Source: Candidatus Shapirobacteria bacterium | GTDB taxonomy: Bacteria > Patescibacteriota > Microgenomatia > UBA12405 > BS750m-G30 | Direction: 5' to 3' | DNA: 64,000 bases | Assembly (NCBI GenBank): GCA_043817235.1 | Contig: JBDRHA010000007.1 | Coordinates: 73,212-137,211, forward strand | Shown: one piece after another, positions 1-64,000 of the stretch | Numbering within the stretch: position 1 is the first letter of the stretch | Layout of the letters: the number at the start of each line of letters is the position of its first letter | The notes under the pieces: model-generated | Database searches by the model: none | What the model was told of the DNA's origin: nothing | What the model saw: only the letters and a program-made list of their open reading frames with translations | Made by a program: the position numbers and the translations under genes

Positions 1-1044
1 GAAAAAAGATCAGGTTTAAAAGATGAAGAAACCCGCTTTCGCCAAAGGTATTTAGAGCTGGCCATAGATCCAGAATTAAGAGAACTTTTTCGTAAAAAAG
101 CACTATTTTGGCAAACAATTCGGAATTTTTTGCTTAAAAAGGGATTTTTAGAAGTAGAAACTCCGGTTTTGGAAAATATTACTGGGGGTGCGGATGCCGA
201 TCCTTTTATTACCCATCATAATGCCTTGGATATTGATCTTTATTTGCGGATTTCTATGGGTGAGCTTTGGCAAAAGAGGCTGCTAGTTGGAGGTTTTGAG
301 AAAACTTTTGAGCTTGGCCGCCAATTTCGCAACGAGGGAGTTAGTTTTGAGCATCTTCAAGATTATACCCAAATGGAATTTTACTGGGCTTATGTTAATT
401 ATCTATCTGGCATGGAACTAGTGGAGGAAATGTATAAGGAAGTGGTAAAAAAAGTTTTTGGAAAAACCAAATTTGATATTGGTAAATTTAGTGTTGATTT
501 TGGCCGAAAGTGGGAAAAGATTGACTATGTTTCTAGAATTGAAAAAGAGCTAGGAATCGATGTTCTTAAGGCTGGCAAAAAAGAAATTCAGCAAAAGTTA
601 AAAAGCCTTAGGGTGGATTTTGATAATCATGAGAGGAAGGGAAGACTGATTGACAAGCTTTGGAAACAAATTCGGGTTAAAATTGCCGGCCCAGCTTTTT
701 TAGTTGACCATCCGGTGGAAGTTTCACCCTTAGCCAAAAGAAAGAAAGAAAACCCGGCTTTGGTGGAGCGTTTTCAAGTGATCTTGGCTGGCTCGGAAAT
801 GGGCAATGGCTACTCTGAGCTTAATGATCCAATTGATCAAAAAGAGCGCTTTGAAGAGCAGGCGGCGATGCGTAAAGAGGGAGATAAAGAGGCTCAAATG
901 GCGGATACTGATTTTGTGGAGGCTTTAGAGTATGGTATGCCGCCGGCCTGTGGATTTGGCGTTTCGGAGAGATTATTTTGTTTCTTGGTTGATAGGCCAG
1001 CGCGGGAATGTGTCTTTTTCCCATTATTAAGGCCTAAAAAATGA
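1..1044 (+). CDS. lysS: Lysyl-tRNA synthetase (class II), 5'-truncated by the window edge
   Basis: The reading frame is open from nt 1 (..RYLELAIDPELRELF..), and the catalytic core carries class-II motifs (FRNEG, GMELVEEMY..., C-terminal GGFG). It ends in TGA at 1042-1044. Confidence 0.9.
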   Translation, partial: EKRSGLKDEETRFRQRYLELAIDPELRELFRKKALFWQTIRNFLLKKGFLEVETPVLENITGGADADPFITHHNALDIDLYLRISMGELWQKRLLVGGFEKTFELGRQFRNEGVSFEHLQDYTQMEFYWAYVNYLSGMELVEEMYKEVVKKVFGKTKFDIGKFSVDFGRKWEKIDYVSRIEKELGIDVLKAGKKEIQQKLKSLRVDFDNHERKGRLIDKLWKQIRVKIAGPAFLVDHPVEVSPLAKRKKENPALVERFQVILAGSEMGNGYSELNDPIDQKERFEEQAAMRKEGDKEAQMADTDFVEALEYGMPPACGFGVSERLFCFLVDRPARECVFFPLLRPKK

Positions 1045-1601
1045 ACAGAGATAAGCTAATTTCTATTTTAGAGCGAGAAGTTGAGAATAAAAATATTATT
1101 AAGCACATGCTGGCAACTGAAGCATGTATGAAAGCGCTGGCGCGCCAGTTAAGAGGGGACGAAGAGGAATGGGCGCTGTCAGGCTTAATGCATGATGGCG
1201 ATTATAAAGAAAGCGTGCCGGTGGAAAAACAGGGAGTAGAAATAGTAGATATCTTGAAAAAGGAAGGAATTGAAGTTTCGCCCGCTGTGGGCCAAGCGAT
1301 GGCCGCTCATAACTGGAGCAACACTGGCGTGGAGCCCAAAGCTTTAATGGATTGGTCTTTGTTTTGCGCTGATTCTTTAACTGGTTTGATTGTGGCTACG
1401 GCCTTGGTGCTTCCTGGCAAAAAATTGAGCGAAGCGACAGTAGAGCGAGTATTAAATCGATTTAAAGAAAAATCGTTTGCCCGCGGAACCAGAAGGGAAG
1501 ATATTCAGATGTGTGAAAAAAAGCTAGGAATTTCTTTAGAAGATTTTATTAAAATTTGCTTAAAAGCAATGCAGAAAATTAGTAGAGAATTAGGACTATA
1601 A
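1041..1601 (+). CDS. HD-domain phosphohydrolase
   Basis: An HD signature is present (..SGLMHDGDYKE..) in a 186-aa protein. Its ATG overlaps the lysS stop codon (ATGA). Confidence 0.6.
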   Translation: MNRDKLISILEREVENKNIIKHMLATEACMKALARQLRGDEEEWALSGLMHDGDYKESVPVEKQGVEIVDILKKEGIEVSPAVGQAMAAHNWSNTGVEPKALMDWSLFCADSLTGLIVATALVLPGKKLSEATVERVLNRFKEKSFARGTRREDIQMCEKKLGISLEDFIKICLKAMQKISRELGL

Positions 1602-1602
1602 A

Positions 1603-2864
1603 ATGCTAGATCCAAAATATATTCGGGAAAACAAAGAAAAAGTTGAGATAGGGGTAAAAAATAAAGGTTATGGTGAGGAATTAGTGAATCATTGGTTAAA
1701 AATTGACCAAAAATGGCGCAAGCTTTTAGAAAAAATAGAGGCCTTAAGGGCAAAAAGAAATAAGCTCAACGAGGTATTAAAGAGCCGCCAAGGAAAACCT
1801 CCGGCGGATCTTTTAAAACAAGGAAAAACATTAAAAAATGAGCTGATTCAAGAAGAAGAAAAGCTGGCTATAATAGAAAAAGATTGGAAAAAAGCTCTGT
1901 GGAAAATTCCAAACATTCCGGCTGATGATGTTCATGTTGGCCGGAGCGAAAAGAAAATAAAGTAGTTGAGACTTGGGGAAAAACTCCGAAATTTTCTTTT
2001 GGGCCCAAAGATTATCATGAATTAGGGAAAAAATTAGGTCTTGTTGACGTAAAAAGAGCCAGCAAGGTATCAGGCAGTCGTTTTGGGTATCTAGAAAAAG
2101 AGGCTGTTTTTTTGGAATTCGCTCTAGTTCAGTTAGCCTTGGAAACCCTAGTCCCAGAGGGATTTATTCCGGTAATTCCGCCCGTTTTAATTAAAAAGCG
2201 AATGGAGGCGGCTTTAGGTTATGCCGAGCATGGCGGTTGGAAAGATATGTATGAATTAAAAGAGGACGGTTTAGTTTTAGTAGCTACGGCCGAACATTCA
2301 TTAGCCGCCATGCACGCTCAAGAAACAATTGATGAGAGAAAACTTCCTTTGCGTTACATTGGATTTTCCACCTGCTTTCGTAGAGAAGCTGGATCTTATG
2401 GCAAAGATACTCGAGGAATTTTCCGGGTTCACCAGTTTGATAAAGTAGAGATGCTAGCTTTAACTAAGCCCGAGAATTCCGATAAGGAGCATGAATACTT
2501 GGTTTCTTTAGAAAAGAAATTGATGCAATTACTAGAACTTCCACACCAAGTAGTGAAAATGTGCACGGCGGATTTAGGTCAGCCAACAGTGCGAAAGTAT
2601 GATATAGAAACCTGGTTTCCGAGCGAAAAAAAATATCGGGAAACTCATTCTTGCAGCAACTGTACTGATTATCAATCTCGCCGATTAGGGATTAAGTATC
2701 AAGGGCAAGGAAAAACAAGCTATGTCCATCTTCTTAACGGAACGGCTTTTGCTGTTGGCCGGACTATTTTGGCGATTTTGGAAAATTATCAGCAGAAAGA
2801 CGGCAGCGTTCTTGTTCCTCAAGTTCTCCAAAAATGGATGGGAAAAGAGAAAATAGCTGCTTGA
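1603..2864 (+). CDS. serS: Seryl-tRNA synthetase, interrupted by an apparent 1-nt frameshift in an A-rich run near 1945-1962
   Basis: The 1603-1965 ORF is the SerRS N-terminal coiled-coil arm (..IPNIPADDVHVG..). The catalytic domain (VVETWGKTPKFSFGPKDYHELGKKLGLVD.. FSTCFRREAGSYGKDTRGIFRVHQFDKVE) continues in another frame from about 1962. The track ORF 2112..2864 is the tail of that second frame. Confidence 0.85.
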
Positions 2865-2880
2865 GTGCTATAATTTAGGG

Positions 2881-5583
2881 ATGTTTAATAAGCTAAAAAA
2901 TTTGTTTGACTATAATCGAAAAGAGATTGGACGCCTGAATAGAATAGTGGGAGAAATAAATAAGTGGGAGCCTCGGATCAAAAAGCTTTCAGACATCAGG
3001 TTAAAAGCCAAAACCGCTGAATTCAAAAAGAGAATTGTTAAGGGTGAAGCGGTGGAGAGTTTGCTTCCCGAAACTTTTGCGGTAGTGCGGGAAGCGGCCA
3101 GCCGGACTTTAGGTCAGCGCCATTATGATGTTCAATTAATGGCCGGAATTGCTTTATTTGAAGGGAAAATTGCCGAACAAAAAACTGGAGAGGGAAAGAC
3201 TTTAACAGCTACTTTGCCGCTTTATTTGCGAGCCCTAAAAGGAAAAGGCGCTCACTTAGTAACGGTAAATGATTATCTGGCTCGTATTGGCACGGGCTGG
3301 ATGGGGCCAGTTTATGATTATTTAGGTTTAACTACAGGGTGCATTATTCCCCAGGAATCTTTTCTTTTTGACGCTTCTTATAAAGGCCAGTCCTCAGATT
3401 GGCGTCTTAAGCGCTTAAAGCCAGTTGAAAGAAAAGAGGCTTATCTTGCTGATATTACTTATGGAACAAATAATGAATTTGGTTTTGATTATCTTCGCGA
3501 TAATATGGTTCAGGGCTTAAGCGTCATGGTTCAACGAGGTCACGCTTATGCGATTGTGGACGAAGTGGATTTTGCTTTGATTGATGAGGCGCGTACTCCC
3601 TTAATCATTTCTTCTCCGGCCGGCGACTCCAGCCGGGAATACCACCAATATTCTTCTTTGGCGGCAGAGCTTTTGTCAGAATCAGACTATATTATTGACG
3701 AGAAGGAGAGATCAGCGGTTTTAACTGAGTTTGGGATTAGGAAAGTAGAGCGTAAGCTTGGGGTAAACAATCTATATGAAGAAGACTTTGAAACTATTCA
3801 TCACATTGAAAATGCGCTTAAAGCGAGAACCTTGTTTCAAAAAGATAAAGATTATGTAATCAAAGATGGGCAGGTAATTATTGTGGATGAGTTTACCGGC
3901 CGGCTGATGCATGGCCGACGCTGGTCAGATGGTTTGCATCAGGCAGTAGAGGCTAAGGAGGAAGTTTCCATTCAGCAGGAGAGCAAAACCTGGGCAACGA
4001 TTACCTTTCAAAATTATTTTCGCTTATATAAGAAGCTCGCCGGAATGACTGGAACTGCGGCAACAGAAGCAGAAGAATTTAAGAAGATTTATGATCTCGA
4101 TGTAGTAGCAGTGCCAACCAATAAACCGGTAGTTAGAGAAGATTATCCGGATTATATTTATAAAAACCAGCGGTCTAAGTATGCGGCTATAGCGGCTGAA
4201 ATTCAAAAGTGTTATGAGTGCGGCCAGCCGGTTTTGGTGGGAACTACCTCGATTGAAAAAAATGAGCTTGTTAGCCGGTATTTAGCAAAAAAGAAAATTC
4301 CTCACCAGATACTAAATGCCAAGAATCATGAGAAAGAAGCGGAAATTATTGCCGAAGCAGGAAAAGTAAAAGCGATAACCGTAGCCACAAACATGGCGGG
4401 CCGAGGGGTGGATATTATCTTGGGAGGGGAAAAACCAGAAAAAACTAAAAGCAAAAAACTAAAAGCAAAAAACGAGAAAGAATGGGAAAAGGAACACGAA
4501 AAAGTAATTAGACTAGGAGGATTGCATGTAGTGGGGACGGAAAGACATGAGGCGCGCAGGATAGATAATCAGCTTAGGGGCCGCTCCGGCCGCCAAGGTG
4601 ATCCAGGGTCCTCGCGTTTTTTTGTCAGCTTGGAGGATGACCTAATGCGAGTTTTTGGCGGTGAGCAAATTTCCAACTTAATGACTCGATTTAAAATGCC
4701 TGAAAATATTCCTCTTTCCCATCCAATGGTCTCCCGGGTTTTAGAGCAGATTCAAATTAAAGTTGAAGGATTTAATTTTGATATTCGGAAAAGCTTAGTG
4801 GAGTATGACGATGTAGTAAACAAACAACGGGAAATAATTTATTTAAAAAGAAAGGCAATTTTAACTAATTATGATAAAAAACCAAAGAAGCTAAGAAAGG
4901 AAGTTTTGAAAATCTTAAAAAAGGAAATTAAAGAAAATGTTTCTTTTAGTTTAGATTCGATTAGCTTGGAAATAGATAGAGGAAAGTTGGTTTTGGGCTT
5001 TTGGGAGATATTGCCGGTGGAAGAAGAGAGTGAAAGAGAAAGAATCAGGAAAAAAATTAAAGGCAAAAACGAGGAAGGAATAAAAAATATTCTTTGGTCT
5101 TTAGCTAAAGAATTTTATCAGGAAAGAGAAAAAACTTTTGGCCCAAAAGTTGCTCGAGATATTGAAAAATCTGTTTATTTACATACCCTAGACAATCTTT
5201 GGGTGGATCATTTAACCTCTTTGGATGACCTTAAAGAGGGTGTGCGCTTGCGCGGCTATGGCCAGCGTGATCCTTTGGTAGAATACCGAAAAGAAAGTTT
5301 TGATCTTTTTCAGAAATTATTGGCCAATATTGAGTATCACTTAGCCCGAAGGATCTTAAAAATTAAAGTCCAAATGACAATGCCGGGCACAAGCCAAACA
5401 GTAGAGAGCCGGGGGCAGATTATTTCTCCTCAGGCAGAGAAGAAAGAGGAGCTTAGGCCGAGTGGTAATCAAAAAGTGAGGCCGGTAATTTCCGGCAAAA
5501 AAAAGCCAGGTCGAAATGACCCTTGCTGGTGCGGGTCAGGCAAGAAATATAAGAAGTGCCACTATCCCCAAACTGCCGATTAA
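2881..5583 (+). CDS. secA: Preprotein translocase ATPase SecA
   Basis: The 900-aa protein has the DEAD-like motor motifs (GEGKTLTATLP, DEVDFALIDEARTPLIIS) and the C-terminal zinc motif CWCGSGKKYKKCH. Confidence 0.95.
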   Translation: MFNKLKNLFDYNRKEIGRLNRIVGEINKWEPRIKKLSDIRLKAKTAEFKKRIVKGEAVESLLPETFAVVREAASRTLGQRHYDVQLMAGIALFEGKIAEQKTGEGKTLTATLPLYLRALKGKGAHLVTVNDYLARIGTGWMGPVYDYLGLTTGCIIPQESFLFDASYKGQSSDWRLKRLKPVERKEAYLADITYGTNNEFGFDYLRDNMVQGLSVMVQRGHAYAIVDEVDFALIDEARTPLIISSPAGDSSREYHQYSSLAAELLSESDYIIDEKERSAVLTEFGIRKVERKLGVNNLYEEDFETIHHIENALKARTLFQKDKDYVIKDGQVIIVDEFTGRLMHGRRWSDGLHQAVEAKEEVSIQQESKTWATITFQNYFRLYKKLAGMTGTAATEAEEFKKIYDLDVVAVPTNKPVVREDYPDYIYKNQRSKYAAIAAEIQKCYECGQPVLVGTTSIEKNELVSRYLAKKKIPHQILNAKNHEKEAEIIAEAGKVKAITVATNMAGRGVDIILGGEKPEKTKSKKLKAKNEKEWEKEHEKVIRLGGLHVVGTERHEARRIDNQLRGRSGRQGDPGSSRFFVSLEDDLMRVFGGEQISNLMTRFKMPENIPLSHPMVSRVLEQIQIKVEGFNFDIRKSLVEYDDVVNKQREIIYLKRKAILTNYDKKPKKLRKEVLKILKKEIKENVSFSLDSISLEIDRGKLVLGFWEILPVEEESERERIRKKIKGKNEEGIKNILWSLAKEFYQEREKTFGPKVARDIEKSVYLHTLDNLWVDHLTSLDDLKEGVRLRGYGQRDPLVEYRKESFDLFQKLLANIEYHLARRILKIKVQMTMPGTSQTVESRGQIISPQAEKKEELRPSGNQKVRPVISGKKKPGRNDPCWCGSGKKYKKCHYPQTAD

Positions 5584-5589
5584 TTATCT

Positions 5590-6365
5590 TTCTTATCAAC
5601 CTCGGGAGTTGATTATCCTTGCAACCTCGGAATTTTTATTCATTAGTTAAAAATTCAATTTTTTTGAGTTCTTTTTGATAATCTTTTCTGTTAAAGACGA
5701 AATCTTTATAATTTTTAGACTTGTTGTGAGAAATAATTATTTCTTTTTTGCATATTTCTTGATTGTTGCTTAAATATTCCTGCAGCGAAGACCAAGGATA
5801 ATTTTTTAGTTGTTTTGAAGTATTTACTATTGCTGAGGAATATGGATTAAGGTGTATATATCGAGTAAGATGAAGAAGCTGCTCTTCATTGTTTACTAAA
5901 ACGGCCTTAAATCTGCCCTGAAAAAGTGGCCCAAATTTATCTTGCTTTTTGTTAAAATACCTTGCATATCCGTTTTGTACAGTAGCCATTAATTTTGATA
6001 TGCCATCATTTCTGTTTTGTTTTAAAAGAACATGGAAGTGGTTGGGCATTAGACAATAACAGATAATATCTGCATATTTAATATCTTCCTTTGAAAGATT
6101 TCTTAGGATTTTCTGTCTTTCTTCACTTTTTAAGATTAAAAATTTAGAATAACTACCAGGATGGTCTGAATGTTGATAGTAACTAAGCAGATCTTTAAAT
6201 CTTTGATAATCTCTCTTGCTTAAAAATATTGGCTGGCCATTGCTGCCGCGATTATAAACATGATAGTAGTAGTTAGTTACTAGAGGCAAAAATCTTCCTG
6301 GCATAGGTCAAAGATAACATCATAATTCCGATGTTGCAATAGCAATCAACTCCCGAGGTTGACTG
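5590..6365. mobile_element. IS200/IS605-family element (Y1 transposase only, possibly RAYT-like) bounded by palindromic hairpin repeats
   Basis: A transposase gene is flanked by mutually inverted hairpin sequences, ATCAACCTCGGGAGTTGAT (about 5596-5614) and AATCAACTCCCGAGGTTGA (about 6340-6358). A second, imperfect pair lies inside these (TTGCAACCTCGGAAT versus ATTCCGATGTTGCAA). Confidence 0.65.
5636..6304 (-). CDS. tnpA: HUH-type Y1 transposase, IS200-like / REP-associated tyrosine transposase family
   Basis: An HUH motif (..MPNHFHVLL..) and a catalytic tyrosine region (..LTRYIHLNP..) are present; the N-terminal YHVYNRG.. is typical of IS200 TnpA. At 222 aa it is longer than canonical IS200 TnpA. 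Confidence 0.7.
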   Translation of the reverse strand: MPGRFLPLVTNYYYHVYNRGSNGQPIFLSKRDYQRFKDLLSYYQHSDHPGSYSKFLILKSEERQKILRNLSKEDIKYADIICYCLMPNHFHVLLKQNRNDGISKLMATVQNGYARYFNKKQDKFGPLFQGRFKAVLVNNEEQLLHLTRYIHLNPYSSAIVNTSKQLKNYPWSSLQEYLSNNQEICKKEIIISHNKSKNYKDFVFNRKDYQKELKKIEFLTNE

Positions 6366-6368
6366 TTT

Positions 6369-6791
6369 TTGATTGGTAAATCTGGTAAAATTAACTACGT
6401 GGGCAAAAAGCTAAAACAAGATATTCCTAAACAGGCTTGGCTAAGGCTGGGGTTACTTTCTGTTTTAATTTTGGGTGCTGTTTGGCTTGCTACCGCTCGT
6501 TCCCCAAAATCCCCTTCAGGGGTAGTGGTAGGTGAAAAGCTAGAGCTTCCGGAGGGGGTGAATAAGGGGATCCAGGTTTTAGGCGAAACTGTGGATAAAA
6601 TTATGCCGGAGACTAAAGGAACTATGGTGAGCACAGTGGAGGAAACTCAAATAGTGGAGGAAATAAAAAAGACAGTGGCCTCTTTAACTGAACAGATTAA
6701 TGGTTTTCCCCAAAAACAGGAAAAAGAGATTAAAAGACAGGTAATTGAGGATGTATGCAGTCAACTATTAAATGACTTGGAAGAGGAATAA
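6369..6791 (+). CDS. Hypothetical membrane-anchored protein
   Basis: The ORF has an N-terminal TM segment ([15 protein letters not shown]) and no recognisable domain. It uses a non-ATG start, and a GTG at about 6398 is an alternative. Confidence 0.35.
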
Positions 6792-6793
6792 GT

Positions 6794-7873
6794 GTGGAAG
6801 AAAGACTAGGTGATTTAGAAAAAAAGCTGAAAAGCCTAAAAGAAAGGCTTTCTTTAAAAGAAAAAGAAGAAGAGCTAAATAGGCTAAAAAAAGAAGCAGG
6901 AGAAAAAGATTTTTGGCAAGACAGCCAGCAAGCTTCCAAAATAACGAGCCGGATTGGGTTTTTGGAAAAGGAACGAGGAGAAATAGCTCAGATGAAGCAA
7001 AGAATAGATTCTTGTAAAGAAATTGCTCTTTTGTTGGAGAAGGATCGCGATAAAGAATTGGAGGATCAGCTGGAGCAGGAAATAGCGGACATAGAGAAAA
7101 AGATGGAAGAATTGGAGGAAAAGAAATATTTATCGGGCAAATACGATGACCATGGAGCTCTTCTTTCTATTCACGCTGGCCAAGGAGGAACAGAGGCTAT
7201 GGATTGGGCAAGCATGCTGGAGCGGATGTATTTGCGCTTTTGTGAAAGCCGAAAATGGAAAACAACAGTAGTTGAGCTAGTTGCTGGTGATGAGGCGGGA
7301 ATCAAATCGGCAACACTGAAAGTTGATGGTTTTCAGGCATATGGCTATTTAAAAAAAGAGGCGGGTATCCATCGCCTGGTGCGTATTTCTCCGTTTAATG
7401 CCCAGCATCTGCGCCAAACTTCCTTTGCCAAAGTTGAGATATTGCCCTTGATTGAAGATGAGAAGGAAGTAGAGATTGGTCCTGATGATTTGGAATTTGA
7501 AGCCTTTCGGGCTGGTGGTCACGGAGGCCAGAACGTAAATAAAGTAGAAACAGCTGTAAGAATTAAACACAAACCAACGGGCATTGTTGTTTCCAGCCAG
7601 TCTGAGCGCTTTCAGGAAAAGAACCGACAAATTGCCATGAGCGTTTTAAGAGCTAAATTGGCAGAAATTGAGGAAGAAAAAAGGAAGCAAGAAGAGCAAA
7701 GACTAAAAGGGAAAAACCCGTTGCCTTCTTGGGGCCGCCAAATCCGCTCTTATGTTTTGCATCCCTACAAGATGGTTAAAGACTTGCGTACTCAAGCAGA
7801 ATCTAACGATCCGGATTCAGTTTTAGCCGGCAAATTAGATTCTTTTATTGAAGCGGAAATAAAATTAGAATAA
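6794..7873 (+). CDS. prfB: Peptide chain release factor 2
   Basis: The SPF tripeptide motif (RISPFNAQH) and the GGQ motif ([19 protein letters not shown]) are present with a conserved C-terminus. It uses a GTG start and has no internal frameshift site. Confidence 0.9.
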
Positions 7874-7903
7874 TATGGTATAAGGTTAAAATAGAAAAAG
7901 GAG

Positions 7904-8329
7904 GTGAAAGTGGAAGAGCAGGAAAAAAAGAAATTAATTTTGCTAGTTAGCGCAGTTTTTATCTTAGGATCAATTAGCGGCTGGGGATTATTCCGGCTTA
8001 CCAGCCGGTCAACCTCAACAGAAAACAAGACAGGAGAAATGGCTGCTCTGATTTCTGGCCAAGAGATCAAGGTAGGCAAGACGTATGGTCAAGAAGGTGG
8101 CGTTTTTAAAGATGAGGCAGAGGGGATGATTATCGTTAACGACGAAGGAGGCCAGGGTACTCACAAGCTTATTCGTGAGGGAGGAGAATCCCAGTCGGCT
8201 CATCTAATTTCTTCGGTTTTGGATTTAAACTTATTTATTGATCACAAGGTTAAGGTTTGGGGAGAAACCTTTTCCTCAGATGAAGTAGGCTGGCTCATGG
8301 ACGTAGGCCGGGTGGAAGTTTTGCAGTAA
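7904..8329 (+). CDS. Hypothetical secreted/membrane-anchored protein
   Basis: A GTG start is preceded by AAGGAGG and followed by an N-terminal TM helix. The stop overlaps the ftsE start. Confidence 0.45.
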   Translation: MKVEEQEKKKLILLVSAVFILGSISGWGLFRLTSRSTSTENKTGEMAALISGQEIKVGKTYGQEGGVFKDEAEGMIIVNDEGGQGTHKLIREGGESQSAHLISSVLDLNLFIDHKVKVWGETFSSDEVGWLMDVGRVEVLQ

Positions 8330-9015
8330 TGGAAATAGTTTTTAAAGGAGTAAGTAAGTCATTTGGTTCCTTAGAAGCCCTAAAAGATATTTCTTTTAGG
8401 GTAAAAGCGGGCGAATTTTCTTTTTTAACCGGAACTTCGGGAGCAGGAAAGACGACGATATTTAAGATTATTACCGGCCAGATTGTTCCGGACGAGGGCG
8501 AAGTGAAAGTAGGCGAATGGCTGGTGTTTGGCGGCCAAAAAAAAATTTCACCGAAAGAGCTTCTTGCTTTACGAAGAAAGGTTGGTTTAATTTTTCAGGA
8601 CTTTCAGCTTATTGAAGAATATACGGTTGAAGAAAATGTTAGCCTGGCTCTGGATATTTTATGTGTAAGGGGTAGAGATTGTTCTGAACAAGTAGGCAAG
8701 GTGCTGGAGAAAGTGGGGTTGCTTTCCAGAGCCAAAGCTTTTCCCCGCCAGCTTTCCGGAGGCGAGCTTCAGCGGCTTTCTTTGGCTCGGGCTTTAAGCA
8801 TGAAGCCCGAGATTTTGCTGGCCGATGAGCCGACCGGAAATTTAGACCCGGAAACCAGCTGGCAACTGATTGCTTTACTTGATAAGATTAACAAAGAAGG
8901 GACCACGTTGCTCATGGCCACCCATAATTTTGATATTGTTGATTCCTTTGAAAAAAGAGTAATTAAGCTAAAAAACGGCAAATTAGTCAGTGATAAAAAG
9001 AAAGGCAAATATTAG
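8329..9015 (+). CDS. ftsE: Cell-division ABC ATPase FtsE
   Basis: Walker A (GTSGAGKTT), the ABC signature (LSGGELQRLSLARAL) and Walker B (LLADEPTGNLD) are all present. Confidence 0.9.
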   Translation: MEIVFKGVSKSFGSLEALKDISFRVKAGEFSFLTGTSGAGKTTIFKIITGQIVPDEGEVKVGEWLVFGGQKKISPKELLALRRKVGLIFQDFQLIEEYTVEENVSLALDILCVRGRDCSEQVGKVLEKVGLLSRAKAFPRQLSGGELQRLSLARALSMKPEILLADEPTGNLDPETSWQLIALLDKINKEGTTLLMATHNFDIVDSFEKRVIKLKNGKLVSDKKKGKY

Positions 9016-9887
9016 TGAAAGCAACTACTAAAGTTTGGCAATATTTGCGCCGCAGCCCCCACCAAAGCTTAGCGGCTACAATGGTTATGTTCTCAAATTT
9101 TTTTCTTATTTCAGCCGTAGTTTTTGTGCTTTTTGGCTTAAGTTCAGTTTTGCGATTTTTAGAAACGAGGCCTGAGGTGACGGCCTTTCTGAAGGATGAG
9201 GTTAGCACTGCTCAGCGGGATGCTTTGGTTCAAAAGCTTGAGGCAGAAGAGGGAATTAAGGAGGTGCGCTATGTTAGCAAAGAAGAAGCCTTAAAAATTT
9301 ATCAGCAGGATTTTTCGGATAATCCTTTACTTTTAGAAATGGTAACTGCCGAAGTTTTGCCGGCTTCTTTAGAAATTTCTGCTCAAAGCCCGGAAGTTCT
9401 TAAAAATGTTGTTTCTGAGCTTACTTCTCAGGCCGATTTATTTGAAGAAGTGGTTTTTCAGCAGGAAGTAGTAGATTCGCTTTTAAAATGGACGCAAACC
9501 GCGGAGAAAATTGGCGGTGGATTAATAGTTTTTCTTTCTATGGTCTCCTTGGTGGTAATCTGGGTAATTATTAGCATGAAAATTACTTTGCGAAAAAAAG
9601 AAATTTCCATTTTAAACTTACTGGGAGCAGAAGGGAGCTATATTCGTAATCCCTTTTTACTGGAAGGAATTTTTTACGGAGTAGTAGGGGCGATTTTAGG
9701 TTGGAGTATTGTGGTGACTATTTCTTTTTTAATTCGGCCCAAGTTAGTAGATTATTTTCAACAAATACCGTTTTGGCCCAGCTCTTTTCTTCCGTTTCTT
9801 TTAATTTTGGGTGCAGAAATGCTTTTTGGGGCAATTATCGGCTTGCTGGCCAGCTTCATGGCCGTTAAAAAGCAGCTGCACAAATGA
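9015..9887 (+). CDS. ftsX: Cell-division permease-like protein FtsX
   Basis: The periplasmic loop follows TM1 and four TM segments are present, directly downstream of ftsE. Confidence 0.85.
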   Translation: MKATTKVWQYLRRSPHQSLAATMVMFSNFFLISAVVFVLFGLSSVLRFLETRPEVTAFLKDEVSTAQRDALVQKLEAEEGIKEVRYVSKEEALKIYQQDFSDNPLLLEMVTAEVLPASLEISAQSPEVLKNVVSELTSQADLFEEVVFQQEVVDSLLKWTQTAEKIGGGLIVFLSMVSLVVIWVIISMKITLRKKEISILNLLGAEGSYIRNPFLLEGIFYGVVGAILGWSIVVTISFLIRPKLVDYFQQIPFWPSSFLPFLLILGAEMLFGAIIGLLASFMAVKKQLHK

Positions 9888-11083
9888 GATTCTCTAAAAA
9901 AATTATTCTTTTTTTGATCCTTGCTTCAGTTTTGTTTTCCTGGCCTTTTGGCATCCAGGGTGAGGATTCAGACGAAAAAACGACCTTGCTCGAAAACCAA
10001 ATTCAAGAATACACCCAAAAGTTAAACGAGCTGGGAAAACAAAAAAGTACATTAAGCAATGAAATTGCTATTATGGATTCCCAAATCCAGCTTACGGCTC
10101 TAAAAATTCAGCAGACCCAGGGATCTATTAATTTATTAGAAAAGCAAATTGGGGAGTTGGGCGAAAAAATCAGTGAACTAAACATCTCTCTAGATAATCT
10201 ATCTTTAGTTTTCTTGCAAAGAGTATCGGAAAGTTATAAGTTTCAGTCAACCTCTCCGTTTTCTCTGTTTCTCTCTTCTTCCAGCTTTGCTGATTTTTAT
10301 CGGAAGCTTCAATATCTAAAAGCTTTACAGCTTAATGACCGGGTAGTAATGGTTCAGCTGGAAGAAACTCGTTCAAGTTTTGACCAGCAAAAGAGCCAAA
10401 GGGAAGAAAAGCAAGCGGAGCTGGTTAATTTAAAAACTACTTTGGATAGCCAAAAGAATTCTTTAGAAAGCCAAAAATCTCAAAAAGACTATCTTTTGCA
10501 AATTACCAAAAACGACGAAAAGCGTTATCAACAGTTGCTTTCCTCTGCGCGGGCAGAATATGAAGCGATTCAAGCAGTTTTGGCCGGAGCGGGAAATGAA
10601 ATTGAAGTGGGGAATGTTTCCAAGGGCGAGCAAATAGCGAGTATTATTAGCGGCAATTCGTGCAATTCTTCGGGAGCCCATTTGCACTTTTCGGTTACCC
10701 AGGGAAACAATATTGTTAACCCCTTTAATTATTTGAGCTCAAGCGTGGAGTGGAGAAACTGTTCTGGATATAGTTGCGGAGGAGAAGGAGACTCTTTTAA
10801 CCCCGCAGGCTCTTGGGATTGGCCAATCAATTCGCCTATTACCTTCACCCAAGGTTATGGCAATACCTGGGCGGTTAATCACCAATCTTGGCTTCCTTAT
10901 GACTTTCACAACGGCATTGATATTTTTAATGATAGTTTGGCGGTAAAAGCAGTAGCGGACGGGAAGCTATATCGAGGAAGCTATACCGGAATTGGAGGTT
11001 GTGCCTTGCGCTATGTTCGGCTTATTCACAAAGACTCTGATGTTGAATCTTATTATTTACACATTAACTATACTAAGTTTTAG
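9884..11083 (+). CDS. EnvC-like coiled-coil M23 metallopeptidase (murein hydrolase activator / DD-endopeptidase)
   Basis: A signal peptide and long coiled coil are followed by an M23 domain (..SGAHLHFSV.., ..HNGIDIF..). The gene is adjacent to ftsEX. Confidence 0.8.
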   Translation: MRFSKKIILFLILASVLFSWPFGIQGEDSDEKTTLLENQIQEYTQKLNELGKQKSTLSNEIAIMDSQIQLTALKIQQTQGSINLLEKQIGELGEKISELNISLDNLSLVFLQRVSESYKFQSTSPFSLFLSSSSFADFYRKLQYLKALQLNDRVVMVQLEETRSSFDQQKSQREEKQAELVNLKTTLDSQKNSLESQKSQKDYLLQITKNDEKRYQQLLSSARAEYEAIQAVLAGAGNEIEVGNVSKGEQIASIISGNSCNSSGAHLHFSVTQGNNIVNPFNYLSSSVEWRNCSGYSCGGEGDSFNPAGSWDWPINSPITFTQGYGNTWAVNHQSWLPYDFHNGIDIFNDSLAVKAVADGKLYRGSYTGIGGCALRYVRLIHKDSDVESYYLHINYTKF

Positions 11084-11117
11084 TTAGATTTGGGATAATG
11101 GTATTATTATTATATAA

Positions 11118-11312
11118 ATGAAGGCTAAAGATAAAGAAAGGTTTTTTCAAATTTATGCCAATCTTCCTTTTAATATTCGGAATGGCGAAATTATTGCAGT
11201 AGTAGATGGTGAGCCGTTTACCTGGAATGCGGCCAGACTAGAAGTTGAAAATAATACCAAAAAAGGTGAAGAGATTTTGGGAAAGCTAATTAAATTAAAA
11301 ATAATCAAATAA
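11118..11312 (+). CDS. Hypothetical small protein
   Basis: The only evidence is a 64-aa ORF in a tight gene string. Confidence 0.3.
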   Translation: MKAKDKERFFQIYANLPFNIRNGEIIAVVDGEPFTWNAARLEVENNTKKGEEILGKLIKLKIIK

Positions 11313-11313
11313 G

Positions 11314-11565
11314 ATGAAGAATAATAGAAAAATTCAAAAGCGTTGCGAAAACAAGAGGGTTGAAGAAGAAGTGCGTGAGCTGATAATCGAACGAATTAAG
11401 GCGGCTTCTGGTGATTTGGGAATTTCTATAGGTTCGGATGAATATACCAAAGAGGAGATTTTAGAGAGTGTGGAGGAGGGCAGTGAAATAGGTCAAGAAA
11501 TTATGGACGCTCAGATGGAATATCTTCGGGATATGGCTGAAGGCAAAATATATAAAGATGAATAA
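11314..11565 (+). CDS. Hypothetical small acidic protein
   Basis: The 83-aa ORF is translationally coupled to its neighbours. Confidence 0.35.
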   Translation: MKNNRKIQKRCENKRVEEEVRELIIERIKAASGDLGISIGSDEYTKEEILESVEEGSEIGQEIMDAQMEYLRDMAEGKIYKDE

Positions 11566-12205
11566 GGCCCTTCTTGTTACGAGGCCAAATCATGATTTAA
11601 CTACGAATTATCTATTTTGTTGGAGTTTGCCTGTGATTAAGGAAGCAAGAAAGAAAGACTTTCAAGTTTTAGATTTGGAAGGAAATAAGGCCAATAAAAA
11701 GAATTTTGACAGCCATATTAAAAGACACAGGCCTATATTGGTTTTTTTCAATGGGCATGGTTCTAAAGAAATGATTGGTGGATTTGATAATGAAGTTTTG
11801 GTTAGGGTGGATAGAGATGAAAAACTCCTTTCAGAAAAAATGGTTTATGCAAGGAGCTGTGACTCTGCTGAAGAGTTAGGCTATAAATGCGTCAGGAAAG
11901 GAACAATAGTGTTTATTGGCTATAGAAGAAAATATTTCTTGGTTTACTCTCAATCGAAAAGCACCAGGCCACAGCAAGATGAGGTAGCAAAATTATTTCT
12001 CGAGCCCTCCAATTTAGTTCCAATTTCTTTACTAAAAGGAAATACTGCAAGCATTTCCTTCAAAAAATCCCAAGGTGGTATGCGGCGTAATTTGCGATTC
12101 ATGCTTTCAAGTAAGGCGTCACAGGTACAGAGAGATGCGGCTCCTTATTTGTGGCGTAACATAAAATCTCAAGTTGTAATAGGAAACAAAAAAGCAAAAA
12201 TCTAA
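11558..12205 (+). CDS. Hypothetical protein
   Basis: A 215-aa ORF with no domain I can recognise. Confidence 0.4.
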   Translation: MNKALLVTRPNHDLTTNYLFCWSLPVIKEARKKDFQVLDLEGNKANKKNFDSHIKRHRPILVFFNGHGSKEMIGGFDNEVLVRVDRDEKLLSEKMVYARSCDSAEELGYKCVRKGTIVFIGYRRKYFLVYSQSKSTRPQQDEVAKLFLEPSNLVPISLLKGNTASISFKKSQGGMRRNLRFMLSSKASQVQRDAAPYLWRNIKSQVVIGNKKAKI

Positions 12206-12258
12206 AACTCTAGATATTGATTGCGCAAAGAGCGATTTTTGTGATAGATTATTTTTTA

Positions 12259-13413
12259 ATGCCCAAGGGATGGATTTTTATTTTCTTCGTGATACTGCTG
12301 TTATTTCCGATAAAAAGTTTGGCAGTCTCTGACTTAATTTTATATAAATTTAGTTCTTTTTCTTCCCCCGACTGGATAGAAATCAAAAATATTAGTGAAG
12401 AGAGTATTTCTTTAAATAATTATTCGTTAGAGGATGAGGCTGGAAACAGGAAGACAAATTTTGACTGCTTTTTAAATTCAGGAGGAATTTATGCTGTTGA
12501 TTTTAGTAACTGGTTAAATAACGGCGGAGACGCTATCTATTTAAAAGATGTCGACGGAGTTATTGATTGTGCTGCTTATGGAGATAGCGAGTGTCCAGGC
12601 GAAAATCCATTAGATTTTGAGGAAGACAGTGATAACAAATATGGTATTTGGAATGGGGTAAGTTGGGAAATTACTGATGATTCCGGCAAAGCTGAAAATT
12701 CGGCTTGCGAAGTATTGCAGAATACTCCGGTTGTTGCTCCGACGCAAGTAAATACACCGACAGTATCTTCTAGTGGCAATTTTAAAATCAACGAGGCCAA
12801 GGATAGCGATGGTGGGAATATTTCTAACGCTAAGATATATGTGGATGATGTCTATACCCATCATTACGCTCCGGAAGATTTAGGGTTTTGCGATGGTTGT
12901 GATTGCAACAGTGGCGGAGAAGCTAGTTGCGGCTACGGCCAGCATAATATTAGGTTGACTAAGGACGGATATCAAGATTGGTAGCAAACAGTAACAATTA
13001 ATTCTGGGAATAATTATGAGGTTGATCCGATTTTAACTAAAGAAACCCCCACCTCCACTCCAACGCCTTCGTTTACGCCGACACCAACAATTAAGCTAAT
13101 AACTACCACTCCCAAAGCTTCTTTGACGCCGGCCTTGTCGCCTACTCCGACAGCAGATAGCGACTTAACCCCGACCTTAAAAGATGAAATTTCTTTATCG
13201 GTAACAAAAGAAAGTGGCCAGGCCGGCGAAATTTTGGGCGAAGCAAAGGAAGGAGAGAAGTCTTTCGGCTCAGTGAAAAACAAGAAAATTTTGGCTGGCG
13301 GCTTTATTGGCTTGGGCGGCGGCCTGATAGTGGCTGCTTCTTTGGCCGGAAACAAGAAGAAGCAAGAGAAAGCTGATTTTGATACAATGGAAGATAATGA
13401 AGACGAAAGCTAA
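12259..13413 (+). CDS. Secreted LTD (lamin-tail-domain) surface protein with Cys-rich module, PT-rich linker and C-terminal TM anchor, interrupted by a single in-frame TAG at 12982-12984
   Basis: There is a signal peptide (MPKGWIFIFFVILLLFPIKSLA) and an LTD-like segment (SPDWIEIKNISEESISL...NNGGDAIYLKDVDGVIDCAAYG). The same frame is open from 12985 to 13413 and encodes a PT linker followed by ILAGGFIGLGGGLIVAASLAGNKKKQEK. The track splits this into 12217..12984 and 13123..13413. Confidence 0.5.
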
Positions 13414-13801
13414 AAGAGCACTTCGCTTTTTAGGGCCAATCTTGTGGATGGCTTTTATTTTTTATCTTTCCTCGCGGCAAAGAATTGCCGTAAGCTCGAA
13501 CTACTGGCTGAGCTTTTTTATTTTCAAAACTTTGCACATAATAGAATATGGGATCCTTTTTTTCTTTTGGTATTCGGCCCTTTACGATCGAAAGGATAGA
13601 TTGCGATTAGCGATTATTTTTTCTTTTCTTTATGCAGTATTTGACGAACTGCACCAAAAATTTGTTCCTACTCGGGAAGGAAAAGTGCGGGATGTTTTTA
13701 TTGATTTATTAGGGATAATTATTTTTTGGCAGGTATTTTTAAATAGGTTGGAAAAAACAATAATTAAAATACCTATTCTTAAAAATATTCTCCCCTCCTG
13801 A
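13379..13801 (+). CDS. VanZ-like family membrane protein
   Basis: A VanZ signature is present (..AVFDELHQKFVPTREGKVRDVFIDLLG..) with four TM segments. Confidence 0.7.
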   Translation: MIQWKIMKTKAKRALRFLGPILWMAFIFYLSSRQRIAVSSNYWLSFFIFKTLHIIEYGILFFFWYSALYDRKDRLRLAIIFSFLYAVFDELHQKFVPTREGKVRDVFIDLLGIIIFWQVFLNRLEKTIIKIPILKNILPS

Positions 13802-13925
13802 GTCTATTTGAGGTCTTAATATCCAGTTGACAAAGCACTGAATAGTTTTTAGGATATAGGTTAGAAGAATTAGCACTTAAGATAAAGACAAATAGTTTAT
13901 GAAGTCGGATATTTTATTTATTATC

Positions 13926-13958
13926 GCCGTCCAGCATTAATGCTTGGGCGGTTTTTTT
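13926..13958 (+). terminator. Rho-independent terminator-like hairpin plus T-run
   Basis: CGCCGTCCAGCAT-TAA-TGCTTGGGCGG is followed by TTTTTTT, sitting downstream of the VanZ-like gene and upstream of the SD GGAGGTG. Confidence 0.5.
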
Positions 13959-13976
13959 ATGGAAGGAGGTGAAAAA

Positions 13977-14618
13977 ATGAAAAGAATCTTAACAAGTTTA
14001 TTTGTAATTGGGGTTGTGGCGGGTGTAATTACTAGTGCAACCAGTGCCTATTTTGCCGACGAGGGTGAAATTCAGGGTGTAACTTTTTCTACAGGCAATG
14101 CTGATTTGCAAATGACTCAGGTGTATATGCACAATTGGTATGCAGACAATGCATCTGCTGCGGATTTAGATATCCATCTTCCGGATGATCTTTACCCGGG
14201 CTATGAGGGAAGCTGGGGCAGCCCTGATGGGGCGATTTATTTGGGTAATTTTAGCGGCTCGCCGATTGATTTAACGGTGAGCGCTAGTATTACGAACTAC
14301 GCTGAAGATGTGGCTGGATTGGGCGATACGATTAAATTAGCCATGGCTTGGGGTGGAAATTGTGATAATCTGGGAGCGGGCACGGGCTTTCATGCTCTGT
14401 CTTGGTGGCAGTCTCACTCGGAAGATCTTTTTACTTATATTTCCGGCTCGGCCGACCCTGCTACCTGCGGCTTTATCCCCAATGAGCATTCTGGTGGTTA
14501 TGGAGGGTACGCAAGAGCCTTAAAGTTTTTCTTGAAAGTTCCGAACAATGCTGGGGATGAAATAGCCAATGGCGTGGCTTCGTTTAACATCCATTTTGAC
14601 GCCGAGCAAATGCATTAA
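13977..14618 (+). CDS. SipW-cognate-class secreted protein (TasA/camelysin-like)
   Basis: The SD GGAGGTG is followed by an ATG at 13977. The signal peptide ends in the SipW-cognate motif TSAYFADE, and the gene lies directly upstream of a SipW-type peptidase. Confidence 0.6.
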   Translation: MKRILTSLFVIGVVAGVITSATSAYFADEGEIQGVTFSTGNADLQMTQVYMHNWYADNASAADLDIHLPDDLYPGYEGSWGSPDGAIYLGNFSGSPIDLTVSASITNYAEDVAGLGDTIKLAMAWGGNCDNLGAGTGFHALSWWQSHSEDLFTYISGSADPATCGFIPNEHSGGYGGYARALKFFLKVPNNAGDEIANGVASFNIHFDAEQMH

Positions 14619-14687
14619 CTCAATAGCTCTTTGGGGATGTTAACTTGATGGGGTTGCCCAAAGCATTTGGGCAACCTAGTCAAGGTG

Positions 14688-17273
14688 ATGATTAAAAAAT
14701 TATCGAAATTGGGTCTTGGTCTAATTTTATTCTTGCTTCTTTTAGTAGCTTTGGCAACCGGATTAAGCGGTACTAAGGAAATTGCGGGCTTTAGGCTTTT
14801 TAGCGTAAAATCCGCTTCTATGTTTCCGGTATTAAAAGCGGGTGACTTAATTATTATTAAAAGAGACAACTTTTACGCTGTGAACGACATTGTTACTTTT
14901 GCCCGGGAGGCTGGCGCAGATAAAAAAGATGGCAAGACTGTGACCCATCGGATTGTTGACAAGTCTAACTTGGGGGAAAAGATTTTTTATATCACCAAAG
15001 GTGATGCCAACGAAACAGCTGATCGTGAGCTGGTGGCTTTTGAAAATATATTGGGCAAAAAGGTGTTTGCTTTCCCCTTAGCCGGCTATCTTATTAGTTA
15101 CACCCAGACCCTGCCGGGTTTGCTTATCTTAATCGTTATTCCCGGAACCGTTATTATTTATTCAGAACTAATCAAAATTAAGACGGAGTTATTTAGCTTG
15201 TTGGACAAAAAGAAGTCTTCTAAAAGTAGAATAATATTTATGGCAGTGATATTGACCGCTTACTTATTAAGACATCTTGGGTCTCCCTCGTTTTCTTATT
15301 ATGCGGATAGTGTTTCTTTGGGCCAGTTTAGCTTTTCTTTAGGAGATTGGACAAGGCCGAAGTCGGAAATTATCTCGGAAGAAACTTTGCTTAACAGTTT
15401 GCAGTTTAATATTGACTACGAAGCTTCCGATAATAATTTAGATTATATAGAGCTTTGGTATTCCTATAATTTTGGCGATTGGCAGCTATTTGCTGTGGAT
15501 ATTCCCGCTTCTTTGGGGGATTTTGATTTTACTTCGCCCGAAGGAGATGGCTTTTATCGGTTTATTACGGTTGCCGTTGACAAATTAGGAAATTGCGAAG
15601 ACAAAGACGATAATAGTGTTGACGATAATCTAGAACTAGAAGATCTTGCTTTGTTTTTGGGCTGGGATCTTTACGAGGTGCAGGTAGACACCCAAGCTCC
15701 TTATACGATTTTATCTTTGGGTGAATTTGGCGACGATGATTGGGGTGAAAACCGCTTTGGGCTAAACGAGCAGACGCTAAGCGGCAATTTTGAAGATACA
15801 TCTGGCTCGGAAAGAAACTGGATTATGGGGGGTGACGGCGACCATCGGGCAATTGACAATCTTGGCTTAGCTGGCCAAGCCGAAGTTTTTGGCGGTGATT
15901 ATTCCGGGCTAATAGGCTGGTTTGACTCTGATCCTGCAGTTGTGGGGACGGATTATCTTTATCAAATAATTACCCTGCCTAATACCCCCGCTACTTTGTC
16001 TTTCTGGTTCAGGGTTCTTAGTGAAGATACGGTTGATTATGATTCTTTTACGGCCAAAGTTATTGACGAAGCTGACCCGAGCAATGAAGAGGTAATTATC
16101 AGAACCGGTTCTGATGAACTTAGTGGCTGGTCTTTTGATAGTTTTTGGCAGGAAGTTACCTATTCATTAAATAGTTGGTTAGGAAAGACGGTTAAGCTTT
16201 GGTTTGGAGTAGAAAACAAAGATGAGCAGGCAATTCCTCTTAGGACATATGCTTTAATTGATGATCTTCGCGTGACTAATTTAGATAACTGGCTGACTAC
16301 CGGAAAAGAGATTGAGGTAAAAGCGAATGATCTTGGATCGGGAGTAGAGGCAACCTATTGTCGGATTAACGGAGGAAGCTGGGAGGAATGTTTGGGAATT
16401 TTTACTCCCAACGAAGCCGGCATTGGAGACAGCCAAGATTTGAATATTGAGTATTATTCAATTGATTTGGCCGGAAACCTGGAGGCTACCGAAAGCTTAG
16501 AGCTAAAAACCGATAACAGTAAAAGTTATTTTGGCCTGGTTTTAAACCAAATATCACCTCGACCCTCGGGGTCTGATTCAGGAACAAGCGGTTTGCCTTT
16601 AGAGGGGGAGTGGGTCGAGCTGTGGAATAATTCGGATGCGGATATTGATGCTGACGGCTGGGTCTTGCGGGAAAAGAGCGGAGCCTTTTTGCCTATTAAA
16701 GCGCAGAACTCTGATAATAATGGAAATTTATCTGATGGCGGTGAAACCCTAGTGCCGCCAGGCGGCTGGCTGAGAGCCTATCGAAATGGCGACTCGGATT
16801 TTAATTTGAATGATGATGTTGATAAAGTAGAGCTTTGGACCGACTATGAGGGCAGTGGTGGAAGCCTAGTTGATTCTTTTAGCTATGGTGAAGTTTTAAG
16901 CGATGATAAGACTTGGAAAAGAAATCCGGATGGAACCGGAGCCTGGGCTGACCCGGGCGTAGATATTGATTTTACTTCTTTGGGCTCCGGTAAATTTAGG
17001 CTTCAAGTTGGCAGTTTGCCCCAAAAAACAAAGCAGGTAAACTACGAGGTTCTTTACTTTAGCCTAGGGGTAGAAAAGGGTGTTTACGGAGAGGCAAAAG
17101 AGATTAAGGAGCAAAATTTAAAAAAAGAATTAATTTTAGGAACTTGCTCGACTGACGGATGCTTAAATGACTTTATTGACCAAAATCAAATCTTCGTAAA
17201 TTTAGAAATAATTAAAGAGGCGGGAATAGAAGATATTCATATTGAAAGCAGCTTTCTGTTTGTGATTAAATGA
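14688..17273 (+). CDS. SipW-type (S26B, ER/archaeal-type) signal peptidase fused to a large extracellular region containing a lamin-tail domain
   Basis: The N-terminal part has the peptidase motifs SASMFPVLKAGDLIII, KTVTHRIVD and TKGDANETAD. The C-terminal part has an LTD signature (LEGEWVELWNNSDADIDADGWVLRE...VDKVELWTDYEGSGGSLVDSFSY). Which start codon is used (TTG 14667, GTG 14685 or ATG 14688) is uncertain. Confidence 0.7.
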   Translation: MIKKLSKLGLGLILFLLLLVALATGLSGTKEIAGFRLFSVKSASMFPVLKAGDLIIIKRDNFYAVNDIVTFAREAGADKKDGKTVTHRIVDKSNLGEKIFYITKGDANETADRELVAFENILGKKVFAFPLAGYLISYTQTLPGLLILIVIPGTVIIYSELIKIKTELFSLLDKKKSSKSRIIFMAVILTAYLLRHLGSPSFSYYADSVSLGQFSFSLGDWTRPKSEIISEETLLNSLQFNIDYEASDNNLDYIELWYSYNFGDWQLFAVDIPASLGDFDFTSPEGDGFYRFITVAVDKLGNCEDKDDNSVDDNLELEDLALFLGWDLYEVQVDTQAPYTILSLGEFGDDDWGENRFGLNEQTLSGNFEDTSGSERNWIMGGDGDHRAIDNLGLAGQAEVFGGDYSGLIGWFDSDPAVVGTDYLYQIITLPNTPATLSFWFRVLSEDTVDYDSFTAKVIDEADPSNEEVIIRTGSDELSGWSFDSFWQEVTYSLNSWLGKTVKLWFGVENKDEQAIPLRTYALIDDLRVTNLDNWLTTGKEIEVKANDLGSGVEATYCRINGGSWEECLGIFTPNEAGIGDSQDLNIEYYSIDLAGNLEATESLELKTDNSKSYFGLVLNQISPRPSGSDSGTSGLPLEGEWVELWNNSDADIDADGWVLREKSGAFLPIKAQNSDNNGNLSDGGETLVPPGGWLRAYRNGDSDFNLNDDVDKVELWTDYEGSGGSLVDSFSYGEVLSDDKTWKRNPDGTGAWADPGVDIDFTSLGSGKFRLQVGSLPQKTKQVNYEVLYFSLGVEKGVYGEAKEIKEQNLKKELILGTCSTDGCLNDFIDQNQIFVNLEIIKEAGIEDIHIESSFLFVIK

Positions 17274-17277
17274 AGGT

Positions 17278-18180
17278 ATGCTAAAAAGATTGAAGAGTTT
17301 GTTCATCCCTCAGGAAGGTAATAATTTTCGAGCTAAGTTGCTTCATCCTTCAACCTTGGCTTTCCTGGTCGGTATTTTTCTTTTTAATCAAACGGTTTTG
17401 AATCTAGTTGCTATAGGCAGTCCGGGAGTTTTGGGTTATGTTTCCAAAATATTACCCGAGCAGGTGGTAGTTTTAACGAACGAGAAAAGGCAAGAGGCGG
17501 GATTAGAGTCTTTACAAATCAATGACTCGCTTAATGAATCTGCCCAGCGCAAGGCGGCGGATATGTTTGCTTTTGATTATTGGGCTCACGAATCTCCTTC
17601 CGGTCGGTCCCCTTGGGATTTTATTGCCGAGGTTGGGTATGCAGAAAATCAAGGTGGTTATATTAAACTGGGGGAAAATTTAGCCAAAGACTTTGCGGCT
17701 TCCGAAGGGGCGGTGGATGCTTGGATGAAATCTACTACTCATCGGGAAAATATCATGGATCCTGCTTTTCAGGAGATAGGCGTGGCAGTGGTGGAAGGCA
17801 CGCTTCAAGGATATAAGACTACTTTAGTGGTTCAGCATTTTGGCAAAGCCAAAGACGCAAAAGAGAATTCGGGTATTGCTGTTCAGGCCCAAGAAATTAA
17901 ACCTCAGGGAGAAAGTCTGTTCTCTGAGCAGAAAGCTTTGGTAATGGGTCAAGATCTTTCAGGGGTTGAGCAGGAAGCGCCGGTAATTAACCCTTTAATG
18001 GTTACCAAAACACTTAGCGCCTTGCTTTTTGGTTTAATTATTTTGGCAGTAATTGTGGATGCGGTTTTCTTACTGAAGAAGAAAATTCATCGTCTTTCCG
18101 GGCGCAATTTGGCTCACGCCCTATTTTTAGCCTTAGTCTTTTTGCTTATAATTTTAAGCCAGCAGGGGGTGATTAATTAA
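17278..18180 (+). CDS. CAP/SCP/PR-1 domain protein, membrane-anchored at both ends
   Basis: A CAP-domain motif is present (..DYWAHESPSGRSPWDF.. HRENIMDPAFQEIGVAVV) with N- and C-terminal TM helices. Confidence 0.7.
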   Translation: MLKRLKSLFIPQEGNNFRAKLLHPSTLAFLVGIFLFNQTVLNLVAIGSPGVLGYVSKILPEQVVVLTNEKRQEAGLESLQINDSLNESAQRKAADMFAFDYWAHESPSGRSPWDFIAEVGYAENQGGYIKLGENLAKDFAASEGAVDAWMKSTTHRENIMDPAFQEIGVAVVEGTLQGYKTTLVVQHFGKAKDAKENSGIAVQAQEIKPQGESLFSEQKALVMGQDLSGVEQEAPVINPLMVTKTLSALLFGLIILAVIVDAVFLLKKKIHRLSGRNLAHALFLALVFLLIILSQQGVIN

Positions 18181-18181
18181 G

Positions 18182-18448
18182 ATGTTTTTAAAAGAAGTTA
18201 AAAGGCATCCGGTCGATTTTGGAATTTTGGTTTTCGGGCTGATAATTTTAGGAATTGCTTTTGTTCGTTTTCAATTTTTACCCTTAACTCAAGAAAAAGT
18301 TTTGATTTTAGCTTCTTCTTTTTACTTTCTTTGGGGAATAACTCATCACCTGCTTCGAGGCGACTTTCATTTTAAATTGCTAATCGAATATCTTTTGATT
18401 TCTCTTTTTGCTTTATCCGCCGGTCTGCTAGTCTTAAGCCAGGTTTAA
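18182..18448 (+). CDS. Hypothetical small membrane protein
   Basis: An 88-aa ORF with 2-3 TM helices. Confidence 0.4.
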   Translation: MFLKEVKRHPVDFGILVFGLIILGIAFVRFQFLPLTQEKVLILASSFYFLWGITHHLLRGDFHFKLLIEYLLISLFALSAGLLVLSQV

Positions 18449-19453
18449 GGCAAGCCAGATTACTGCTCCAGAGACAAGCGGAATAAGGAGATTATCATTG
18501 ATCTTTTTCCCCCGTATTTTGGGCTCACTGTATTCTAAGATGGAAGTGGCGGCTGCCCCGGTGAGGGCAATGGGCAAAGAAATAAATTGCAAAGATACCA
18601 AAGCTGTAGCAAAAAGGGCGGCTAAGCTGGCCTCTATTCTTTTCTTTTTAGAATTAAAATAAAATCCCACTAAAGCATTAACCGAGTCGCCGACCGCTAA
18701 ATTGACAATGGCTGCTTGGGCGATATTTTGAGGAAAAAGAAGAAAGGCCGCAAAACAACTGGCTGTAAATAGGAAACAGCCTTCACCTAAAAAAGGCCGG
18801 GTTTGATCGCGCTCAAAAAAGATAATTAAATTCCTAATTTTTTGCGGCAGCCAAATAGTTGAAGCGAGAGTGATAATAGCCCAGACCAAAAAAAGGACGA
18901 AAAATAATGTTTTATCCAAAATTTGATATTCAATTAAATAAACTAAGGCAAATCCATAGAAAAGATGAACAATTTTTCGGCGCAGATTGCTGGCGTGCGA
19001 AATTTTTTGAACAATTTTTTGCTCGTGGATAATAAAAAAGACCCAAAATATCAGGGTGGCAATTGCAAATCCGCCAATTAAGTCCTGGAAATAATGAAGA
19101 CCCAGATGGGCGCGGGAGAAAGCGATAAGAAAAAGAAAAGCAAAGCCGATCCAGGAGAGGGTAGGTTTTAAAAAAGCCAAGGACCAGGCAAAAAAAGTAG
19201 CTAAAGCAGTATGCAAAGAAGGAAAGGAAAATCCGGAAGGAATATTGGTTTGAACGCCTAAAATGGCCGGATTTTCGACAAAGGGGCGAGAAATGGCGGT
19301 AATTTTTTTAAGAATTTCCACCAGAAAGGTAGTGGCAATTAAAGAGGGGACCAGAAATTTGAAGAATATTTTTCGTTTCTGATAAAAAGAAAAAACTAAA
19401 GGAAATAAAACGAGCGAAACAATCAGCAAATTAGAATTTAAGAATTCAATCAT
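18434..19453 (-). CDS. PAP2-family lipid phosphatase fused to a CTP-transferase/dolichol-kinase-like membrane domain
   Basis: The PAP2 motifs are KITAISRPF, SFPSLHT and FSRAHLGLHYFQD. The C-terminal half has a CdsA/DolK-like GD..A..G motif (LAVGDSVNALVGFYF). Confidence 0.55.
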   Translation of the reverse strand: MIEFLNSNLLIVSLVLFPLVFSFYQKRKIFFKFLVPSLIATTFLVEILKKITAISRPFVENPAILGVQTNIPSGFSFPSLHTALATFFAWSLAFLKPTLSWIGFAFLFLIAFSRAHLGLHYFQDLIGGFAIATLIFWVFFIIHEQKIVQKISHASNLRRKIVHLFYGFALVYLIEYQILDKTLFFVLFLVWAIITLASTIWLPQKIRNLIIFFERDQTRPFLGEGCFLFTASCFAAFLLFPQNIAQAAIVNLAVGDSVNALVGFYFNSKKKRIEASLAALFATALVSLQFISLPIALTGAAATSILEYSEPKIRGKKINDNLLIPLVSGAVIWLALNLA

Positions 19454-20129
19454 TTTTGATCTTTACTTTACTCGCCCGCCAGCGGGCAATTTCTTGATGA
19501 TTGCCTGACAAAAGAACCTTAGGCACTTTCCAATCCATAAAATTTTCCGGACGTGTGTAATGAGGAAATTCAAGAATTTTTCCCGCCGCTTCTTTTCTGT
19601 TAGCCCATTTTTTCATTGCCGGAGAAAACGATTCGATTTCTGAAGCTCCTTCTTTTTCCAAGACTCCGGGCAAAAGTCGAGAAATAGCGTCAATTAAAAC
19701 TAAAGCCGGCAATTCTCCACCGGACAAAACATAATTGCCAATAGATATTTCCTTGTCTATTAGGTGTTTTCTAATCCGTTCGTCAATGCCTTCATAATGG
19801 CCGCAAAGAAGAACTAGATGCTTTTCTTTAGATAAATTACTGGCCTTTTTTTGGTTAAATATTTTTCCTTTGGGAGAAAGAAAAATCACTTGAGAATTTT
19901 TCTTTTTTAGTTTTCTTAAAGCATTATAGACGGGCTCAATTCTCAGAATCATTCCTGGGCCGCCGCCGTAAGCAGTGTCATCCACGGTTCCTCGCTTATC
20001 TATTCCCCAGTCTCTTAAATTATGTGCCTTAACTTTTAAAACACCCACTTTTCGGGCTTTTTTAATCATGCTCCAGTCAAAAAAAGAGTCTAAGAATTCT
20101 GGGAAAAGAGTCAAAACATCAACTTTCAT
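19446..20129 (-). CDS. trmD: tRNA (guanine37-N1)-methyltransferase
   Basis: The protein reads MKVDVLTLFPEF... RGTVDDTAYGGGPGMILRIEP, matching the TrmD SPOUT fold motifs. Confidence 0.9.
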   Translation of the reverse strand: MKVDVLTLFPEFLDSFFDWSMIKKARKVGVLKVKAHNLRDWGIDKRGTVDDTAYGGGPGMILRIEPVYNALRKLKKKNSQVIFLSPKGKIFNQKKASNLSKEKHLVLLCGHYEGIDERIRKHLIDKEISIGNYVLSGGELPALVLIDAISRLLPGVLEKEGASEIESFSPAMKKWANRKEAAGKILEFPHYTRPENFMDWKVPKVLLSGNHQEIARWRASKVKIKND

Positions 20130-20133
20130 AAAC

Positions 20134-20949
20134 TTATTTTAATGGACTTTTAATATTTTTAAGCTTTGGATTTGTCACCTGTGTATACCGTTGAGTTGTT
20201 CTGATATTTTGGTGCCCGAGAAGCTCCTGAACGTAGCGGACATCTACACCGTTTTCCAGTAAATGAGTAGCAAAAGAGTGCCTAAGCGAATGAAAAGTTG
20301 CGTTCTTTTTTATGTTTGAAGCGTGAAGCGATTTTTCAAAAATTTTCTGAGCTGTTCTTGTGGTTAGTTTTCCGCCTCGCTCGCTGGCAAAAACAAGATC
20401 ATTTTTTGATTTTCCCGCAATCAGATTCCTAAGGTGGTTTGTTAATTTTTTTGGTAATACGCTGATGCGGTCTTTTTGTCCTTTTGCGTGCTTGATATGA
20501 AGAATCATTTCTCCTAAATCCAAATCTTGGATTTTCAAAGCAATAACTTCGCTTACTCGCAAACCTGCTCCATACGCAAGCGATAAAAGAAGCTTATGTT
20601 TTGTATTTGTCAGAGTTTGCAAAATCTTTTCAATCTCGACTCGCGATAGCACCACCGGCAAACTTTTGGGCTTTTTTGCTGAGCGTATTTTAATTTTCTG
20701 TGGATTTTTCACTATATTGCGGTAGTAATATTTGATTGCGTTTAACAACAAATTTCGAGTTTGGAGGGAGACTTTTTTTTGTTCACAATGATGTAAGAAA
20801 TTTCTGATGTTTTCCTGATCAAGCTCTTCAAAATTATCTTTCTTGAAGGTGAAATATTCCTGCAAACTATAAAGATAGCTTTTTATGGTCTTTGGACTGT
20901 AATTGAGAATTTTTAACTCCCGTTTGGTTTTTTCAAGTTGCTCTTGCAT
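20134..20949 (-). CDS. XerC/XerD-like tyrosine site-specific recombinase (short, 271 aa)
   Basis: The catalytic R..H-R-Y region is present (GLRVSEVIALK, HSLRHSFATHLLENGVDVRYVQELLGH, TTQRYTQV). Confidence 0.85.
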   Translation of the reverse strand: MQEQLEKTKRELKILNYSPKTIKSYLYSLQEYFTFKKDNFEELDQENIRNFLHHCEQKKVSLQTRNLLLNAIKYYYRNIVKNPQKIKIRSAKKPKSLPVVLSRVEIEKILQTLTNTKHKLLLSLAYGAGLRVSEVIALKIQDLDLGEMILHIKHAKGQKDRISVLPKKLTNHLRNLIAGKSKNDLVFASERGGKLTTRTAQKIFEKSLHASNIKKNATFHSLRHSFATHLLENGVDVRYVQELLGHQNIRTTQRYTQVTNPKLKNIKSPLK

Positions 20950-21109
20950 AATTAGTAGATCTTAGATAATATTGTCTTAATTTTAATGTGTTTGAGGAAA
21001 GATTATCATAACTTCACATAACATACAAATTATGACTTGAATTATGAAAACACTTCGTATAAAAACGAGTTATATGTAATTTGAGTCAGGAACATAAAAA
21101 AATAATGTA

Positions 21110-21125
21110 GGGGCAAAAATTTATA
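21110..21125 (+). repeat. GGGGCAAAAATTTATA motif, copy 1 (right-hand arm of an inverted-repeat pair bracketing gene 21149..22045)
   Basis: An exact copy recurs at 22282-22297, and its reverse complement AAATTTTTGCCCCTT lies at about 22053-22067 and 23391-23405. Each copy sits 8-25 nt upstream of an ATG and contains a -10-like TATA(C/T)(T/A). Confidence 0.6.
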
Positions 21126-21148
21126 TAGATTGCTAATTCATCAATATT

Positions 21149-22045
21149 ATGGACAAAAAAATCTTAAATCACTACTTACAATTTGGCACATTTACTAATC
21201 CTGGTTGCTATAAAGAATTTCTTCAAAATCTTCCAGATGATGTTAAAGAACTGGGCAACTTAATCAGTCATCAAATCATTCATCGCGTTACTCTCAAAGA
21301 AGGCAACACAAAAGCCAATAGAGATTTGCGTTACGGCGATATGAAAAAGCATCCTTGGCATAGATTAAGATGTGAGGATGATGTGTTGCCTACTGCGGTT
21401 TCAATGATTGCAGAATTATTAAGATTTGATGACCGAGGGTTTTTGCCCGACAGAAAAGTTGAAAATAAAATTGTTGTCACTTGTCGTTTTGTGGCAATAC
21501 TTATGGCATCTATATTGAAATCAAAAAATATTCCTTGCCGAGTGAGGTCTGGATTTGCGCCCTATTTCAATAAATATAGCGGTGACCACTGGATTAATCA
21601 GTATTGGGACAGTAAAAAAGAAAAGTGGATCACCTTTGACGCAGATGGATTTTTTGATAAGTCAATTGGGTTTGACCAATATGATATGCCTGAAAATAAA
21701 TTTGATTGGGCGGCAAATACTTGGCTTGGAATAAGAAACAAAAAATTAGATGCCAACAATTTTAGAAATGCGGACGGTTCTGTCGGGCTTATGCCAGTTC
21801 TTTGGGCAATATTTTACGATTTTCATAGTTTGATGAACAACGAAATTCTTTATAATCAAATGCCCAGTTATATTTATTTCAAATTTGATAAATTAACTGA
21901 AAAAGATTTTGAAGAAATTGATGAATTAGCCAAATTGATGTTAGAACCAGATAAAAACTTTGATGAATTAGTCAAAATCTGGAATACAAAGAAGAAATTC
22001 AGAATTTTGAATGGTCCACTTATTGGTGATAGCGATCACTTTTAG
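21149..22045 (+). CDS. Transglutaminase-like cysteine protease superfamily protein
   Basis: A Cys-His-Asp arrangement is present (VVTCRFVAILMASILKSKNIPCRVRSGF ... GDHWINQYWD ... WITFDADG). Confidence 0.55.
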   Translation: MDKKILNHYLQFGTFTNPGCYKEFLQNLPDDVKELGNLISHQIIHRVTLKEGNTKANRDLRYGDMKKHPWHRLRCEDDVLPTAVSMIAELLRFDDRGFLPDRKVENKIVVTCRFVAILMASILKSKNIPCRVRSGFAPYFNKYSGDHWINQYWDSKKEKWITFDADGFFDKSIGFDQYDMPENKFDWAANTWLGIRNKKLDANNFRNADGSVGLMPVLWAIFYDFHSLMNNEILYNQMPSYIYFKFDKLTEKDFEEIDELAKLMLEPDKNFDELVKIWNTKKKFRILNGPLIGDSDHF

Positions 22046-22305
22046 TGGAAATAAATTTTTGCCCCTTTATTTAATAAAATGTTTCTGACTCAAACTCACT
22101 CCGCTACGCTCCGTGCCACGTTGCGCTCTCCCTACACTTCGTTTCGGTCGGGACATATAACAAAGATTATGAGGAAAATGGCTCGGCTCGCCATTTTCCC
22201 AAATTTGCTCCACTTCGTTCCGCAAACTTCTCATAATCCTGACGTTAAGTGAAATAATTTTTAGTGACGATATCTTTTTAAGGGGCAAAAATTTATACTA
22301 CAAAT
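22046..22305. repeat. About 250-bp intergenic element bounded by a 15-bp inverted repeat (AAATTTTTGCCCCTT ... AAGGGGCAAAAATTT), MITE-like
   Basis: The terminal inverted repeats are at 22053-22067 and 22282-22297. The internal GC-rich block (ACGCTCCGTGCCACGTTGCGCTCTCC...CGTTTCGGTCGGGACATAT) resembles blocks in other intergenic regions of this array. Confidence 0.45.
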
Positions 22306-23391
22306 ATGACAAAGTTTATTCTCGGGTTACAACTGTGTGAACAATTTTATAAAGAGGTCGTGAAAGTTCTCATCGAAACAGAGTTTCATGGGCTCAAATA
22401 CTCTGCTGGATTGATTGGGTCTGGTTCGGAGGTTTTTGGTTTTGATACAGAGCGTTCGACCGATCATCATTGGGGTCCGCGTGTCCTGCTTTTTCTTTCT
22501 TCAAAAGACATCAGTAGGAAGAAACAAATTTCTGATTACCTCAGCAACAATCTTCCTCCAACATTTCATGGTTACTCAACACATTTTGGCAATCCTGACG
22601 AAATAGGTGTACAGCTTCTATCCGAGGCAAAAGCAGGACAACCGATCAATCATCGTGTGGAGATTTACACAATTGAATCATTTTTCAAAGAGTATCTGTT
22701 GATTGATCCCAATGATGATCTCACTGCTTCCGATTGGCTCACTCTATCCGAACAGAAACTCCGAACCATACGGAGCGGCAAAATTTTTTACGACCAACTT
22801 GGATTAAAGGCAGTTCAAAATAAACTCCATTATTATCCCAAAGATGTTTGGTTTTATATGCTTGCGTCTGAATGGATGAAAATAAGCCAAGAAGAACCGT
22901 TTGTTGGTCGTACTGGAGATGTGGGTGATGAATTAGGATCAAAAATTATTGCCGCTCGACTTGTGCAATCAATCATGAAACTCTGTTTCTCAATGGAGCA
23001 AGAATACGCACCATACAGCAAGTGGTTTGGTACGGCTTTTTCACGCTTAAAGTGTGCTAAAAAACTTTCGCCGATTTTGGATAAAGTCCTTTCCGCCAAA
23101 GATTGGAAAGAGCGTGAAAAATACCTTTCTCAAGCCTACAAAGTTGTTGCTCAAATGCACAATGATTTGAAACTCACCAAACCACTTGCAACAGAAGTAT
23201 CGAGCTTTCACGACCGACCTTATTTAGTGATTCACGGAGATGTCTTTGCAAACGAACTCAAGAAGAAAATCAAAGACCCTGCTGTCAAAAAGATTTCCGC
23301 TGATATTGGCTCCGTGAATCAATTCTCCAACACAGTTGATCTGCTAGAAAACGATAAACTGATGAAGAAGCTAAAAATTCTATACCGATAA
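22306..23391 (+). CDS. Nucleotidyltransferase-fold protein (minimal NTase N-domain plus DUF4037-like C-domain)
   Basis: The N-terminus carries the hG[GS]...D.E NTase signature (LIGSGSEVFGFDTERSTDHHW). Confidence 0.5.
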   Translation: MTKFILGLQLCEQFYKEVVKVLIETEFHGLKYSAGLIGSGSEVFGFDTERSTDHHWGPRVLLFLSSKDISRKKQISDYLSNNLPPTFHGYSTHFGNPDEIGVQLLSEAKAGQPINHRVEIYTIESFFKEYLLIDPNDDLTASDWLTLSEQKLRTIRSGKIFYDQLGLKAVQNKLHYYPKDVWFYMLASEWMKISQEEPFVGRTGDVGDELGSKIIAARLVQSIMKLCFSMEQEYAPYSKWFGTAFSRLKCAKKLSPILDKVLSAKDWKEREKYLSQAYKVVAQMHNDLKLTKPLATEVSSFHDRPYLVIHGDVFANELKKKIKDPAVKKISADIGSVNQFSNTVDLLENDKLMKKLKILYR

Positions 23392-23766
23392 TTTTTTGCC
23401 CCTTTTTATGGAAGTCACTAAAAATTACTCTCGCCAGCCCTTCGGGACGTTGCACTCTGGCTCGGGCTTCGCCTCACTTAACACAGAATATGCGGTTCTC
23501 TGCATTGCATTTGTTCTCCCAAATCTCTTGACTGATGTAAAATACAGCATATCAGTCGGCGTGACTTCGCCCATACTGGAACGTTATATGTATCTAGCGG
23601 ATATTCTCAACCGCTACCAATACACGGCAGAAGAGTTTGGCAATGCTTACCTCAAGAAAATGAATCACAATCTTAAGAGGGATTATTCAAAAAGCCAAAC
23701 GCAAATAATCGAGTTTTACTTCTTCGTTCCTCGAGCTCATTCAATTAGTTTTTGAGATAATCAATT

Positions 23767-24342
23767 ATGAAATTAGACACTTTTATCATTGGCAATCTAG
23801 AGAAAAACTTTTTGAGAAAGAGAAATAACGCAATGAAAAAATCAAAGGCCGATTTAGTCATGATTTTAAATACGGATATTGAAGTTTCCAATGTCAAGCC
23901 AACACTCAAACTCTTCGAGAAAGACGATAAGCTTTTTGCCGTCACTTTCTCGCCAGAATCTAGCCAATCGAAAATTGTAAAAAACGCTGAATTTGCCAAC
24001 GGTGGTTCTTCAATCTACAGAAGAAAAATTTGGAATAAGATTGGAGGAATAGACTTAATGTATGAGCCTTACTGGTGGGACGACGTTGATTACTCTTACC
24101 AAGCCAAGAAAATGGGTTACAAAATACTTGCTGATGGTAGAGTCAAAGTTGTCAAGAAAAGTGAGCTAGGCACAGACATTTTAGGTCGAAAACCTTATTC
24201 CAAATTTATTTATTACAGGAACCACCTGTTATTTCTCAGAAAAAACAAACCCAAAGAATTTCTCAAAAAATTTAAAAAACCTCTTTATCTTCCTCTACTG
24301 TTACTTGTCGAACTTAGGTTTAGAAAATTTCATAATTGCTAA
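23767..24342 (+). pseudogene. N-terminally truncated GT2 glycosyltransferase fragment
   Basis: The ORF begins inside the GT2 fold (..ADLVMILNTDIEV.. ; ..YWWDDVDYSYQAKKMGYKI..) and lacks the SYN / DGS.D N-terminal region. It is preceded by repeat-element sequence rather than an intact 5' end. Confidence 0.5.
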
Positions 24343-24373
24343 TTTATTTTAATTGACATTCGCTCTGCGGTAC

Positions 24374-24392
24374 TCGACCCCACTGCGTTTTC
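24374..24392 (+). repeat. TCGACCCCACTGCGTTTTC, a conserved GC-rich intergenic block (second copy at 26767-26785, degenerate relatives in other intergenic regions)
   Basis: An exact 19-mer is shared by the intergenic regions downstream of genes 23767 and 26197. Related CCCCA(Y)TGC(R)TT(Y)TC cores occur at about 25958-25972 and about 27538-27556. Confidence 0.6.
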
Positions 24393-24535
24393 AGCCGGAG
24401 AGCAGGGGAACGATTTTACTCTCCTTCTTCAGCTCGCACAACACGGCATGTAGGGTTAATGCCTCAGCTCGGCATTCAACCCAAATTATTCTGTCTTGTT
24501 GTAAAATAGTTTAACAAGCCAGTCTAACTTCCTAC

Positions 24536-24557
24536 ATACCGAAACGTTGTCGGAAAT
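24536..24557 (+). repeat. ATACCGAAACGTTGTCGGAAAT 22-mer, copy 1 (copies at 26131-26152 and, slightly diverged, 27588-27609), each preceded by a hairpin
   Basis: The sequence is identical at 24536 and 26131; 27588 reads ATACCGAAGCGTTATCGGAAAT. Each copy lies 45-160 nt upstream of the next + strand gene (24720, 26197, 27699). Hairpins sit upstream of each copy: CTTGTTGTAAAATAGTTTAACAAG (24495-24518), CATGTT..AACATG plus GTCCGCTTAACTACGGAC (26085-26130), and CGCATAACATAGTATATGCG at 27588. Confidence 0.65.
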
Positions 24558-24719
24558 ACGTTTTTAATTTTAAGATTTTCTGTTCCGCTTTTTATTAAGA
24601 AATAAAAACATTTTAGGGGGATAGAACAAAAGAAGAGTAAAACTTGAAAATCATTTCACCTGCTGTATAATACTGCCAACCTATTATTTTCTGCCCCTTC
24701 GATTTTTACTACAACTATT

Positions 24720-25838
24720 ATGACGCGGGAAATAGAGCCACCTAAAACATTTGAAACTGTCCCCCGACCCAGACCAGACACTTGGACACAGCTCTTTCAA
24801 GACGAAAAAAAATTAGCAGAATTAATGGGGGCATTTAAAGAAGTTACGGGAATTGATTTTTGCAACACTCCGATAAAAGCCTTAGGGAATAGAGTTATAG
24901 TGCCAGAATCGTTGATTACAAGACCAGAAGATATTAGGGGCGGGCCACTTACTGCCCTAGGTATTGTTAGACACATGCTTCTGGGCCATATAGTCATCTC
25001 TCCTTTTGATCCAGAACTGCTTGGTGCCAATGGCTACGATTTTAGAGTGTCTTGTCTACAAGGATATGCAAGAAGAGAAATAATAGAAGGTCTTAAAGAC
25101 AGAATCGGAAAAACCGGTCAAGTAGTTATCTATCATGAAGGATCTCAACCTAGAAGTGAATTCATTATTAATCCTTATAATCCAGATGACGTTGACCACA
25201 TCTGGCATTTAGTCAACGGAACCCAAGTTCAAGACATAAAAAGACAATCTCAAGATGATTGGGCCACTATCATGGGTGAAAATAGAATGGACGCTAGTGA
25301 TTGCCCGATAGATTTAAGAGGTGCACATCCCTTAAATCGTGCCTTTCTTATTCCGGGCCATCAAACTATCTTGTTGCGAACAGAAGAGGTAATTGGAGGA
25401 ATTGGTTGTGTGGTTCCAAAAATGTTGGGAAAATCTTCGAGCAGAAGGTGGGATTTTACTGTATGTGGAGATGCTCAACTTGGTAATTTAAATTGGATCG
25501 GTCATTGGGCCATTGAAGTTCAAAATATTACTGAATACACAAAATTCCTCGTTCACCAAACCCCTCTCGGACAGATGGAATTCACTCTAACAGCTGAAGA
25601 CCTACCCTCAAACTCTTCTTACGCTGGACAATATGCCAGCATCCAAGCAGCAGGAAACAATCTTCAAACTCTTTATTCTAATGTAGAACGGTATAGACAG
25701 AGATATCAAATAAGTGACTTATTACCCAGACCTCTTAGGTCTCCCGGCCCGATAGTAGAAGGGTTGACCCGTGAACAAGCATTCCGCGCTTGGGATAAAG
25801 CAGCAGAGATGTTTGGTACTCCACCAAGACAAAATTAA
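24720..25838 (+). CDS. Hypothetical protein with dCTP-deaminase/dUTPase-superfamily-like N-terminal region; GC-richer than surrounding genes
   Basis: The segment ..GHIVISPFDPELLGANGYDFRV.. resembles the Dcd-type beta-barrel motif. Its codon composition is visibly GC-enriched. Confidence 0.35.
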   Translation: MTREIEPPKTFETVPRPRPDTWTQLFQDEKKLAELMGAFKEVTGIDFCNTPIKALGNRVIVPESLITRPEDIRGGPLTALGIVRHMLLGHIVISPFDPELLGANGYDFRVSCLQGYARREIIEGLKDRIGKTGQVVIYHEGSQPRSEFIINPYNPDDVDHIWHLVNGTQVQDIKRQSQDDWATIMGENRMDASDCPIDLRGAHPLNRAFLIPGHQTILLRTEEVIGGIGCVVPKMLGKSSSRRWDFTVCGDAQLGNLNWIGHWAIEVQNITEYTKFLVHQTPLGQMEFTLTAEDLPSNSSYAGQYASIQAAGNNLQTLYSNVERYRQRYQISDLLPRPLRSPGPIVEGLTREQAFRAWDKAAEMFGTPPRQN

Positions 25839-26196
25839 AAGCAACTCTTTCAGCTCAAAAAATTCACCCCTCACCTCTCTTTTTTTCGCCGAATTTAAAA
25901 CAAGAGAGAAATAAAAAGCGGAACAGAAAATAGAGAATAAAGAACAAAAACGTACTCCTCGCTTCGCTCGCCCCATTGCATTCTCAACTTTTTTCTTTTA
26001 AAAAAATATAGCAAATAGTTTCGGGTCACCTAACACAGTATGTCCGGCTCATACGGTTGCACCTTTTCGCCCTAATTAAGCAGACATGTTGTAAAATTAA
26101 ACAGCCTAACATGTCCGCTTAACTACGGACATACCGAAACGTTGTCGGAAATCGAAAAACATTTAAAATACATCTATTAAAAATTAAGAAAATTTT

Positions 26197-26742
26197 ATGG
26201 CAGTAAAAATAACTTATTTTGTCCATGGCACCACCACCGATAATCAAAAGGAAATCTCTTCTGGTTGGTCTGATGTTGAGCTTTCTGATTTAGGAGTTAA
26301 ACAATCTATAGATCTCAAAGATCAAATTAAAGATAAAAAGCTTGACGTTGTTTTTTGTTCTGATCTCAAGCGAGCAGTTGATTCCGCCAAGCTTACTTTT
26401 GATGGTGTAGTCAAAATTATCCAGGATAAAAGATTGAGAGAATGTAACTATGGTGTACATAATGCTGGTCTATCTAGTATTGTCGAACCTCTCCAAGAAA
26501 AAAGCATCGTCAAAAGATTTCCTGAAGGCGAAAGTTATGAAGATGTTAAAAAAAGAATTCAAGATTTTCTTAATTTTCTAAAACAAAACTATGATGGCAA
26601 GCATGTTGCCATTGTCGCCCACAAAGCGCCCCAACTTGCTCTGGAAGTTCTTTTGAAAGGCAAGACCTGGGAACAAGCTTTTGCAGACGATTGGCGAAAG
26701 AAAAAAGCTTGGCAACCTGGCTGGGATTTTGTTTTAGAGTAA
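26197..26742 (+). CDS. Histidine phosphatase superfamily (phosphoglycerate-mutase-like) protein
   Basis: An RHG-like N-terminal motif (ITYFVHGTTTDN), ..VFCSDLKRAVDSA.. and a later HKAP histidine region are present. Confidence 0.65.
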   Translation: MAVKITYFVHGTTTDNQKEISSGWSDVELSDLGVKQSIDLKDQIKDKKLDVVFCSDLKRAVDSAKLTFDGVVKIIQDKRLRECNYGVHNAGLSSIVEPLQEKSIVKRFPEGESYEDVKKRIQDFLNFLKQNYDGKHVAIVAHKAPQLALEVLLKGKTWEQAFADDWRKKKAWQPGWDFVLE

Positions 26743-26906
26743 ATGTTTTTCGACTTCTCCTTTCAGTCGACCCCACTGCGTTTTCGTCGTTTTGTTTTTT
26801 AAATTTTAACAAACATCCTTAGGTCGTCTAACGCAATATATAGAGCTCGGTTCATTGTCCTCCCTCAAGCCCATATCGCTCATGCTTTTGATATAATACT
26901 TTAAAG

Positions 26907-27515
26907 ATGGCAAAATTACTCTTAACATCTACGGGGCTTGCAAACCAAAATATCACGGATCAGTTTTTACAAATAATAGATAAGCCGGGTTCTCAAATCA
27001 AAATTATATTTGTTCCCGCCGCCGCAAGAAACGAAGAAGAATTAAAATATATTGCCGAATCAAAAAAAGAACTTCTTGACTTAGGCATTTTTGAAGATAA
27101 CATTAAAACTTTGAATTTAGATAATCATGTTTTATTTAAAGAAGTCGAAAATTTTGATGTTATTTATGTATGCGGTGGAAATACTTTTTATCTGCTGAAA
27201 AAAGTTAGAGAAGTTGGCTTTGATAAGGTAATTATTGAATTTACAAAAACTGATAAACTTTACTTTGGAGTTAGTGCGGGAAGTATTTTAGTTTGCCCAA
27301 ATATTGATATTGCAAGTCCCTTTGACGAGAATGATATCAATTTAACTGATTTAACTGGATTAAATTTAACTGATGTGATTGTTTCCCCTCATTATAAAGA
27401 TGAAGAGAAGATGGTTATTGATAATTTCAAGAAAAAGTCACAGTATAAAGTTGTGCCTTTAACTGATGAGCAGGCATTGTTAGTTGTCGACGGGGAAACA
27501 AAAACAGTAGAATAG
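26907..27515 (+). CDS. Peptidase S51 (dipeptidase E / cyanophycinase-like) family protein
   Basis: It has a class-I glutamine-amidotransferase-like fold with a nucleophile-elbow serine (YFGVSAGSILVCPNI). Confidence 0.6.
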   Translation: MAKLLLTSTGLANQNITDQFLQIIDKPGSQIKIIFVPAAARNEEELKYIAESKKELLDLGIFEDNIKTLNLDNHVLFKEVENFDVIYVCGGNTFYLLKKVREVGFDKVIIEFTKTDKLYFGVSAGSILVCPNIDIASPFDENDINLTDLTGLNLTDVIVSPHYKDEEKMVIDNFKKKSQYKVVPLTDEQALLVVDGETKTVE

Positions 27516-27698
27516 CGCGCGTATTTGGAATTCAAGGGGATGCTGCGTTTTCGCATAACATAGTATATGCGGCTACGAACATCGCATATACCGAAGCGTT
27601 ATCGGAAATATTTTTTGTGATAAAATAAATCAAATTAATGCGAGGCGAGGTGCTTAAGTGATTGGTTCAGCCGGAGAGAGATAAAAAGTAAATTTATA

Positions 27699-28676
27699 AT
27701 GGGTGATTATAAAAAAATGAAGAAGGTTTTAATTTGTGGTGCCGGGGGTTTTATTGGCTCGCATCTTGCCAAGCTTCTAAAGAAAGAGGGCTGCTGGGTG
27801 CGGGGAGTGGATATTAAAAAGCCGGAATATAGCAAGAGTGCAGCGGATGAGTTTCTTCTTCTTGATCTTCGGGAAAGAAAAAATTGCCAAAAAGCATTAA
27901 CAAAAAGAGGTGGTTTTGACGAGGTCTATCAGTTAGCGGCTGATCGAGGGGGAGTAGGGTATATGATTCCCGGAGAGTGCGATATGATGGAAAATAATGC
28001 CTTAATGAATATTTATATGATTTCGGAGGCGGTTAAATTGAAAAAAAAGCCTAAATATTTCTTTTCCTCGTCCGTTTGTGTTTATAAAGATATGAAAATT
28101 GGGACGCCAATGATCTTGGAAAAAGATGTTTATCCTGCCTATCCTGACAATGAATATGGCTGGGAAAAACTATATACGGAGAGAATGCTTACTGTTTTTG
28201 GCAAGCGCTACAAAATGCCCATTAGGATCGCTCGATTTCATACTACTTATGGCCCGGAAGCTAATTGGGAGGGGGGACGAGAAAAGGCGGCGGATGCTTT
28301 ATGCCGGAAAGCGGCTTTGGCCAAAGATGGCGACTATTTGGAAGTTTGGGGGGATGGCAAAACGATCAGAGTTTTTACTTATATTGATGACCTACTTTTC
28401 GGAATTCGCGCTTTGATGAAGTCTTCTATCCCTGAGCCAACAAATGTTGGCAGTGATGAATATGTTACTGTTAATCAGTTGGCTAAAACAGTCATTGAAG
28501 CTTCCGGCAAGAACCTAAAGATTAAAAATATTAAAGGGCCGATTGGTGTGCAAAGCAGAAATTTTAGCAATAAACAGATTTATTCTACGGGTTGGCGGCC
28601 AAAAGTATCTTTAAAAGAGGGCATTGCGATTCACTACCAATGGGTCAAAGGAGAGGTAGAGAAAAAATATAAGTAA
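27699..28676 (+). CDS. NAD-dependent sugar epimerase/dehydratase (SDR extended family; GDP-mannose 3,5-epimerase-like)
   Basis: A Rossmann motif (VLICGAGGFIGSHL), the SxnYxxxK active site (SSVCVY...YGWEKLYTERM) are present. The start could be ATG 27699 or 27717. Confidence 0.8.
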   Translation: MGDYKKMKKVLICGAGGFIGSHLAKLLKKEGCWVRGVDIKKPEYSKSAADEFLLLDLRERKNCQKALTKRGGFDEVYQLAADRGGVGYMIPGECDMMENNALMNIYMISEAVKLKKKPKYFFSSSVCVYKDMKIGTPMILEKDVYPAYPDNEYGWEKLYTERMLTVFGKRYKMPIRIARFHTTYGPEANWEGGREKAADALCRKAALAKDGDYLEVWGDGKTIRVFTYIDDLLFGIRALMKSSIPEPTNVGSDEYVTVNQLAKTVIEASGKNLKIKNIKGPIGVQSRNFSNKQIYSTGWRPKVSLKEGIAIHYQWVKGEVEKKYK

Positions 28677-28687
28677 TTAATGTTTAA

Positions 28688-30157
28688 TTAATTACGAAAA
28701 CAGATTTTATCTACGTCCAGAATGCCGTCTCCTACAGCCTCAAGACAAAAGGTGTGGGCTATGTCCGAAAAGTTGTAGTGTCTGATTACCTGCCACTGCA
28801 TAGTTGTTGAATAGTTGCTTATAGTATCAATTAATTTTCCGTCCAAGTAAACTTCAGACGTGCCTCGATTTTTGAAAGTGATAGTGTACCAATCAACAGA
28901 TGATCCAGTAAAGGGAAGGCAGGCTTTGGACCCGGCTGTATTGGTAAACCGCCAACTGCCTCCGCTGGCCTGATCCAGAGTACCCAACAGCCAGTTGCCG
29001 CTAAAATCTACTTGTTCAGCCGTATTTTCGTAACAAACTTCGGCACTGACATCGTCGGTCGGAGTGGGTGTTGCGGTTGGTATGGAAGTAGGCGTAGGTG
29101 TAACAATTACAGAATCAGCTAGGCAAAATTTGTCTACATCAACATAGCCATTTCCAACCACTTCCACACAAAAAATATGGCTGGCTTGGCTAAAAGAATA
29201 ATGCTTGAGCACCTGCCACTGCATGGCCGGCGAATAATTATTAACTGTGTCTATAAGCTGACTGTCAAGATAAACTTTGGCTGTACCCCGGTTTTTGTAA
29301 GCGACGGTGTACCAGTCAAGCCAAGAGCCGCTGAAATTCACACAAGACCGGTTTCCGGTTTGGTTGGTAAAACGCCAACTGCCGTTACTGGCATTTTCGT
29401 GTGTTCCTGTAAACCAATTGCCGTCCCAAGTAATTTGAACATCATTGTCTTCATAGCAGGAGGCTGTATTGGGATTGGGAGTAGGAGTAGGTGTCAGGCA
29501 ATCCAAACAATTGTTTACTATTTTGACTGTTGCCTCAAAGCTCAGGGCAATTCTTTTATATCCGGAAGCATTGGGGTGTAAAGCATCGCCAAACAGGATC
29601 GGGTTGCCGCCTTTAGCGTAATCGCCGGCGTCCAAAAGCAGTCCGGCCCAGGGATTTTGGGTGTAGTAATCTTCGCGCGCGATATTTAACCGCAGTTCAT
29701 CCACTAGAGGTTTCATGCACAGCGTGTCGCATTTTGGATCGCCCAAATTGGGAGTAACAGCGCTGAGGATTACTTTTGCGCCATACGCTTTAGCTTTATT
29801 AACAATATTCTGGATTTCTTGGCGCACGGCCGCTGGTTTTTGATTTTTACGCATATCATTAACGCCAAGCATGATGATAACAATATCCGGTTTATCTTGA
29901 GCCAGCCAAGCATCTGTGTTAGCTAGGACTTGGTCAGCTGTCCACCCTGATTGACCGCGATTAATTACTTTGTAGCTGGAGCCAAGTAATGACTGGAGTT
30001 GGCTGGGGTAAGATTTATTGGCTGGCGCTCCAGCACCGTAAGTAATGCTATCGCCTAAGCAGGCAATAACAGTTTGATTGATAGCCAAAACAGGTGTTTT
30101 TTGCCAAAATAAAAATACCAGCAAGCCCAATGTAATATGTTTTAAGAATTTAATCAT
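28688..30157 (-). CDS. Secreted SGNH/GDSL hydrolase with two tandem ~130-aa beta-sandwich (CBM-like) repeats separated by PT-rich linkers
   Basis: A signal peptide and the GDSL blocks are present (ACLGDSITYG, MLGVNDM, GDALHPN). The ~130-aa repeat, SCYEDND..WRFTNQTG..DWYTVAYKNRGTAKVYLD and AEVCYENTAE..WRFTNTAG..DWYTITFKNRGTSEVYLD, occurs twice. Confidence 0.75.
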   Translation of the reverse strand: MIKFLKHITLGLLVFLFWQKTPVLAINQTVIACLGDSITYGAGAPANKSYPSQLQSLLGSSYKVINRGQSGWTADQVLANTDAWLAQDKPDIVIIMLGVNDMRKNQKPAAVRQEIQNIVNKAKAYGAKVILSAVTPNLGDPKCDTLCMKPLVDELRLNIAREDYYTQNPWAGLLLDAGDYAKGGNPILFGDALHPNASGYKRIALSFEATVKIVNNCLDCLTPTPTPNPNTASCYEDNDVQITWDGNWFTGTHENASNGSWRFTNQTGNRSCVNFSGSWLDWYTVAYKNRGTAKVYLDSQLIDTVNNYSPAMQWQVLKHYSFSQASHIFCVEVVGNGYVDVDKFCLADSVIVTPTPTSIPTATPTPTDDVSAEVCYENTAEQVDFSGNWLLGTLDQASGGSWRFTNTAGSKACLPFTGSSVDWYTITFKNRGTSEVYLDGKLIDTISNYSTTMQWQVIRHYNFSDIAHTFCLEAVGDGILDVDKICFRN

Positions 30158-30219
30158 AACTTATAGAGATTTTATCAAGATCTGGATAATTTGTCTATAA
30201 ATAGAAATTATTGCCAAGT

Positions 30220-30250
30220 TCTTTAGATTTGTATTTTCTTGGTATAATTA
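30220..30250 (+). promoter_or_regulatory. Putative sigma70-like promoter for tRNA-Pro (-10 TATAAT at about 30243-30248)
   Basis: A perfect TATAAT lies 9 nt upstream of the tRNA 5' end, with a TTG-containing -35-like segment upstream. Confidence 0.4.
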
Positions 30251-30257
30251 ATTACAC

Positions 30258-30335
30258 CGGAGCGTAGCGCAGTTGGATTAACGCGCCCCGATCGGGTCGG
30301 GGAGATCGCGGGTTCGAGTCCCGCCGCTCCGACCA
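30258..30335 (+). tRNA. tRNA-Pro (anticodon CGG), genomically encoded CCA
   Basis: Manual cloverleaf folding gives an acceptor stem CGGAGCG/CGCTCCG, an anticodon stem CCCCG/CGGGG with loop AUCGGGU (U33, anticodon CGG, G37), a T-arm GCGGG-TTCGAGT-CCCGC, and a 3' ACCA. Confidence 0.8.
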
Positions 30336-30588
30336 TACAGGACAAAGCCCTTGTCCATAAAGTCTTTGAAGGGTTGATTTAGCTGATATGAAGCCACTTT
30401 CTTATCTTTCAGAGTAAAGTTCAAGAAGATTTTGGAGATAATCTCATCCTTACCTTGCATAGGCTTTGTTTTCCTCAAGACATCGGGCAATTGTTTGAAA
30501 AGTTCGACAAACTCAGAATACTTGTAAATAAAGGTCTCGTTAGCTTTGAGAGCCTGTTTAATCTTAGTAATTTTATCTTCAATATCTT

Positions 30589-32025
30589 TTAATTCCTTGT
30601 CCTTGGCCATAAGGTCTTTCTTAAAGATAGTCCTAAACTCCGATTCTTTCTCCTCTCCTCAAGTATTATGTTTTTAATATCTTTAATTCTTTTGTCAACG
30701 CCTCTTTTTTGCGCCTGTAGAGAGCGCAAGAGACTATCTAACTCCTTTTTCTTTTCTCTACCAACCTTCTTCATTTCTTTGACATAATGGTCGTAAATAT
30801 CCTTTGAAGCGAAATTGAATTTATCCAAAAAGTCATAAACAAAATCTAAAACAACTCTAGCCCTGACATTATGCTTAACCTTCCTGCCTGATTTTTGCTT
30901 GATTGGCTTGCACCCTTCCATGTCACATCTGTAAAAGTAATACCACTTTTTGTCATCTTTAGTTTTCTTTGAGGTTAAGCCTGAGCTCATGGGTTGGCCA
31001 CAATGTCCACAAATAACTTTACCCCTGAGAAAATCTGCTTTTGTAGCACCTAATCTTGTCCCCCTAATCTTTGACTTAAAGACTTTGGTTATGTCACTTA
31101 ATTTGTTGACACTTAAAAACTCTTCAACAGTAACTATCGGAACATAGTCGTAGACCTCAACAAGGTTAGCGACATGCTTGCCTTGGCCATACTGCATAAC
31201 ACCAGCATAGAAAGTATCCTTGAACATCTCTGATAGCCTTTTAACATTCATTTCAAATGGCTTGTGTGTAATCTTGCCTATACCATAAGCTCTGTGATAA
31301 TTCTGGTCTGTTAAATACTCTGAAATCTCGGCAAGAGTCTTGTTTTCAAGGCGCATTAACCAAGCCTTCTTGATTAAATGGAAGTTATTACCATCTGGTC
31401 TTAGTAGTTGGTTTCTGTCTCGATAGTACCCATGCTTGGCGGTAGTAAGCCACTTACCTTCTTCAATACTTCTTCTAATGCCTCTAGTGACAACATCGCT
31501 AAGCTGGTCTGAGTATTGTTTAGAAAGGACAAAAGCAATCCCTAGCAACATCTTGCCAGAGGCATTGTTATCAAAAGTAAAATTGACAAATTGAAGGTCT
31601 TTGATAATTCCCTTATCAAGTAGGTCGATAATTTCGCCAGCATCTCGCATGTTGCGACTAAGACGGTCTGGGTGCCAACAAATAACACCATCAAACTTAC
31701 CACCATTAAGGTCATCAATCATTTTTCTGAACCGAGGTCTTATGTTTGGTTCTTTGGCGCTTTCGCTTTCTCTAATTGGCCTGCCGACTACGGTTAGGTT
31801 CCGATTCTCAGCCATCTGTTCACAATCGGCTATCTGGTCTCCAAGGCTCCGAATCTGCCTTTCCTCACTTTCAGTGCTTTTTCTGGCATAGATAACATAA
31901 CGGAATTGAGTAGGGTCTTTAACCTCGCTCTCACCTCTAATGCTTTTAAGAAGATTGGCAAGGTCTGCTGGTGTATGAGCAGGTTTATCATTCATGTTCG
32001 TAATTCTCTTAATTCTCATGCTCAA
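30589..32025 (-). CDS. Large serine recombinase (phage-integrase type)
   Basis: The resolvase catalytic domain has the YARKSTESEERQ serine motif. A recombinase domain and a zinc-ribbon (CGHCGQPMSS...YYFYRCDMEGC) follow, with a C-terminal coiled coil. The protein may continue in another frame (see findings). Confidence 0.85.
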   Translation of the reverse strand: MSMRIKRITNMNDKPAHTPADLANLLKSIRGESEVKDPTQFRYVIYARKSTESEERQIRSLGDQIADCEQMAENRNLTVVGRPIRESESAKEPNIRPRFRKMIDDLNGGKFDGVICWHPDRLSRNMRDAGEIIDLLDKGIIKDLQFVNFTFDNNASGKMLLGIAFVLSKQYSDQLSDVVTRGIRRSIEEGKWLTTAKHGYYRDRNQLLRPDGNNFHLIKKAWLMRLENKTLAEISEYLTDQNYHRAYGIGKITHKPFEMNVKRLSEMFKDTFYAGVMQYGQGKHVANLVEVYDYVPIVTVEEFLSVNKLSDITKVFKSKIRGTRLGATKADFLRGKVICGHCGQPMSSGLTSKKTKDDKKWYYFYRCDMEGCKPIKQKSGRKVKHNVRARVVLDFVYDFLDKFNFASKDIYDHYVKEMKKVGREKKKELDSLLRSLQAQKRGVDKRIKDIKNIILEERRKNRSLGLSLRKTLWPRTRN

Positions 32026-32313
32026 AAAAACAAAAGAGCTTAGTATCAGTATAACTCAAAAACTACTTGATGAACAAAGCCAACAACGCTAACCGATAGT
32101 AATCCTATAATGGTTGACTAAAATGATGTTATTTGATATATTACTAGGGTAAATTGGCCTTACTCAGTAAAGCTTAATTGTTCTTTAACATATCCCTATA
32201 GCAGAGAGAATTGTGTGTATTGACAGCCCACTAAATGCTGTGGAGCAACAGTCTATACTCACTGACTCTTTGTTATTTTTCGGTTCAATCCAAAACCACA
32301 CAGGAGGTGTGAA

Positions 32314-32562
32314 ATGGAAGGTCAAGTAATGCTTGATGCCGTGTCTGTCACTGTTGGAGTTGTTACTCTTGTGTTGATTCTGGCCCATATGTTCACCAAG
32401 AACAAAAACAATACCCTCGCGACGATGAAGGTGGTTTTTATGGTGGTAATGGCCATTCTCAACGTACTCGATGCAGACATTTTCTTCACAGTCCTCTGGA
32501 CAATTCTGGCTTGTCTCAATATCGTGTTGATTGCCATACGCATCAACACCAAAAGCCAGTAG
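32314..32562 (+). CDS. Small two-TM membrane protein (hypothetical)
   Basis: A strong SD (ACAGGAGGTG) lies 6 nt before the ATG, and the product has two hydrophobic helices. This + ORF is preferred over the overlapping minus-strand ORF 32185..32652, which has no RBS and is Cys/His-rich with low complexity. Confidence 0.45.
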   Translation: MEGQVMLDAVSVTVGVVTLVLILAHMFTKNKNNTLATMKVVFMVVMAILNVLDADIFFTVLWTILACLNIVLIAIRINTKSQ

Positions 32563-32955
32563 GCCGAACAGTAACACAAAGGAGCAAGGAGTAGGTTCAC
32601 ACCTACACGATACACTTAACTGTATATCGTCATCACTTGCTCCATTTTTCATACAAAAAATTAGAAAATAAAGAATTGAAGAAAAGTGTCATAATATGCG
32701 GGTAGAAAATTGACACAGACTCTTGCTTCAAAAGAGTACCTCTAAGAGTTCTTAACCTTAAATACAGCAAAACTAAAAGAGTTAGACAGGATTTAGCAAA
32801 ATTGACCCTCTCAAAGCACATCCCAACATATGAAAATGCCTCATATGATGAGGGAAATTCAAAGACAGTTAACGTGGTTCAACTACATAAAAATCTAAAC
32901 CCTGGCATACCCCCATACTATGGTTCGATGACTTTTAGGCTAATACAAAAGAAGG

Positions 32956-33312
32956 CTATTTTTTGATTACTTTGAGCTTGGGTGAAACATACTCAACTTG
33001 TTCTTCAACAACAATCTGCACATACTCATCACCAGATTCTCTAATAACTTTGATTTTTGATTTAGGTGGCTTATCAACTCTAGACATATTAATACCACTC
33101 AAGCTTTTTTGTACCTGAGACAAAGTAACCTTGGTTCCATCTGGAAGCAAAACTTCATAATCAGACATATTGGGTGGCACATCAGGAGCTACAATCTTGG
33201 GTGTTTTAGGCTCTGAAACGCTCCCAGAAGGCTTCTGAGCTGGTTTGGCAGTCTCTGGCTTTATCTCATCCACTAAGTCGGTTAAGTTGTCTTTTTTGAC
33301 TTTCTGGTTCAT
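32956..33312 (-). CDS. Hypothetical protein (Pro/Lys-rich N-terminus)
   Basis: A 118-aa ORF with no recognisable domain. Confidence 0.35.
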   Translation of the reverse strand: MNQKVKKDNLTDLVDEIKPETAKPAQKPSGSVSEPKTPKIVAPDVPPNMSDYEVLLPDGTKVTLSQVQKSLSGINMSRVDKPPKSKIKVIRESGDEYVQIVVEEQVEYVSPKLKVIKK

Positions 33313-33501
33313 ATATCAAGTATAGCTTTTGGGAGTTCAAAATCAAAGCACAACCTGATTGTAAAAAGGCTTAACTGGTATTCTCTGGATATGCTGATAG
33401 GTAGCCTTTAATCTCTGGTTGTATTTGGTTAACTCATCTAGTTGATTTATAATACTGTCATAAAGTTCAAGATAAGTTTCTGAACGTCGACACAAAGTCG
33501 C

Positions 33502-35727
33502 GTGTTTTTTACTGTTTTGACCAGTCTAAACACTAAGAAAATGGACAACGAATCAACACCTATTTCTCCCAGGGAAACTGAAAAACAGTCACGGTTCAAA
33601 TTTGCTCTTAGGAGCTTGCGAAGAAGCTCAGCAAGAGATATTGGAATTTATGATACTGTATCTAATTTAAGAGATATAAAAGAAAATATAGATCGTTTAA
33701 CAAAAGAGGAGCGGGAGGCGGCCAGAATAGCACTTAAAAAAATTCTTATTATTCTGCCGCCATGGCGGAGAGGTGCGAATTTTGTTGTTCAAAACCTTGA
33801 AAATGTAGCTTATACTCCAGAGGAACAAACGAACTTGGTCCAACTAAGACAAGAAGCGCTAGCAAGGCAGGCCCAAGTCGAGCAAGAAATAGCAGAAGGG
33901 GCTTCCCCTTGGTTGGCTAGGGTGAAACATAATGAACAAAATGCCCAAAATCCAGTTGCGGTTGGGTTTTACCAAATGCCAGATGGTCAAATAAGAACTA
34001 TTTTTGGCCGGCGATATTTTCAGTCTAAAAGACAAATAGAAACCAAGGACTTGTTTTTTGGCGGACGGAGTGAGGGCAAGGAAGTAGGCCTGCTTTCTAC
34101 AAAATTTCAAGCTGTAGTTGAGCAAGAACTTATAAAAAGTAAACTTTTTGATTTATTGCCCGAGGATTTAAGAGAACGATTCGGGAGAGGAGAAATTTTA
34201 ATAACTGGGAAACAAGACCTCTACGATTTAAGCGAAACTGAAATTGAAAGTTTAGCTGCAAGCACAGACATTGATGCTCTTGCTAAACATATTGAAAAGA
34301 AAATTGCCAGTGCCGGAAAAGAGGGACAATATTACCTGCTTTTTCAAAATGAATATCTCGATGATGAAACTGGTCGGACTGGAGTTTTGATGATTATTAA
34401 AAACGGAAAGGCAGAACCCGTGATCATTATAGTGGGAGATAAACAGTTTGTGGTTGAGATAAAGGGTTGTGGGAAAAAGGGTGGTGGATTTGGCCGAATG
34501 CACCACCGCACCGGAAGAGATATTATTACTGGTGGTGCAGAAAGAGAACAAGCGATAAATGAATTTGACCGACTATCTGAGATGACAGACGAAGATGCGC
34601 CAAAAGCTGTTGCGAGTATTCTTTTTGATAATCACGGCTATCAGCAGGGATATATATTGAGACTAACGCCTTCAACCGTTAGGGCTTCCTACTCAGGTAA
34701 CGAGGTTTATCCTGCCATAGATAGCCATGAACAAGTTTCTAGAGTATTAGATATTTATGCACAGGAATTGGCTCGACAGGTTTTCGCATCAAATCCGAAA
34801 ATTTTAGATCGTTCATCACACTCGGAAAATATTTTACTTTGGGGAGACGGAAAGCATACTTTTACTGATTTTTCCGATCATGTTGCGTTTTCTGATAATC
34901 ACTTTCCTCACGAAGAAAGCCATGGGGGCTATATGACACCACGGCAAATGCTTGAATATTATGTAAAAATGGTAGAGGAAATTCCCGGGTACAATGCTGA
35001 AAGAGATAAAAAGGTATTCCTCGAAGCATTGGGAAAAGCATTTGCCGCAGAAGGCTGCGATGTTTCTCTTGATGAAGCAGAGGGATATGTCGATATAACA
35101 AAAAGATTGTGGGAGGGCGGAATAGCTTATCAAGTTTTCTCTGCAAAGCGAACGAACAATTATAGAGCAGATGGTGTTGTGGAGGAGTTTAGAGAATCTG
35201 TTACTACCGATGAATATCATCAAAGAGAATTGTCTTTAGCGTCTGAACAAGCATTTGTTGAAAAATACGAAAATGGATTTCAAAAAATGCTCACAGCGCT
35301 TGATATTCTTCAAAGAGTTAGTGCTCCTGAAGTAGCAGATATTCGTGGATTGGCAGAAAATAGAGACTTGTCGGGATTGTTAAAAAATCTTGATAGGCTT
35401 TTTACCATGCTTGGCGAGAGCAAAGAAAATCTCAGTAAAAGCGAAAGAAGCAGCATATATCAAGCAATATTTTATTTTTCTGGTTTAGAATATACTTTGG
35501 CAAGAACAGTGAGGCGATATTTAGAGCATGAGCATGATGTTGTCTCTTCTGCACGAAATTCCGCTCCAGCAAGTGATAAAATAGCCTTAGCCAAAGCAAG
35601 AAACGAAATTGATGGCAAGAAGCAAGAACTTGAGACAATTTTAAACAATCCAAACGAATTGTTCGATAAGTTCACTGATATAAGTTGGGTTCAGAGATTT
35701 ATATCATTAAGTTTTTATCAAAACTGA
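33502..35727 (+). CDS. Large hypothetical protein (741 aa) with a glycine-rich loop GCGKKGGGFG ... HHRTGRDIITGG; no family assignable by eye
   Basis: A long uninterrupted ORF in the tRNA/recombinase island. It has an N-terminal coiled-coil region and a central segment (..IIIVGDKQFVVEIKGCGKKGGGFGRMHHRTGRDIITGG..) reminiscent of a nucleotide-binding P-loop or kinase G-loop. An alternative start is at 33541 (MDNEST). Confidence 0.5.
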   Translation: MFFTVLTSLNTKKMDNESTPISPRETEKQSRFKFALRSLRRSSARDIGIYDTVSNLRDIKENIDRLTKEEREAARIALKKILIILPPWRRGANFVVQNLENVAYTPEEQTNLVQLRQEALARQAQVEQEIAEGASPWLARVKHNEQNAQNPVAVGFYQMPDGQIRTIFGRRYFQSKRQIETKDLFFGGRSEGKEVGLLSTKFQAVVEQELIKSKLFDLLPEDLRERFGRGEILITGKQDLYDLSETEIESLAASTDIDALAKHIEKKIASAGKEGQYYLLFQNEYLDDETGRTGVLMIIKNGKAEPVIIIVGDKQFVVEIKGCGKKGGGFGRMHHRTGRDIITGGAEREQAINEFDRLSEMTDEDAPKAVASILFDNHGYQQGYILRLTPSTVRASYSGNEVYPAIDSHEQVSRVLDIYAQELARQVFASNPKILDRSSHSENILLWGDGKHTFTDFSDHVAFSDNHFPHEESHGGYMTPRQMLEYYVKMVEEIPGYNAERDKKVFLEALGKAFAAEGCDVSLDEAEGYVDITKRLWEGGIAYQVFSAKRTNNYRADGVVEEFRESVTTDEYHQRELSLASEQAFVEKYENGFQKMLTALDILQRVSAPEVADIRGLAENRDLSGLLKNLDRLFTMLGESKENLSKSERSSIYQAIFYFSGLEYTLARTVRRYLEHEHDVVSSARNSAPASDKIALAKARNEIDGKKQELETILNNPNELFDKFTDISWVQRFISLSFYQN

Positions 35728-35770
35728 TTACTCTAAAAAAACTACTAGATGAAAAAGGAGGTGATTAATT

Positions 35771-36235
35771 ATGATTAACCCAGAAGGTAAAGAACGCCAA
35801 GCTTCAGAATTTGATAATATTTTATCTGGGATTGATAGAAAAAAAGAATTAATAGATAAAGAATTTCAAGAAAGAAGGAAAGCGGCTGATTCTTTAGTTA
35901 GAGTTATGGATGATATCCTTCCAAAAGAAGGATCGTCAGCCATGATGGGCCCATTCAAATTTATTCCGGCTACACTCTTGAAGGAGGGTGTGACGATTGA
36001 AAGATGCACTGGTCTTTATCCTCCCATAGGCGAGAGAGTACTTAATTATGAGGTTCGTTTGGCAACAGGGCGATCAAATAGAGAGGTTTTCATTGTATCT
36101 AGAGTTAATGAAGAGACAACCGTGCCTTTAATTCTTGATGTTGGGCAGGATCAATATGGGCGACCCATGGATAAATTTAGAATCGCTTCAGTAGAAGAGA
36201 CAGAGGGAGTTAGAGAAATAGTCAGTAAGCTGTGA
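35771..36235 (+). CDS. Hypothetical protein (154 aa), likely co-transcribed with the 741-aa gene
   Basis: A perfect SD (AAAGGAGGTGATTAATT) precedes the ATG, and the gene starts 43 nt after the upstream stop. Confidence 0.5.
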   Translation: MINPEGKERQASEFDNILSGIDRKKELIDKEFQERRKAADSLVRVMDDILPKEGSSAMMGPFKFIPATLLKEGVTIERCTGLYPPIGERVLNYEVRLATGRSNREVFIVSRVNEETTVPLILDVGQDQYGRPMDKFRIASVEETEGVREIVSKL

Positions 36236-36537
36236 AGGGCCGACTTTTTGAGAGTATTCGCCAAGCTGTTTCCCAGATTCCTCAAGGCAAAGTGGCAACA
36301 TATGGGCAAGTGGCTCGGTCGGTGGGAACGAAAGATGCGCGAAAAGTTGGCTGGGCAGTTTACGGCAACAAAGACCCGGAAATTCCCTGCCACCGGGTAG
36401 TAAAAAAAGGCGGCTATTTAGCGGAAAACTTTTCCGCTGGCGGGTGGAAAGAGCAAAAAAGAAGATTAAAAAAAGAAGGGGTAAAATTTAAAAAAAATAA
36501 TCAAGTTAATTTAGATCTTTGCTCTTGGGAAATTTAA
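36232..36537 (+). CDS. MGMT-family protein (O6-alkylguanine-DNA alkyltransferase DNA-binding domain only)
   Basis: A helix-turn-helix (VATYGQVARSVG) and an intact PCHRVV active-site motif are present. At 101 aa it consists of a single domain. It uses a GTG start overlapping the upstream stop. Confidence 0.7.
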   Translation: MKGRLFESIRQAVSQIPQGKVATYGQVARSVGTKDARKVGWAVYGNKDPEIPCHRVVKKGGYLAENFSAGGWKEQKRRLKKEGVKFKKNNQVNLDLCSWEI

Positions 36538-37548
36538 GTTTGGTAGACGATCCAAGAGATCTAAGTTTTTGACAAATTCTTTTCTTTGAAATTTGAAGTA
36601 ACCTGTAATGGCAATCATAGCCGCATTGTCAGTTAAAAGAGAGGGAAGGGGGATAAAAACAGGGAAGTTGTTTGCATCACCAACTTTTTTGACCTCTTTT
36701 TGCAGAAGCTGGTTATTAATAACTCCGCCGCCTAAAAATATTTGCTTCGGTTTGGTTTTTTTAATAGCCAGCTGTAATTTCAAAATAATGGAGTGAACCA
36801 AAACTCTTTCAAAGGATGCAGAAAAATCGGCTAAAAATCTTTTATCTTTTAGTTTTCTTTTAGGAATTTTTCTTAATTTATAAAAACAAGCGGTTTTTAA
36901 ACCGGAAAAACTGAAGTTTAGACTTTGAGAGCGGGCCATTGGGATCGGTAAATCAAATTTTAGTGGATTGCCCTGGGCCGCTAACTTAGAAATTTCCGGG
37001 CCGCCGGGATAAGGAAGGTTAAGCATTTTTGCCACTTTATCAAAAGCTTCACCGGCTGCATCGTCTAAAGTTTCTCCAAGAAGCTGATACTGACCGATTT
37101 TTTCCATCAATACTAATTGCGTATGACCGCCGGAAACAAGTAATCCGAGAATTGGATATTTTATTTTAAAATTTTGAGCTAAGCAGGAAAGAAAATGGCC
37201 TTCCATATGATTAATTGCCAGCAAGGGCTTTTGATATTTTCTGGCTAATTCTTTTGCTTTTTTTAAGCCTACTTCCAGAGCAATTGATAAACCGGGACCT
37301 TGAGTAACCGCAATAGCCTGAATATCCTGCCAGTCTTTATCGGCTTTTTTAAGGGCCTGCTTAATTACCGGGTTAATCTTTTTTTCATGCTCTCTTTTGG
37401 CTAAATTAGGAACTACTCCGCCCCAGGGCTGGTGAATTTTTATTTGCGAGTAAATAATGTTACTTAGTACGCGTTGTCCTTGGGTGACTGCAGCTGCAGT
37501 TTCGTCGCAAGAAGTGTCGATGCCGAGTATAATAATTTTGCTTTTCAT
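36511..37548 (-). CDS. tsaD: tRNA N6-adenosine threonylcarbamoyltransferase
   Basis: The protein reads GIDTSCDETAAAV ... AINHMEGHFLSCLA ... SGGVINNQLL, matching the Kae1/TsaD family. Confidence 0.9.
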   Translation of the reverse strand: MKSKIIILGIDTSCDETAAAVTQGQRVLSNIIYSQIKIHQPWGGVVPNLAKREHEKKINPVIKQALKKADKDWQDIQAIAVTQGPGLSIALEVGLKKAKELARKYQKPLLAINHMEGHFLSCLAQNFKIKYPILGLLVSGGHTQLVLMEKIGQYQLLGETLDDAAGEAFDKVAKMLNLPYPGGPEISKLAAQGNPLKFDLPIPMARSQSLNFSFSGLKTACFYKLRKIPKRKLKDKRFLADFSASFERVLVHSIILKLQLAIKKTKPKQIFLGGGVINNQLLQKEVKKVGDANNFPVFIPLPSLLTDNAAMIAITGYFKFQRKEFVKNLDLLDRLPNLNFPRAKI

Positions 37549-37573
37549 CAGAATGACATATTATACTCAATTT

Positions 37574-37966
37574 ATGGATCAAGATTGCGTATTTTGTAAA
37601 ATTATTCAGGGTAAAGTTCCTGCTTATAAAATTTACGAAGATAAAGATTATTTGGCTTTTTTGGATATTAACCCCTGGGTGGAAGGCCATACTTTGGTGA
37701 TCCCTAAAAAGCATTATCGCTGGGTTTGGGATGTTAAAGACCTGGGCGGTTATTTTAAAATTACCGGTAAAATAGCCAATCAGTTGCGCAAAATTTTTAA
37801 GACAGAATTTGTGATGAGCTATATTTATGGTTATGATGTGCCTCATGCTCATATCCAGCTTTTCCCTGATGCACGCGGGAAAATCGCTTTATTCCCTAAA
37901 GAAAAACTGGGAAAATTGACTGAAAAAAAGGGCAAAGAATTAGCCAGAAAAATTTCTTTTAAGTAA
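37574..37966 (+). CDS. HIT-family (histidine triad) hydrolase
   Basis: The protein reads CVFCKIIQGKVPAYKIYEDKDYLAFLDINP ... HAHIQLFP. The track ORF starts at 37457, but the ATG at 37574 (MDQDC) avoids overlap with tsaD. Confidence 0.75.
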   Translation: MDQDCVFCKIIQGKVPAYKIYEDKDYLAFLDINPWVEGHTLVIPKKHYRWVWDVKDLGGYFKITGKIANQLRKIFKTEFVMSYIYGYDVPHAHIQLFPDARGKIALFPKEKLGKLTEKKGKELARKISFK

Positions 37967-38429
37967 TAGTAATTTTTCGTGACTGAGGGCTTAGGTGCTG
38001 AAAGTTTACTTTAATTATTTTAACATTCTTGTCATTGGCTATTTCCTTTAAAATATTACCTGTTTTATTTACCCATTCAATAGCCAGAATATTGCCGGGT
38101 AATAACATTTTTTCCAGTTGAAGATCGGCTATTTCTTGGGGATCGTCTAATCTCCAGGCATCAATATGATAAAGAAGAGCTGTTTTATTTTTTAGAGAAT
38201 TTAGAGAATAAGGATGCTCGTGGACCAAGATAAAGGTAGGTGATTTAATTGCTTCTTTAATTCTTAATGCTTGGCCAAGGCCTTTAACAAACCGGGTCTT
38301 GCCGCTTCCAAGCTCACCTTGAAGAGCGAAAATCAAGCATTTACTTTCTAGATTCTGCCAATTATCTTGAATCAGCTTTATCGCTAGGGCTTGCGTTTCA
38401 TTAGTCGAATGAGAAGTTATAGTTTTCAT
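37959..38429 (-). CDS. tsaE: tRNA threonylcarbamoyladenosine biosynthesis ATPase
   Basis: A P-loop is present (LQGELGSGKTRFVKGL) with ..SPTFILVHEHPY... and ..HIDAWRLDD.., matching TsaE/YjeE. Confidence 0.8.
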   Translation of the reverse strand: MKTITSHSTNETQALAIKLIQDNWQNLESKCLIFALQGELGSGKTRFVKGLGQALRIKEAIKSPTFILVHEHPYSLNSLKNKTALLYHIDAWRLDDPQEIADLQLEKMLLPGNILAIEWVNKTGNILKEIANDKNVKIIKVNFQHLSPQSRKITIT

Positions 38430-38490
38430 TGCTAGTATATATTTTACTACCTCTTGGCAACTAAATAATAATTCTGTATTATTATGACAA

Positions 38491-39639
38491 ATGAAAAAAC
38501 AAACTGCCGTAGTTGTAATTCCTACTTACAATGAAGCCGATGTTATTGGCAAAACGATTGATTACTTATTTACCAAAACTTTTCCATCGATATCAGGCTG
38601 GGAGATGAAGGTTTTGGTGGTGGACGACACTTCGCCGGATGGTACTCATAAAATAGTCCAAGAAAAACAAAAAAAATATAAAAATTTAGAGCTTTATTTG
38701 AATAAAGAAAAAAAAGGCATAGGCTACGCTTATGTGGTTGGCTTCCGCCAGGCGATGAACAAAATGGGGGCTGATGTGGTTATTGAGTTTGATTCTGATC
38801 TACAGCACCCACCCGAAACAATTCCTGTTCTTCTTTCTGAAATAAATAATGGAGCTGACTATGTTTTAGGTTCCCGCAAAATTAAGGGAGGGTCGAATTC
38901 GAAGGGTTGGGGATTCAAGCGCTTGTTTTTCTCGGAAGTTGGCGGGCTAGTGGCCCGTTTTGTTTTATTCTTTCCTTTTAAGAATTTTTTCCAGATTACT
39001 GATCCGACTACCGGCTTAAAGGCTTCTCGGGTAAAGGGATTCGTAGACAAGATGGACATGGACCATCTTTACTCCAAAAAGTTTGGCTATAAGCTAGAGT
39101 TTCTTTACAAAATGATAGGTTTGGGAGCAAAGGTTAAAGAAATACCACTTCAGTTTCAAATAAGAAAAGCAGGCGAATCTAAGATTACCGGGGGCACAGC
39201 CAAAGATATTTTTCGAACGGTATTTTTGTTAAGGTGGCACGATAAAACTACTCAGAAATTTATTAAATTCGGGACAGTGGGCTTCCTTGGCTATTTGGTG
39301 AACGCTATTTCTTTAGCACTTTTTGCTCGCCGAGGATTTCCAGAGTGGTCAGCTTGGCTATTTTCTACCGAGCTGGCAATTATTTCTAACTTTACCTGGA
39401 ATAATCTTTGGACTTTTAAAGATGAGAAGTTTACCGAAATTAGCAAGATCGTGGGAAAATTCTTGCAGTTCAATTTAACTTCGGGTGGGGCCCTATTAAT
39501 CCAGACAGCCGCCGGCACATTTTTAACCAATATTTTCGGAGTACAATATCGTCAGCTTCTACTGCCTCTGATAATTCTGTTTCTAGTTCTACCTTACAAC
39601 TGGCTGATGTATAACAAGGTGATTTGGAAGAAGAAATAA
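38491..39639 (+). CDS. GT2 polyprenyl-phosphate sugar synthase (DPM1-like) fused to a C-terminal GtrA-like 4-TM domain
   Basis: The GT2 domain has VVIPTYNEADVI, VVDDTSPDGT and DSDLQHPP. The C-terminal domain (FIKFGTVGFLGYLVNAISLALF...WNNLWTFKD) is GtrA-like. Confidence 0.8.
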   Translation: MKKQTAVVVIPTYNEADVIGKTIDYLFTKTFPSISGWEMKVLVVDDTSPDGTHKIVQEKQKKYKNLELYLNKEKKGIGYAYVVGFRQAMNKMGADVVIEFDSDLQHPPETIPVLLSEINNGADYVLGSRKIKGGSNSKGWGFKRLFFSEVGGLVARFVLFFPFKNFFQITDPTTGLKASRVKGFVDKMDMDHLYSKKFGYKLEFLYKMIGLGAKVKEIPLQFQIRKAGESKITGGTAKDIFRTVFLLRWHDKTTQKFIKFGTVGFLGYLVNAISLALFARRGFPEWSAWLFSTELAIISNFTWNNLWTFKDEKFTEISKIVGKFLQFNLTSGGALLIQTAAGTFLTNIFGVQYRQLLLPLIILFLVLPYNWLMYNKVIWKKK

Positions 39640-39641
39640 AG

Positions 39642-40760
39642 CTAGTAATACGGGCCCCAGTCGGCAATTGGAGCAAGATTGTGGTTAATAAAATTCACCG
39701 TATAAAGATAAATTGCCGGAAGAAGCAGGAAGAAAATTATTTTAAACTCTCTCTTGTTTAAAAAAGGAGCAAAGGCGATCAAGAAGAAGGGGTAAAGGGG
39801 AGAAGAATAGCGAGATAGATCACGATGGGCAACAAATAAAGTAGCTAAAAAGAAAATAGTCGGAAAAATGACAACAATGTCCTTTTTGAATTTCTGATAG
39901 AGAAGAGAGATAGCAATTGCTCCCAAAAAGTAAAGATAGATAACGTCTTCTAGCCAGATATCGCCCAGCCATGAGCGAGAAGAAATGAAAATTTGATAAG
40001 GGGGAAAAACAAGATGAAAATTATCTCCCGAAAGAAAATAAGCCCAAAAATTTCCTGTTTGAATTTTAAAAAAAGAAAAAAGAACAAGAATAGACAAAGG
40101 ACCCAAAAGAAGGGGCCAGTACTTGATTATAGTGTCTATCTGAGGCTTTTTTTCTTTTTTTGTATCTCGAATAAAGATAGTGATCGCGTAAGCGGCAAAA
40201 AGCAAAATTGCTGGGCTTTTGGTAATTTGAGCAAAGGCCAAAAAAAGGCCGGAAAACAAATATTTTTTGTTTCGAAAAAAGTAAACAGAGGCCAAAAGTA
40301 AACTTATAAATAAGGTTTCCGGAGCGCCAACTGTTCTTAAAATTACCATTCGAGCGGGAAGAAAAAGAGCTAGAATTGTTAGCAAAGTTCTCCCTCTTAC
40401 TTTTAGGTCTTTAAGCAGGTAGTAGAAAATAGTTAAGAATCCGGCTGTAGCGAAGAAATTTACTGCGAGCATTGCCCACCAACCAGGCAAGAATAAATCA
40501 AAGAACTTAATTAAAAGCGGATATCCGGGGAAATGAGCAGGATAATATTCTAGGGGCAGGGGCTGGGAAAAAGTGGTTCCAATACAATCAAAGTTATAGC
40601 CGCATTTAGCAATAATTAGGTAGTTAGGGCCGTCGTAATTGGCAAAGACTCTAGTCATTTGGCCGTTAAAATAAAAAGGCGCCCAGATAATAAAAGAGGT
40701 AATGGCTAAGATTAAAAAAGGAAGAAGCAGGGGTTTGAAAAAAGCTAGTTTTTTCTCCAT
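39642..40760 (-). CDS. Polytopic membrane protein, probable GT-C-type glycosyltransferase
   Basis: About 11 TM helices, located within the glycosylation cluster; no sharper family call is possible. Confidence 0.45.
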   Translation of the reverse strand: MEKKLAFFKPLLLPFLILAITSFIIWAPFYFNGQMTRVFANYDGPNYLIIAKCGYNFDCIGTTFSQPLPLEYYPAHFPGYPLLIKFFDLFLPGWWAMLAVNFFATAGFLTIFYYLLKDLKVRGRTLLTILALFLPARMVILRTVGAPETLFISLLLASVYFFRNKKYLFSGLFLAFAQITKSPAILLFAAYAITIFIRDTKKEKKPQIDTIIKYWPLLLGPLSILVLFSFFKIQTGNFWAYFLSGDNFHLVFPPYQIFISSRSWLGDIWLEDVIYLYFLGAIAISLLYQKFKKDIVVIFPTIFFLATLFVAHRDLSRYSSPLYPFFLIAFAPFLNKREFKIIFFLLLPAIYLYTVNFINHNLAPIADWGPYY

Positions 40761-40785
40761 CTTTTAATTATGATAACATAATTGC

Positions 40786-41511
40786 ATGGTTCAGTATCTA
40801 TTGCCAGAACTTTCGGTATTTTTTCCTGCGTATAATGAGGAGAACAATCTTAAAAATACCGTAGAAAAAGCAGTTCCCATTATAAAAGGCATAGCGAAAA
40901 AATGGGAAATAATAATTGTTAATGACGGCTCCAAAGACCGCACAGAAGCAGTTGCTAGAAACCTTGAAAAAAAATATTCTCAAGTTAGGCTGATAAATCA
41001 CAATCGGAATCGGGGTTACGGAGCGGCTTTTAAAAGTGGTTTTTATAACGGTAAATACAATTGGATTGCTTTTACCGATGCTGATGGCCAGTTTGATTTT
41101 CAGGATATTTACCAGCTGATTGAAAAGCAAAAAAAAACTAAGGCTGATTTGGTCATTGGTTATTATTTAGGGAGAAAAGTTCCTTTTGTCAGGATTTGGG
41201 GTTCTAAGCTTTGGGAATTGATGGTTTTTCTTCTTTTTGGACTAAAGGTCCGGGATATTGATTGTGGCTTTAAGCTGGTTTCGAAAAAGGTAATTGACGC
41301 TATTCCCAAACTAGAGTCGGAAAGAGGACCGTTTATTACTTCTGAATTTTTAATTAAAAGTAAAAGAGCTGGTTTTAAAATTGAGCAAACAGGAGTGACT
41401 CATTTTGCCCGAGAGGCGGGGGAGGCGACAGGAGCGAAGATGGAAGTAATTCTTTCTGGGCTTAAGGATCTTTTTTATCTTTGGCTTAAGATGAATTTTA
41501 AGAATGGCTAA
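40786..41511 (+). CDS. GT2 family glycosyltransferase (DPM synthase-like)
   Basis: The GT2 motifs are FFPAYNEENNL, IIVNDGSKDRT, FTDADGQ and DCGFKL. Confidence 0.8.
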   Translation: MVQYLLPELSVFFPAYNEENNLKNTVEKAVPIIKGIAKKWEIIIVNDGSKDRTEAVARNLEKKYSQVRLINHNRNRGYGAAFKSGFYNGKYNWIAFTDADGQFDFQDIYQLIEKQKKTKADLVIGYYLGRKVPFVRIWGSKLWELMVFLLFGLKVRDIDCGFKLVSKKVIDAIPKLESERGPFITSEFLIKSKRAGFKIEQTGVTHFAREAGEATGAKMEVILSGLKDLFYLWLKMNFKNG

Positions 41512-42964
41512 AAAGATTTTTGACAACAAGCTTCTGATCATTATTCTCCTGATCGCGGCTTTTCTGCGTCTTTATAAAATTCCCTCTTATATGGAGTTTT
41601 TGGGTGATCAGGGCCGGGATATGCTTTTAGTCCGCCGCTTTTTAGCCAAGGGAGATTTGATGTTTATTGGCCCGCAAACCTCTGTAGGTAATATTTATTT
41701 AGGCCCTTGGTATTACTATTTAATAGCTCCTGCTTTATTGCTTTCCGGCTTTAATCCGGTTGGCCCGGCAATTTTTATAGCCTTGCTGGGAGTGGCAGCT
41801 GTTTGGCTGGTCTACAGGGTAGGAAGAGAATGGCTTAACAAAACGACTGGATTAATAGCCGCCCTATTAATGGCGTTTTCTCCGGTAATTATTTATTATA
41901 ATATTTTTTCTTGGAACCCAAACGTTATGGGTTTTTTTGCCTTGCTAGCGATATATCTTCTGGGCGAAATTTGGCTTAAGAAAGATTTCAAAAAAATACC
42001 TTGGCTGGCATTGTCTTTAGCAATGATTTTAAATTCTCATTACTTGGGTTTGCTAGTTTTTCCGGTAGTTTCATTGTTTTTATTTCTATCTTTTTGGGCA
42101 ATAAAAGACAACGGAAAAGAAAAAAAGTTATTAGGGAAAAATATTGTTTGGGCTGGAATCGTTTTTTTTCTTTTTATGCTGCCTTTAGTTCTTTTTGACT
42201 TAAAGCACGGGGGAGCTAACTTCCAGGCTTTTAAGGCTTTTTTTATCAATAGAGAAGAAACAGTTAATTTTAGGCTTTATAAGGGTATTTCTAACTTTTT
42301 ACAAGTTCTTGGCCAGCTTGGCGCTAATTTATTAGTAAGAAAAGATTCTTGGCCTTGGTCATTTCTCTTTCTGCCTTTTTTACTTATCGGCCTTTGGCAA
42401 GCAAGAAAAAATAAGCTCTTATTGTTACCGGGGGCGTGGCTTTTCGTCGGCCTGTTCGGCTTAAGTAATTATAAACAAGCTGTTTATGCTCATTATTTTG
42501 GCTTTTTATGGCCTGCTGTTATTTTGATTCTCGCTGTCGGCTTAAAAAAATTGTGGCCTTGGTCTTTAGGGGCAGCGGGAATAGTTTCTTTATTAATGTT
42601 CAGTCAGTGGCATGGCTTGAGGCCTCCGGTTAATCAGCTTGCTCGCAGCCAAAACGTAGCCCAGTTTATTCTTTCTTCGGCAGCTGAAGAAGAATTTTCT
42701 TTAGCTTTAATTGCTAAGAATAATTACGATGCTCCTTATCGCTATTATTTGGAAAATCAAAACCCTAGACTAGTTGATCTTCATGAACAAATGACAAGCC
42801 AACTCTTTGTAATTTGCGAGCCCTGGGGAATAGAGGATTGCAACCCCCTAGGTCATTCCAGGTGGGAAATTGCCGCTTTTGGCCGGGCCGATTTAGCTGG
42901 AAAGTGGCAGATAAGCGGGATAGACGTATTTAAATTAGTCCATTCGCATGAAAAAATTGACTAA
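41504..42964 (+). CDS. ArnT/PMT-like GT-C glycosyltransferase (GT39/GT83-like)
   Basis: The N-terminus has a DQGRD loop (YMEFLGDQGRDMLLVRRF) followed by 10+ TM helices. Confidence 0.7.
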   Translation: MAKKIFDNKLLIIILLIAAFLRLYKIPSYMEFLGDQGRDMLLVRRFLAKGDLMFIGPQTSVGNIYLGPWYYYLIAPALLLSGFNPVGPAIFIALLGVAAVWLVYRVGREWLNKTTGLIAALLMAFSPVIIYYNIFSWNPNVMGFFALLAIYLLGEIWLKKDFKKIPWLALSLAMILNSHYLGLLVFPVVSLFLFLSFWAIKDNGKEKKLLGKNIVWAGIVFFLFMLPLVLFDLKHGGANFQAFKAFFINREETVNFRLYKGISNFLQVLGQLGANLLVRKDSWPWSFLFLPFLLIGLWQARKNKLLLLPGAWLFVGLFGLSNYKQAVYAHYFGFLWPAVILILAVGLKKLWPWSLGAAGIVSLLMFSQWHGLRPPVNQLARSQNVAQFILSSAAEEEFSLALIAKNNYDAPYRYYLENQNPRLVDLHEQMTSQLFVICEPWGIEDCNPLGHSRWEIAAFGRADLAGKWQISGIDVFKLVHSHEKID

Positions 42965-45900
42965 ACTAAGCTTAAGCAATATTCTTCTGATAATTACTCT
43001 TCTCGGGCTTTCTTTTTTTACAGGAAAAGGAGTATTTAAATATAATGTGTTTAGCACTCATGATGGAGATCATCATGTTGCTCGGAGTTTTGACGCTATT
43101 CAAACTATTAAAGAAGGCCATTTTCCTTTACGCTGGGCCGGAAGCTTAAACTTTAATTGCGGAGTAGCTATTTATAATTTCTTTTACCCCCTTTTGTACT
43201 ATTTGGTAATAGCAATTAATTTTTTGGTTAAAGATGTTATCGGGTCTTTAAAAATAATTTATTTTTTGACCCTGCCAGCAGGAACCTTGTTTTTTTATTG
43301 GTGGTTGAAAATAGAGACTAAAAACAAGTGGGCTGCCCTAGGAGGGGCAGTGCTTTATCTTTTTGCTCCTTATCGCTTTTTATTAATTTTTGTTAGAGGC
43401 AGCCCGGAGTTTTTAAGCTATGCTTTGCTGCCAGTAGTTTTATATTTATTTTCTCTTAGCTTTGAACAGATTAGCTGGCGGAAGTTTGTATGGATAGTTT
43501 TTGGATCAAGCTTGGCTGGCGGCCTTCTGGTTGTTTCTCATAATTTCACTGTTATGTTTTTAATGCCGATTTTACTTTTTTATTTAATTATTAAAATTAT
43601 TAGGGTAAATAAGCTTTCTTTCTCAAGAAAAAGATTGATTCTTTTTTCCTACTTTAGTGCTTTTGGTTTGGGAGCATTCTTTATTTTTCCGGCCTTGCTG
43701 GAAAAGCAATTTGTTCAAATTGGCCAAGTAATAGTAATTAACTTTCGTGAACATTTTCCGACTTTAAAACAGCTAATCCGTTCTCCTTGGGATTATTTTT
43801 ATTCATCCCCGGGAGTTAAAAATGACGGGATGTCATTTCAATTAGGCTATGCTCATTGGTTGATTATGGGAGGAGTTAGCTTGTTTTCTTTGAAAAAGAT
43901 TTTTAAATCTTTAGATCCGCTGATATTGTTTTTCCTGATTATTTCCTTAGGCTCAGTTTTCTTGATCTTGTCCTGGTCTTTGTTTATTTGGGAAAGAGTG
44001 TCTTTGTTACAGCAAATCCAGTTTTCCTGGCGGCTTTTGGGAATTGCGGTTTTTTCTATTAGCGCTTTATTTGCTTTTTGGCTGGAGAGCTTGAAAAAGA
44101 ATATTATTTTTTTCCCTATTTTGGCCGTAGGTATTTTTTTAGCGATTTTTGGCAACCGCCATCATCTTTTACCCCAGCCGGTTTCTACCCAAACAATATA
44201 TCAATATGATGATTTTGAAAAACTTCATCCTCACCGACACTCTACTACTACTTTAGGGGATGATATTTTGGGAGTTGGGGCAAAAGAGTCTTGCAGTTTT
44301 GATACCCCATTATTATTAGTGGGAGGGAAATTTATTACTGATTATCAAGTTCAGGCAAGAGGGAACACATTTGGCGAAATTAGATTTTTTTTGGGCAGTC
44401 AAGAGGAGTGGAAAGAAAAACCAATTATACTGGGCCTGGAATATTTTCCGGGCATTTATCATTTTCAAATTAACGGATCAGATAAGGTTAATTATTCGGA
44501 TTGTGAGGGTCGGGTTTGCCTGGATAGCCAGAATTTCAGACAGGGGGCCAATTACTTATCTTGGAAAATTGGCCAGTCTCCAATAGAAAGGGTTTTTAAC
44601 GGGGTAAGTATTGCTTTTTTTATTGCTTGGATAATTATTATCGTTAGTCAAATTTTACCGGAAAAATATAAAATATTTATTAAAATGAACAAGCTAAAGA
44701 TCTTCTTATTCGGATTGCTTTTATTAATTTTTGCCTTTTTTAGATTCTATCGCTTGCCCGAGCGAATAGTTTTTAATTGGGACCAAGAAAGAGACGCTCA
44801 GGTGGTCAAAGAGATGATAAATTTTAAAAAATTTACTTTAATCGGTCCCCGGGTTTTAGGCCCGGAGGGATTTTTTTTAGCCCCGTATTTTTATTATTTT
44901 CTTCTTCCTTTTTATTATGTTTTTAATCTTTTTCCTCAAGGCCTGACTTTTTTTATTGTTGCTGTTAATTTGGCTTTTTTTGGCATAAGTTTTTTAATTT
45001 TAACAAAGATTTTTAATATTAGAATTTCTTTTTACTTTTTAGCGCTTTGGTCAATAATTCCCTGGGCAGTTGGAGCTGATATTATCGCCTGGAATCCCTT
45101 GCTTATTCCTTTACTTGTTTTGCTTTTTCTTCTTGCCTTTGATCAGTTTTTCCTAAAAAAGCAGCTAAAAACTATTTTTTTTCTTGGCTTAGTCTTTAGT
45201 ATAGGCATTAATTTTCATGTCCAGTTTTTCTTGCTTTTGCCCTTTATATTCCTTGTTCTTTTTAGTCTTTGGAAAGAGGAAAAAAAGATATTGTTGGGGT
45301 GGAGTGCTTGGTTAATAGCCGGAATAGGCTTGCCCTTTTTGCCTTTATTAATTTTTGACCTCAGGCATAATTTTTTAAATATTTCTCTTCTAAAGAATTT
45401 TCTTTTTCAAAGAGGCAGAGGACAGCCTCTTGCATTCTTGCCGGTTTGGAATAGGGTTGTTAATCAGCTTTTAGGCTTGGAAATAAATAATATCGGGGGC
45501 CTTGTTTTTTATTTAATAATTCTGGCTCTTTTTCTGGCCGCGTATAAAAAGGCAAGAGAAAAGAAAAATCTATGGCTGGGAATGCTTTTAACTTGGATAT
45601 TAATGCCAGTTTTTTTTGGCCTTTACGGCAGCAGGCCATCGGAATACTATTTTAATTATCTACAGCCGCTACTTATTATCCTGATTTCTTTTTGGCTAGA
45701 CAAAATATTATTAACGCTAAAGAAAAAACAGCACTGGCTATTTGCGACCTTTATCGCTTTATTTATACTAGTTTATTATTGTTTTAAAAATATTCCGCTT
45801 CTGGCTGACAATCGCCAGGGATTATTTTACAAAACCCAAACAGCAAAATTTTTAACAGGCGTTTCTGACTCTGGGCCCTTGAATATTTCTTTTTCCGGCT

Positions 45901-46085
45901 CCTGGAGCGCAGACAATGGTTTTCACTATCTTTTCGATATTTATCAGGTTAAACAAAGTCAAAACCCAGAAGACCCCTTAATTGAGGTTGTCGTTCCAGC
46001 TGGCAGTCGGCCGAGCACTATTATTTTTGGGGCCATCGGAGTTTATTTTCCCGAAGGCTGGTTATCTGATTACTGGATATTGTAA
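42948..46085 (+). CDS. 1045-aa fusion of two polytopic membrane modules (PTPS-related/YfhO-like N-half plus ArnT-like C-half)
   Basis: The N-half carries FSTHDGDHHVARSFD...EGHFPLRW, also seen in the 48430 gene. The C-half restarts with an ArnT-like N-terminus (MNKLKIFLFGLLLLIFAFFRFYRLPE...NWDQERDAQVV) at about nt 44689, in frame with no intervening stop. Confidence 0.55.
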   Translation: MKKLTKLSLSNILLIITLLGLSFFTGKGVFKYNVFSTHDGDHHVARSFDAIQTIKEGHFPLRWAGSLNFNCGVAIYNFFYPLLYYLVIAINFLVKDVIGSLKIIYFLTLPAGTLFFYWWLKIETKNKWAALGGAVLYLFAPYRFLLIFVRGSPEFLSYALLPVVLYLFSLSFEQISWRKFVWIVFGSSLAGGLLVVSHNFTVMFLMPILLFYLIIKIIRVNKLSFSRKRLILFSYFSAFGLGAFFIFPALLEKQFVQIGQVIVINFREHFPTLKQLIRSPWDYFYSSPGVKNDGMSFQLGYAHWLIMGGVSLFSLKKIFKSLDPLILFFLIISLGSVFLILSWSLFIWERVSLLQQIQFSWRLLGIAVFSISALFAFWLESLKKNIIFFPILAVGIFLAIFGNRHHLLPQPVSTQTIYQYDDFEKLHPHRHSTTTLGDDILGVGAKESCSFDTPLLLVGGKFITDYQVQARGNTFGEIRFFLGSQEEWKEKPIILGLEYFPGIYHFQINGSDKVNYSDCEGRVCLDSQNFRQGANYLSWKIGQSPIERVFNGVSIAFFIAWIIIIVSQILPEKYKIFIKMNKLKIFLFGLLLLIFAFFRFYRLPERIVFNWDQERDAQVVKEMINFKKFTLIGPRVLGPEGFFLAPYFYYFLLPFYYVFNLFPQGLTFFIVAVNLAFFGISFLILTKIFNIRISFYFLALWSIIPWAVGADIIAWNPLLIPLLVLLFLLAFDQFFLKKQLKTIFFLGLVFSIGINFHVQFFLLLPFIFLVLFSLWKEEKKILLGWSAWLIAGIGLPFLPLLIFDLRHNFLNISLLKNFLFQRGRGQPLAFLPVWNRVVNQLLGLEINNIGGLVFYLIILALFLAAYKKAREKKNLWLGMLLTWILMPVFFGLYGSRPSEYYFNYLQPLLIILISFWLDKILLTLKKKQHWLFATFIALFILVYYCFKNIPLLADNRQGLFYKTQTAKFLTGVSDSGPLNISFSGSWSADNGFHYLFDIYQVKQSQNPEDPLIEVVVPAGSRPSTIIFGAIGVYFPEGWLSDYWIL

Positions 46086-46096
46086 AATAGGAAGAA

Positions 46097-46861
46097 ATGA
46101 AAACCTATCTTAGTGTAGTTATTCCTTGTTATAACGAAGAAGCGAATTTAAAAAGGGGAGTTTTGGATCAGGTGAATGACTATCTTAAAAAACAAAATTA
46201 TTCCTGGGAGGTGCTTATCTCTGACGACGGCTCAACAGATCAGAGCTTAAAAATATGTTCTTTGTTTGCTAAAAAACATAAAGGTTTTAGGATTTTGAAA
46301 AATAAGCATGGGGGAAAACCCTGGGCTGTTTCTCAAGGTGTTAAAGAGGCGCAAGGAGAATATATTTTGTTCACGGATATTGATCAGTCTACCCCAATAA
46401 ATCAGCTGGATAAGCTTTTGCCTTGGGCCAAAAAAAATTATCCGATTGTAATTGGCTCGCGGGGATTGGAGCGGAAAGACTTCCCTTTATTTCGCCGAGT
46501 TGGAGCGATTATTTTTGCTCTTATTCGGAGGTTTTTGCTTTTGCGAGACATTAAAGACACTCAATGCGGCTTTAAGCTCTTTCAGACAAGCTTGGTGAAA
46601 GAAATTTTTCCTTATCTAGATGTTTTAAGGCAAAGAGCGAAGGGTTGGGTAGTCAGCTCTTATGATGTTGAGCTTTTGTATATGGCCAGTGTTAAGGGGG
46701 CTAAAATTAAAGAGGTAGTTGTCACTTGGGAAGACGAGGATATAAGCACGAGCAAGGGCAATAATTACCTAGCTCGCTATTTTAAAGAGGCCAAGAAAAT
46801 GTTTTTTCAAATTTTGCAAGTCAAACGGAATCAATGGCAAGGGAAATACCTAAACATTTAA
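46097..46861 (+). CDS. GT2 family glycosyltransferase
   Basis: The GT2 motifs are VVIPCYNEEANL, LISDDGSTD and FTDIDQS. Confidence 0.8.
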   Translation: MKTYLSVVIPCYNEEANLKRGVLDQVNDYLKKQNYSWEVLISDDGSTDQSLKICSLFAKKHKGFRILKNKHGGKPWAVSQGVKEAQGEYILFTDIDQSTPINQLDKLLPWAKKNYPIVIGSRGLERKDFPLFRRVGAIIFALIRRFLLLRDIKDTQCGFKLFQTSLVKEIFPYLDVLRQRAKGWVVSSYDVELLYMASVKGAKIKEVVVTWEDEDISTSKGNNYLARYFKEAKKMFFQILQVKRNQWQGKYLNI

Positions 46862-46876
46862 TAGTTAATCCGTCAG

Positions 46877-48430
46877 TTGGCGGGTAAGCTAATAGTGAAA
46901 AGTTGCTTAAAGAAAAAAATCAGAATTTATGATTTTGAATTTAGTTTTCAGGAATTAGCTATTTTTATTTTGCTGATATTTATTTTTTTTGCTTCTAGGC
47001 TAATAAATCTAACCGGTTTGCCAATCTTTGCTGATGAGGCGATTTATATTAGATGGTCCCAGGTGATGAGAGCAGAAGAAACTTTGAGGTTTTTACCTTT
47101 ATCTGACGGCAAACAGCCTTTTTTTATGTGGCTGGTTATACCTTTTTTAAAAATCCTTAAAGACCCGTTGGCGGCCGGCAGATTTGTTTCGGTTTTATCA
47201 GGATTTTTAACAATGCTGGGATTAGGCAGTCTTGTTTATTACCTCAAAAGATCCGTTAAGCACAGTATGGGAATAATGGCTCTATATATTATTATTCCGT
47301 ATACTCTTTTTTTTGACCGAATGGCTTTAGTTGATAGCTTGCTTTCGGCCTTTGGGGTCTGGGGTTTGCTTTTTGCTCTTTTGCTTGGGGAATACAGAAG
47401 ATTGGATTTAGCTATGATTTTGGGCCTAATTTTAGCCGGAGGCTGGCTAACCAAAAGCCCGGGTTTATTTCTGGTTTTATTGTCGCCTCTGGCTGTTTTT
47501 GGAAGCTACTATCAGAAAAGAAAAACTTTTATACATAAAGAAGCTTCAAGGTTAGCCATATTATCGGCAGTGAGCGTTTTTTTTGCTTTTGTGGGATATA
47601 ATATTTTGCGTTTAGGTCCTAATTTTCACCTTATTGCCCTGCGTAACAAAGATTATGTTTGGCCTTTAAAAGAGATCTTGAAACATCCTTTTAATCCTCT
47701 TATTCCCCATTTAAAAGATGTTTGGCGTTATTACACCGCTTACTTAACTATTCCCTTGTTTGCTCTAGGGTTTTTAGGGATATATCGCGGATTAGCTAAA
47801 AAGGATTTAAGATTCTATTCTTTAGTTTTTTTATCATGGTGGCTTTTGCCATTGTTTATCCAGTCGGCGGCGGCAAAAGTTTTTACCGCTCGCTATCTTT
47901 TGTATGGCGTGCCAGCTTTTTTGTTATTTATTTTCCTTGGCCTAGAATTTACAAAGGATATTTTTAAAAATAAACGAGTTTTCTATTTTTTTGTTTTTTT
48001 TCTTTCTTTTCCGGCATTGTTTTTTAATTACCGACTTTGGACCAATGCGGTTAAGGCGCCATTGCCCAAGGACGAGTATAGGGGCTATTTAGAAGATTGG
48101 ACAGCAGGGTGGGGAATAAAAGAAGTGGCCCAATATTTAAAAACTATTTCTAGAGAGAAGGGAATAGTGGTGGGAACAGAAGGATATTTTGGAACCTTGC
48201 CCGATGGCTTGCAGATTTACCTAGAAAAAGAAGCAGATATTAGCGTGATTGGCGTAGGATTTCCGCTGGAGACCTTGCCGGAATCTTTGACTAATGCCCA
48301 AGAATATGGCAATCAGGTATACTTGGTGATTAATAAAAGCCGGTTGGGATATCCGAGAGTTGAAGATTGGGAGCTAATTGGCCAGTATTCTAAGCCGGGC
48401 GGCGACGAGCTGCTTTTTTATAAGCTTTAA
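46877..48430 (+). CDS. ArnT/PMT-like GT-C glycosyltransferase
   Basis: The N-terminus has an FADEAIYIRWSQ loop followed by multiple TM helices; it is a paralog of 41504, 57610 and 61272. Confidence 0.7.
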   Translation: MAGKLIVKSCLKKKIRIYDFEFSFQELAIFILLIFIFFASRLINLTGLPIFADEAIYIRWSQVMRAEETLRFLPLSDGKQPFFMWLVIPFLKILKDPLAAGRFVSVLSGFLTMLGLGSLVYYLKRSVKHSMGIMALYIIIPYTLFFDRMALVDSLLSAFGVWGLLFALLLGEYRRLDLAMILGLILAGGWLTKSPGLFLVLLSPLAVFGSYYQKRKTFIHKEASRLAILSAVSVFFAFVGYNILRLGPNFHLIALRNKDYVWPLKEILKHPFNPLIPHLKDVWRYYTAYLTIPLFALGFLGIYRGLAKKDLRFYSLVFLSWWLLPLFIQSAAAKVFTARYLLYGVPAFLLFIFLGLEFTKDIFKNKRVFYFFVFFLSFPALFFNYRLWTNAVKAPLPKDEYRGYLEDWTAGWGIKEVAQYLKTISREKGIVVGTEGYFGTLPDGLQIYLEKEADISVIGVGFPLETLPESLTNAQEYGNQVYLVINKSRLGYPRVEDWELIGQYSKPGGDELLFYKL

Positions 48431-50139
48431 TGAAAAGAATTTTTCTGATTTTGGTTTTAATCAGTGCTTTGCTAGCTTCTTTCCGGCTTTTTGGGTCGGG
48501 TTTTTTTACTATGCACGATGACCTGCATGTTAGCAGGCTTTACGAGATGGATAGTTGCTTTAAAGACCGCCAATTTCCTTGTCGCTGGGTTCCGGACATG
48601 GGTTTTGGATATGGTTATCCTTTGTTTAATTTTTATCCTCCACTTCCTTACTACCTTGGCGAAGTCTTTCACCTTATTGGTTTTAGTTTAATTAGCAGCG
48701 TGAAGATTGTTTTTATTGTGGAAATATTTTTAGGTGCTTTTTTTATGTATTTACTTGCCAGCCACTTTTGGGGGCGTTGGGGTGGATTGTTGGGCTCAGT
48801 TTTTTACACCTGGGTTCCCTATCATGCTTTAGATATTTTTGTTCGGGGCGCACTAAGCGAATTTATGGCTGTTGCCTTTTTTCCGGCAATATTTTGGATT
48901 ATTGCTGAGATTATTAATAAAGGCAAAAAAAAGCACTTCCCTTTGCTGGCATTATTTTATGGCGCCCTTCTGCTTTCCCATAATATCATGGCCATGCTCT
49001 TTACTCCGCTTATTGGCCTTTGGATAATATTTTTGTTACTGGTCAGGGAAAAAAGAGATTTTAAATTACTGCTAAAAATAATCTTGGCTGGCTTTTGGGG
49101 GCTGGGTCTGGCGGCCTTTTTTACTTTGCCGGCTTTTTGGGAAAAGGGCTTGGTTCACGTGGAAACGATGTTCATGGGCTATTTTAATTATCTTGCTCAC
49201 TATACTTCTTTAAAACAATTATTTTTAGACCGCTTTTGGGGTTTTGGGGCTTCAGTTTGGGGTCCTGAAGATGGGATGTCTTTTCAGCTGGGCCACTTGC
49301 ACTGGATTTTGCCTCTGATAATCCTAGGTTTAGCAATTTTCCTTTATTTTAAATCTAAAACCAAAAAAATGAAAAGTAAAAATAAACACTTTTTGCTCTT
49401 AGTATCTTTTTGCTTTATTTTAGCCTTGGGGATTATCTTTCTTACTCACCCTCGTTCTGTTTTTATCTGGAAAGCTCTTCCGTTTTTAGAATATCTTCAG
49501 TTTCCGTGGCGATTTTTGGCAATTGCTACTTTCTTTTTAAGTTTCCTTTCCGGGGGCTTGACTTTTTTTGTGCCTAGGGGAAAAAGGCCTTTTTGGATGG
49601 GAGCGATAATCGGCGGGGTAATTTTACTTAACTTTAATTTTTTTCAGCCGGAAAAGAGAATTGAGATTACTGACCAAGAAAAGTTATTCTCTTTGGAGGG
49701 CTGGCATCGCTTGCAGACCGATGCCATCTTTGATTATCTTCCCAAGTCTGCTCCTTTTCCGCCTACTTCTTCAGCGCCGGACACGGTGTTGTTAAAAGAG
49801 GAGAATAGTGGCAATCAGCTGGCAGTAGAGAACTTCCAAAAAGGCACGAATTGGTTTAAATTTAGAATTAATCTTGAAAAAGAAGGGGAAATTATGCTGC
49901 CGGTTTATTTCTTTCCTCAATGGCGGGGCTGGCTGGACAAGAATGAAGTAGAGCTGGGCTACGAAAAGGACCTAGGAAGAATCATAATGAGAGTGTCTTC
50001 CGGGGAGCACATGGGCGAATTGCGTTTAACCAATACGCCAATTCGCTCCTGGGCTAACCTTGTTTCCCTGCTTTCTTGGTGGGGACTGCTAGGATATTTT
50101 TTGGCTCCAATATTAGGGAAATTAGTGCCTAAAAGATGA
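48430..50139 (+). CDS. PTPS-related / YfhO-like polytopic membrane protein
   Basis: It has FTMHDDLHVSRLYE...RQFPCRW...GYGYPLFNFYPPLPYY and is a paralog of the N-half of 42948. Confidence 0.55.
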   Translation: MKRIFLILVLISALLASFRLFGSGFFTMHDDLHVSRLYEMDSCFKDRQFPCRWVPDMGFGYGYPLFNFYPPLPYYLGEVFHLIGFSLISSVKIVFIVEIFLGAFFMYLLASHFWGRWGGLLGSVFYTWVPYHALDIFVRGALSEFMAVAFFPAIFWIIAEIINKGKKKHFPLLALFYGALLLSHNIMAMLFTPLIGLWIIFLLLVREKRDFKLLLKIILAGFWGLGLAAFFTLPAFWEKGLVHVETMFMGYFNYLAHYTSLKQLFLDRFWGFGASVWGPEDGMSFQLGHLHWILPLIILGLAIFLYFKSKTKKMKSKNKHFLLLVSFCFILALGIIFLTHPRSVFIWKALPFLEYLQFPWRFLAIATFFLSFLSGGLTFFVPRGKRPFWMGAIIGGVILLNFNFFQPEKRIEITDQEKLFSLEGWHRLQTDAIFDYLPKSAPFPPTSSAPDTVLLKEENSGNQLAVENFQKGTNWFKFRINLEKEGEIMLPVYFFPQWRGWLDKNEVELGYEKDLGRIIMRVSSGEHMGELRLTNTPIRSWANLVSLLSWWGLLGYFLAPILGKLVPKR

Positions 50140-51593
50140 AAGCGGGGGATTCTTTGGAATTAAGACATAAAGCTTTTGCTGGAGTAAGTGCTTTGGTCAT
50201 TAGGAATATTTTCCTTCAGCCAATTTCCTTCTTTGGTTTTGTTTTTCTTTCTGTTTTTTTGCAAACTTGGGAATTAGGTGTATTTTGGGCTGTTTCCGAG
50301 GTGGTTGGGTTTTTAGGCTATTTTTCAGATATCGGGCTTGCTGCCGCAGTTATTCAAAAGAAGAAGGAACCCGGTGTCAAGGAACTGCGTACTATTTTTA
50401 CTATCCAACAGCTGCTGGTGTTAATCTCCATTGCCGCCGCTTTTTTACTTACACCCTTCTTGGAAAGAAGATTTGATTTCGGCTCCGGCCGTTTTCTTTA
50501 CTGGACCCTTTTATTTGGATTTTTTGCCTCCAGCTTAAAAACAATCCCTTCAGTTCTCTTAGAAAGAAAATTAGCTTTTTCCAAAATTGCCCTTATTGAT
50601 CTAGTGGAGCAATTAATTTTTACTTCACTGGCTGTATTTTTAGCCTGGAAGGGATTTAGCGTAAACAGCTGGGCTTGGGCAGTCTTAGCTCGTTCTTTAG
50701 CGGGCTTGGCTTTAATGTATATAATTTCTCCCTGGCCGCTGGGGATTAGCATGGATATCGGTTCAGTTAAAAAGCTTTTTAGTTTTGGCCTTCCTTACCA
50801 AATTAATTCTTTGCTGGCAATGCTTAAAGACCGATTAATAAATATTTTTTTATGGGGAATTTTAGGCAGCACTGGGGTGGGAATTTTAGGCTGGGCCCAA
50901 AAATGGGCGGCCCTGCCGGCGCGGTTTTTAATGGATTCAGTGATCCGGGTTACCTTTCCGGCATATGCCAAATTACAAAATGAGAAAGAAAGGTTAAAAA
51001 AAGCTTTGGAAAAAAGCTGCTTTTTAATTAATTTGCTGATTTTGCCGATTTTAACTGGAATGGGTTATTTGATGCCTTTAGTGGTGGTAATTTTCCCTCA
51101 ATATCAAAAGTGGCAAGTTGGCCTTACTCCTTTTTTCTGGTATTTGGGTAATTTTGGCTTGGGAGTAATTACTACGCCCTTGGTTAATGCCTTTAATTCA
51201 GTCGGAAAGGTAAAAATTACTTTAAGGCTAATGGTTTTTTGGACTCTCATGACCTGGTTTATCGTTCCTGCTTTGGCTAGAATTGAGGGGGTCAACGGAG
51301 CTGCTTTGGGTTTATTTTTGGTATCAGGAAGCTCTTTTGTTGCTTGGCTTTTAGCGAAAAGAGAATTTGGGGTTTCTTTTAGGAAGATTCTCTTTGTCCC
51401 TGTTGCCGGCAGTTTACTGATGTTTTTATCTTTGATTATAGTGGATTCTTTTTTGCCAACGGGAATTATTAAATTAGTAGCTTTAACCTTAAGCGGAGGT
51501 CTTGTTTATTTGGCCTTTGCTTATCTTATGGCTAGGGCTGAGTTTATTTGGTTATTTGCTGTTGGCGCTAGATGGTTAAAAAGAAAAAAATAA
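50136..51593 (+). CDS. Polysaccharide flippase (Wzx/MOP superfamily)
   Basis: A 485-aa protein with about 12 TM helices and a PST-family-like N-terminus. Confidence 0.7.
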   Translation: MKAGDSLELRHKAFAGVSALVIRNIFLQPISFFGFVFLSVFLQTWELGVFWAVSEVVGFLGYFSDIGLAAAVIQKKKEPGVKELRTIFTIQQLLVLISIAAAFLLTPFLERRFDFGSGRFLYWTLLFGFFASSLKTIPSVLLERKLAFSKIALIDLVEQLIFTSLAVFLAWKGFSVNSWAWAVLARSLAGLALMYIISPWPLGISMDIGSVKKLFSFGLPYQINSLLAMLKDRLINIFLWGILGSTGVGILGWAQKWAALPARFLMDSVIRVTFPAYAKLQNEKERLKKALEKSCFLINLLILPILTGMGYLMPLVVVIFPQYQKWQVGLTPFFWYLGNFGLGVITTPLVNAFNSVGKVKITLRLMVFWTLMTWFIVPALARIEGVNGAALGLFLVSGSSFVAWLLAKREFGVSFRKILFVPVAGSLLMFLSLIIVDSFLPTGIIKLVALTLSGGLVYLAFAYLMARAEFIWLFAVGARWLKRKK

Positions 51594-53277
51594 TTTTTAG
51601 GCCTAATCTGAGTTTGGCTATCCTGCTTTTTTTGGGGACAATTTCGCTGTCGTTGACTATGGTTCGCAGCGGGTTGGCTACTAGGTGGGGTTTGGGATTT
51701 TGGGGCCCCAATGGCCACGATGGAATTTGGCATCTGGCTGTTATTAATCAAGCAATAAAATCTTTTCCTCCTGTAAACCCGATTTTCTCCGGTTCCGGGC
51801 TGACGAATTATCATTTTGGCTACGACATTTTAGTGGCTTTACTTAGTAAGATTTTTTTTCTGTCGCCAAGAATTCTTTATTTTCAGCTGCTGCCGGTGGC
51901 GACTGCTTTCTTTTTGGGGCTGCTTTCTTTTTGGGTGGGAATGAAGTGGAAGAAAGATTTTTGGACCGGATTTTGGTTCGCCTTTCTTAACTTTTGGGCA
52001 GGTTCTTTGGGCTGGATTGTTACCTTGGTGCGTGAGGATAAAGTTGGCGGCGAATCTATGTTTTGGTCTATGCAGTCATCGTCCACCCTGATTAATCCCC
52101 CTTTTGCTCTTTCTTTAATTTTTTTACTCTGGGGAATGTTTGGCTTGCTAAATTTAAAAAATTGCATTTAAAATCAATCCTGTTTTTGGGCTTGCTTTTT
52201 GGCTTGATTATTAACATCAAGGCTTATGGTGGGCTAGTAGGTTTATCTGCTTTAGGGGGCTACTGTTTTTTTGAATTTTTAAAGGGCAGAAAAAAGACAT
52301 CTCTTATTTTTTTAACAGCATTTGGATTTAGCCTGGGCACCTTTTTTATTACCAATAAAGGCGGAATATCTCTTTTTGATTTTAACCCCCTATGGTTTGT
52401 GCACTCCATGATTGAGTCTCCGGACCGTTTTTACTGGCCTAAGCTCGCCTTGGCTCGCTATTATCTATCTGCAAATGGTTTGGGCCTTCGGTTAGTTTTA
52501 GTAGAGCTTTTTGGCATAAGCATTTTCTTACTTGGCAATTTAGGAATTAGGGTCATAGGTTTAGTTGAGCTAGTAAAAAAGACTATTAGTAAAAAAATTA
52601 GAAATTTTGACTGGTTTTTAATTTTTGGTTTGCTTGCCTCTCTTTTTCCGGCATTTTTGTTTACTCAAAAAGGGACTGCTTGGAATACGATTCAGTTTTT
52701 TTACTATTTTCTTTTTTTTCTTAATCTTTACACAGCTTCTTTTTTGTCCCGTTTAAACCAGAAAAGGGGAATTTTTGCCAAATTATTTTTAGGTTTATTA
52801 TTAATAATAACTTTGCCTACCTCCTTGTCCAGTTTAAGGGGATACTTGGGCGCTAATCCGCCTGCTGTTTTGCCGGTTGAAGAAAGAGCCGGATTAGATT
52901 TTCTTAAGAGTAAGCCCGAAGGAGTAGTTTTAACGTATCCTTATGACGCTTATCTTAAGGCTGATTTTCCCACCCCGCTTCCTTTATATGTATATGAAAC
53001 TACAGCCTATGTTTCCGCCTTTTCCCAAAAAATTAGTTTCTTAGAAGACGAAATGAACTTAACCATTGTTGGGGCCTCTTGGCCGAAAAGGAAAGAAGAA
53101 GTAGAAAATTTTTTTGAAACTGAGAACCAAGCGCTAGCCAGAGGCATTTTGCTTAACAACAGGATAGATTATGTTTATTTGGCGGGGGAGCAAAAACTAT
53201 CCTTATCTGAGGTTGATTTGGGATTGGAGATGATATTTAGTAATAAACTGGTTAAAATATATCAGGTGCGAAGATAA
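51572..53277 (+). CDS. Polytopic membrane protein (paralog of 59264..61294), interrupted by a frameshift in an A6 run at about 52155-52161
   Basis: The track ORFs 51572..52171 and 52162..53277 align in sequence, in order, with the single 676-aa paralog (..FWGPNGHDGIWHLAVINQ.. ~ ..FWSSQGHDGLWHVALMEE..). The frame switch falls inside AATTTAAAAAATTG. Confidence 0.6.
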
Positions 53278-54219
53278 ATGGCTAAAAAACTATTAATTTC
53301 TGTAGTAGTAAATACCTTAAACGAGGAGAAAAATATTTCCCGTTGTCTATCCTCAGTAGGGAACTTGGCCAGCGAGATAGTGGTGGTTGACATGTATAGT
53401 GATGATAAAACGCGTCAGGTTGCCCGTTCTTTCGGAGCTCGGGTTTTTCTTCATGAGAGACTTAACTATGTTGAGCCGGCGCGCAGTTTTGCAATTAATA
53501 AAGCGCGGGGAAAATGGATTTTTCTTTTAGACGCGGATGAAAAAATAACTTCTAGTTTAGCCAAAAAGCTCAAGCAAATCGCTCAGGGCGATCGGGGGGA
53601 AGCCGATTATGTTTTAATTCCTCGCAAAAACATTATTTTTGGGAAATGGATTCAGAATTCTCGCTGGTGGCCGGATTATTTACCTCGCTTTTTTAAAAAG
53701 GGAAAAATAGACTGGCCAAATCAAATTCATCAACAGCCTGAGTTAAAAGGGAATATCTTGACCCTGCCGGACGTAGAAAAGTTTGCTATTGTTCATTATA
53801 ACTATGACTCCCTAGACCAGTATTTAACCAGGGCAGTGCGCTACGCTCAGGTACAGGCTGACCAGCTAGTGCGGGAGAAAAAATATAAGCTTTCTTCAGC
53901 TGATTTGGTACTGAAACCCATGGGTGAATTTTTAAGCCGTTTTTTTGTCGGTGGCGGCTATAAAGATGGTTTGCATGGCTTGGGATTAGCTGTTTTGCAA
54001 AGTTTTAGTGAAGCCTTGATTTATCTGAAAGTTTGGGAAAAAAATAGATACGAAGAAAAGAGTTTAGAAAATCGGAAAATTAAAGAAATTTTTTCCCAAG
54101 CGGTATTGGAAGTAGACTATTGGTATTCTCGCTGGTGGACAGAAAGAGCAAAGGGAATTAGGCGTACAGTTTTAGAAATAATACTCAAGATCAAAACTAG
54201 TTTGCTTAAACTCTTCTAA
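53278..54219 (+). CDS. GT2 family glycosyltransferase
   Basis: The GT2 motifs are SVVVNTLNEEKNI, VVVDMYSDDKT and LDADE. Confidence 0.8.
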   Translation: MAKKLLISVVVNTLNEEKNISRCLSSVGNLASEIVVVDMYSDDKTRQVARSFGARVFLHERLNYVEPARSFAINKARGKWIFLLDADEKITSSLAKKLKQIAQGDRGEADYVLIPRKNIIFGKWIQNSRWWPDYLPRFFKKGKIDWPNQIHQQPELKGNILTLPDVEKFAIVHYNYDSLDQYLTRAVRYAQVQADQLVREKKYKLSSADLVLKPMGEFLSRFFVGGGYKDGLHGLGLAVLQSFSEALIYLKVWEKNRYEEKSLENRKIKEIFSQAVLEVDYWYSRWWTERAKGIRRTVLEIILKIKTSLLKLF

Positions 54220-55139
54220 TGAGTGAAAAAAAGCCGAAACTGGCTATTGTAATTGTCTCTTATAACACCAAAGACGTTCTTTTAAGGTGTTTGACTAGTC
54301 TAGAAAAGCAAAAAAAGCCCAAGGATAATTTAGAGATTATTGTAGTTGACAATAATTCGCAGGATCAAACTATAGAAAGCATAAAAAAAGAAAGATTTAA
54401 AGTTACTTTAATTGCAAACCAAGAAAATCTAGGTTTTTGCCAAGGAAACAATAAAGGCATAAAGTATGCTTTGAGCCGGGGAGCTGATTATGTAATGCTG
54501 CTCAATAGCGATGCCTATACTCAAAACTGTTTTTGGCAGCCTTTAGTTGCTTTTTTAAAGGAAAATAAAGAAGCAGGAGTTGTAACGCCGAAAATTTATT
54601 TTGCTCCGGGGCATGAATATCACAAAAAAAGGTATCAAAAAGCTGATCAGGGAAAGGTGATTTGGGCGGTAGGTGGAGTAATGGATTGGAATAATGTGGC
54701 TGGTGCTAACCGGGGAGTGGACGAAATAGACAAGGGTCAGTTTGAAAAAGCAAAAAAAGTTGATTTTGCCAGCGGTTGTTGTTTGCTGGCTAGAGCTGAG
54801 GTTTGGCAAAAGGTAAATTACCTGGACGAGCGGTATTTTATGTATTATGAAGATGCTGATTTTTGCCAAAAAGCAAAAAGTTTGGGCTGGGAAGTATTTT
54901 ATGTTCCTCAAAGTAAAGTTTGGCATTTAAACGCTAAGTCTTCAAAAGTAGGAGGCTTTCTTCAAGATTACTTTATTTCCCGCAATCGCCTTCTTTTTGG
55001 TTTGCGCTGGGCTCCTTTTCGGGCTAAACTGGCTTTAGCAAGAGAAAGCGGAAGATTACTGCTTAAGGGAAGAAAATGGCAAAGAGCAGGGGTGAGGGAT
55101 TATTATTTAGGAAAATTTGGCAAGGGGAGTTGGAAATGA
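54219..55139 (+). CDS. GT2 family glycosyltransferase (rhamnosyltransferase-like)
   Basis: The GT2 motifs are AIVIVSYNTKDVL, IIVVDNNSQD, YYEDADFC. The start overlaps the previous stop (TAATG). Confidence 0.8.
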   Translation: MSEKKPKLAIVIVSYNTKDVLLRCLTSLEKQKKPKDNLEIIVVDNNSQDQTIESIKKERFKVTLIANQENLGFCQGNNKGIKYALSRGADYVMLLNSDAYTQNCFWQPLVAFLKENKEAGVVTPKIYFAPGHEYHKKRYQKADQGKVIWAVGGVMDWNNVAGANRGVDEIDKGQFEKAKKVDFASGCCLLARAEVWQKVNYLDERYFMYYEDADFCQKAKSLGWEVFYVPQSKVWHLNAKSSKVGGFLQDYFISRNRLLFGLRWAPFRAKLALARESGRLLLKGRKWQRAGVRDYYLGKFGKGSWK

Positions 55140-55899
55140 GCTTAACGGTCGCAATTATTGCCCGAAACGAAGAGGAATTAATTGGCGAAGCGATAAAATC
55201 AGCCTCTTTTGCTGATGAAATAATTATTTTTCTTAGTCCGGATTCAAACGATAAAACTAGAGAAATTGGGAAAAAATTAGGAGCAAAAGTATTACCTCAA
55301 AAAGGGAATAATTTTGCAGCTTGGCGGACTAATCTTATTTTAGCAGCAAAAAGTGATTGGATTTTTTATTTAGATGCTGATGAACGCTTTACCAAAGATT
55401 TGGCTAAGGAAGTTAAAAAGATGGTTTTCGGCAAGGGAGCAGGTAAAATCGCTGCCTATGCAGTGCCGCGGGCAAATTATTATTTGGGAAAAGAGTAAAG
55501 CATGGCGGCTCTTGGCCGGATTATGTCGAGCGCTTATTTTACAAAAAAGATTTGAAAAAATGGACAGGCAAATTACACGAAAGGCCGGTTTACAAAGGTA
55601 ATCTCGGGTATTTAAAAAATCCAATTAAACATCTAACTCATCGGGATTTAACTTCCATGCTGGAAAAAACGATTAAGTGGACTCAAACCGAAGCAAATTT
55701 GCTATATAAATCAAGTCACCCGCCGATGGCTGCTTGGCGCATTGCCAGAATGATGTTTACTAAATTTTGGGAGCGAGTTATTAAACAAGGGGCTTGGAGG
55801 GATGGCACAGTGGGTTGGATAAATTCTATTTTTGAAACTTTTAATACTTTTATTATTTACGCTCGATTATGGGAAAAACAACAAGAAAGAAAGCGCTAA
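55136..55899 (+). CDS. GT2 glycosyltransferase (paralog of 53278), interrupted by a frameshift in an A-run at about 55488-55497
   Basis: The ORFs 55076..55498 (real start MSLTVAIIARNEE at 55136) and 55552..55899 are collinear with the intact paralog (..IPRKNIIFGKW | IQNSRWWPDYLPRFFKKGKIDW..). The second frame is open from about 55447. Confidence 0.6.
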
Positions 55900-56948
55900 T
55901 TTATGATCCCTACTTAGACACTTTAGGAGGAGGGGAGCGGTATTGTTTAACCGTGGCCGAATGTTTGCTGAAAAAAGGCTGGCAAGTTGATTTTTGGTGG
56001 AGAGGAAAAGATGTTTTATCTAAGGCCAAAGAGAGATTTGGATTAAATCTTAAAGGACTTAAGATCAAGAGTTATGATTTGCGACCTCTTTTTCAAAGAT
56101 TAAGGCTCACCAGAGATTATAATTTAGTCTTTTGGCTTTCGGATGGAAGCTTGCCGCTACTGCTAGCGAGGAAAAATATTGTTCATTTTCAGGTTCCTTT
56201 TAAAAATACTTCTACAAATAAAGTTTTAGATAGAGTTAAGTTAAAATTAGTTGATCAAGTTATTTGCAATTCGAAATTTACTAAAAGATTTATTGATCAA
56301 GAATATAATACAAATTCAGTTGTTCTTTACCCACCAGTTGCGGTTGAAGAGTTTACTCCGGGTAAAAAAAAGAATATTATTCTGGGAGTTGGCCGGTTTG
56401 AGCAAACTATGCAAGCTAAAAGGCAAGATATTTTGATTAAAGCTTTTTCTCAACTATATAAAAGGGGCTACAAGGACTGGAAATTGGTTCTGGCAGGAGG
56501 ATCTTTAGGAAATCCGGAAAATAATCACTTTTTAAAAAGTTTAAAAAAGCAGGCTCTGGGCTTACCGGTTGAATTTTTGGTAAATGCTTCTTTTGTAGAA
56601 CTCAAAAGGAATTACGCTCAAAGCAGTTTTTTTTGGCATGCGGCCGGGTTTGGGGTAAACGAAGAAAAAGAACCGTGGAAGACCGAACATTTTGGGATTA
56701 CCACAGTGGAGGCGATGAGCGCTGGCTGTGTTCCACTGGTAATAAACAAAGGAGGACTTAGAGAAATTGTGCGACGCGGAGAAGGGGAGAGGTGGGAAGA
56801 AATTGACGAATTAGTTAATAGTACTATTGGTTTAATAAAAAACAGCAAAAAATATTCTTCTTGTCGAGAAGCAGCTATAAAACGTTCACAAATTTTTTCT
56901 CAAGAAAATTTTTGTTATAAGCTGGAGGCGATCCTCGAAAGAAGATGA
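55869..56948 (+). CDS. GT4 family glycosyltransferase (glycosyl transferases group 1)
   Basis: The GT4 C-terminal domain shows ..EHFGITTVEAMSAGCVPLV.. (the EX7E region). Confidence 0.8.
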   Translation: MGKTTRKKALIYDPYLDTLGGGERYCLTVAECLLKKGWQVDFWWRGKDVLSKAKERFGLNLKGLKIKSYDLRPLFQRLRLTRDYNLVFWLSDGSLPLLLARKNIVHFQVPFKNTSTNKVLDRVKLKLVDQVICNSKFTKRFIDQEYNTNSVVLYPPVAVEEFTPGKKKNIILGVGRFEQTMQAKRQDILIKAFSQLYKRGYKDWKLVLAGGSLGNPENNHFLKSLKKQALGLPVEFLVNASFVELKRNYAQSSFFWHAAGFGVNEEKEPWKTEHFGITTVEAMSAGCVPLVINKGGLREIVRRGEGERWEEIDELVNSTIGLIKNSKKYSSCREAAIKRSQIFSQENFCYKLEAILERR

Positions 56949-57613
56949 CTTTCTTAAAGGATAAGGATATTTTTAGTCAGAAGATTGCTTTGATTTTTTT
57001 GGCTTTGCTAGTTGTTAATCCCTTTACCTGGTTCTTAATTATTGGTCGAAGCAATGTTCACGTGCTTTCTTTAAATAACTTAATTCCTTTTTTGGCTGAT
57101 CCGGGGGTGATTAACGCTATTAATTTTTCTCGAGGAGAGCAACTAAAGTCTTCCTCAAGCTTATTGGCCAAATTACTCTTTAATAAAACTTATTATTTTG
57201 TTTTTTGGTTTAGCCAATTTTTAAAGCAATTTTCCTTGGCTAATTTATTTTCCTTAACTGAAGATGCGAGTGATAAAATATTTTCTGCTCCTCCTTTTTT
57301 GCTTGTTTTTGCTCCTTTTTTTGTGTATGGTTTTTTTAAATCATTTGGAAAATTAGGTTTAAAAAGGGCTGGATTTTTGATGCTTTTAATGTTTTTAGGC
57401 GGGGTAATAAGTTCTTTTTCATTAACGATGAAAGACTATAGCTTGCTCGTCCTTTCTTTTCCCTTTATTGCTATTTTTATTGCCCTGGGGATAAATTGGT
57501 GGGTTAAGTCCAAGAGGTCAGCTTATTTCCTGCTTTTTTTAGTTTTTCTTAACATGGCGATAACTTACTATAAAATATTTTTGGATTTTACTTTTTATGG
57601 ATTTGGGAAATGA
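56945..57613 (+). CDS. Hypothetical polytopic membrane protein
   Basis: A 222-aa protein with 5-6 TM helices in the glycosylation cluster. Confidence 0.4.
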   Translation: MTFLKDKDIFSQKIALIFLALLVVNPFTWFLIIGRSNVHVLSLNNLIPFLADPGVINAINFSRGEQLKSSSSLLAKLLFNKTYYFVFWFSQFLKQFSLANLFSLTEDASDKIFSAPPFLLVFAPFFVYGFFKSFGKLGLKRAGFLMLLMFLGGVISSFSLTMKDYSLLVLSFPFIAIFIALGINWWVKSKRSAYFLLFLVFLNMAITYYKIFLDFTFYGFGK

Positions 57614-59274
57614 AAAGACTATTAAAGAATACGAGCTTTATCTTGTTTATAATTTTTCTAATTTCAGCTGCCTTTAGGTTCTACAAGCTTGCTAATTATC
57701 CGGTTTCTTTAAGTATTGATGAAATAATTATTGGCTATGATTCTTATAGTCTGCTAAAAACCGGCAAAGATCATTGGGGAGAGGCTTTTCCTCTTGCGTT
57801 CCAATCAATTGGAGATTATAAACCTCCGGTCTTAGTTTACTTGATGGTGCCGGCGATAAAATTTTTAGGACTTAATGAGCTTGGAATCCGTTTTACTATC
57901 GCCTTATTCGGTTCGCTTACTCCTTTGCTTGCCTATTTTCTTATTAATCTTCTTATTAAAAACAGAAACATTGCTTTGATTTCCGCTTTTCTTCTGGCTA
58001 TTTCTCCCTGGCATATTAATTTTTCCCGCTCTACTTTTGAAGCTATTCTGGCCTTATTATTAATGCTTGCCGGGGTTTTAGTTTTTTTAAAGTCAAAAAA
58101 TGGGAAGCTCTGGTGGTTTTCCGGCCTTCTTTTTTCCTTGTCCATATATTCCTATCATGCCGAAAGAGTATTTGTGCCCTTATTCTTAATTGCTCTTTTG
58201 GTAATCTTTTTTGACCGAATTAAGAAAAATAGCAAAAATGCTCTACTCGCTATCGTAATTAGCCTTATCTTTCTCCTTCCTTTTTTCCAGCTCATGTTTT
58301 CCCCTAAAGGTCAAACCAGAGCTAAGACTGGAATTTTTTTAAACGACTATGAATTTGCGACGGTAAAGATGTCCAAGGTGGAGCAAAAAGGGGCAACCGA
58401 GATTGACCGGGTTTTAGCTAACAAGGGAGTTCAGGCCTTGTCTTTCTGGGCCAAAAGATACTTAGAATATTCTGATCTTGACTACCTATTTTTTGGGGGA
58501 ATGGGCTATACTCACGAAAAATATCCGGATATTGGAGTGATGCATTATTTTGAATTAGGGTTCTTTATTTGGGGATTAATCGCAATTATTGGCAAAGGGG
58601 TTAAAATATCAGGACAAAATAAAAAACTTATTTTTGTCTGGTTATTATTAGGCCCCATTCCGGCCACGTTGGCGAATAATTCTCAACATCCGCTAAGGAG
58701 CTTAACTGCTATTCCTATTCCGCAGTTAATTTCTGCTATTGGAATTTATCAGTTTTTTGGCTGGGTGAAAAATCTCAAGAAGTGTATTTTTAAATTTTTG
58801 ACTCTTTTGCTTTTTTTCGGAGCAGTTTTGGCCTCGCTTGTTTATTATGTATTTATTTATTATGTCCATTATCCGGTTCATTATTCCCATTACATTATGT
58901 ATGGAATGAAGGAGATCGCTTTATACACCTGGGAAAATAGGGATAAATATGACCGGATTATTATTGATGGAGAATTCGGGATAGAAGATAAAAATATTGC
59001 GGGAATTCCTTTTGCCTATGTCTTGACCCATAATAAGGTTGATCCTTTTGTTATTCAGCAGGCCAGACAAGAAGGAAAAGATCCTTTGTCTTTTGAGAAT
59101 TTTACCTTTCGGGGAGTTAATTGGCCTGAGGATAGTCAGCTCAAAAAAACTCTTTTGGTAGCCAGCGCCTGGCAGCTTCCGCCACAAGATATTTCTCAAG
59201 ACCAGATTGTTAAAGTGGTTTCTTTATATAACGGCCAGCCAATGTTTTATTTAGTGGAAACAGATGCTCAATAA
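57610..59274 (+). CDS. ArnT/PMT-like GT-C glycosyltransferase
   Basis: It has ..IDEIIIGYDSYSLLKTGKDHWGEAFPL.. and is a paralog of 41504, 46877, 61272 and 62973. Confidence 0.7.
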   Translation: MKRLLKNTSFILFIIFLISAAFRFYKLANYPVSLSIDEIIIGYDSYSLLKTGKDHWGEAFPLAFQSIGDYKPPVLVYLMVPAIKFLGLNELGIRFTIALFGSLTPLLAYFLINLLIKNRNIALISAFLLAISPWHINFSRSTFEAILALLLMLAGVLVFLKSKNGKLWWFSGLLFSLSIYSYHAERVFVPLFLIALLVIFFDRIKKNSKNALLAIVISLIFLLPFFQLMFSPKGQTRAKTGIFLNDYEFATVKMSKVEQKGATEIDRVLANKGVQALSFWAKRYLEYSDLDYLFFGGMGYTHEKYPDIGVMHYFELGFFIWGLIAIIGKGVKISGQNKKLIFVWLLLGPIPATLANNSQHPLRSLTAIPIPQLISAIGIYQFFGWVKNLKKCIFKFLTLLLFFGAVLASLVYYVFIYYVHYPVHYSHYIMYGMKEIALYTWENRDKYDRIIIDGEFGIEDKNIAGIPFAYVLTHNKVDPFVIQQARQEGKDPLSFENFTFRGVNWPEDSQLKKTLLVASAWQLPPQDISQDQIVKVVSLYNGQPMFYLVETDAQ

Positions 59275-61294
59275 TATGGGATTGCTATTGGTAACTTTTT
59301 TAAAACTATTTATTTTTATTCCCTTGACTTTATTGGTTTTTTACGTTCCGGGTCGGGTTTTAATTGGGAGCAAAAATGGGGGACTTGATGATTTAGAAGT
59401 TGTTGCTCTTTCAATGACGCTGGGAATTATTTTATTTGTTTTGTCGGCAATACTCTTAGGATTATTAAATTTCCGAGTTCTTTCTTTGCCTATTTTATTA
59501 GTTATTTTTACTCTTGGCTTAAGGCGTTACAAGGGAGAATTTTTTAGGCTTTTCAGGGCTATTTTTGCTGATAAAAAACTGCTTTTGTTGTTATTTTTGG
59601 GAATTTTGATTCAGGGGTTTATTAATTTTCCGAGCGGGTTTACATACAAGGAAGGAATTCATTTTTGGAGCTCACAGGGTCATGATGGGTTGTGGCATGT
59701 TGCTTTAATGGAAGAAGTAAAAAGAAATTTTCCTCCCGGAAATCCTCTTTATCCCGGCCATGTTTTGCAAAACTATCATTATGCGGGCGATATTTTAATG
59801 GGCGAATTTTATCGTTTATTTTCTTTTTTAAATCCTCTTGATCTTTATTTTCGCTATTATCCGGTTTTATTTTCTTTTTTAATCGGCCTTAATGCTTTTG
59901 TTTTTGCTAAAAAAAAATGGAATTTATTAACTGCTTACTGGGCCGTCTTTTTTGCTTATTTTTGCGGTAGTTTTGGCTATATTTACTTAATCCTTAAAGG
60001 GAAATTTCCGCTAGGAGGAGAAACTGTTTTTTGGGCCTCTCAAAATAATACTATTCTGGGAAATCCTCCTCATGCTTTGGGAATTATTATTTTGACCATG
60101 ATTTTCTTTCTTCTTGTTTTATGGCAAAAAGACAAGAAGAAATATTGGCTGCATCTGGTTTTTCTCTTGGGCGGAGCACTGATGACTTTTAAAGTCTCTT
60201 CAGGAGGAGTTTTAGTAGCTGGTTTAATCGGGGCAGGGGTTTGGCTATTTATTAAAGAAAAAAAGCTTACTCTTCTTGCTTTAGGAATTATTTTAGCAAT
60301 TACCAACTTTTCTTTATTAAAATTGATTAGCCCCAGCGCGGAGTCGTTTTTAGTTTTTGAGCCGCTCTGGTTTCCCCGCACAATGATGGTGGCCAAGCTG
60401 GATAATGTGGATTGGATTTTAAGGAAACAGCATTACTTATCGGTGGGGAGCTGGAAGGCTTGGCTCCGAATTGTTCAACTAGAGTTAACGGCAGTTCTTA
60501 TTTTTATTTTGGGCAATACCGGTGCTAGACTAATCGGCTTAATTGGTTTTTGGCAATGTTGGAAAAAGAGTCTTAAATCGATTGATATTTTTTTAGGGAC
60601 GGGAATGATTTTTTCTTTGGCGGTGGTTTTGCTTTTTGTTCAAAAAGGAATTACTTATAATCTAATTCAGTTTATGCAGATTTACTTTCATATTTTGGGT
60701 TTTTGCGCTGCTTCCGGTGTTGTCTATCTTTTGAGTAAAATAGAGAGAAGAAAAGCAAAAATATTAGTAAGTCTGATAATTATTCTAATCGCGCTGCCCA
60801 CTGCAATCGGTAACTTATTCGAGTTTTATGGCCCAGATCGAAAACCTTTGGCCAGAGTGAGCGATGCAGAACTGGAAGCATTTGATTGGATTAAAAGCAA
60901 CACGCCTCAGGCCGCACTTTTGCTCACAAAGCCTTTTTCGGGAAATGCTCACTATCAGTATTCTGCATTGCCCTTGCCGATTTATGCTTGGTATAGCACG
61001 CCCTATGTATTTGTTTTTTCCCAGCGCTATGTTTTTTTGACCGGTGAAGAACAATTAGATATCACTGGCTATAATTATAAACCGGATTTGCTGGCGGCAG
61101 AGAAATTTTTTAACCAAACAGATTTTGTTTTTAATCGCGAATTTTTAGCTCAAGAGAATATTAATTATATTTATCTTCGTAAAGATGAGATAATCGAACC
61201 AATTGACGAAAAAACAAACAATCTAGAGCTTGTTTTTGAAAATCAAGAAATAAAGATTTACGAGGTAAGCGGTGATGAAGAAAAAAGAGATTAA
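59264..61294 (+). CDS. Polytopic membrane protein (intact paralog of 51572..53277)
   Basis: A 676-aa protein with HDGLWH and NPPHALG motifs. Confidence 0.6.
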   Translation: MLNNMGLLLVTFLKLFIFIPLTLLVFYVPGRVLIGSKNGGLDDLEVVALSMTLGIILFVLSAILLGLLNFRVLSLPILLVIFTLGLRRYKGEFFRLFRAIFADKKLLLLLFLGILIQGFINFPSGFTYKEGIHFWSSQGHDGLWHVALMEEVKRNFPPGNPLYPGHVLQNYHYAGDILMGEFYRLFSFLNPLDLYFRYYPVLFSFLIGLNAFVFAKKKWNLLTAYWAVFFAYFCGSFGYIYLILKGKFPLGGETVFWASQNNTILGNPPHALGIIILTMIFFLLVLWQKDKKKYWLHLVFLLGGALMTFKVSSGGVLVAGLIGAGVWLFIKEKKLTLLALGIILAITNFSLLKLISPSAESFLVFEPLWFPRTMMVAKLDNVDWILRKQHYLSVGSWKAWLRIVQLELTAVLIFILGNTGARLIGLIGFWQCWKKSLKSIDIFLGTGMIFSLAVVLLFVQKGITYNLIQFMQIYFHILGFCAASGVVYLLSKIERRKAKILVSLIIILIALPTAIGNLFEFYGPDRKPLARVSDAELEAFDWIKSNTPQAALLLTKPFSGNAHYQYSALPLPIYAWYSTPYVFVFSQRYVFLTGEEQLDITGYNYKPDLLAAEKFFNQTDFVFNREFLAQENINYIYLRKDEIIEPIDEKTNNLELVFENQEIKIYEVSGDEEKRD

Positions 61295-62969
61295 AACGTT
61301 TTTCTTTCTTGCGGGGTTGATCAGTATTGCCGCTTTCCTTCGTTTTTACGAGCTAGCCAAGGTGCCTATCGAACTTTTTGGCGATGAGCTGGATATTGGC
61401 TACCAGGCTTATTCTCTTTTTAAAACAGGAGGAGATTATTTTGGCAATAAATGGCCCGTCTTCTTTCGTTCCTTTGCTGAATATCGAATGCCTATGTTGG
61501 TTTATCTAACTGCCCCCTTGGTCGGTTTTTTTGGTCTTAATAATTGGGCAGTGAGAGTAATTCCCGCTTTATTTGGCTGTATAGATATTATTTTAGTTTG
61601 GATTTTCCTAAAGCAGTTAACAAAAAACAAAACTATCGTTTGGACCGGGGCGATATTTATGAGTTTTATTCCTTGGCATACGCATTATTCTCGTACTGGA
61701 TTTGATACTACAATATTGCTTGCCTTCGTTTTCTTGAGTTTGATTTTCTTTTTTCGGGGGCTAAGAGAGAAGAAATTTTTGCTTTTAAGCGCTTTGATTT
61801 GGCCGCTGACTTTTTATACTTACAGCACTTCTTTGGTTTTTAGTTTGCTTTTCTTACCGCTAATTTTCTGGCTTTACCGCTTGGAAATATCAAAAGCTGG
61901 CAGAAAAACTTTAGCTTTGTCCGGCGTTATCTTTCTAGTCGTTTGCTTGCCCTTAATCGCCAATTTGGTAAACGGGCGGGCGGGAGACCGATTTTCTCAA
62001 ATCAGTTTGCTTAATGATTCGCAAATGGTTGATGAGCTTTACCAAAAGCGTGCTCAAGAGAGAGGCGGAGGGAGAATATTCCATAATAAGGCAATATATT
62101 TGGGCAAAGAATTTATTACTAATTACCTACAGGCTTTTTCGCCCGAGTTTTTGTTTATTAATGGGGATCCAAATCCACGTCATTCGGTAAATGATTTCGG
62201 TATGCTTTTTTTTGTTTTTGCCCCATTGATTATTCTGGGATTTTATTCCGCTTGTGCCGAAAAAGAAGCCAACCTAAAACGGGCTAATTATTTATTTTTA
62301 GGCTGGTTGTTGACTGCGCCTATTGCTTCTGCCCTAACAATTGACGGAGGAAGCCATGCTACCAGACTATTTTTAATGTTGCCCGCCTGGGTCTATTTTG
62401 CCTCTTTGGGAGCAAGGCAGTTCTTAAGCTTTAAGGATAAATTACTTGTTAAAGGGACTTTGGTATTGTTAATTACTGTTTTTATTGGGGAGGGGATTCT
62501 CTATTTTCATCAATATTTTTTCCACTATCCTCGGGAGTCTTGGGAATATTTTGACTTTGGCTATCAGGAAGCACTTACCTATTTAAAAGAACATGAATCA
62601 GATTATGATCAAGTTTTTATTGATTCGGCTAAAGGTCCTCCGCTTTTGCAAACTTTATATTGGTTAAAAATAGATCCTGGTTTTCTTAAAAATAATTATC
62701 AAGGCCAAGATTGGCAGGTTGATATTTTTCCGGGATTTGATGGATTCAAAATGGGGAAGTATTATTTTGGCGAGGTGCAAAATCCTCTTGCCTTAAATCA
62801 GTTTTTATCTCCCGGAATGATTTATTTGGCTTTTCAAAATACAGCCGTAGTTCCGGGAGATTGGAATTGGGAACGATCTTCTCCGGATGGAGTTCGGGTT
62901 TTAAAAATGGTGAAGAGGCCATTTGCCGATATTCCCTTAATTTATCTTTTAACCGGAGAGGAAAATTAA
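61272..62969 (+). CDS. ArnT/PMT-like GT-C glycosyltransferase
   Basis: ..FGDELDIGYQAYSLFKTGGDYFGNKWPVFF.. is followed by many TM helices. Confidence 0.7.
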   Translation: MMKKKEIKTFFFLAGLISIAAFLRFYELAKVPIELFGDELDIGYQAYSLFKTGGDYFGNKWPVFFRSFAEYRMPMLVYLTAPLVGFFGLNNWAVRVIPALFGCIDIILVWIFLKQLTKNKTIVWTGAIFMSFIPWHTHYSRTGFDTTILLAFVFLSLIFFFRGLREKKFLLLSALIWPLTFYTYSTSLVFSLLFLPLIFWLYRLEISKAGRKTLALSGVIFLVVCLPLIANLVNGRAGDRFSQISLLNDSQMVDELYQKRAQERGGGRIFHNKAIYLGKEFITNYLQAFSPEFLFINGDPNPRHSVNDFGMLFFVFAPLIILGFYSACAEKEANLKRANYLFLGWLLTAPIASALTIDGGSHATRLFLMLPAWVYFASLGARQFLSFKDKLLVKGTLVLLITVFIGEGILYFHQYFFHYPRESWEYFDFGYQEALTYLKEHESDYDQVFIDSAKGPPLLQTLYWLKIDPGFLKNNYQGQDWQVDIFPGFDGFKMGKYYFGEVQNPLALNQFLSPGMIYLAFQNTAVVPGDWNWERSSPDGVRVLKMVKRPFADIPLIYLLTGEEN

Positions 62970-62972
62970 GAT

Positions 62973-64000
62973 AAAAAAGAAGTTTGAGGGGAATAAACTA
63001 TTACTATTTATTCTAGTTTTAGCTTTTATTCTCCGTTTTTGGCGAGTGTGGGAAGTTCCGCCGGCTTTAAACTGGGACGAAGTATCTATCGGCTATAATG
63101 CTTATTCGATTTTAAAAACAGGCCGCGACGAGTGGGGAAAAATTTTCCCCCTTCATTTTCGCGCTTTTGGCGAGTATAAGTTGCCAGTTCAGATTTATGC
63201 TTCAATTCCCGGAATATGGTTCTTTGGCTTGAATGAAATTGGCGTGAGAGCTACCCCTATTGTTTTTGGCACCCTAGCTGTTTTCTTAACCTATTTTTTG
63301 GCTCAAGAAATATTTAAAAACAAGAAGGTTAGTTTGCTGTCTGCATTTTTATTAGCTGTTTCTCCTTGGCACTTGCAGCTGAGTCGAGCTTCTTTGGAGT
63401 CGGCAACGGCAATGTGCTTAACTGTTGGTTGTTTATTGTTTTTCCTAAAAGGCCTTAAAAAGGAAAAGTGGTTTATTTTGTCTGCTGTTTTAGGCGGGCT
63501 GGCGATTTACACTTATAATGCGCAAAGAGTTTTTGTGCCTTTGTTTTTGCTGGGTTTGATTTTTATTTTTCGCCGGCCGATTCTTGCTTTAAAAAAAAGG
63601 AAAACAATTTTGCTGGCCGGGTTAATTTTTGGTCTTTTTATTTTCCGTTTAGCCCCTGCTCTTTTTACCCCCGAGGCCCAGTCTCGTTTTCAGCTGGTTA
63701 GCTTTGTTAATGATCCGGGTTTTGTTTTAAGAATTAATGAGGCGAGGGGAAATTTAGCCTTGCCCTCGCCCTTGCCGCGCTTAATCCATAATAAAATTAC
63801 CCATTTTTTAGTTATTTTTGGAGGTAATTTTTTGGCTCATTTTTCTCCTTCTTTTTTGTTTTTAAGTGGAGCAGGCCACCATCAGCATCATGTTCAAGGA
63901 ACAGGGGAGATGTATTTTATTGAGCTGCCGTTTTTATTACTAGGAGTTTGGTTTTTGTTAAAAAAACAGAAAAAAGAAGCTAAGGCGATGTTTTTTCTTT
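62973..64000 (+). CDS. ArnT/PMT-like GT-C glycosyltransferase, 3'-truncated by the window edge; no canonical start codon
   Basis: The frame (..WDEVSIGYNAYSILKTGRDEWGKIFPLHFRAFGEY..) is open from the codon right after the TAA of the upstream paralog and is in the same frame as that paralog. There is no ATG/GTG/TTG before the first TM helix. Confidence 0.55.

Follow-up and report, generated by a model that had tools for sequence, protein, structure and literature searches.

A conserved 22-mer as the probable 3' arm of attC-like sites in an integron-like gene-cassette platform on a Candidatus Shapirobacteria chromosome

Introduction

What is the role of a 22-mer, ATACCGAAACGTTGTCGGAAAT, that recurs ahead of three consecutive accessory genes on a Candidatus Shapirobacteria chromosome? 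The original prediction offered two readings: the operator of a dimeric DNA-binding protein, or a recombination core of the kind found in cassette recombination sites. We analyzed the 64-kb stretch of DNA that carries the 22-mer (the window) and compared it with related loci.

Results

The 22-mer is the 3' end of a longer structured site

The 22-mer occurs as exact copies at 24536 and 26131, in agreement with the original prediction, and as a variant at 27588 that differs by 2 nt instead of the 3 nt given there. These three copies compare with 0.01 expected in the window, and three matches were obtained in 0 of 100 shuffles. The repeat is real, but the 22-mer is only the 3' end of sites 54-132 nt in length. 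Each copy does lie upstream of the next gene (24720, 26197, and 27699), but in function each site goes with the gene before it, as the 3' end of a cassette, and not with the gene after it.

The hairpins in front of the three copies had been described as structurally equivalent, but they differ in nature: the hairpin at 27588 is the true L''/L' stem (GTATATGCG/CGCATATAC), the one at 26131 is local and formed with an internal second copy of L'', and the one at 24536 lies inside the variable region. What is conserved is a long-range pairing, in which the partner of the 22-mer is a 5' arm 11-79 nt upstream. Nor do CCGA and TCGG form the two halves of a single palindrome: ACCG lengthens the L stem, and GTTGTCGG, the R' box, has a distant box ending in AAC as its pairing partner. 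Four parts can be told apart in the 22-mer: the last bases of the L' box, a 6-nt spacer (CGAAAC), the R' box (GTTRTCGG), in which the crossover G|TT lies, and a flank (GAAAT).

These features bear on the reading of the 22-mer as an operator for a dimeric helix-turn-helix regulator of the three downstream accessory genes, which would account for the AACGTT palindrome flanked by CCGA/TCGG and for its location 45-163 nt upstream of those genes. However, the flanks pair and covary with the distant 5' arm and not mutually, the motif is the end of a structured element, and cassette boundaries fall inside it. The sites follow genes and are not at promoters, the only strong promoter (24644-24671) being downstream of the motif with no overlap, and no regulator gene was seen in the array of the window. 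In other genomes the element follows unrelated genes and always tracks a recombinase, and we therefore regard an operator as highly improbable.

A plain segmental duplication, with the repeats as its by-product, would explain why two of the 22-mers are identical and why about 54 nt upstream of them are 80% similar. This explanation is refuted, and retains next to no probability, because the flanking genes are unrelated, with dCTP-deaminase-like, histidine phosphatase, and peptidase S51 genes between the copies; in addition, the similarity is limited to the sites, and the same site family occurs with different genes in other genomes.

The sites have an attC-like architecture that is maintained by covariation

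Five sites were detected in the window with a covariance model of the site (R1); every one lies on the + strand, within 22.1-27.6 kb, and sites 1 and 2, which are diverged, come in addition to the three with 22-mer copies (Table 1). Across the whole window, R1 matches were confined to 21.0-27.6 kb of the + strand; reverse-strand echoes of two sites were far weaker and appeared only with filters off. On 83 kb of unrelated DNA, the best score was 17.8 bits. The sites are imperfect palindromes with the order R''-3 nt-L''-variable-L'-6 nt-R', corresponding to an AAC-ending box, a 9-11 bp stem, a variable region (11-151 nt, related loci included), the stem complement, CGAAAC, and a GTT-starting box.

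Table 1. Location of the recombinase gene, the attI-like site, the cassettes, and the attC-like sites in the window
Feature	Position	Strand	Description	Match or source
Tyrosine recombinase, 271 aa	20134..20949	-	IntI/XerA-like	Pfam Phage_integrase 3.9e-44
attI-like site (candidate)	21010..21081	+	two TTC(A/G)YATAA boxes, 21012-21022 and 21053-21069	kept in 5 recombinase loci (alignment A4)
Cassette 1	21070..22244	+	transglutaminase-like ORF 21149-22045	
attC-like site 1	22149..22256	+	R'' CATATAAC, L'' GATTATGAG, L' CTCATAATC, R' G22244|TTAAGTG	R1 33.7 bits, E 4e-7
Cassette 2	22245..23583	+	DUF4037 protein ORF 22306-23391	
attC-like site 2, decayed	23470..23595	+	…CATACTGGAACG23583|TTATATG	R1 44.3 bits, E 7e-10
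Cassette 3	23584..24546	+	191-aa ORF 23767-24342	
attC-like site 3	24430..24558	+	first 22-mer 24536-24557; crossover G24546|TT	R1 102.4 bits
Cassette 4	24547..26141	+	dCTP-deaminase-like 372-aa ORF 24720-25838; own promoter (24644-24671)	
attC-like site 4	26022..26153	+	second 22-mer 26131-26152; crossover G26141|TT	R1 91.4 bits
Cassette 5, fusion of two cassettes	26142..27598	+	histidine phosphatase ORF 26197-26742, half-site relic, Peptidase_S51 ORF 26907-27515	
Relic 5' half-site	about 26822-26880	+	R'' CGTCTAAC 26825-26832, L''-like ATATATAGAG, variable-region motif CCCATAT; 3' arm lost	alignment A1
attC-like site 5, short form, 11-nt loop	27547..27610	+	third 22-mer 27588-27609; crossover G27598|TT	R1 61 bits

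In a first set of 13 sites, chosen partly for their L pairing, 89.7% of cells were paired compared with 19-39% in slid registers. Among 40 distinct sites from related loci, the L helix was 95% paired and compensatory changes were seen in 9 of the 11 pairs, as counted in an alignment fitted to the model (alignment A7). AAC was invariant (41/41), as was GTT (42/42). The motif is present in homologous loci, where the structure of the L helix is kept through compensatory changes, and this covariation points to intrastrand pairing. Sites 1 and 5 each have a perfect L stem of 9 bp, and its sequence in site 1 is unlike that of the other sites; site 5 ends the array. In site 4, the L stem is GTATGTCCG/CGGACATAC. 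Three irregularities are conserved as well: the R helix has a long extension, and the structure carries an AAA bulge and a 2-nt mismatch. The relic half-site gave no R1 match in the window scan. Site 2 overlaps a doubtful ORF (23396-23755).

In 11 of 12 sites, the fold of the bottom strand is more stable than that of the top strand, and the difference is typically 4-6 kcal/mol (for site 3, -25.2 kcal/mol with a z of -4.9 versus -17.3 kcal/mol). One could also take the sites for repetitive extragenic palindromes, for MITE-like repeats, or for transcription terminators clustered by chance, and cite the imperfect palindromes after stop codons and inverted-repeat cassette ends that resemble terminal inverted repeats. 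Against this idea, the top (RNA-sense) strand gives the poorer fold, and no T-run follows the stem at the window sites, so the sites are not intrinsic terminators. No copy was found outside one 6.6-kb array in 64 kb, and the orientation is single. The sites are also strictly linked to a recombinase and to the conserved attI-like site described below, and we consider this group of explanations very unlikely.

The sites terminate co-oriented cassettes with complementary ends

The array (21070-27598) consists of five co-oriented cassettes, each with one folded site at its end. Cassette 1 is bracketed by inverted 17-mers (21108-21124 and 22051-22067) and 16-mers (about 21081 and about 22080), cassette 2 by inverted 17-mers (22280-22296 and 23388-23404), and cassette 4 by a perfect 22-nt inverted repeat (24575-24596 and 25910-25931). 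The R box pairs at 9/9 positions across the cassette's own ends for cassette 1, compared with 7/9 with the R' of the same site, and at 9/9 with the cassette's own start for cassette 2, compared with 6/9. When tails and heads were folded together in six combinations, cassettes 1, 2, and 4 each gave the most stable fold with their own pair, by a margin of 9.6-13.5 kcal/mol (-53.5 versus -41.5 for the next best, -43.4 versus -33.8, and -58.1 versus -44.6 kcal/mol, respectively), and for cassette 3 the complementarity of its own ends was marginal (-44.7 versus -42.1 kcal/mol). As a side observation, related arrays hold restriction-modification, OLD-like, and NACHT genes.

An attI-like site and a divergent recombinase gene adjoin the array

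The recombinase gene at 20134-20949 (-) is divergent from the adjacent array (+), which is the layout of an integron. Between them is a candidate double-stranded attI-like site, which was matched weakly by the model (E 0.024, filters off). It ends AAAAACGAG|TTAGGC in three related loci (L020, L022, and L023) and G|TTATATG in the window, where the crossover would fall between G21069 and T21070 (…AAAAACGAG|TTATATG). An integron attI is a site beside intI with insertion at G|TT of a GTTRRRY core, and judged by its sequence the candidate site has this arrangement.

This association is not restricted to the window. In 11 of 11 independent loci (the window, L001, L020, L022, L023, L025, L026, L028, L029, L030, and L031), the sites are on the divergent side of a recombinase gene of this family or a close relative, while the flanking genes are otherwise unrelated. 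In L022 and L023, the recombinase-plus-attI units are 92% identical and the cassettes past attI are unrelated.

The crossover maps to G|TT

In L001, a 191-bp cassette bounded by GTT…GTT(A) is present twice at 100% identity, and one copy abuts the junction equivalent to the attI-like site. R-helix pairing inside a site falls off past G|TT (85, 74, 31, and 33%), and pairing is restored when the R' of the upstream site is used instead (85/69/85% versus 73/46/42% at positions 5-7). Upstream partners scoring at least 21/27 were found for 6 sites and for none of the downstream controls. For first cassettes, the pairing partner points to the attI region, and the starts of the first cassettes in L020, L023, L026, and L030 map to the attI-like region. 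Sites 3-5 of the window hold no partner-switch information, since their R' boxes are nearly identical. Because of the 191-bp duplication at attI, the switch of partner at G|TT, and the complementary cassette ends, these comparisons of sequence show a crossover at G|TT and cassettes that are discrete movable units with complementary ends.

The recombinase resembles integron integrases and has no I2 insert

The catalytic residues of the recombinase are intact (R131, K156, H220, R223, H246, and Y255). Its top NCBIfam match is TIGR02249, the integron integrase model, with 215.6 bits, below the cutoff of 265 and split into two stretches (relatives, 214-232 bits), and its top PDB match is VchIntIA (2A3V). 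The I2 insert is absent, with 18 aa in the recombinase compared with 61 in VchIntIA, and alignment with IntI1 and P0152 shows the same gap. By these matches and alignments, the recombinase is closest to integron integrases, yet it is without their defining I2 insert. Across 35 aligned family members there were zero indels; in this alignment, the absence of I2 is a fixed trait of a large CPR-wide recombinase family. The model NF040815 ("site-specific tyrosine recombinase/integron integrase") gave 212-233 bits on family members, and some relatives just pass. On Clostridium plasmids, relatives that lack the insert (about 40% identity) are associated with IS91 transposases and not with arrays; family membership alone therefore does not imply a cassette function.

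Could the array instead be a CALIN mobilized in trans by a canonical I2-bearing integrase encoded elsewhere, with the neighbor a housekeeping Xer and "attI" its dif, as in XerS/difSL? Like XerA and XerC/D, with which it is collinear, the recombinase has no insert, and family members are labeled XerD in their sources. CTX phage offers a precedent for the use of a folded single strand without I2, as it integrates at dif as a folded ssDNA hairpin via XerCD with a single strand exchange with a double-stranded site. The attI core, inspected by eye, forms an imperfect inverted repeat with a 7-nt center (TTCGTATAA-AAACGAG-TTAGGCGAA), and CPR Xer-like recombinases have been placed in a presumed housekeeping "Cand" subgroup (Smyshlyaev et al., PMC8138268). 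However, the recombinase scores below all Xer cutoffs (XerC, 185.7 vs 335; XerD, 180.2 vs 329.6; XerA, 212.4 vs 220), and no second recombinase was found in the window, the 64 kb of a 239-kb contig to which the search for a canonical intI was limited. GC skew is positive on both sides (+0.16 to +0.24 over 0-20 kb and +0.09 to +0.21 over 34-64 kb), and this common sign indicates that the locus is not at the replication terminus. Further, the adjacency and divergent orientation recur in every one of the loci above despite their unrelated flanking genes, and the recombinase and attI move together as a unit between different genomic contexts. We judge mobilization in trans to be unlikely.

Discussion

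Taken together, these results strongly support the recombination-core alternative of the original prediction: the sites have an attC-like architecture with covariation, they form a co-oriented array beside a tyrosine recombinase and an attI-like site, and in related loci a cassette has been duplicated and partners switch at G|TT. It is very probable that the 22-mer is the conserved 3' arm of attC-like sites in an integron-like gene-cassette platform on the chromosome of this member of the Patescibacteria/CPR. In its sequence features, the locus is an integron-like platform and a variant form of the known integron type.

By analogy with integrons, we propose that each site acts as a hairpin folded from a single strand, probably the bottom one, and that the recombinase would bind the R and L duplexes of this hairpin. 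Exchange of one strand at G|TT would then excise a cassette when it takes place between two sites and insert one when it takes place between attI and a site, and replication would resolve the exchange product. On the same analogy, the neighboring recombinase would be the enzyme that acts on the sites, and its substrate would be single-stranded, with the bottom strand used. The system may well be still active in this genome; with site 2 decayed and cassette 5 fused from two, the array in the window may be old and inactive.

The I2 insert, an alpha-helix near patch III that makes up the IntI-specific additional domain, defines integron integrases and is required by IntegronFinder. Canonical integron integrases read extrahelical bases with I2, which is held in the literature to be necessary for integron recombination, and work from the Mazel laboratory describes the gain of I2 as the innovation that shifted recombination from double-stranded to folded single-stranded substrates. 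We found no earlier reports of integrons in Patescibacteria in the literature. We hypothesize, giving the idea about an even chance, that a CPR-wide integron lineage runs without I2 and uses the AAA bulge, the 2-nt mismatch, and the long complementary cassette ends, either as a pre-I2 stage between Xer/dif and integrons or as a streamlined derivative. If it is a streamlined derivative, I2 would be shown to be dispensable. In either case, a natural and widespread full integron layout without I2 would make the evolutionary role of I2 directly testable and would take a recombinase family out of the housekeeping Xer group to which it has been presumed to belong. Of the contigs with integron-type recombinases, 97% have no detectable attC, for which "novel attC sites" have been invoked; such a CPR lineage would explain part of these cases, and the sites described here are a concrete candidate for those novel sites. 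The defense genes in related arrays suggest that the platform may be a route for defense-gene exchange, and the extended complementarity of cassette ends may be relevant to the unsolved problem of how cassettes originate.

How does this platform compare with known systems? With Xer/dif systems that have a single recombinase (XerS/difSL and XerA/dif), it shares a short, "simple" collinear recombinase and, as in XerS/difSL, a site beside the gene; it differs in its location away from the replication terminus and in scores under the Xer family cutoffs. Elements that exploit Xer/dif are few whole phages or islands, whereas here there are many co-oriented single-gene cassettes with their own sites. 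The pdif modules of Acinetobacter plasmids are also discrete gene modules bounded by Xer-type recombinase sites, but pdif sites are short, double-stranded, and alternating in orientation, with no hairpin, while the sites described here are long covarying hairpins in direct orientation beside a dedicated recombinase.

The recombinase family, by its sequence, probably corresponds to the "Cand"/"integron-like" simple tyrosine recombinases (Smyshlyaev et al. 2021, PMC8138268) and to NF040815. These classes were defined from protein sequence only, with no array or site attached, and the "Cand" group has been presumed to substitute for Xer (Smyshlyaev et al. 2021, PMC8138268). Archaeal integrons (Ghaly et al. 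2022, PMC9668308) are similar in that they are chromosomal arrays in an unexpected host group known mostly from metagenome-assembled genomes. Archaeal IntIs are reported to keep the IntI-specific additional domain, which is absent from the recombinase here, and to go with canonical folding attCs that IntegronFinder can detect (Ghaly et al. 2022, PMC9668308).

The closest parallel is with sedentary chromosomal integrons such as the Vibrio cholerae superintegron (VchIntIA, VCR/attC), with which the locus shares a divergent integrase gene, an adjacent attI, crossover at G|TT, and co-oriented, mostly single-gene cassettes of miscellaneous function; toxin-antitoxin and defense genes among the cassettes of related arrays add to the likeness. 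The differences are the recombinase without I2 and the host, an ultra-small-genome phylum absent from lists of integron-bearing phyla. Likewise, the sites share with integron attC the order R''-spacer-L''-variable-L'-spacer-R', the invariant AAC/GTT, the 6-nt 3' spacer, and R boxes that are chimeric after exchange. In contrast to canonical attC, which has unpaired spacers of 5 and 6 nt and an extrahelical G and T, the 5' spacer is 3 nt and not 5, the L boxes measure 9-11 bp, the RYYY/RRRY of RYYYAAC/GTTRRRY is not followed by most R boxes, and there is no extrahelical G in L'', with the AAA bulge and the 2-nt mismatch standing in for the extrahelical bases. On the R100 class 1 integron, our site model gave no match even at E up to 10 and missed the canonical aadA1 attC. 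Finally, the cassette ends are complementary over 17-38 nt here, compared with 7 in chromosomal integrons.

A conserved terminal 22-mer marks a long, base-paired site

The 22-mer ATACCGAAACGTTGTCGGAAAT is present as exact copies at 24536 and 26131, in agreement with the original prediction, while the third copy at 27588 carries two mismatches and not the three that had been counted. Three matches were found where 0.01 are expected, and none of 100 shuffles gave three. Intergenic gaps of 164-377 nt set the region apart, as the genome (38.7% GC) is compact in other parts, and alignment of these gaps revealed that the repeat is much longer than 22 nt. Every 22-mer is the terminus of an imperfect palindrome of 54-132 nt with a fixed order of elements: an 8-nt R'' box ending in AAC, 3 nt, a 9-nt L'' box, a variable part, L', a 6-nt CGAA(A/G)C and an R' box starting with GTT. 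The L'' and L' boxes vary among the sites with their complementarity kept (GCATGTAGG/CCTACATAC, GTATGTCCG/CGGACATAC and GTATATGCG/CGCATATAC). In an alignment of 13 sites, taken both from the window and from loci related to it, 89.7% of the cells were paired, compared with 19-39% in slid registers, and compensatory changes were present. A regulator operator, which had been proposed from the apparent half-sites of the 22-mer, was rejected because these half-sites base-pair with the distant arm. A plain segmental duplication carrying the flanking genes along fails as well, since the genes between the copies are unrelated.

A covariance model built from the array sites (R1) identified five sites in the 64-kb window, at 34-102 bits, and a weak match between the recombinase gene and cassette 1, with no further match (see table). 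Reverse-strand scores were far lower, so the orientation of the sites is defined. Confident sites in related loci scored at least 38 bits, while the top score in 83 kb of unrelated DNA was only 17.8 bits. The original prediction was to be given up if the motif were absent elsewhere; R1 sites were found outside the window, at related recombinase loci. Scanning public genomes and metagenomes for exact 20-mers returned 19 loci, with ~4 chance matches expected per 596 Gb; the extended architecture was seen in nine of them, and the other ten matched by chance in DNA that is high in GC or unrelated. An Rfam search of the region gave no match to a known RNA family. Across 40 distinct sites, the L helix was 95% paired, and in 9 of its 11 pairs both sides had changed, as counted on an alignment fitted to the model. 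In this set the AAC and GTT were invariant, the (A/G)AAC of the spacer and a 3' GAAAT flank were conserved, and site length ranged from 53 to 193 nt. DNA folding made the bottom strand stabler than the top strand in 11 of 12 sites. Reading the sites as REP elements, MITEs or terminators fails, as it is contradicted by their distribution, their orientation and the absence of T-runs.

Two further motifs were observed near the boxes. CCCAWATT is kept across genomes inside the otherwise variable central part of most sites, and CCCCAYTGCRTTYTC lies soon after stop codons, within a module of ~60-80 nt 5' of the R'' box. The latter is confined to the window array and was absent from the 24 loci searched.

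Coordinates of the recombinase gene, sites, repeats and related features (window positions unless a locus is named)
Feature	Position	Strand	Basis
Tyrosine recombinase, 271 aa	20134-20949	opposite to array	
attI-like region, weak R1 match	21010-21081	+	covariance model
R1 site 1	22149-22256	+	covariance model
R1 site 2	23470-23595	+	covariance model
R1 site 3	24430-24558	+	covariance model
R1 site 4	26022-26153	+	covariance model
R1 site 5	27547-27610	+	covariance model
Inverted 17-mer AAGGGGCAAAAATTTAT round gene 1	21108-21124 / 22051-22067		
Inverted 17-mer AAGGGGCAAAAATTTAT round gene 2	22280-22296 / 23388-23404		
Perfect 22-nt inverted repeat round dCTP-deaminase-like gene 4	24575-24596 / 25910-25931		
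Further position listed with the bracketing repeats	24683-24699		
CCCAWATT, examples	24479-24487, 26069-26077, 26870-26876		
CCCCAYTGCRTTYTC	24378-24392, 25971-25985, 26771-26785; variants near 22113 and 27540		
191-bp duplicate cassette	L001 3059-3249 and 6345-6535		
Recombinase and IS91-family transposase pair, twice on plasmid	L032 7001-9038, 12367-14404		
Defence-type cassettes	L022 500-9730; L028 1900-9660; L026 350-3130		

The sites accompany a tyrosine recombinase and an attI-like site

The recombinase gene belongs to a Candidatus Shapirobacteria MAG. The top family match of the recombinase was the integron integrase model TIGR02249 (215.6 bits against a cutoff of 265), nearly tied by an archaeal XerA/integron-integrase model, and its closest solved structure was VchIntIA (2A3V). 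Where VchIntIA has 61 residues at the position of I2, the additional insert of integron integrases, the recombinase has 18, and alignment with IntI1 of R100 placed a gap at the same position. This large family comprises more than 6,300 proteins at E ≤ 1e-30, or 2,495 representatives at 50% clustering; its members are uniformly ~270 aa long and labelled XerD or generic recombinase, and a 35-member alignment contained no indel. A 48% identical relative, P0152, has an insertion matching I2 in length and position and aligns end to end with VchIntIA; its locus bears the same kind of site. An AlphaFold model of the recombinase rested on too shallow an alignment, and its catalytic domain stayed below a pLDDT of 50. 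The annotated 295-aa start of another relative, P0044, overlaps the attI-like site (L022 10001-10075); translation probably begins 25 codons further downstream, which gives the usual 270 aa.

The family or a close relative is encoded at 11 independent loci (the window, L001, L020, L022, L023, L025, L026 and L028 to L031), among them L001, a Patescibacteria single-cell genome with a 57% identical recombinase. All 11 carry sites, one to eight per locus, without exception on the strand opposite to the recombinase gene and on its divergent side. The far flank of the gene is occupied by unrelated housekeeping genes. In five loci, the stretch that separates the recombinase gene from cassette 1 is conserved as an attI-like site, with two TTCGYATAA boxes and a 3' end AAAAACGAG|TTAGGC in keeping with the canonical GTTRRRY core; in the window it is G21069|TTATATG. 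No + strand promoter comparable to that at 24644-24671 was found at the attI region.

A housekeeping Xer protein with an adjacent dif site would also pair a tyrosine recombinase with a nearby target. This explanation is weakened by a GC skew of the same sign on both sides of the locus and by the portability of the recombinase-plus-attI unit. Because the skew does not switch, the attI-like site was ruled out as dif for the window genome. The skew falls to ~0 across 18-34 kb, with a GC dip to 0.36 at the recombinase-proximal end, as might be expected of foreign or reoriented DNA. At 30258-30335, 2.6 kb past the last site, there is a tRNA-Pro(CGG) gene.

Insert-less relatives ~40% identical to the recombinase are encoded on a Clostridium estertheticum plasmid (L032) under the name "site-specific tyrosine recombinase/integron integrase", each gene being followed by an overlapping one for an IS91-family transposase. 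They were set aside as support since they are linked to IS91 and not to arrays; in these pairs, a protein of this type is put to another use.

Evidence that cassettes are discrete units with the crossover at G|TT

L001 contains two copies of an ORF-less 191-bp cassette at 100% identity, one exactly at the attI junction and one mid-array, and the identity begins at GTT and stops at GTT(A). The recombinase-plus-attI units of L022 and L023 are 92% identical, and homology is lost ~15 nt past G|TT, where the cassettes are unrelated. Within a single site, R-helix pairing drops off beyond G|TT, and it is regained when R'' is matched to the R' of the upstream neighbor, the sequence with which its own cassette begins. 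An unbiased partner search found strong upstream partners (at least 21/27) at cassette-length distances for six sites, while no downstream control reached 21/27; for first cassettes the attI region supplies the partner of R''. Cassettes 1 and 2 of the window form 9/9 pairs with their own start, compared with 7/9 and 6/9 with the adjacent R'. An extrahelical C in R'' (CG[C]AYAAC) was therefore dropped: the R helix pairs 9/9 without a bulge with the cassette's own start, and the apparent bulge is an artefact of the R boxes being chimeric.

In L009, L014, L016, L023 and L030, the complementarity of cassette ends continues past the R box without a break, for 24-38 nt, while canonical integron cassettes are known to pair over only ~7 nt. 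The inverted 17-mers round genes 1 and 2 and the 22-nt repeat round gene 4 arise because the cassette ends are complementary beyond the R box. For cassettes 1, 2 and 4, the cassette's own tail and head gave the stablest fold among six heads, by 9.6-13.5 kcal/mol.

The layout of the locus, the structure of the sites, the crossover position and the modularity of the cassettes, all established computationally, are best read as an integron-like platform. The site of a cassette would fold into a structure whose R and L duplexes are bound by the recombinase, and one strand would be exchanged at G|TT, giving insertion with attI and excision with another site. We infer which enzyme acts, that its substrate is single-stranded and which of the two strands takes part. 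Less probably, the array is mobilised in trans by a canonical IntI encoded beyond the 64 kb examined. That the 22-mer belongs to a cassette recombination site, one of the readings originally offered, is strongly favored by the site architecture, the neighboring recombinase and attI-like site, and cassette units movable at G|TT.

State and contents of the arrays

The window array looks old because site 2 is decayed, cassette 5 is fused round a half-site relic (~26822-26880) and cassette 4 is self-promoted. Cassette 4 contains a near-consensus promoter (TTGAAA-16-TATAAT, 11/12 matches, 24644-24671) and thus needs none from the platform. Two ORFs overlap recombination sites, 23396-23755 (+; 119 aa, no match in a family scan) and 22067-22288 (-; 73 aa), and are probably not genes. 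A PADLOC scan of the window cassettes detected no defence family. With only 30% identity between them, the histidine-phosphatase cassettes found in the window and in L001 were ruled out as one shared cassette.

Related arrays hold cassettes with defence-type genes (restriction-modification, OLD-like ATPase/TOPRIM, RadC, a 1414-aa NACHT protein, and an HTH and peptidase M78 pair), and some of the cassettes hold several genes and span 3-6.5 kb. An overlapping two-gene cassette at L001 7117-7795 resembles, by eye only, a nucleotidyltransferase/HEPN toxin-antitoxin pair. The eight-site array of L030 is broken by insertion-sequence genes (rve and DDE_Tnp_4 transposases, 3022-6120).

Comparison with canonical integrons

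Published work takes the additional domain to define integron integrases. In a 2026 study, no attC was found for 97% of the contigs carrying integron-type recombinases, and the possible existence of novel attC sites was raised. A full-text literature search in which most subscription journals were outside the coverage gave no description of integrons or attC arrays in Patescibacteria/CPR, so an earlier report may exist. Membership of the canonical integrons was ruled out both for the integrase, which lacks I2 and scores below the cutoff, and for the geometry of the sites; an R1 scan of the R100 integron gave no match. The array sites and canonical attC sites, such as aadA1 attC in R100, are alike in modular order, AAC/GTT boxes, the 6-nt 3' spacer and the G|TT crossover. 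In contrast, the 5' spacer is 3 nt in the array sites and 5 nt in canonical attC, the L boxes are longer, the irregularities differ, and the long complementary cassette ends are a feature of these arrays, unlike canonical integron cassettes.

Follow-up and report, generated by a model that had tools for sequence, protein, structure and literature searches.

A SelO-like kinase-fold gene as the probable main cargo of a recombinase-bearing islet at tRNA-Pro in Candidatus Shapirobacteria

The window analysed here, a stretch of 64,000 nucleotides from an uncultured member of Candidatus Shapirobacteria (CPR/Patescibacteria), contains a small recombinase-bearing islet at a tRNA-Pro gene. Its meaningful cargo is probably one SelO-like gene of the NMP-transferase type, belonging to a family that is mobile at tRNA-Pro; we put the probability of this reading at about 0.6. 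We infer that a large serine recombinase placed the islet directly after the CCA end of tRNA-Pro(CGG), which would have split an ancestral tRNA-Pro/tsaD junction and left the recombinase gene at the attachment end. The functionally meaningful cargo would be a single stand-alone gene for a 728-aa enzyme, and the family would move as cargo of small elements aimed at tRNA-Pro 3' ends, in close relatives behind an XRE-type HTH gene with which it would share an operon. Possible roles for the enzyme are those of a stress or regulatory modifier, or of a toxin or defence effector.

An integrated island adjacent to the tRNA had been proposed in a sequence-only reading of this DNA, and comparison with three close relatives lacking the insertion proved it real. 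The tRNA-Pro(CGG) gene that served as integration target (30258–30335, + strand; ARAGORN, Rfam tRNA 54 bits) encodes its CCA, and the island begins directly after it. In the relatives (L038, L039 and L040), the segment between tRNA-Pro(cgg) and tsaD is absent, and the tRNA gene lies 0–7 nt from the tsaD 3' end or overlaps it; therefore, the segment from 30336 to ~36503 is a genuine insertion of ~6.17 kb (6.2 kb). The right boundary is formed by tsaD itself (36511–37548, − strand; PF00814, 8e-91), a chromosomal flank outside the island. TsaD is 73–75% identical to its orthologues in the three relatives, where the order tsaE/GT2/372-aa/GT2/PMT_2 is kept in this flank. From the relatives' junction alignment and the sequence, the left junction was placed at ...CCGACCA/TACAGG and the right junction approximately at ...AATAATCA/AGTTAATTTAGATC (the slash marks the junction), the two having only the dinucleotide CA in common. 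No long att direct repeats flank the island, and a tRNA-end repeat sought in the window was not found, which is compatible with the action of a serine integrase. The GC content was 0.390 for the island versus 0.386 for the remaining window. Synteny with the relatives does not extend to the left flank of tRNA-Pro(CGG), so this hotspot may have undergone serial insertions or rearrangements.

The N-terminal part of the large serine recombinase is a 478-aa ORF (30589–32025, − strand) with the Pfam domains Resolvase (2e-23), Recombinase (1e-6) and Zn_ribbon_recom (2e-7). It matches a PHROG integrase at 4e-58, and its translation carries the catalytic Ser in a YARKST motif (YARKSTESEE). Three-frame translation located the frame-shifted C-terminal part at 30278–30660 (− strand; 110-aa ORF at 30278–30610), where it crosses the left junction and runs antisense into the tRNA-Pro gene. 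The full-length frame is not intact, owing to a frame change in a purine run near 30640–30660, possibly an assembly error; because the gene appears frameshifted, the islet may be immobilised. A recombinase had been noted near the tRNA and is present, but the orientation described as divergent is in fact convergent, the 3' ends of the two genes facing each other. The window recombinase is 41.5% identical to a recombinase at locus L003, which abuts tRNA-Pro beside a member of the 728-aa family; the 110-aa ORF matches a C-terminal fragment of that recombinase, and this fragment likewise ends inside a tRNA gene, tRNA-Pro(tgg).

Compared with known tRNA-targeting islands that carry large serine recombinases (phage-type integrases; CcrAB and XisF-type excisases), the islet has the same Resolvase, Recombinase and Zn-ribbon architecture, an integrase gene at the attachment end, insertion at a tRNA 3' end, and no long direct repeats, as a 2-bp crossover predicts. 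By contrast with these islands, it is very small (6.2 kb), is devoid of phage, conjugation and mobilisation genes, has a frameshifted recombinase frame reaching into the tRNA, and resides in a CPR host.

The principal conserved cargo is the SelO-like kinase-fold gene at 33541–35727 (+ strand; ORF 33502–35727). Its product had been taken to be 741 aa long; counted from the ATG at 33541, where the deposited annotation and every homologue start, it has 728 residues. An AF2 model of the protein (pLDDT 91.9, pTM 0.88) returned only kinases and pseudokinases in Foldseek, YdiU among them, and the nearest structure was SelO, with 255 of 728 residues aligned at 12% identity. The modelled core shows a protein-kinase-like fold closest to SelO. 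Sequence methods gave no significant SelO match for the protein: Pfam SelO (PF02696) was unmatched at E ≤ 0.1 by it and by 12 distant members, and hhalign probabilities between the family and SelO sequences were 0.3–2%. The family profile matches the GAK catalytic loop and DFG (E 9e-4), with Ser at the position of the HRD Asp. Among 87 sequences with identities as low as 15%, E341, R381, N430 and D443 never vary, while at least 90% share K308, R374 and P377. The KGxG...RxxPSxxR motifs are in register with E. coli SelO, and the predicted catalytic set comprises K308, E341, R374/R381, E429-N430 and D443. In SelO, which binds ATP in a flipped orientation and has a mutated HRD, the corresponding roles are described for Lys113, Glu136, Arg176, Arg183 and Asp262 (PMC8097203); these residues were mapped onto the 728-aa protein by motif alignment and not by inspected superposition. 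The glycine-rich stretch KGCGKKGGGFG, earlier likened to a nucleotide-binding loop, comes after the beta3 lysine of the kinase-like fold and is no P-loop.

The nearest known system is the AMPylating/UMPylating pseudokinase SelO/YdiU (PF02696; PDB 6EAC, 6K20). Shared with it are a kinase-like fold that lacks the HRD Asp, a KGxG after the beta3 Lys, a conserved alphaC Glu, an acidic residue and Asn in the catalytic loop, a DFG-type Asp, and an arginine pair seven apart in RxxPSxxR, comparable to Arg176/Arg183, which in SelO holds the gamma-phosphate of the flipped ATP (PMC8097203). On the other hand, the SelO HMM is unmatched, identity is only ~12%, and the protein has 728 residues versus ~480, with an extra N-terminal helical domain (residues 10–130), a beta-rich domain (about 139–300) and a long C-terminal helical domain (480–728). 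The catalytic loop reads SSH(T/S)EN versus HGVxNTDN in SelO, and the spacer to the Asp is four residues longer. The C-terminus (...SLSFYQN) contains no conserved Cys, unlike SelO with its redox Cys/Sec, and the family is rare and mobile whereas SelO is nearly universal. Taken together, the SelO-like fold and active-site features suggest that the enzyme would bind ATP or another NTP in a flipped orientation and transfer NMP to a protein or other nucleophile (AMPylation/NMPylation).

The 728-aa family is rare and unannotated, its named close members are CPR bacteria, and it was not found in any phage, plasmid or IMG/VR record. The closest homologues of the window protein are 75–80% identical to it, and homologues at 70–80% identity occupy unrelated neighbourhoods; adjacent genes include IS fragments, recombinases, and Phd/ParE or MazE genes. 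Given this rarity and these varied settings, at tRNA-Pro and beside mobile or toxin–antitoxin genes, the gene does not look like an ordinary housekeeping enzyme held in synteny, in keeping with the earlier proposal. Adjacency to tRNA-Pro was seen in 8 of 24 distinct contexts, involving the cgg, ggg and tgg anticodons; a binomial estimate for 6 of 22 contexts was ~4e-5. Because the family recurs at tRNA-Pro genes of three anticodons, it looks like a mobile cargo targeting tRNA-Pro. In L022 (CGACCAATCTAA) and L041 (CGACCA), the element is delimited by direct repeats of the tRNA end, and minimal elements such as L008 consist of the family gene plus a conserved flank of 200 nt that ends in a tRNA-like CGACCA, with nothing else. 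Since several of the tRNA-Pro loci are without a recombinase, and the family gene has a locally conserved chromosomal setting in L001, L005 and L036, the window recombinase may not be the mover of the 728-aa gene.

It is unlikely, though worth weighing, that the SelO-like protein is a mobile single-gene or HipBA-like toxin, which would NMPylate or phosphorylate an essential target and arrest growth upon phage attack or loss of the element. An XRE-HTH gene of 66–68 aa ends 2–11 nt upstream of the family gene in the close relatives L006, L021, L022 and L042, which is the hipB-hipA layout. The family's patchy occurrence, its mobility and its position at integration hotspots, with Phd/ParE and MazE genes nearby, point the same way, as does the presence of the kinase-fold domain within giant multi-domain proteins. 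However, the HTH gene is missing from the window copy, L001, L008 and others, the protein matches neither PADLOC nor HipA in Pfam, and the family gene lies in a locally conserved chromosomal context in some lineages (L001, L005 and L036). In contrast to HipBA, in which an XRE-HTH antitoxin is paired with a kinase-fold toxin, the 728-aa enzyme is also twice as large and is SelO-like as opposed to PI3/4K-like. More broadly, the suggestion that the island serves defence or addiction drew no support from PADLOC-DB 2.0, where none of the seven island proteins had a match at E ≤ 0.1, or from the surroundings, where no defence-gene neighbourhood was found; it is still a guess, and a defence or toxin role of the cargo is possible.

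The kinase-like fold might instead belong to a conventional phosphotransferase, that is, a protein or small-molecule kinase of the WaaP, RIO, Bud32 or APH type and no NMP transferase, which we consider rather unlikely. A bolder version of the preferred reading, in which the family represents a new class of mobile single-gene NMP-transferase effectors in CPR, acting as toxins or defence factors and XRE-HTH-regulated in the relatives, is a long shot. Were its more radical form true, the target of the effector would be linked to the adjoining tRNA-Pro 3' end, for example through nucleotidylation of tRNA or a translation factor, or through a role in the element's own site-specific insertion.

The 728-aa gene could also be a long-standing chromosomal neighbour of tRNA-Pro, perhaps with a functional link to it, and only the recombinase segment from 30336 to ~33400 would then be mobile. 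In L001, L008, L041 and L042, the family gene indeed lies 75–450 nt downstream of tRNA-Pro on the same strand and without a recombinase; the window gene keeps that orientation, and its identity to the closest homologues resembles that of TsaD. We nevertheless regard this as improbable, as the interval from tRNA-Pro(cgg) to tsaD is empty in the three closest relatives, the tRNA-Pro genes concerned are three different isoacceptors in unrelated neighbourhoods, and in L022 and L041 the gene is enclosed by direct repeats of the tRNA end. In L003, moreover, the gene runs in the same direction as the recombinase and opposite to the tRNA.

tRNA-gene islands frequently bear defence genes, and the sequence-only reading had seen a tightly coupled pair in the 728-aa gene and the 154-aa gene that follows it (35771–36235, + strand; codon-usage score +0.183), which would make the two an anti-phage defence or addiction module on the island. 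The two share a strand and lie 43 nt apart, the second has the strong Shine–Dalgarno sequence attributed to it (AAAGGAGGTGA), and both lie on the integrated island with host-like coding statistics. Yet the 154-aa protein matched only itself, without a homologue in 5.8 billion protein clusters or near any other family member at the related loci, and no partner gene is conserved beside the family gene in 25 loci. With no PADLOC match either, this pairing is very improbable, and as a conserved module it is largely refuted. The AF2 single-sequence model of the 154-aa protein was poor (pLDDT 48). The stop of the 154-aa gene overlaps the start of the following MGMT-like gene (GTGA), and the 154-aa gene looks coupled to that gene instead; it would be a lineage-specific ORFan co-transcribed with the MGMT-like gene, and no partner in a conserved system.

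A final alternative, scarcely credible, is that the enzyme ligates a small carboxylate by adenylation, in the manner of the IucA/IucC NIS siderophore synthetases. These use ATP for adenylation, have a kinase-related fold and were the second-best fold match of the 728-aa protein, but the IucA/IucC Pfam match is absent, siderophore, transport and substrate-supply genes are missing from every context, and CPR genomes as a rule have no such pathways.

The distal edge of the island is the MGMT-like gene (36232–36537, + strand), recognised earlier as a single-domain gene before tsaD. Its 101-aa product matches PF01035 (DNA_binding_1, E 4.8e-22) and TIGR00589 (46.9 bits versus a cut-off of 46.4) and has the active-site Cys in a PCHR motif (IPCHRVV); the N-terminal MGMT domain is missing, and the last ~11 codons cross the right junction into tsaD antisense.

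The lack of family annotation among the cargo, first noted by inspection, held in four HMM libraries, and the minor features described between the recombinase and the 728-aa gene were all recovered. The hydrophobic 82-aa ORF (32314–32562, + strand; from the ORF list), preceded by an AGGAGG Shine–Dalgarno sequence, had no family match in Pfam, PADLOC, PHROG or NCBIfam; its codon-usage score was +0.05, well below the host mean (0.186), and its coding status is uncertain. The stretch from 32563 to 32955, described as non-coding, contained neither a convincing ORF nor an Rfam match. The 118-aa gene (32956–33312, − strand) was without a match in Pfam, PADLOC, PHROG, NCBIfam, or the phage and IMG/VR collections, and had a codon-usage score of +0.205.

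What stands out in this stretch is a rare 728-aa SelO-like enzyme, a sequence orphan with a kinase fold, carried on elements of CPR bacteria (Patescibacteria) that target tRNA-Pro genes. The window derives from a MAG of Candidatus Shapirobacteria (locus tags ABIB61_02085/02090). The window copy lies in an island between tRNA-Pro(cgg) and tsaD, which we delimited by comparison with relatives lacking it. The nearest TsaD orthologues (73–75% identity) were found on three contigs from other genomes (L038, L039 and L040) that share the right-hand synteny of the window (tsaE, GT2/GtrA, a 372-aa gene, GT2, PMT_2 and a ~1050-aa gene). In all three, tRNA-Pro(cgg) is convergent to tsaD, on the opposite strand, and lies 0–7 nt from its stop or overlaps it (L038 11059–11133, L039 6857–6933, L040 2356–2432). 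The overlap in L040 is 22 nt, the last TsaD codons being antisense to the tRNA acceptor end. The corresponding gap in the window is 6.17 kb, and junction alignment placed the insertion point between ...CCGACCA (the tRNA end, 30335) and AGTTAATTTAGATC... (~36503), where the sequence of the relatives reads CCA-AAG. This comparison confirmed the tRNA-adjacent island proposed in the sequence-only reading.

The two window junctions share no more than the dinucleotide CA, and a search of the window for att repeats or a further copy of the tRNA end found none. CA-only junctions match the product of a serine integrase that crosses over at 2 bp, a crossover that we infer; the circular junction that would form from the island ends is ...AATAATCA joined to TACAGG.... 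The recombinase and MGMT-like ORFs each read through their own island junction, which fits genes that once adjoined attP. Island and host have equal GC content (0.390 versus 0.386), which makes a related CPR bacterium the probable donor. Synteny with the relatives was absent on the left side of the tRNA, and serial events at this tRNA-Pro hotspot are therefore possible.

The gene inventory of the sequence-only reading stood, apart from corrections to the orientation of the recombinase, which is convergent with the tRNA rather than divergent, and to the length of the large protein, which is not 741 aa but 728 aa from ATG 33541, a start shared with its database twin and every homologue. ARAGORN and Rfam agreed on a single tRNA-Pro(cgg) (30258–30335, +). 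It is followed by a 478-aa ORF of a large serine recombinase (30589–32025, −; Resolvase, Recombinase and Zn_ribbon_recom; PHROG 'integrase', 4e-58), the C-terminal continuation of which is a 110-aa ORF (30278–30610) running antisense into the tRNA gene. Beyond these lie a hydrophobic ORF of 82 aa preceded by an AGGAGG SD (32314–32562, +), ~390 nt in which neither an RNA match nor a convincing ORF was seen (32563–32955), a 118-aa ORF (32956–33312, −), the long ORF encoding the 728-aa protein (33502–35727, +), a 154-aa ORF preceded by AAAGGAGGTGA (35771–36235, +), an MGMT-type 101-aa ORF (36232–36537, +; PF01035 5e-22, PCHR motif), and tsaD (36511–37548, −). Codon-usage log-odds scores, trained on 29 long window genes, were host-like (mean 0.186) for the 728-aa (+0.188), 154-aa (+0.183) and 118-aa (+0.205) genes; the 82-aa ORF scored +0.05 and is a doubtful gene. 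An Rfam scan for structured RNA in 32563–32955 and the rest of the island matched the tRNA only, a promoter and terminator scan gave background level, and the 118-aa protein had zero matches in phage and IMG/VR collections.

Within the purine run GAGGAGAGGAGAAAGAA (30630–30670, − strand; near 30640–30660) the recombinase gene changes frame, and its C-terminal stretch of ~125 codons is read in the new frame into the tRNA-Pro gene; this reflects either a genuine, inactivating frameshift or an error of assembly. Locus L003 of another genome encodes a recombinase sharing 41% identity with that of the window; the L003 gene likewise ends within a tRNA-Pro gene and has a member of the 728-aa family adjacent. 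In L003, a DDE_Tnp_1 IS element (12456–13940) is inserted in this homologous recombinase gene, cutting off a C-terminal piece (14045–14329) that overlaps tRNA-Pro(tgg).

The 728-aa and 154-aa genes had been proposed as a two-gene defence or addiction module, which was rejected on the following grounds. The 154-aa protein matched only itself in a search of 5.8 billion clusters, and its single-sequence AlphaFold model was poor and uninformative (pLDDT 48). A tblastn search with all small island proteins against the family loci returned nothing, the 154-aa protein leaving no trace near any 728-aa homologue examined. When all neighbouring ORFs of 25 loci encoding 728-aa relatives were clustered, no conserved partner was found beyond sub-clade synteny, except serine recombinases in 3 loci, and no small ORF immediately upstream or downstream was kept across the family. 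PADLOC matched no island protein, and defence annotation sought with PADLOC, PHROG and NCBIfam returned nothing for the cargo. No new defence system is demonstrated here. The sole translational overlap (GTGA, 36232–36235) joins the 154-aa stop to the GTG start of the MGMT-like gene, suggesting that translational coupling links these two genes and not the 728/154 pair.

The 728-aa protein had no match in Pfam, NCBIfam, PHROG or PADLOC. Its homologues are scarce, forming 56 clusters at the 90% identity level, all about 720–750 aa, and those with names come from Shapirobacteria, Levybacteria or 'Patescibacteria'. A profile search run exhaustively over 1.84 billion representatives returned only 186 proteins. 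A phage or plasmid origin was rejected, as the family was absent from IMG/VR, INPHARED and PLSDB. The central ~300 residues recur in other architectures, including proteins of 2,500–4,700 aa and fusions with MutS_V, GNAT or ARMT1. Giant proteins with the kinase-like core include P0061 (2543 aa), P0086 (2897 aa; also GNAT, ARMT1-like and glpX-like domains), P0122 (4668 aa), P0155 (3082 aa) and P0176 (1475 aa; also a MutS_V ATPase), and Pfam searches of 12 distant or giant members identified unrelated accessory domains only (MutS_V, GNAT, ARMT1, glpX). In locus L011, the family gene has, 1.4 kb away on its downstream side, a gene for a MutS_V protein of 1199 aa.

An AlphaFold model built from a 32-sequence alignment was confident (pLDDT 91.9, pTM 0.88) and comprised an N-terminal helical domain (residues 10–130), a beta-rich region (139–300), a kinase-like core (about 300–480) and a long C-terminal helical domain. 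In a broader alignment of 87 sequences, down to 15% identity, E341, R381, N430 and D443 were invariant, and K308, R374, P377 and the glycines of KGxG..GG were at least 90% conserved. The profile of these 87 sequences matched the GAK catalytic loop and DFG (E 9e-4), with Ser at the HRD Asp position. Ideas of the chemistry open to the kinase fold were altered by SelO-type 'pseudokinases' and now include AMPylation and UMPylation, with RNAylation in the coronavirus NiRAN domain. The family motifs VEIKGCG, RLTPSTVRAS and SHSENILLWG...FTDFSD correspond to HLKGAG, RVAPSHLRFG and MNTDNMSLLG...LDYG of E. coli SelO. In SelO, Lys113, Glu136, Arg176 and Arg183 grip the gamma-phosphate of a flipped ATP, DFG Asp262 is catalytic, and the HRD Asp is missing (PMC8097203). 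This residue set, with the 7-residue Arg spacing, is likewise the conserved core of the 728-aa family. Compared with SelO, the family carries extra domains. Searches against E. coli SelO with hhalign and hmmsearch aligned the correct motifs with scores that were not significant; because sequence statistics alone fall short of proof, we call the protein SelO-like rather than a SelO family member. With moderate confidence, we propose that it performs nucleotidyl (NMP) transfer. The rival readings are a canonical kinase and an adenylating ligase.

A SelO-like family of this kind, structurally confident and sequence-orphan, would carry SelO chemistry into a new biological setting, with extra domains, named close members in episymbiotic CPR bacteria, and small elements aimed at tRNA-Pro genes. 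The accessory genes of CPR genomes are mostly unannotated, and the 728-aa gene is a concrete, clonable candidate for function assignment there. A preprint of 2026 that describes novel kinase-like families from oral bacteria makes no mention of SelO or Patescibacteria.

Homologues 70–80% identical occupied unrelated neighbourhoods: recA and pyrophosphatase (L008), the ribosomal protein L28 gene (L042), a TP_methylase gene and a Phd/ParE pair (L041), and DUF3800 and MazE genes (L006). Of 24 distinct contexts, 8 had a tRNA-Pro gene near the family gene, and together these covered all three anticodons (cgg in the window and L041; ggg in L008, L022 and L042; tgg in L001, L003 and L021); in 6 of these 8 the family gene lay downstream of the tRNA in the same orientation. 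A crude binomial calculation for tRNA-Pro adjacency, on the first 6 of 22 contexts, gave 4e-5. In the simplest reading, the family would be cargo of small elements integrating at tRNA-Pro acceptor ends, and the window copy would be one such integration, having come either together with its serine recombinase or by accreting in tandem with a recombinase element. The island is among few well-delimited CPR integrative elements, has an empty-site comparison available, and points to tRNA-Pro genes as CPR hotspots for serine recombinases. An XRE-HTH gene of 66–68 aa ends 2–11 nt upstream of the family gene in L006, L021, L022 and L042; because this operon hints at such a role, toxin or defence function of the 728-aa family is a possibility, and the most interesting reading remaining.

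A conserved GC-rich flank with two strong hairpins lies 3' of the gene in a clade of 70–80% identity. It is intact, at about 200 nt, in L006 (2447–2756), L008 (12101–12359), L021 (8416–8701) and L022 (9190–9398, with a second stretch at 5448–5601), shortened by an internal deletion in L041 (3777–3896), and recovered in part only for L023 and L042 (6179–6333). Where read (L008, L022, L041), its terminus is ...AGTAATTGCGAC(CA), which mimics the tRNA-Pro 3' end. The flank had no Rfam match, is absent from the window, and may act as an att arm or a terminator or encode an RNA. In L022, the 12-nt tRNA end CGACCAATCTAA is repeated at its outer edge, and an inverted 158-nt copy, 92% identical, directly follows the tRNA. 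In L041, the tRNA-Pro(cgg) end is fused to a 5'-truncated XRE-HTH gene cut at residue 27, and the element terminates in CGACCA. The truncated HTH gene (1585–1713) is followed there by a family gene (1719–3864) split into 604-aa and 125-aa pieces, and then by the Phd/ParE pair.

Minor observations were made at three of these loci. The two neighbour genes noted in L021 (1883–3460 and 5011–5823) encode a 525-aa N6-adenine methylase/restriction-like protein, on the 3' side of tRNA-Pro(tgg), and, upstream of the HTH-gene pair, a 270-aa protein that has the glycine loop GAGGTKKVFDV and is possibly another kinase-like protein. In L008, a CPR contig, the best Rfam RNase P model at 691–948 (+) was archaeal (RF00373, 106.8 bits, full length), not bacterial. 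In L006, the DUF3800 gene that comes shortly after the family gene has a DUF3800-IX RNA motif (RF02968, 53.6 bits) next to it, at 3544–3607.

Follow-up and report, generated by a model that had tools for sequence, protein, structure and literature searches.

Our analysis has shown that the gene under study encodes a member of a rare protein family that lies outside all four family libraries searched, and that its product adopts a protein kinase-like (PKL) bilobal fold in which the Asp of the canonical HRD motif is replaced. Pfam, NCBIfam, PADLOC and PHROGs gave nothing significant for this protein of 728 amino acids, for a 154-aa ORF located downstream or for a 118-aa ORF located upstream. In particular, these libraries gave no full-length match to a characterized family of the kind that the initial annotation had named as decisive against its reading. 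Weighing all the evidence, we tentatively favor, at slightly less than an even chance, an account in which the protein is an atypical PKL enzyme with SelO-like features that would transfer a nucleotide monophosphate (NMP) from a flipped nucleotide.

The mechanical ORF that was originally annotated, which runs from a GTG codon at 33502 to 35727 of the plus strand (741 aa) and contains VVEIKGCGKKGGGFGRMHHRTGRDIITGGAEREQ, is indeed present, and only its start needed refinement. The NCBI model of the protein is 728 aa long, and those homologues that have visible N-termini in the alignment start with the Met of the ATG at 33541, so that this ATG is the likely start. The true gene is therefore most likely 33541..35727 (plus strand, as are all features of the protein described below), encoding 728 rather than 741 aa. 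Homologues of the 728-aa protein fall into 56 clusters with E-values of 0 to 1e-83, and the large gene, its loop and the downstream gene are all real.

AlphaFold (AF2) modelled the protein with high confidence (pLDDT of 91.9 for the full length and 91.2 for the core), and four regions can be distinguished. Residues 1-130 (33541..33930) form a charge-rich helical region, with AF2 helices over residues 10-129 and D/E/K/R making up 31% of residues. The N-terminal third that was earlier described as coiled-coil and charged is all-helical in the model over its first ~130 aa. Residues 131-255 (33931..34305) form a beta-rich N-terminal extension with two helices, in which NPxxVGFYQ...F.SKRQ and LLPEDLR are conserved; this region is also kept in some distant relatives. 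The predicted catalytic core occupies residues 256-480 (34306..34980). It is followed by an all-helical C-terminal domain, residues 481-728 (34981..35724), where EIPGY, AYQVF and Y..HE.D are conserved. As had been proposed for the C-terminal third, the model is helical (residues 467-727) and acidic residues are conserved there (E664 and D666, together with Y660 and H663).

Assignment of residues ~256-480 to the PKL fold is based on this confident model and on weak but consistent sequence matches, and Foldseek matches in BFVD support the same assignment. When the core model was searched against the PDB with Foldseek, 64 matches had E<=1e-3, and the best 50 of these 64 were protein kinases, the PAN3 pseudokinase and YdiU, with probabilities of 0.97-1.0. 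Searching with the full-length model led to a similar result, YdiU/SelO taking ranks 2, 3 and 5. Of the 50 best matches to the core, those to YdiU had the highest query-normalised TM-scores (0.36/0.34) and the largest number of aligned columns (391-421), with an rmsd (8.5 A) that was one of the lowest, making YdiU the most extensive structural match of the 728-aa protein. Ranked by E-value, canonical kinases stood above YdiU, and the best were active Ser/Thr and Tyr kinases. A profile of distant relatives searched against PDB sequences matched GAK (E=6.8e-4), StkP, BIKE, CDK4 and AAK1, and a PknB profile was matched in hhalign with P=2.6e-4 and a probability of 42%; both sets of matches lie on the alphaE/catalytic-loop/DFG segment. 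The Pkinase HMM (PF00069) of Pfam had no match above its threshold in the query or in 86 relatives. Scanning these 86 distant relatives with Pfam and NCBIfam identified no family, only scattered weak matches to Bud32, Rio1, SrkA, ThiK and APH(6) models.

The motifs of the core were compared across an alignment of 157 relatives (the superfamily core). GRTG (34372..34383) occupies the place of the beta1/beta2 nucleotide-binding hairpin; its Arg is found in 153 of the 157 relatives, and it pairs with GDGRG of SelO in the extended hhalign alignment. The loop that attracted initial attention, KGCGKKGGGFGRMHHRTGRDIITGG (34462..34536), consists of the beta3 Lys, K308, and a Gly/Arg-rich beta3-alphaC insertion; in the AF2 model a strand (residues 301-308) leads through the loop into a helix (residues 335-346), and the segment aligns to SelO. 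The Lys is found in 155/157 relatives, and ExKGxG is kept. The sole GxGxxG of the protein is GCGKKG (residues 309-314), which follows the beta3 Lys rather than preceding it, while GRTG sits at the beta1 position. The loop is thus neither a Walker A motif nor a canonical kinase G-loop, in agreement with the initial annotation, whereas the likeness to a G-loop or P-loop that was also suggested gives way to a beta3 Lys with a SelO-type insertion. A regular-expression search of the 728-aa protein found no Walker A motif (GxxxxGK[ST]). Walker A/P-loop and ATP-grasp readings were discarded, being contradicted by the motif and by the kinase fold.

Further along the core, E341 (34561..34563) is the predicted alphaC Glu that would pair with K308. 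It is invariant in alignment A1 and near-invariant in alignment A2, and aligns to E130 of SelO. Next is RLTPSTVR (34660..34683), whose Arg pair, R374/R381, is present in 154 and 157 of the 157 relatives, respectively, with the Pro between them in 154. A search of the 728-aa sequence for a literal HRD or DFG found neither, and the initial annotation had recognized no such arrangement. Equivalents of both the catalytic loop and DFG can nevertheless be aligned to GAK and StkP. In HMMER alignments, 'ILDRSSHSENILLW...TFTDFSD' pairs with 'IIHRDLKVENLLL...KLCDFG' of these kinases, and Ser stands where they have the HRD Asp. This defines a catalytic loop, DRSSHSEN (34807..34830), with S425 at the Asp position followed by E429-N430, and a DFG-equivalent, TDFSDH (34864..34881), with the putative metal-binding Asp D443 and a second acidic residue, D446. 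The HRD-Asp column holds S (83), N (21), A (17), C (6), G (5) or T (5) in 137 of the 157 relatives and Asp in none, while Asn fills the N430 column in 155. All 153 sequences with a residue in the DFG-Asp column have Asp there, and 146 have D or E at +3. The alignment proposed by the initial annotation as a way of finding invariant residues thus brings out K308, E341, R374/R381, N430 and D443, with K308, E341, N430 and D443, the ATP/Mg-binding residues that the core retains, recorded as invariant.

The link between this family and SelO is, by sequence comparison, a modest one statistically. Using hhalign, the superfamily core (157 sequences) aligned to a SelO profile (80 sequences) with P=7.4e-4 and a probability of 26% over 81 columns, which span KGxG, alphaC and RxxPSxxR; when extended, this alignment keeps all five motifs colinear. 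Its score was 30.5, whereas 60 SelO profiles shuffled in blocks scored 19.2+-3.2 and never above 26.3. For a second subfamily, P was 3.8e-3 and the probability 9% over 202 columns that include the catalytic loop, and in distant members the SelO HMM matched 'LLIRLSPSSIRFGFYEN' and 'GFRHGNVNSNNM'. In SelO, HLKGAG is the aligned counterpart of EIKGCG, and RVAPSHLR that of RLTPSTVR; the second of these pairs is the highest-confidence block of the superfamily alignment, with R374/R381 corresponding to R170/R177 in E. coli numbering and R176/R183 in P. syringae. The inclusion of SelO among the profiles recommended for searching was well placed. The signal came only from the broad superfamily profile: the close family alone had no core match to a single SelO sequence or to the SelO profile, the SelO family HMMs of Pfam and NCBIfam gave nothing, and a home-built SelO HMM reached <=8.3 bits on any member. 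Further, the best SelO probability (26%) is no better than that of an ordinary Ser/Thr kinase profile (42%), a comparison that is not perfectly balanced because the PknB control alignment was narrow (Neff ~2).

The known enzyme that the 728-aa protein most resembles is SelO/YdiU (PF02696, UPF0061; protein adenylyltransferase/UMPylase). Both have a kinase fold without the HRD Asp; a beta3 Lys within K-G-x-G that is followed by a Gly/Arg-rich insertion ('LKGAGxTPYSR' in SelO); a Glu in alphaC; two Arg spaced as R-x-x-[PA]-S-x-x-R downstream of beta5; an acidic residue and then Asn in the catalytic loop; and a metal-binding Asp in D-[FY]-x. Of these features, the K-G-x-G insertion and the Arg pair are hallmarks of SelO/YdiU. 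In both, the core is preceded by an N-terminal extension and followed by a helical domain at the C-terminus. The two also differ. Identity is about 10%, and the 728-aa protein exceeds SelO in length by about 250 aa, its helical N-terminus being unrelated. The YSGHQFG motif of SelO and its C-terminal CxxS/Sec redox switch are absent: Cys occurs at just two positions of the protein, 310 and 506, and the sequence ends in ...SLSFYQN. It has Glu rather than Asp before the catalytic Asn and an additional acidic residue at DFG+3. E429 is not specific to a SelO-like enzyme, because the 'KPEN' of ordinary kinases carries the same Glu. Finally, SelO is a widespread housekeeping gene, whereas the present family is a rare accessory gene.

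The roles of K113, E136, R176, R183, N253 and D262 of SelO have been described together with its flipped ATP, whose buried gamma-phosphate is held by the same Lys and two Arg in SelO/YdiU (PMC8097203). The flipped orientation means that AMP or UMP, not phosphate, is moved to a protein side chain. In YdiU, the D256A mutant was reported to be inactive, and K107A, E130A, D246A/N and N247A were among the mutants constructed (bioRxiv 10.1101/692707). Our best guess, which we put forward with some hesitation, is that the 728-aa protein acts as an ATP/Mg-dependent AMP/NMP transferase rather than as a kinase. ATP or another NTP would bind with Mg/Mn, its beta and gamma phosphates buried against K308, R323/R326, R374 and R381, while N430 and D443 would hold the metal. 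D443, or the neighboring D446 or E429, would then activate a hydroxyl of the substrate, the nucleotide monophosphate would be transferred, and pyrophosphate would leave. The helical N- and C-terminal domains may choose the substrate or regulate activity.

A possible but less probable alternative is that we are dealing with a true phosphotransferase, whose substrate would be a protein or a small molecule. ATP would then be bound in its canonical orientation, and D446, E429 or H427 would serve as a non-canonical base. There is precedent for this in some 'pseudokinases' whose missing HRD Asp is replaced. Eukaryotic-like Ser/Thr kinases (PF00069; PknB, StkP and GAK/AAK1/BIKE of the NAK family) have the bilobal fold in common with the 728-aa protein, and '..H.ENlll....TDfsD' of the family aligns with 'HRDLKxENLLL....DFG' of these kinases. 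The best Foldseek E-values belong to active Ser/Thr and Tyr kinases, GAK, StkP and PknB match on the catalytic loop and DFG, and the family conserves K, E, N and D along with a second acidic residue, D446, three residues past the DFG Asp. A few distant members also weakly match models of small kinases of the Bud32/RIO/APH type (best E=3.6e-5, NCBIfam) as well as SrkA and ThiK, but matches to any of these models are limited to about 2 of the 86 relatives, and the 728-aa protein has none. The Bud32/RIO/APH families retain the catalytic Asp (HGDxxxxN) that is missing here. Against a phosphotransferase, none of the 157 relatives has an Asp in the HRD-Asp column, which is made up mainly of S/N/A/C/G/T. 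The ordinary-kinase matches are also limited to the alphaE/catalytic-loop/DFG segment and leave the invariant Arg pair uncovered. In these comparisons, the RxxPSxxR pair and the KGxG insertion align only with SelO; ordinary kinases are not known to have an equivalent of either.

It is improbable, in our estimation, that the kinase fold serves some other ATP-dependent chemistry, such as SidJ-type adenylation-dependent ligation/glutamylation, NiRAN-type RNAylation or GDP transfer, or the use of NAD. SidJ and the nidovirus NiRAN are reported to be kinase-like domains that catalyze glutamylation or RNA transfer, not phosphorylation. An atypical fold that has lost the catalytic Asp and retained its metal ligands would be compatible with such chemistry, as would the large additional domains that flank the core and the presence of YdiU-NAD complexes among the best PDB structural matches. 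In addition, one giant protein carries the family domain fused to GNAT, ARMT1-like and FBPase-like domains. However, Foldseek searches of the PDB and BFVD gave no specific match to SidJ or NiRAN, and SidJ and NiRAN also lacked a specific sequence match; in BFVD a coronavirus replicase fragment appeared only at rank 46 (E=0.057, probability 0.16). A catalytically dead pseudokinase, serving as a nucleotide-binding scaffold or sensor, is less probable still. Absence of the canonical catalytic Asp and the PAN3 pseudokinase among the structural matches would fit such a role, but K, E, N, the DFG Asp and both Arg are kept nearly perfectly over the about 185 representative clusters of the superfamily, down to <20% identity. 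Such conservation is what one would typically expect of an active site under selection.

The 154-aa ORF (35771..36235, plus strand) had been annotated as a co-transcribed partner. It starts 43 nt past the stop of the large gene, as stated, and its Shine-Dalgarno sequence AAGGAGGTGAT (35755..35765, plus strand) has an 11-nt match that is the longest in the window (the whole 64-kb stretch analyzed) among starts of ORFs >=100 aa. No terminator-like site was found in the spacer, and the two genes are plausibly co-transcribed. The proposed partnership, in contrast, did not hold up. The only match to the 154-aa protein among 5.8 billion proteins is itself, and the ORF is missing at all 15 other homologue loci compared, including those of relatives 72-75% identical to the 728-aa protein. 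In 6 of 10 annotated homologue loci the next gene lies on the opposite strand. Since the ORF is an orphan, absent from these 15 loci, and the next gene is often on the opposite strand, it is not a conserved partner; it is strain-specific cargo, and there is no support for a two-gene system.

Upstream of the large gene are a tRNA-Pro(CGG) (30258-30335, plus strand) and a large serine recombinase (30589-32025, minus strand), which together (30258..32025) mark a probable integrative island carrying the gene; a search for att-type direct repeats found none. Homologues in L006 and L092/L100 likewise have serine recombinases beside them, and large serine recombinases are the sole neighbor family found in three loci. 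Other neighbors are shared with at most one further locus, except between L001 and L091, which are on the same contig, and neighbor clustering identified no conserved partner or operon. A MutS link (a MutS_V neighbor in L003 and a MutS_V fusion in P0184) was rejected as generic ATPase similarity only (23% identity, E~1e-5). Neither a paralogue nor a canonical SelO is encoded in the window. The gene behaves like an accessory module made up of one gene: its position differs from genome to genome, and some copies lie in recombinase, IS or T4SS islands. That the 728-aa protein and the 154-aa ORF form a toxin-antitoxin or defence module is highly improbable: the terminator-free 43-nt spacer, the strongest Shine-Dalgarno of the window, the adjoining recombinase and tRNA, and an XRE-type HTH gene that abuts a homologue in L001 and overlaps one in L005 would suit it, but the small protein has no homologue and is missing beside close relatives, PADLOC and PHROGs gave no matches, a scan of viral contigs found no relatives of the large protein, and most homologues are monocistronic amid housekeeping genes.

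Named members of the superfamily come from metagenome-assembled genomes of CPR, Saccharimonadales, Omnitrophota and Babeliaceae, and CPR and Saccharimonadales are mostly uncultured lineages. The gene is usually monocistronic, at times beside serine recombinases and at times embedded in giant proteins. Kinase-fold proteins without the catalytic Asp have repeatedly shown unexpected chemistry, as in AMPylation by SelO, UMPylation by YdiU, glutamylation by SidJ and RNA capping by NiRAN. Here, a well-conserved family of this kind is missing from Pfam, NCBIfam, PADLOC and PHROGs, and a confident model with about eight invariant residues makes it a testable target. We speculate, with considerable doubt, that the superfamily could represent a novel catalytic branch within the kinase fold, with the activity of a flipped-nucleotide NMP transferase or with some other chemistry. 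Host-dependent ultrasmall bacteria would use it as a mobile effector or in conflicts, in the form of a stand-alone protein of 730 aa or of a module within giant multidomain proteins. Its study would be useful toward finding a new protein-modifying activity and toward understanding how the source organisms deal with hosts or mobile elements.

Our analysis has shown that the open reading frame at 33502..35727 (+), 741 aa when read from its GTG, is present in the window and contains the loop VVEIKGCGKKGGGFGRMHHRTGRDIITGGAEREQ that the initial annotation had singled out. A protein database search retrieved an identical 728-aa 'hypothetical protein' from a Candidatus Shapirobacteria MAG and 55 further homologue clusters (E-values 0 to 1e-83), and the aligned homologues whose N-terminus is displayed start at the Met of ATG 33541. 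The gene is therefore real and, because the homologues begin at that Met, their alignment makes ATG 33541 the most likely start; residues are numbered on this 728-aa product. No homologue cluster carried a precomputed Pfam domain, and the named ones were all 'hypothetical protein'. Searches with the large protein gave no significant match in Pfam, NCBIfam, PADLOC or PHROGs, and its family is covered by none of them (Pfam in its 2025 copy, NCBIfam in that of 2026). A published description of the family was not found in a narrow look at the literature on SelO-like proteins.

Membership of the large protein in the PKL fold is firmly established. An AlphaFold2 model from 42 homologues (mean pLDDT 91.9, pTM 0.88) consists of a helical N-terminus (aa 1-130), a beta-rich extension (aa 131-255), an alpha/beta core (aa 256-480) and a helical C-terminal domain (aa 481-728). 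Foldseek comparison of the full model with the PDB returned the protein-kinase fold, with AAK1, PknB, Aurora, VRK1 and PAN3 among the matches and YdiU/SelO at ranks 2, 3 and 5. The core was also predicted separately (aa 131-565, pLDDT 91.2) and gave 64 PDB matches at E<=1e-3, the best 50 of which were protein kinases, the PAN3 pseudokinase and YdiU (probabilities 0.97-1.0); predicted viral structures again yielded the protein-kinase fold. In sequence alignment, ILDRSSHSENILLWGDGKHTFTDFSD of the large protein pairs with IIHRDLKVENLLL...KLCDFG of GAK and StkP. A profile of 86 distant relatives matched GAK (E=6.8e-4), then StkP, BIKE, CDK4 and AAK1, always in the alphaE/catalytic-loop/DFG segment, and a PknB profile aligned in hhalign with the superfamily core at that same segment (P=2.6e-4).

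The family profile, searched against 1.84 billion cluster representatives, matched 185 at E<=1e-3, which have profile positions ~255-550 in common. Motifs were counted in 157 aligned cores. The R of GR(T)G is present in 153 of the 157; E-x-K-G-x-G has its E in 151, its K in 155 and its glycines in 149 and 154; the R, P and R of R-L-x-P-S-x-x-R occur in 154, 154 and all 157; and H-x-E-N retains H in 131, E in 134 and N in 155. The first Asp of T-D-[FY]-x-[DE] is found in all 153 sequences with a residue there, with D or E at +3 in 146. The alphaC Glu of GG...E (E341) is invariant in one alignment of relatives (A1) and near-invariant in another (A2). None of the 157 cores has Asp at the HRD-aspartate column (S83/N21/A17/C6/G5/T5), and one subfamily reads 'HRN..NN', an explicit HRD-to-HRN change. 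The initial annotation had recognised no Walker A and no literal HRD or DFG in the large protein, and we likewise found none. Its likening of the loop to a kinase G-loop or P-loop did not hold, an identity ruled out by the loop's position after the beta3 strand in the model. Since strand 301-308 terminates at K308 and the next helix (335-346) holds E341, the loop is, in the predicted structure and the alignment, the beta3 lysine followed by the beta3-alphaC insertion.

Sequence motifs and modest statistics suggest kinship with SelO in particular. Five motifs of E. coli SelO, taken from the annotated K-12 genome, occur in the same order in the window protein: GDGRGILL as TGRTGVLM, HLKGAG as EIKGCG, a 17-letter stretch (letters omitted) as FGRMHHRTGRDIITGGAE..NE, MRVAPSHLRFG as LRLTPSTVRAS, and HGVMNTDN...LDYGP as RSSHSEN...TDFSD. 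Against a SelO profile of 80 metagenomic relatives, hhalign found no core match for the close family alone; with the 157-sequence core it aligned 81 columns, KGxG through RxxPSxxR, at P=7.4e-4 and 26% probability, and the relaxed realignment was colinear through the five motifs. The score was 30.5, above every one of 60 block-shuffled SelO profiles, which scored 19.2+-3.2 and at most 26.3, and above the 16.5 of the reversed profile. A second subfamily aligned with SelO over 202 columns, catalytic loop included (P=3.8e-3), and the SelO HMM picks LLIRLSPSSIRFGFYEN and GFRHGNVNSNNM in distant family members; the large protein itself gave no SelO-family HMM match of the kind that formally defines membership. 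Among the best 50 core matches, YdiU had the largest query-normalised TM-scores (0.36/0.34) and the most aligned columns (391-421), at an rmsd of 8.5 A; despite the top TM-score, its E-values ranked 49-50. The C-lobe has the look of a generic kinase and the N-lobe that of SelO.

P. syringae SelO lacks the HRD Asp and binds ATP in a flipped orientation; K113, E136, R176 and R183 together hold its buried gamma-phosphate, and the Mg ligands are N253 and D262 (PMC8097203, PMC3281104). YdiU D256A was reported inactive, and K107A, E130A, D246A/N and N247A were among the mutants made (bioRxiv 10.1101/692707). In the large protein, the strong constraint on the ATP/Mg-binding set (K308-E341, N430, D443), together with the absence of the phosphotransfer base across the superfamily, argues for an active enzyme whose chemistry is non-canonical. 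The arginine pair and Lys-Gly-x-Gly insertion with which SelO buries the gamma-phosphate are both present. Because these invariant arginines and this insertion are SelO gamma-phosphate elements, the most economical model, which we favor tentatively, would have the NTP bound in flipped orientation and its AMP or UMP passed to the hydroxyl of a protein. In this model D443, D446 or E429 would act as base, pyrophosphate would leave, and flanking domains would confer specificity. The kinase-like C-lobe would also suit a non-canonical kinase, a somewhat less likely reading. A kinase fold doing other chemistry would share the missing phosphotransfer base and is unlikely; an inactive scaffold, which that missing base would also suit, is improbable given the constrained ATP/Mg set. 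What we infer of the chemistry, substrate and biological role of the large protein follows from such comparisons.

The 154-aa ORF at 35771..36235 (+) had been put forward as a co-transcribed partner with the strongest SD. It does start 43 nt past the large-gene stop, no other start of an ORF >=100 aa in the window has an anti-SD match as long as AAGGAGGTGAT at 35755-35765, and no terminator-like site was found in the 43-nt spacer. Adjacency and SD stand, but a conserved partnership does not: the sole database match of the protein was itself, Pfam, NCBIfam, PADLOC and PHROGs gave no family match, and the ORF is absent next to relatives 72-75% identical to the large protein. A two-gene TA or defence module, which the adjacency would suit and this absence would not, is very improbable. 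The TGA of the ORF overlaps the GTG start (GTGA) of a 101-aa MGMT-type protein (36232-36537) with the MGMT DNA-binding domain only and a PCHR active-site motif; because of this overlap, the three genes may form one transcript. Shortly downstream, at 36511-38429, are TsaD and TsaE, both t6A genes, and a gene of the HIT family. The homologue at locus L007 abuts Sua5/TsaC (10176-10784), that at L102 has a HIT gene ~1 kb downstream (11118-11504), and a few distant family members weakly match Bud32 models. In archaea, Kae1/TsaD has Bud32 as its kinase-fold partner, and adducts of AMP with protein or with lysine can be hydrolysed by HIT enzymes. The t6A/HIT proximity is probably coincidence or residual synteny.

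We clustered the ORFs of 15 other homologue loci together with those of the window (L001 and L091 being the same contig); no neighbour family was conserved across the loci. Large serine recombinases were the only family in three loci (the window, and L006 and L092 with two copies each); the window had a HIT-domain protein in common with L096 and an NAD-epimerase-like protein in common with L007. Annotated neighbourhoods differed in every genome, with RecA/RecX and pyrophosphatase, SecA, ribosomal-protein clusters, glycosyltransferase clusters, an IS1595 transposase with HTH_17 and GIY-YIG genes, a T4SS block (TrbC, TrbL, VirB4-like, TraG-like), or an XRE-HTH gene, DUF3800 and MazE. The gene is typically monocistronic, since the next downstream gene is on the opposite strand in 6/10 annotated loci. 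In the window it is flanked on one side by tRNA-Pro(CGG) and a 478-aa large serine recombinase with Resolvase, Recombinase and Zn-ribbon domains (30258-32025), and on the other by MGMT-like/TsaD/HIT/TsaE. This fits a small integrative element or island at a tRNA gene; no att-type repeats were found up to 37600. A mechanical ORF antisense through the tRNA (30278..30610, -) is probably spurious. At 28688-30157 (-) lies a 489-aa secreted-looking GDSL/SGNH hydrolase whose C-terminus has two tandem copies of a ~110-aa module with Thr/Pro-rich linkers between. In the ~1.2 kb between recombinase and kinase-like gene (32100-33312), the only ORFs are short, overlapping ones of low confidence and one of 118 aa, rich in Pro and Lys, that matched no family (32956..33312, -). 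In 2 of ~12 distinct loci, an XRE-type HTH gene lies on the same strand as the homologue, 12 nt upstream in L001 (129-335) and overlapping its 3' end in L005 (8240-8482), an arrangement similar to HipB/HipA. L005, a 137-kb metagenomic contig, also carries a complete-looking conjugative T4SS block divergent from the homologue (1-5814; TrbC, TrbL, PrgI, TraC, VirB4-like, M23 peptidase, TraG-like).

A search of 185,579 species, each represented by one genome, gave only 9 loci. Their record titles include Patescibacteria, Saccharimonadales, Omnitrophota and Babeliaceae. Viral contigs yielded no relatives. Several TPA MAGs with close homologues (L090, L093-L096), one a single 1.32-Mb contig, are titled 'uncultured Gammaproteobacteria bacterium'; these labels look unreliable. 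Some very large proteins contain the core domain as well: with GNAT, ARMT1-like and FBPase-like (FBPase-glpX-like) domains in a 2897-aa Omnitrophota protein, with LRRs in one of 4668 aa, with a MutS_V ATPase domain in one of 1475 aa, and with no other recognised domain in those of 2543 and 3082 aa. Four giants (P0086, P0120, P0061, P0142) span 2543-4668 aa, at least one being from Omnitrophota. Fusion to a MutS domain V ATPase is seen in P0184/P0195 (1475 and 2671 aa), and on a Levybacteria contig (L003, 9602-13201) a 1199-aa MutS_V protein is encoded 1.4 kb downstream, with a GIY-YIG gene between it and the homologue; the MutS_V of the fusions and that of L003 share only ~23% identity (E~1e-5). 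Published work describes Omnitrophota as ultra-small and host-dependent and reports giant genes in predatory bacteria (PMC10066038, bioRxiv 10.1101/2023.11.21.568195).

Neither the kinase fold nor the general concept of an atypical transferase built on it is new, and the large protein is best rated as a new family within that known kind. Atypical kinase-fold families have yielded new chemistry in the past, and the present one offers a confident model and clear mutational targets; for these reasons it is of moderate interest.
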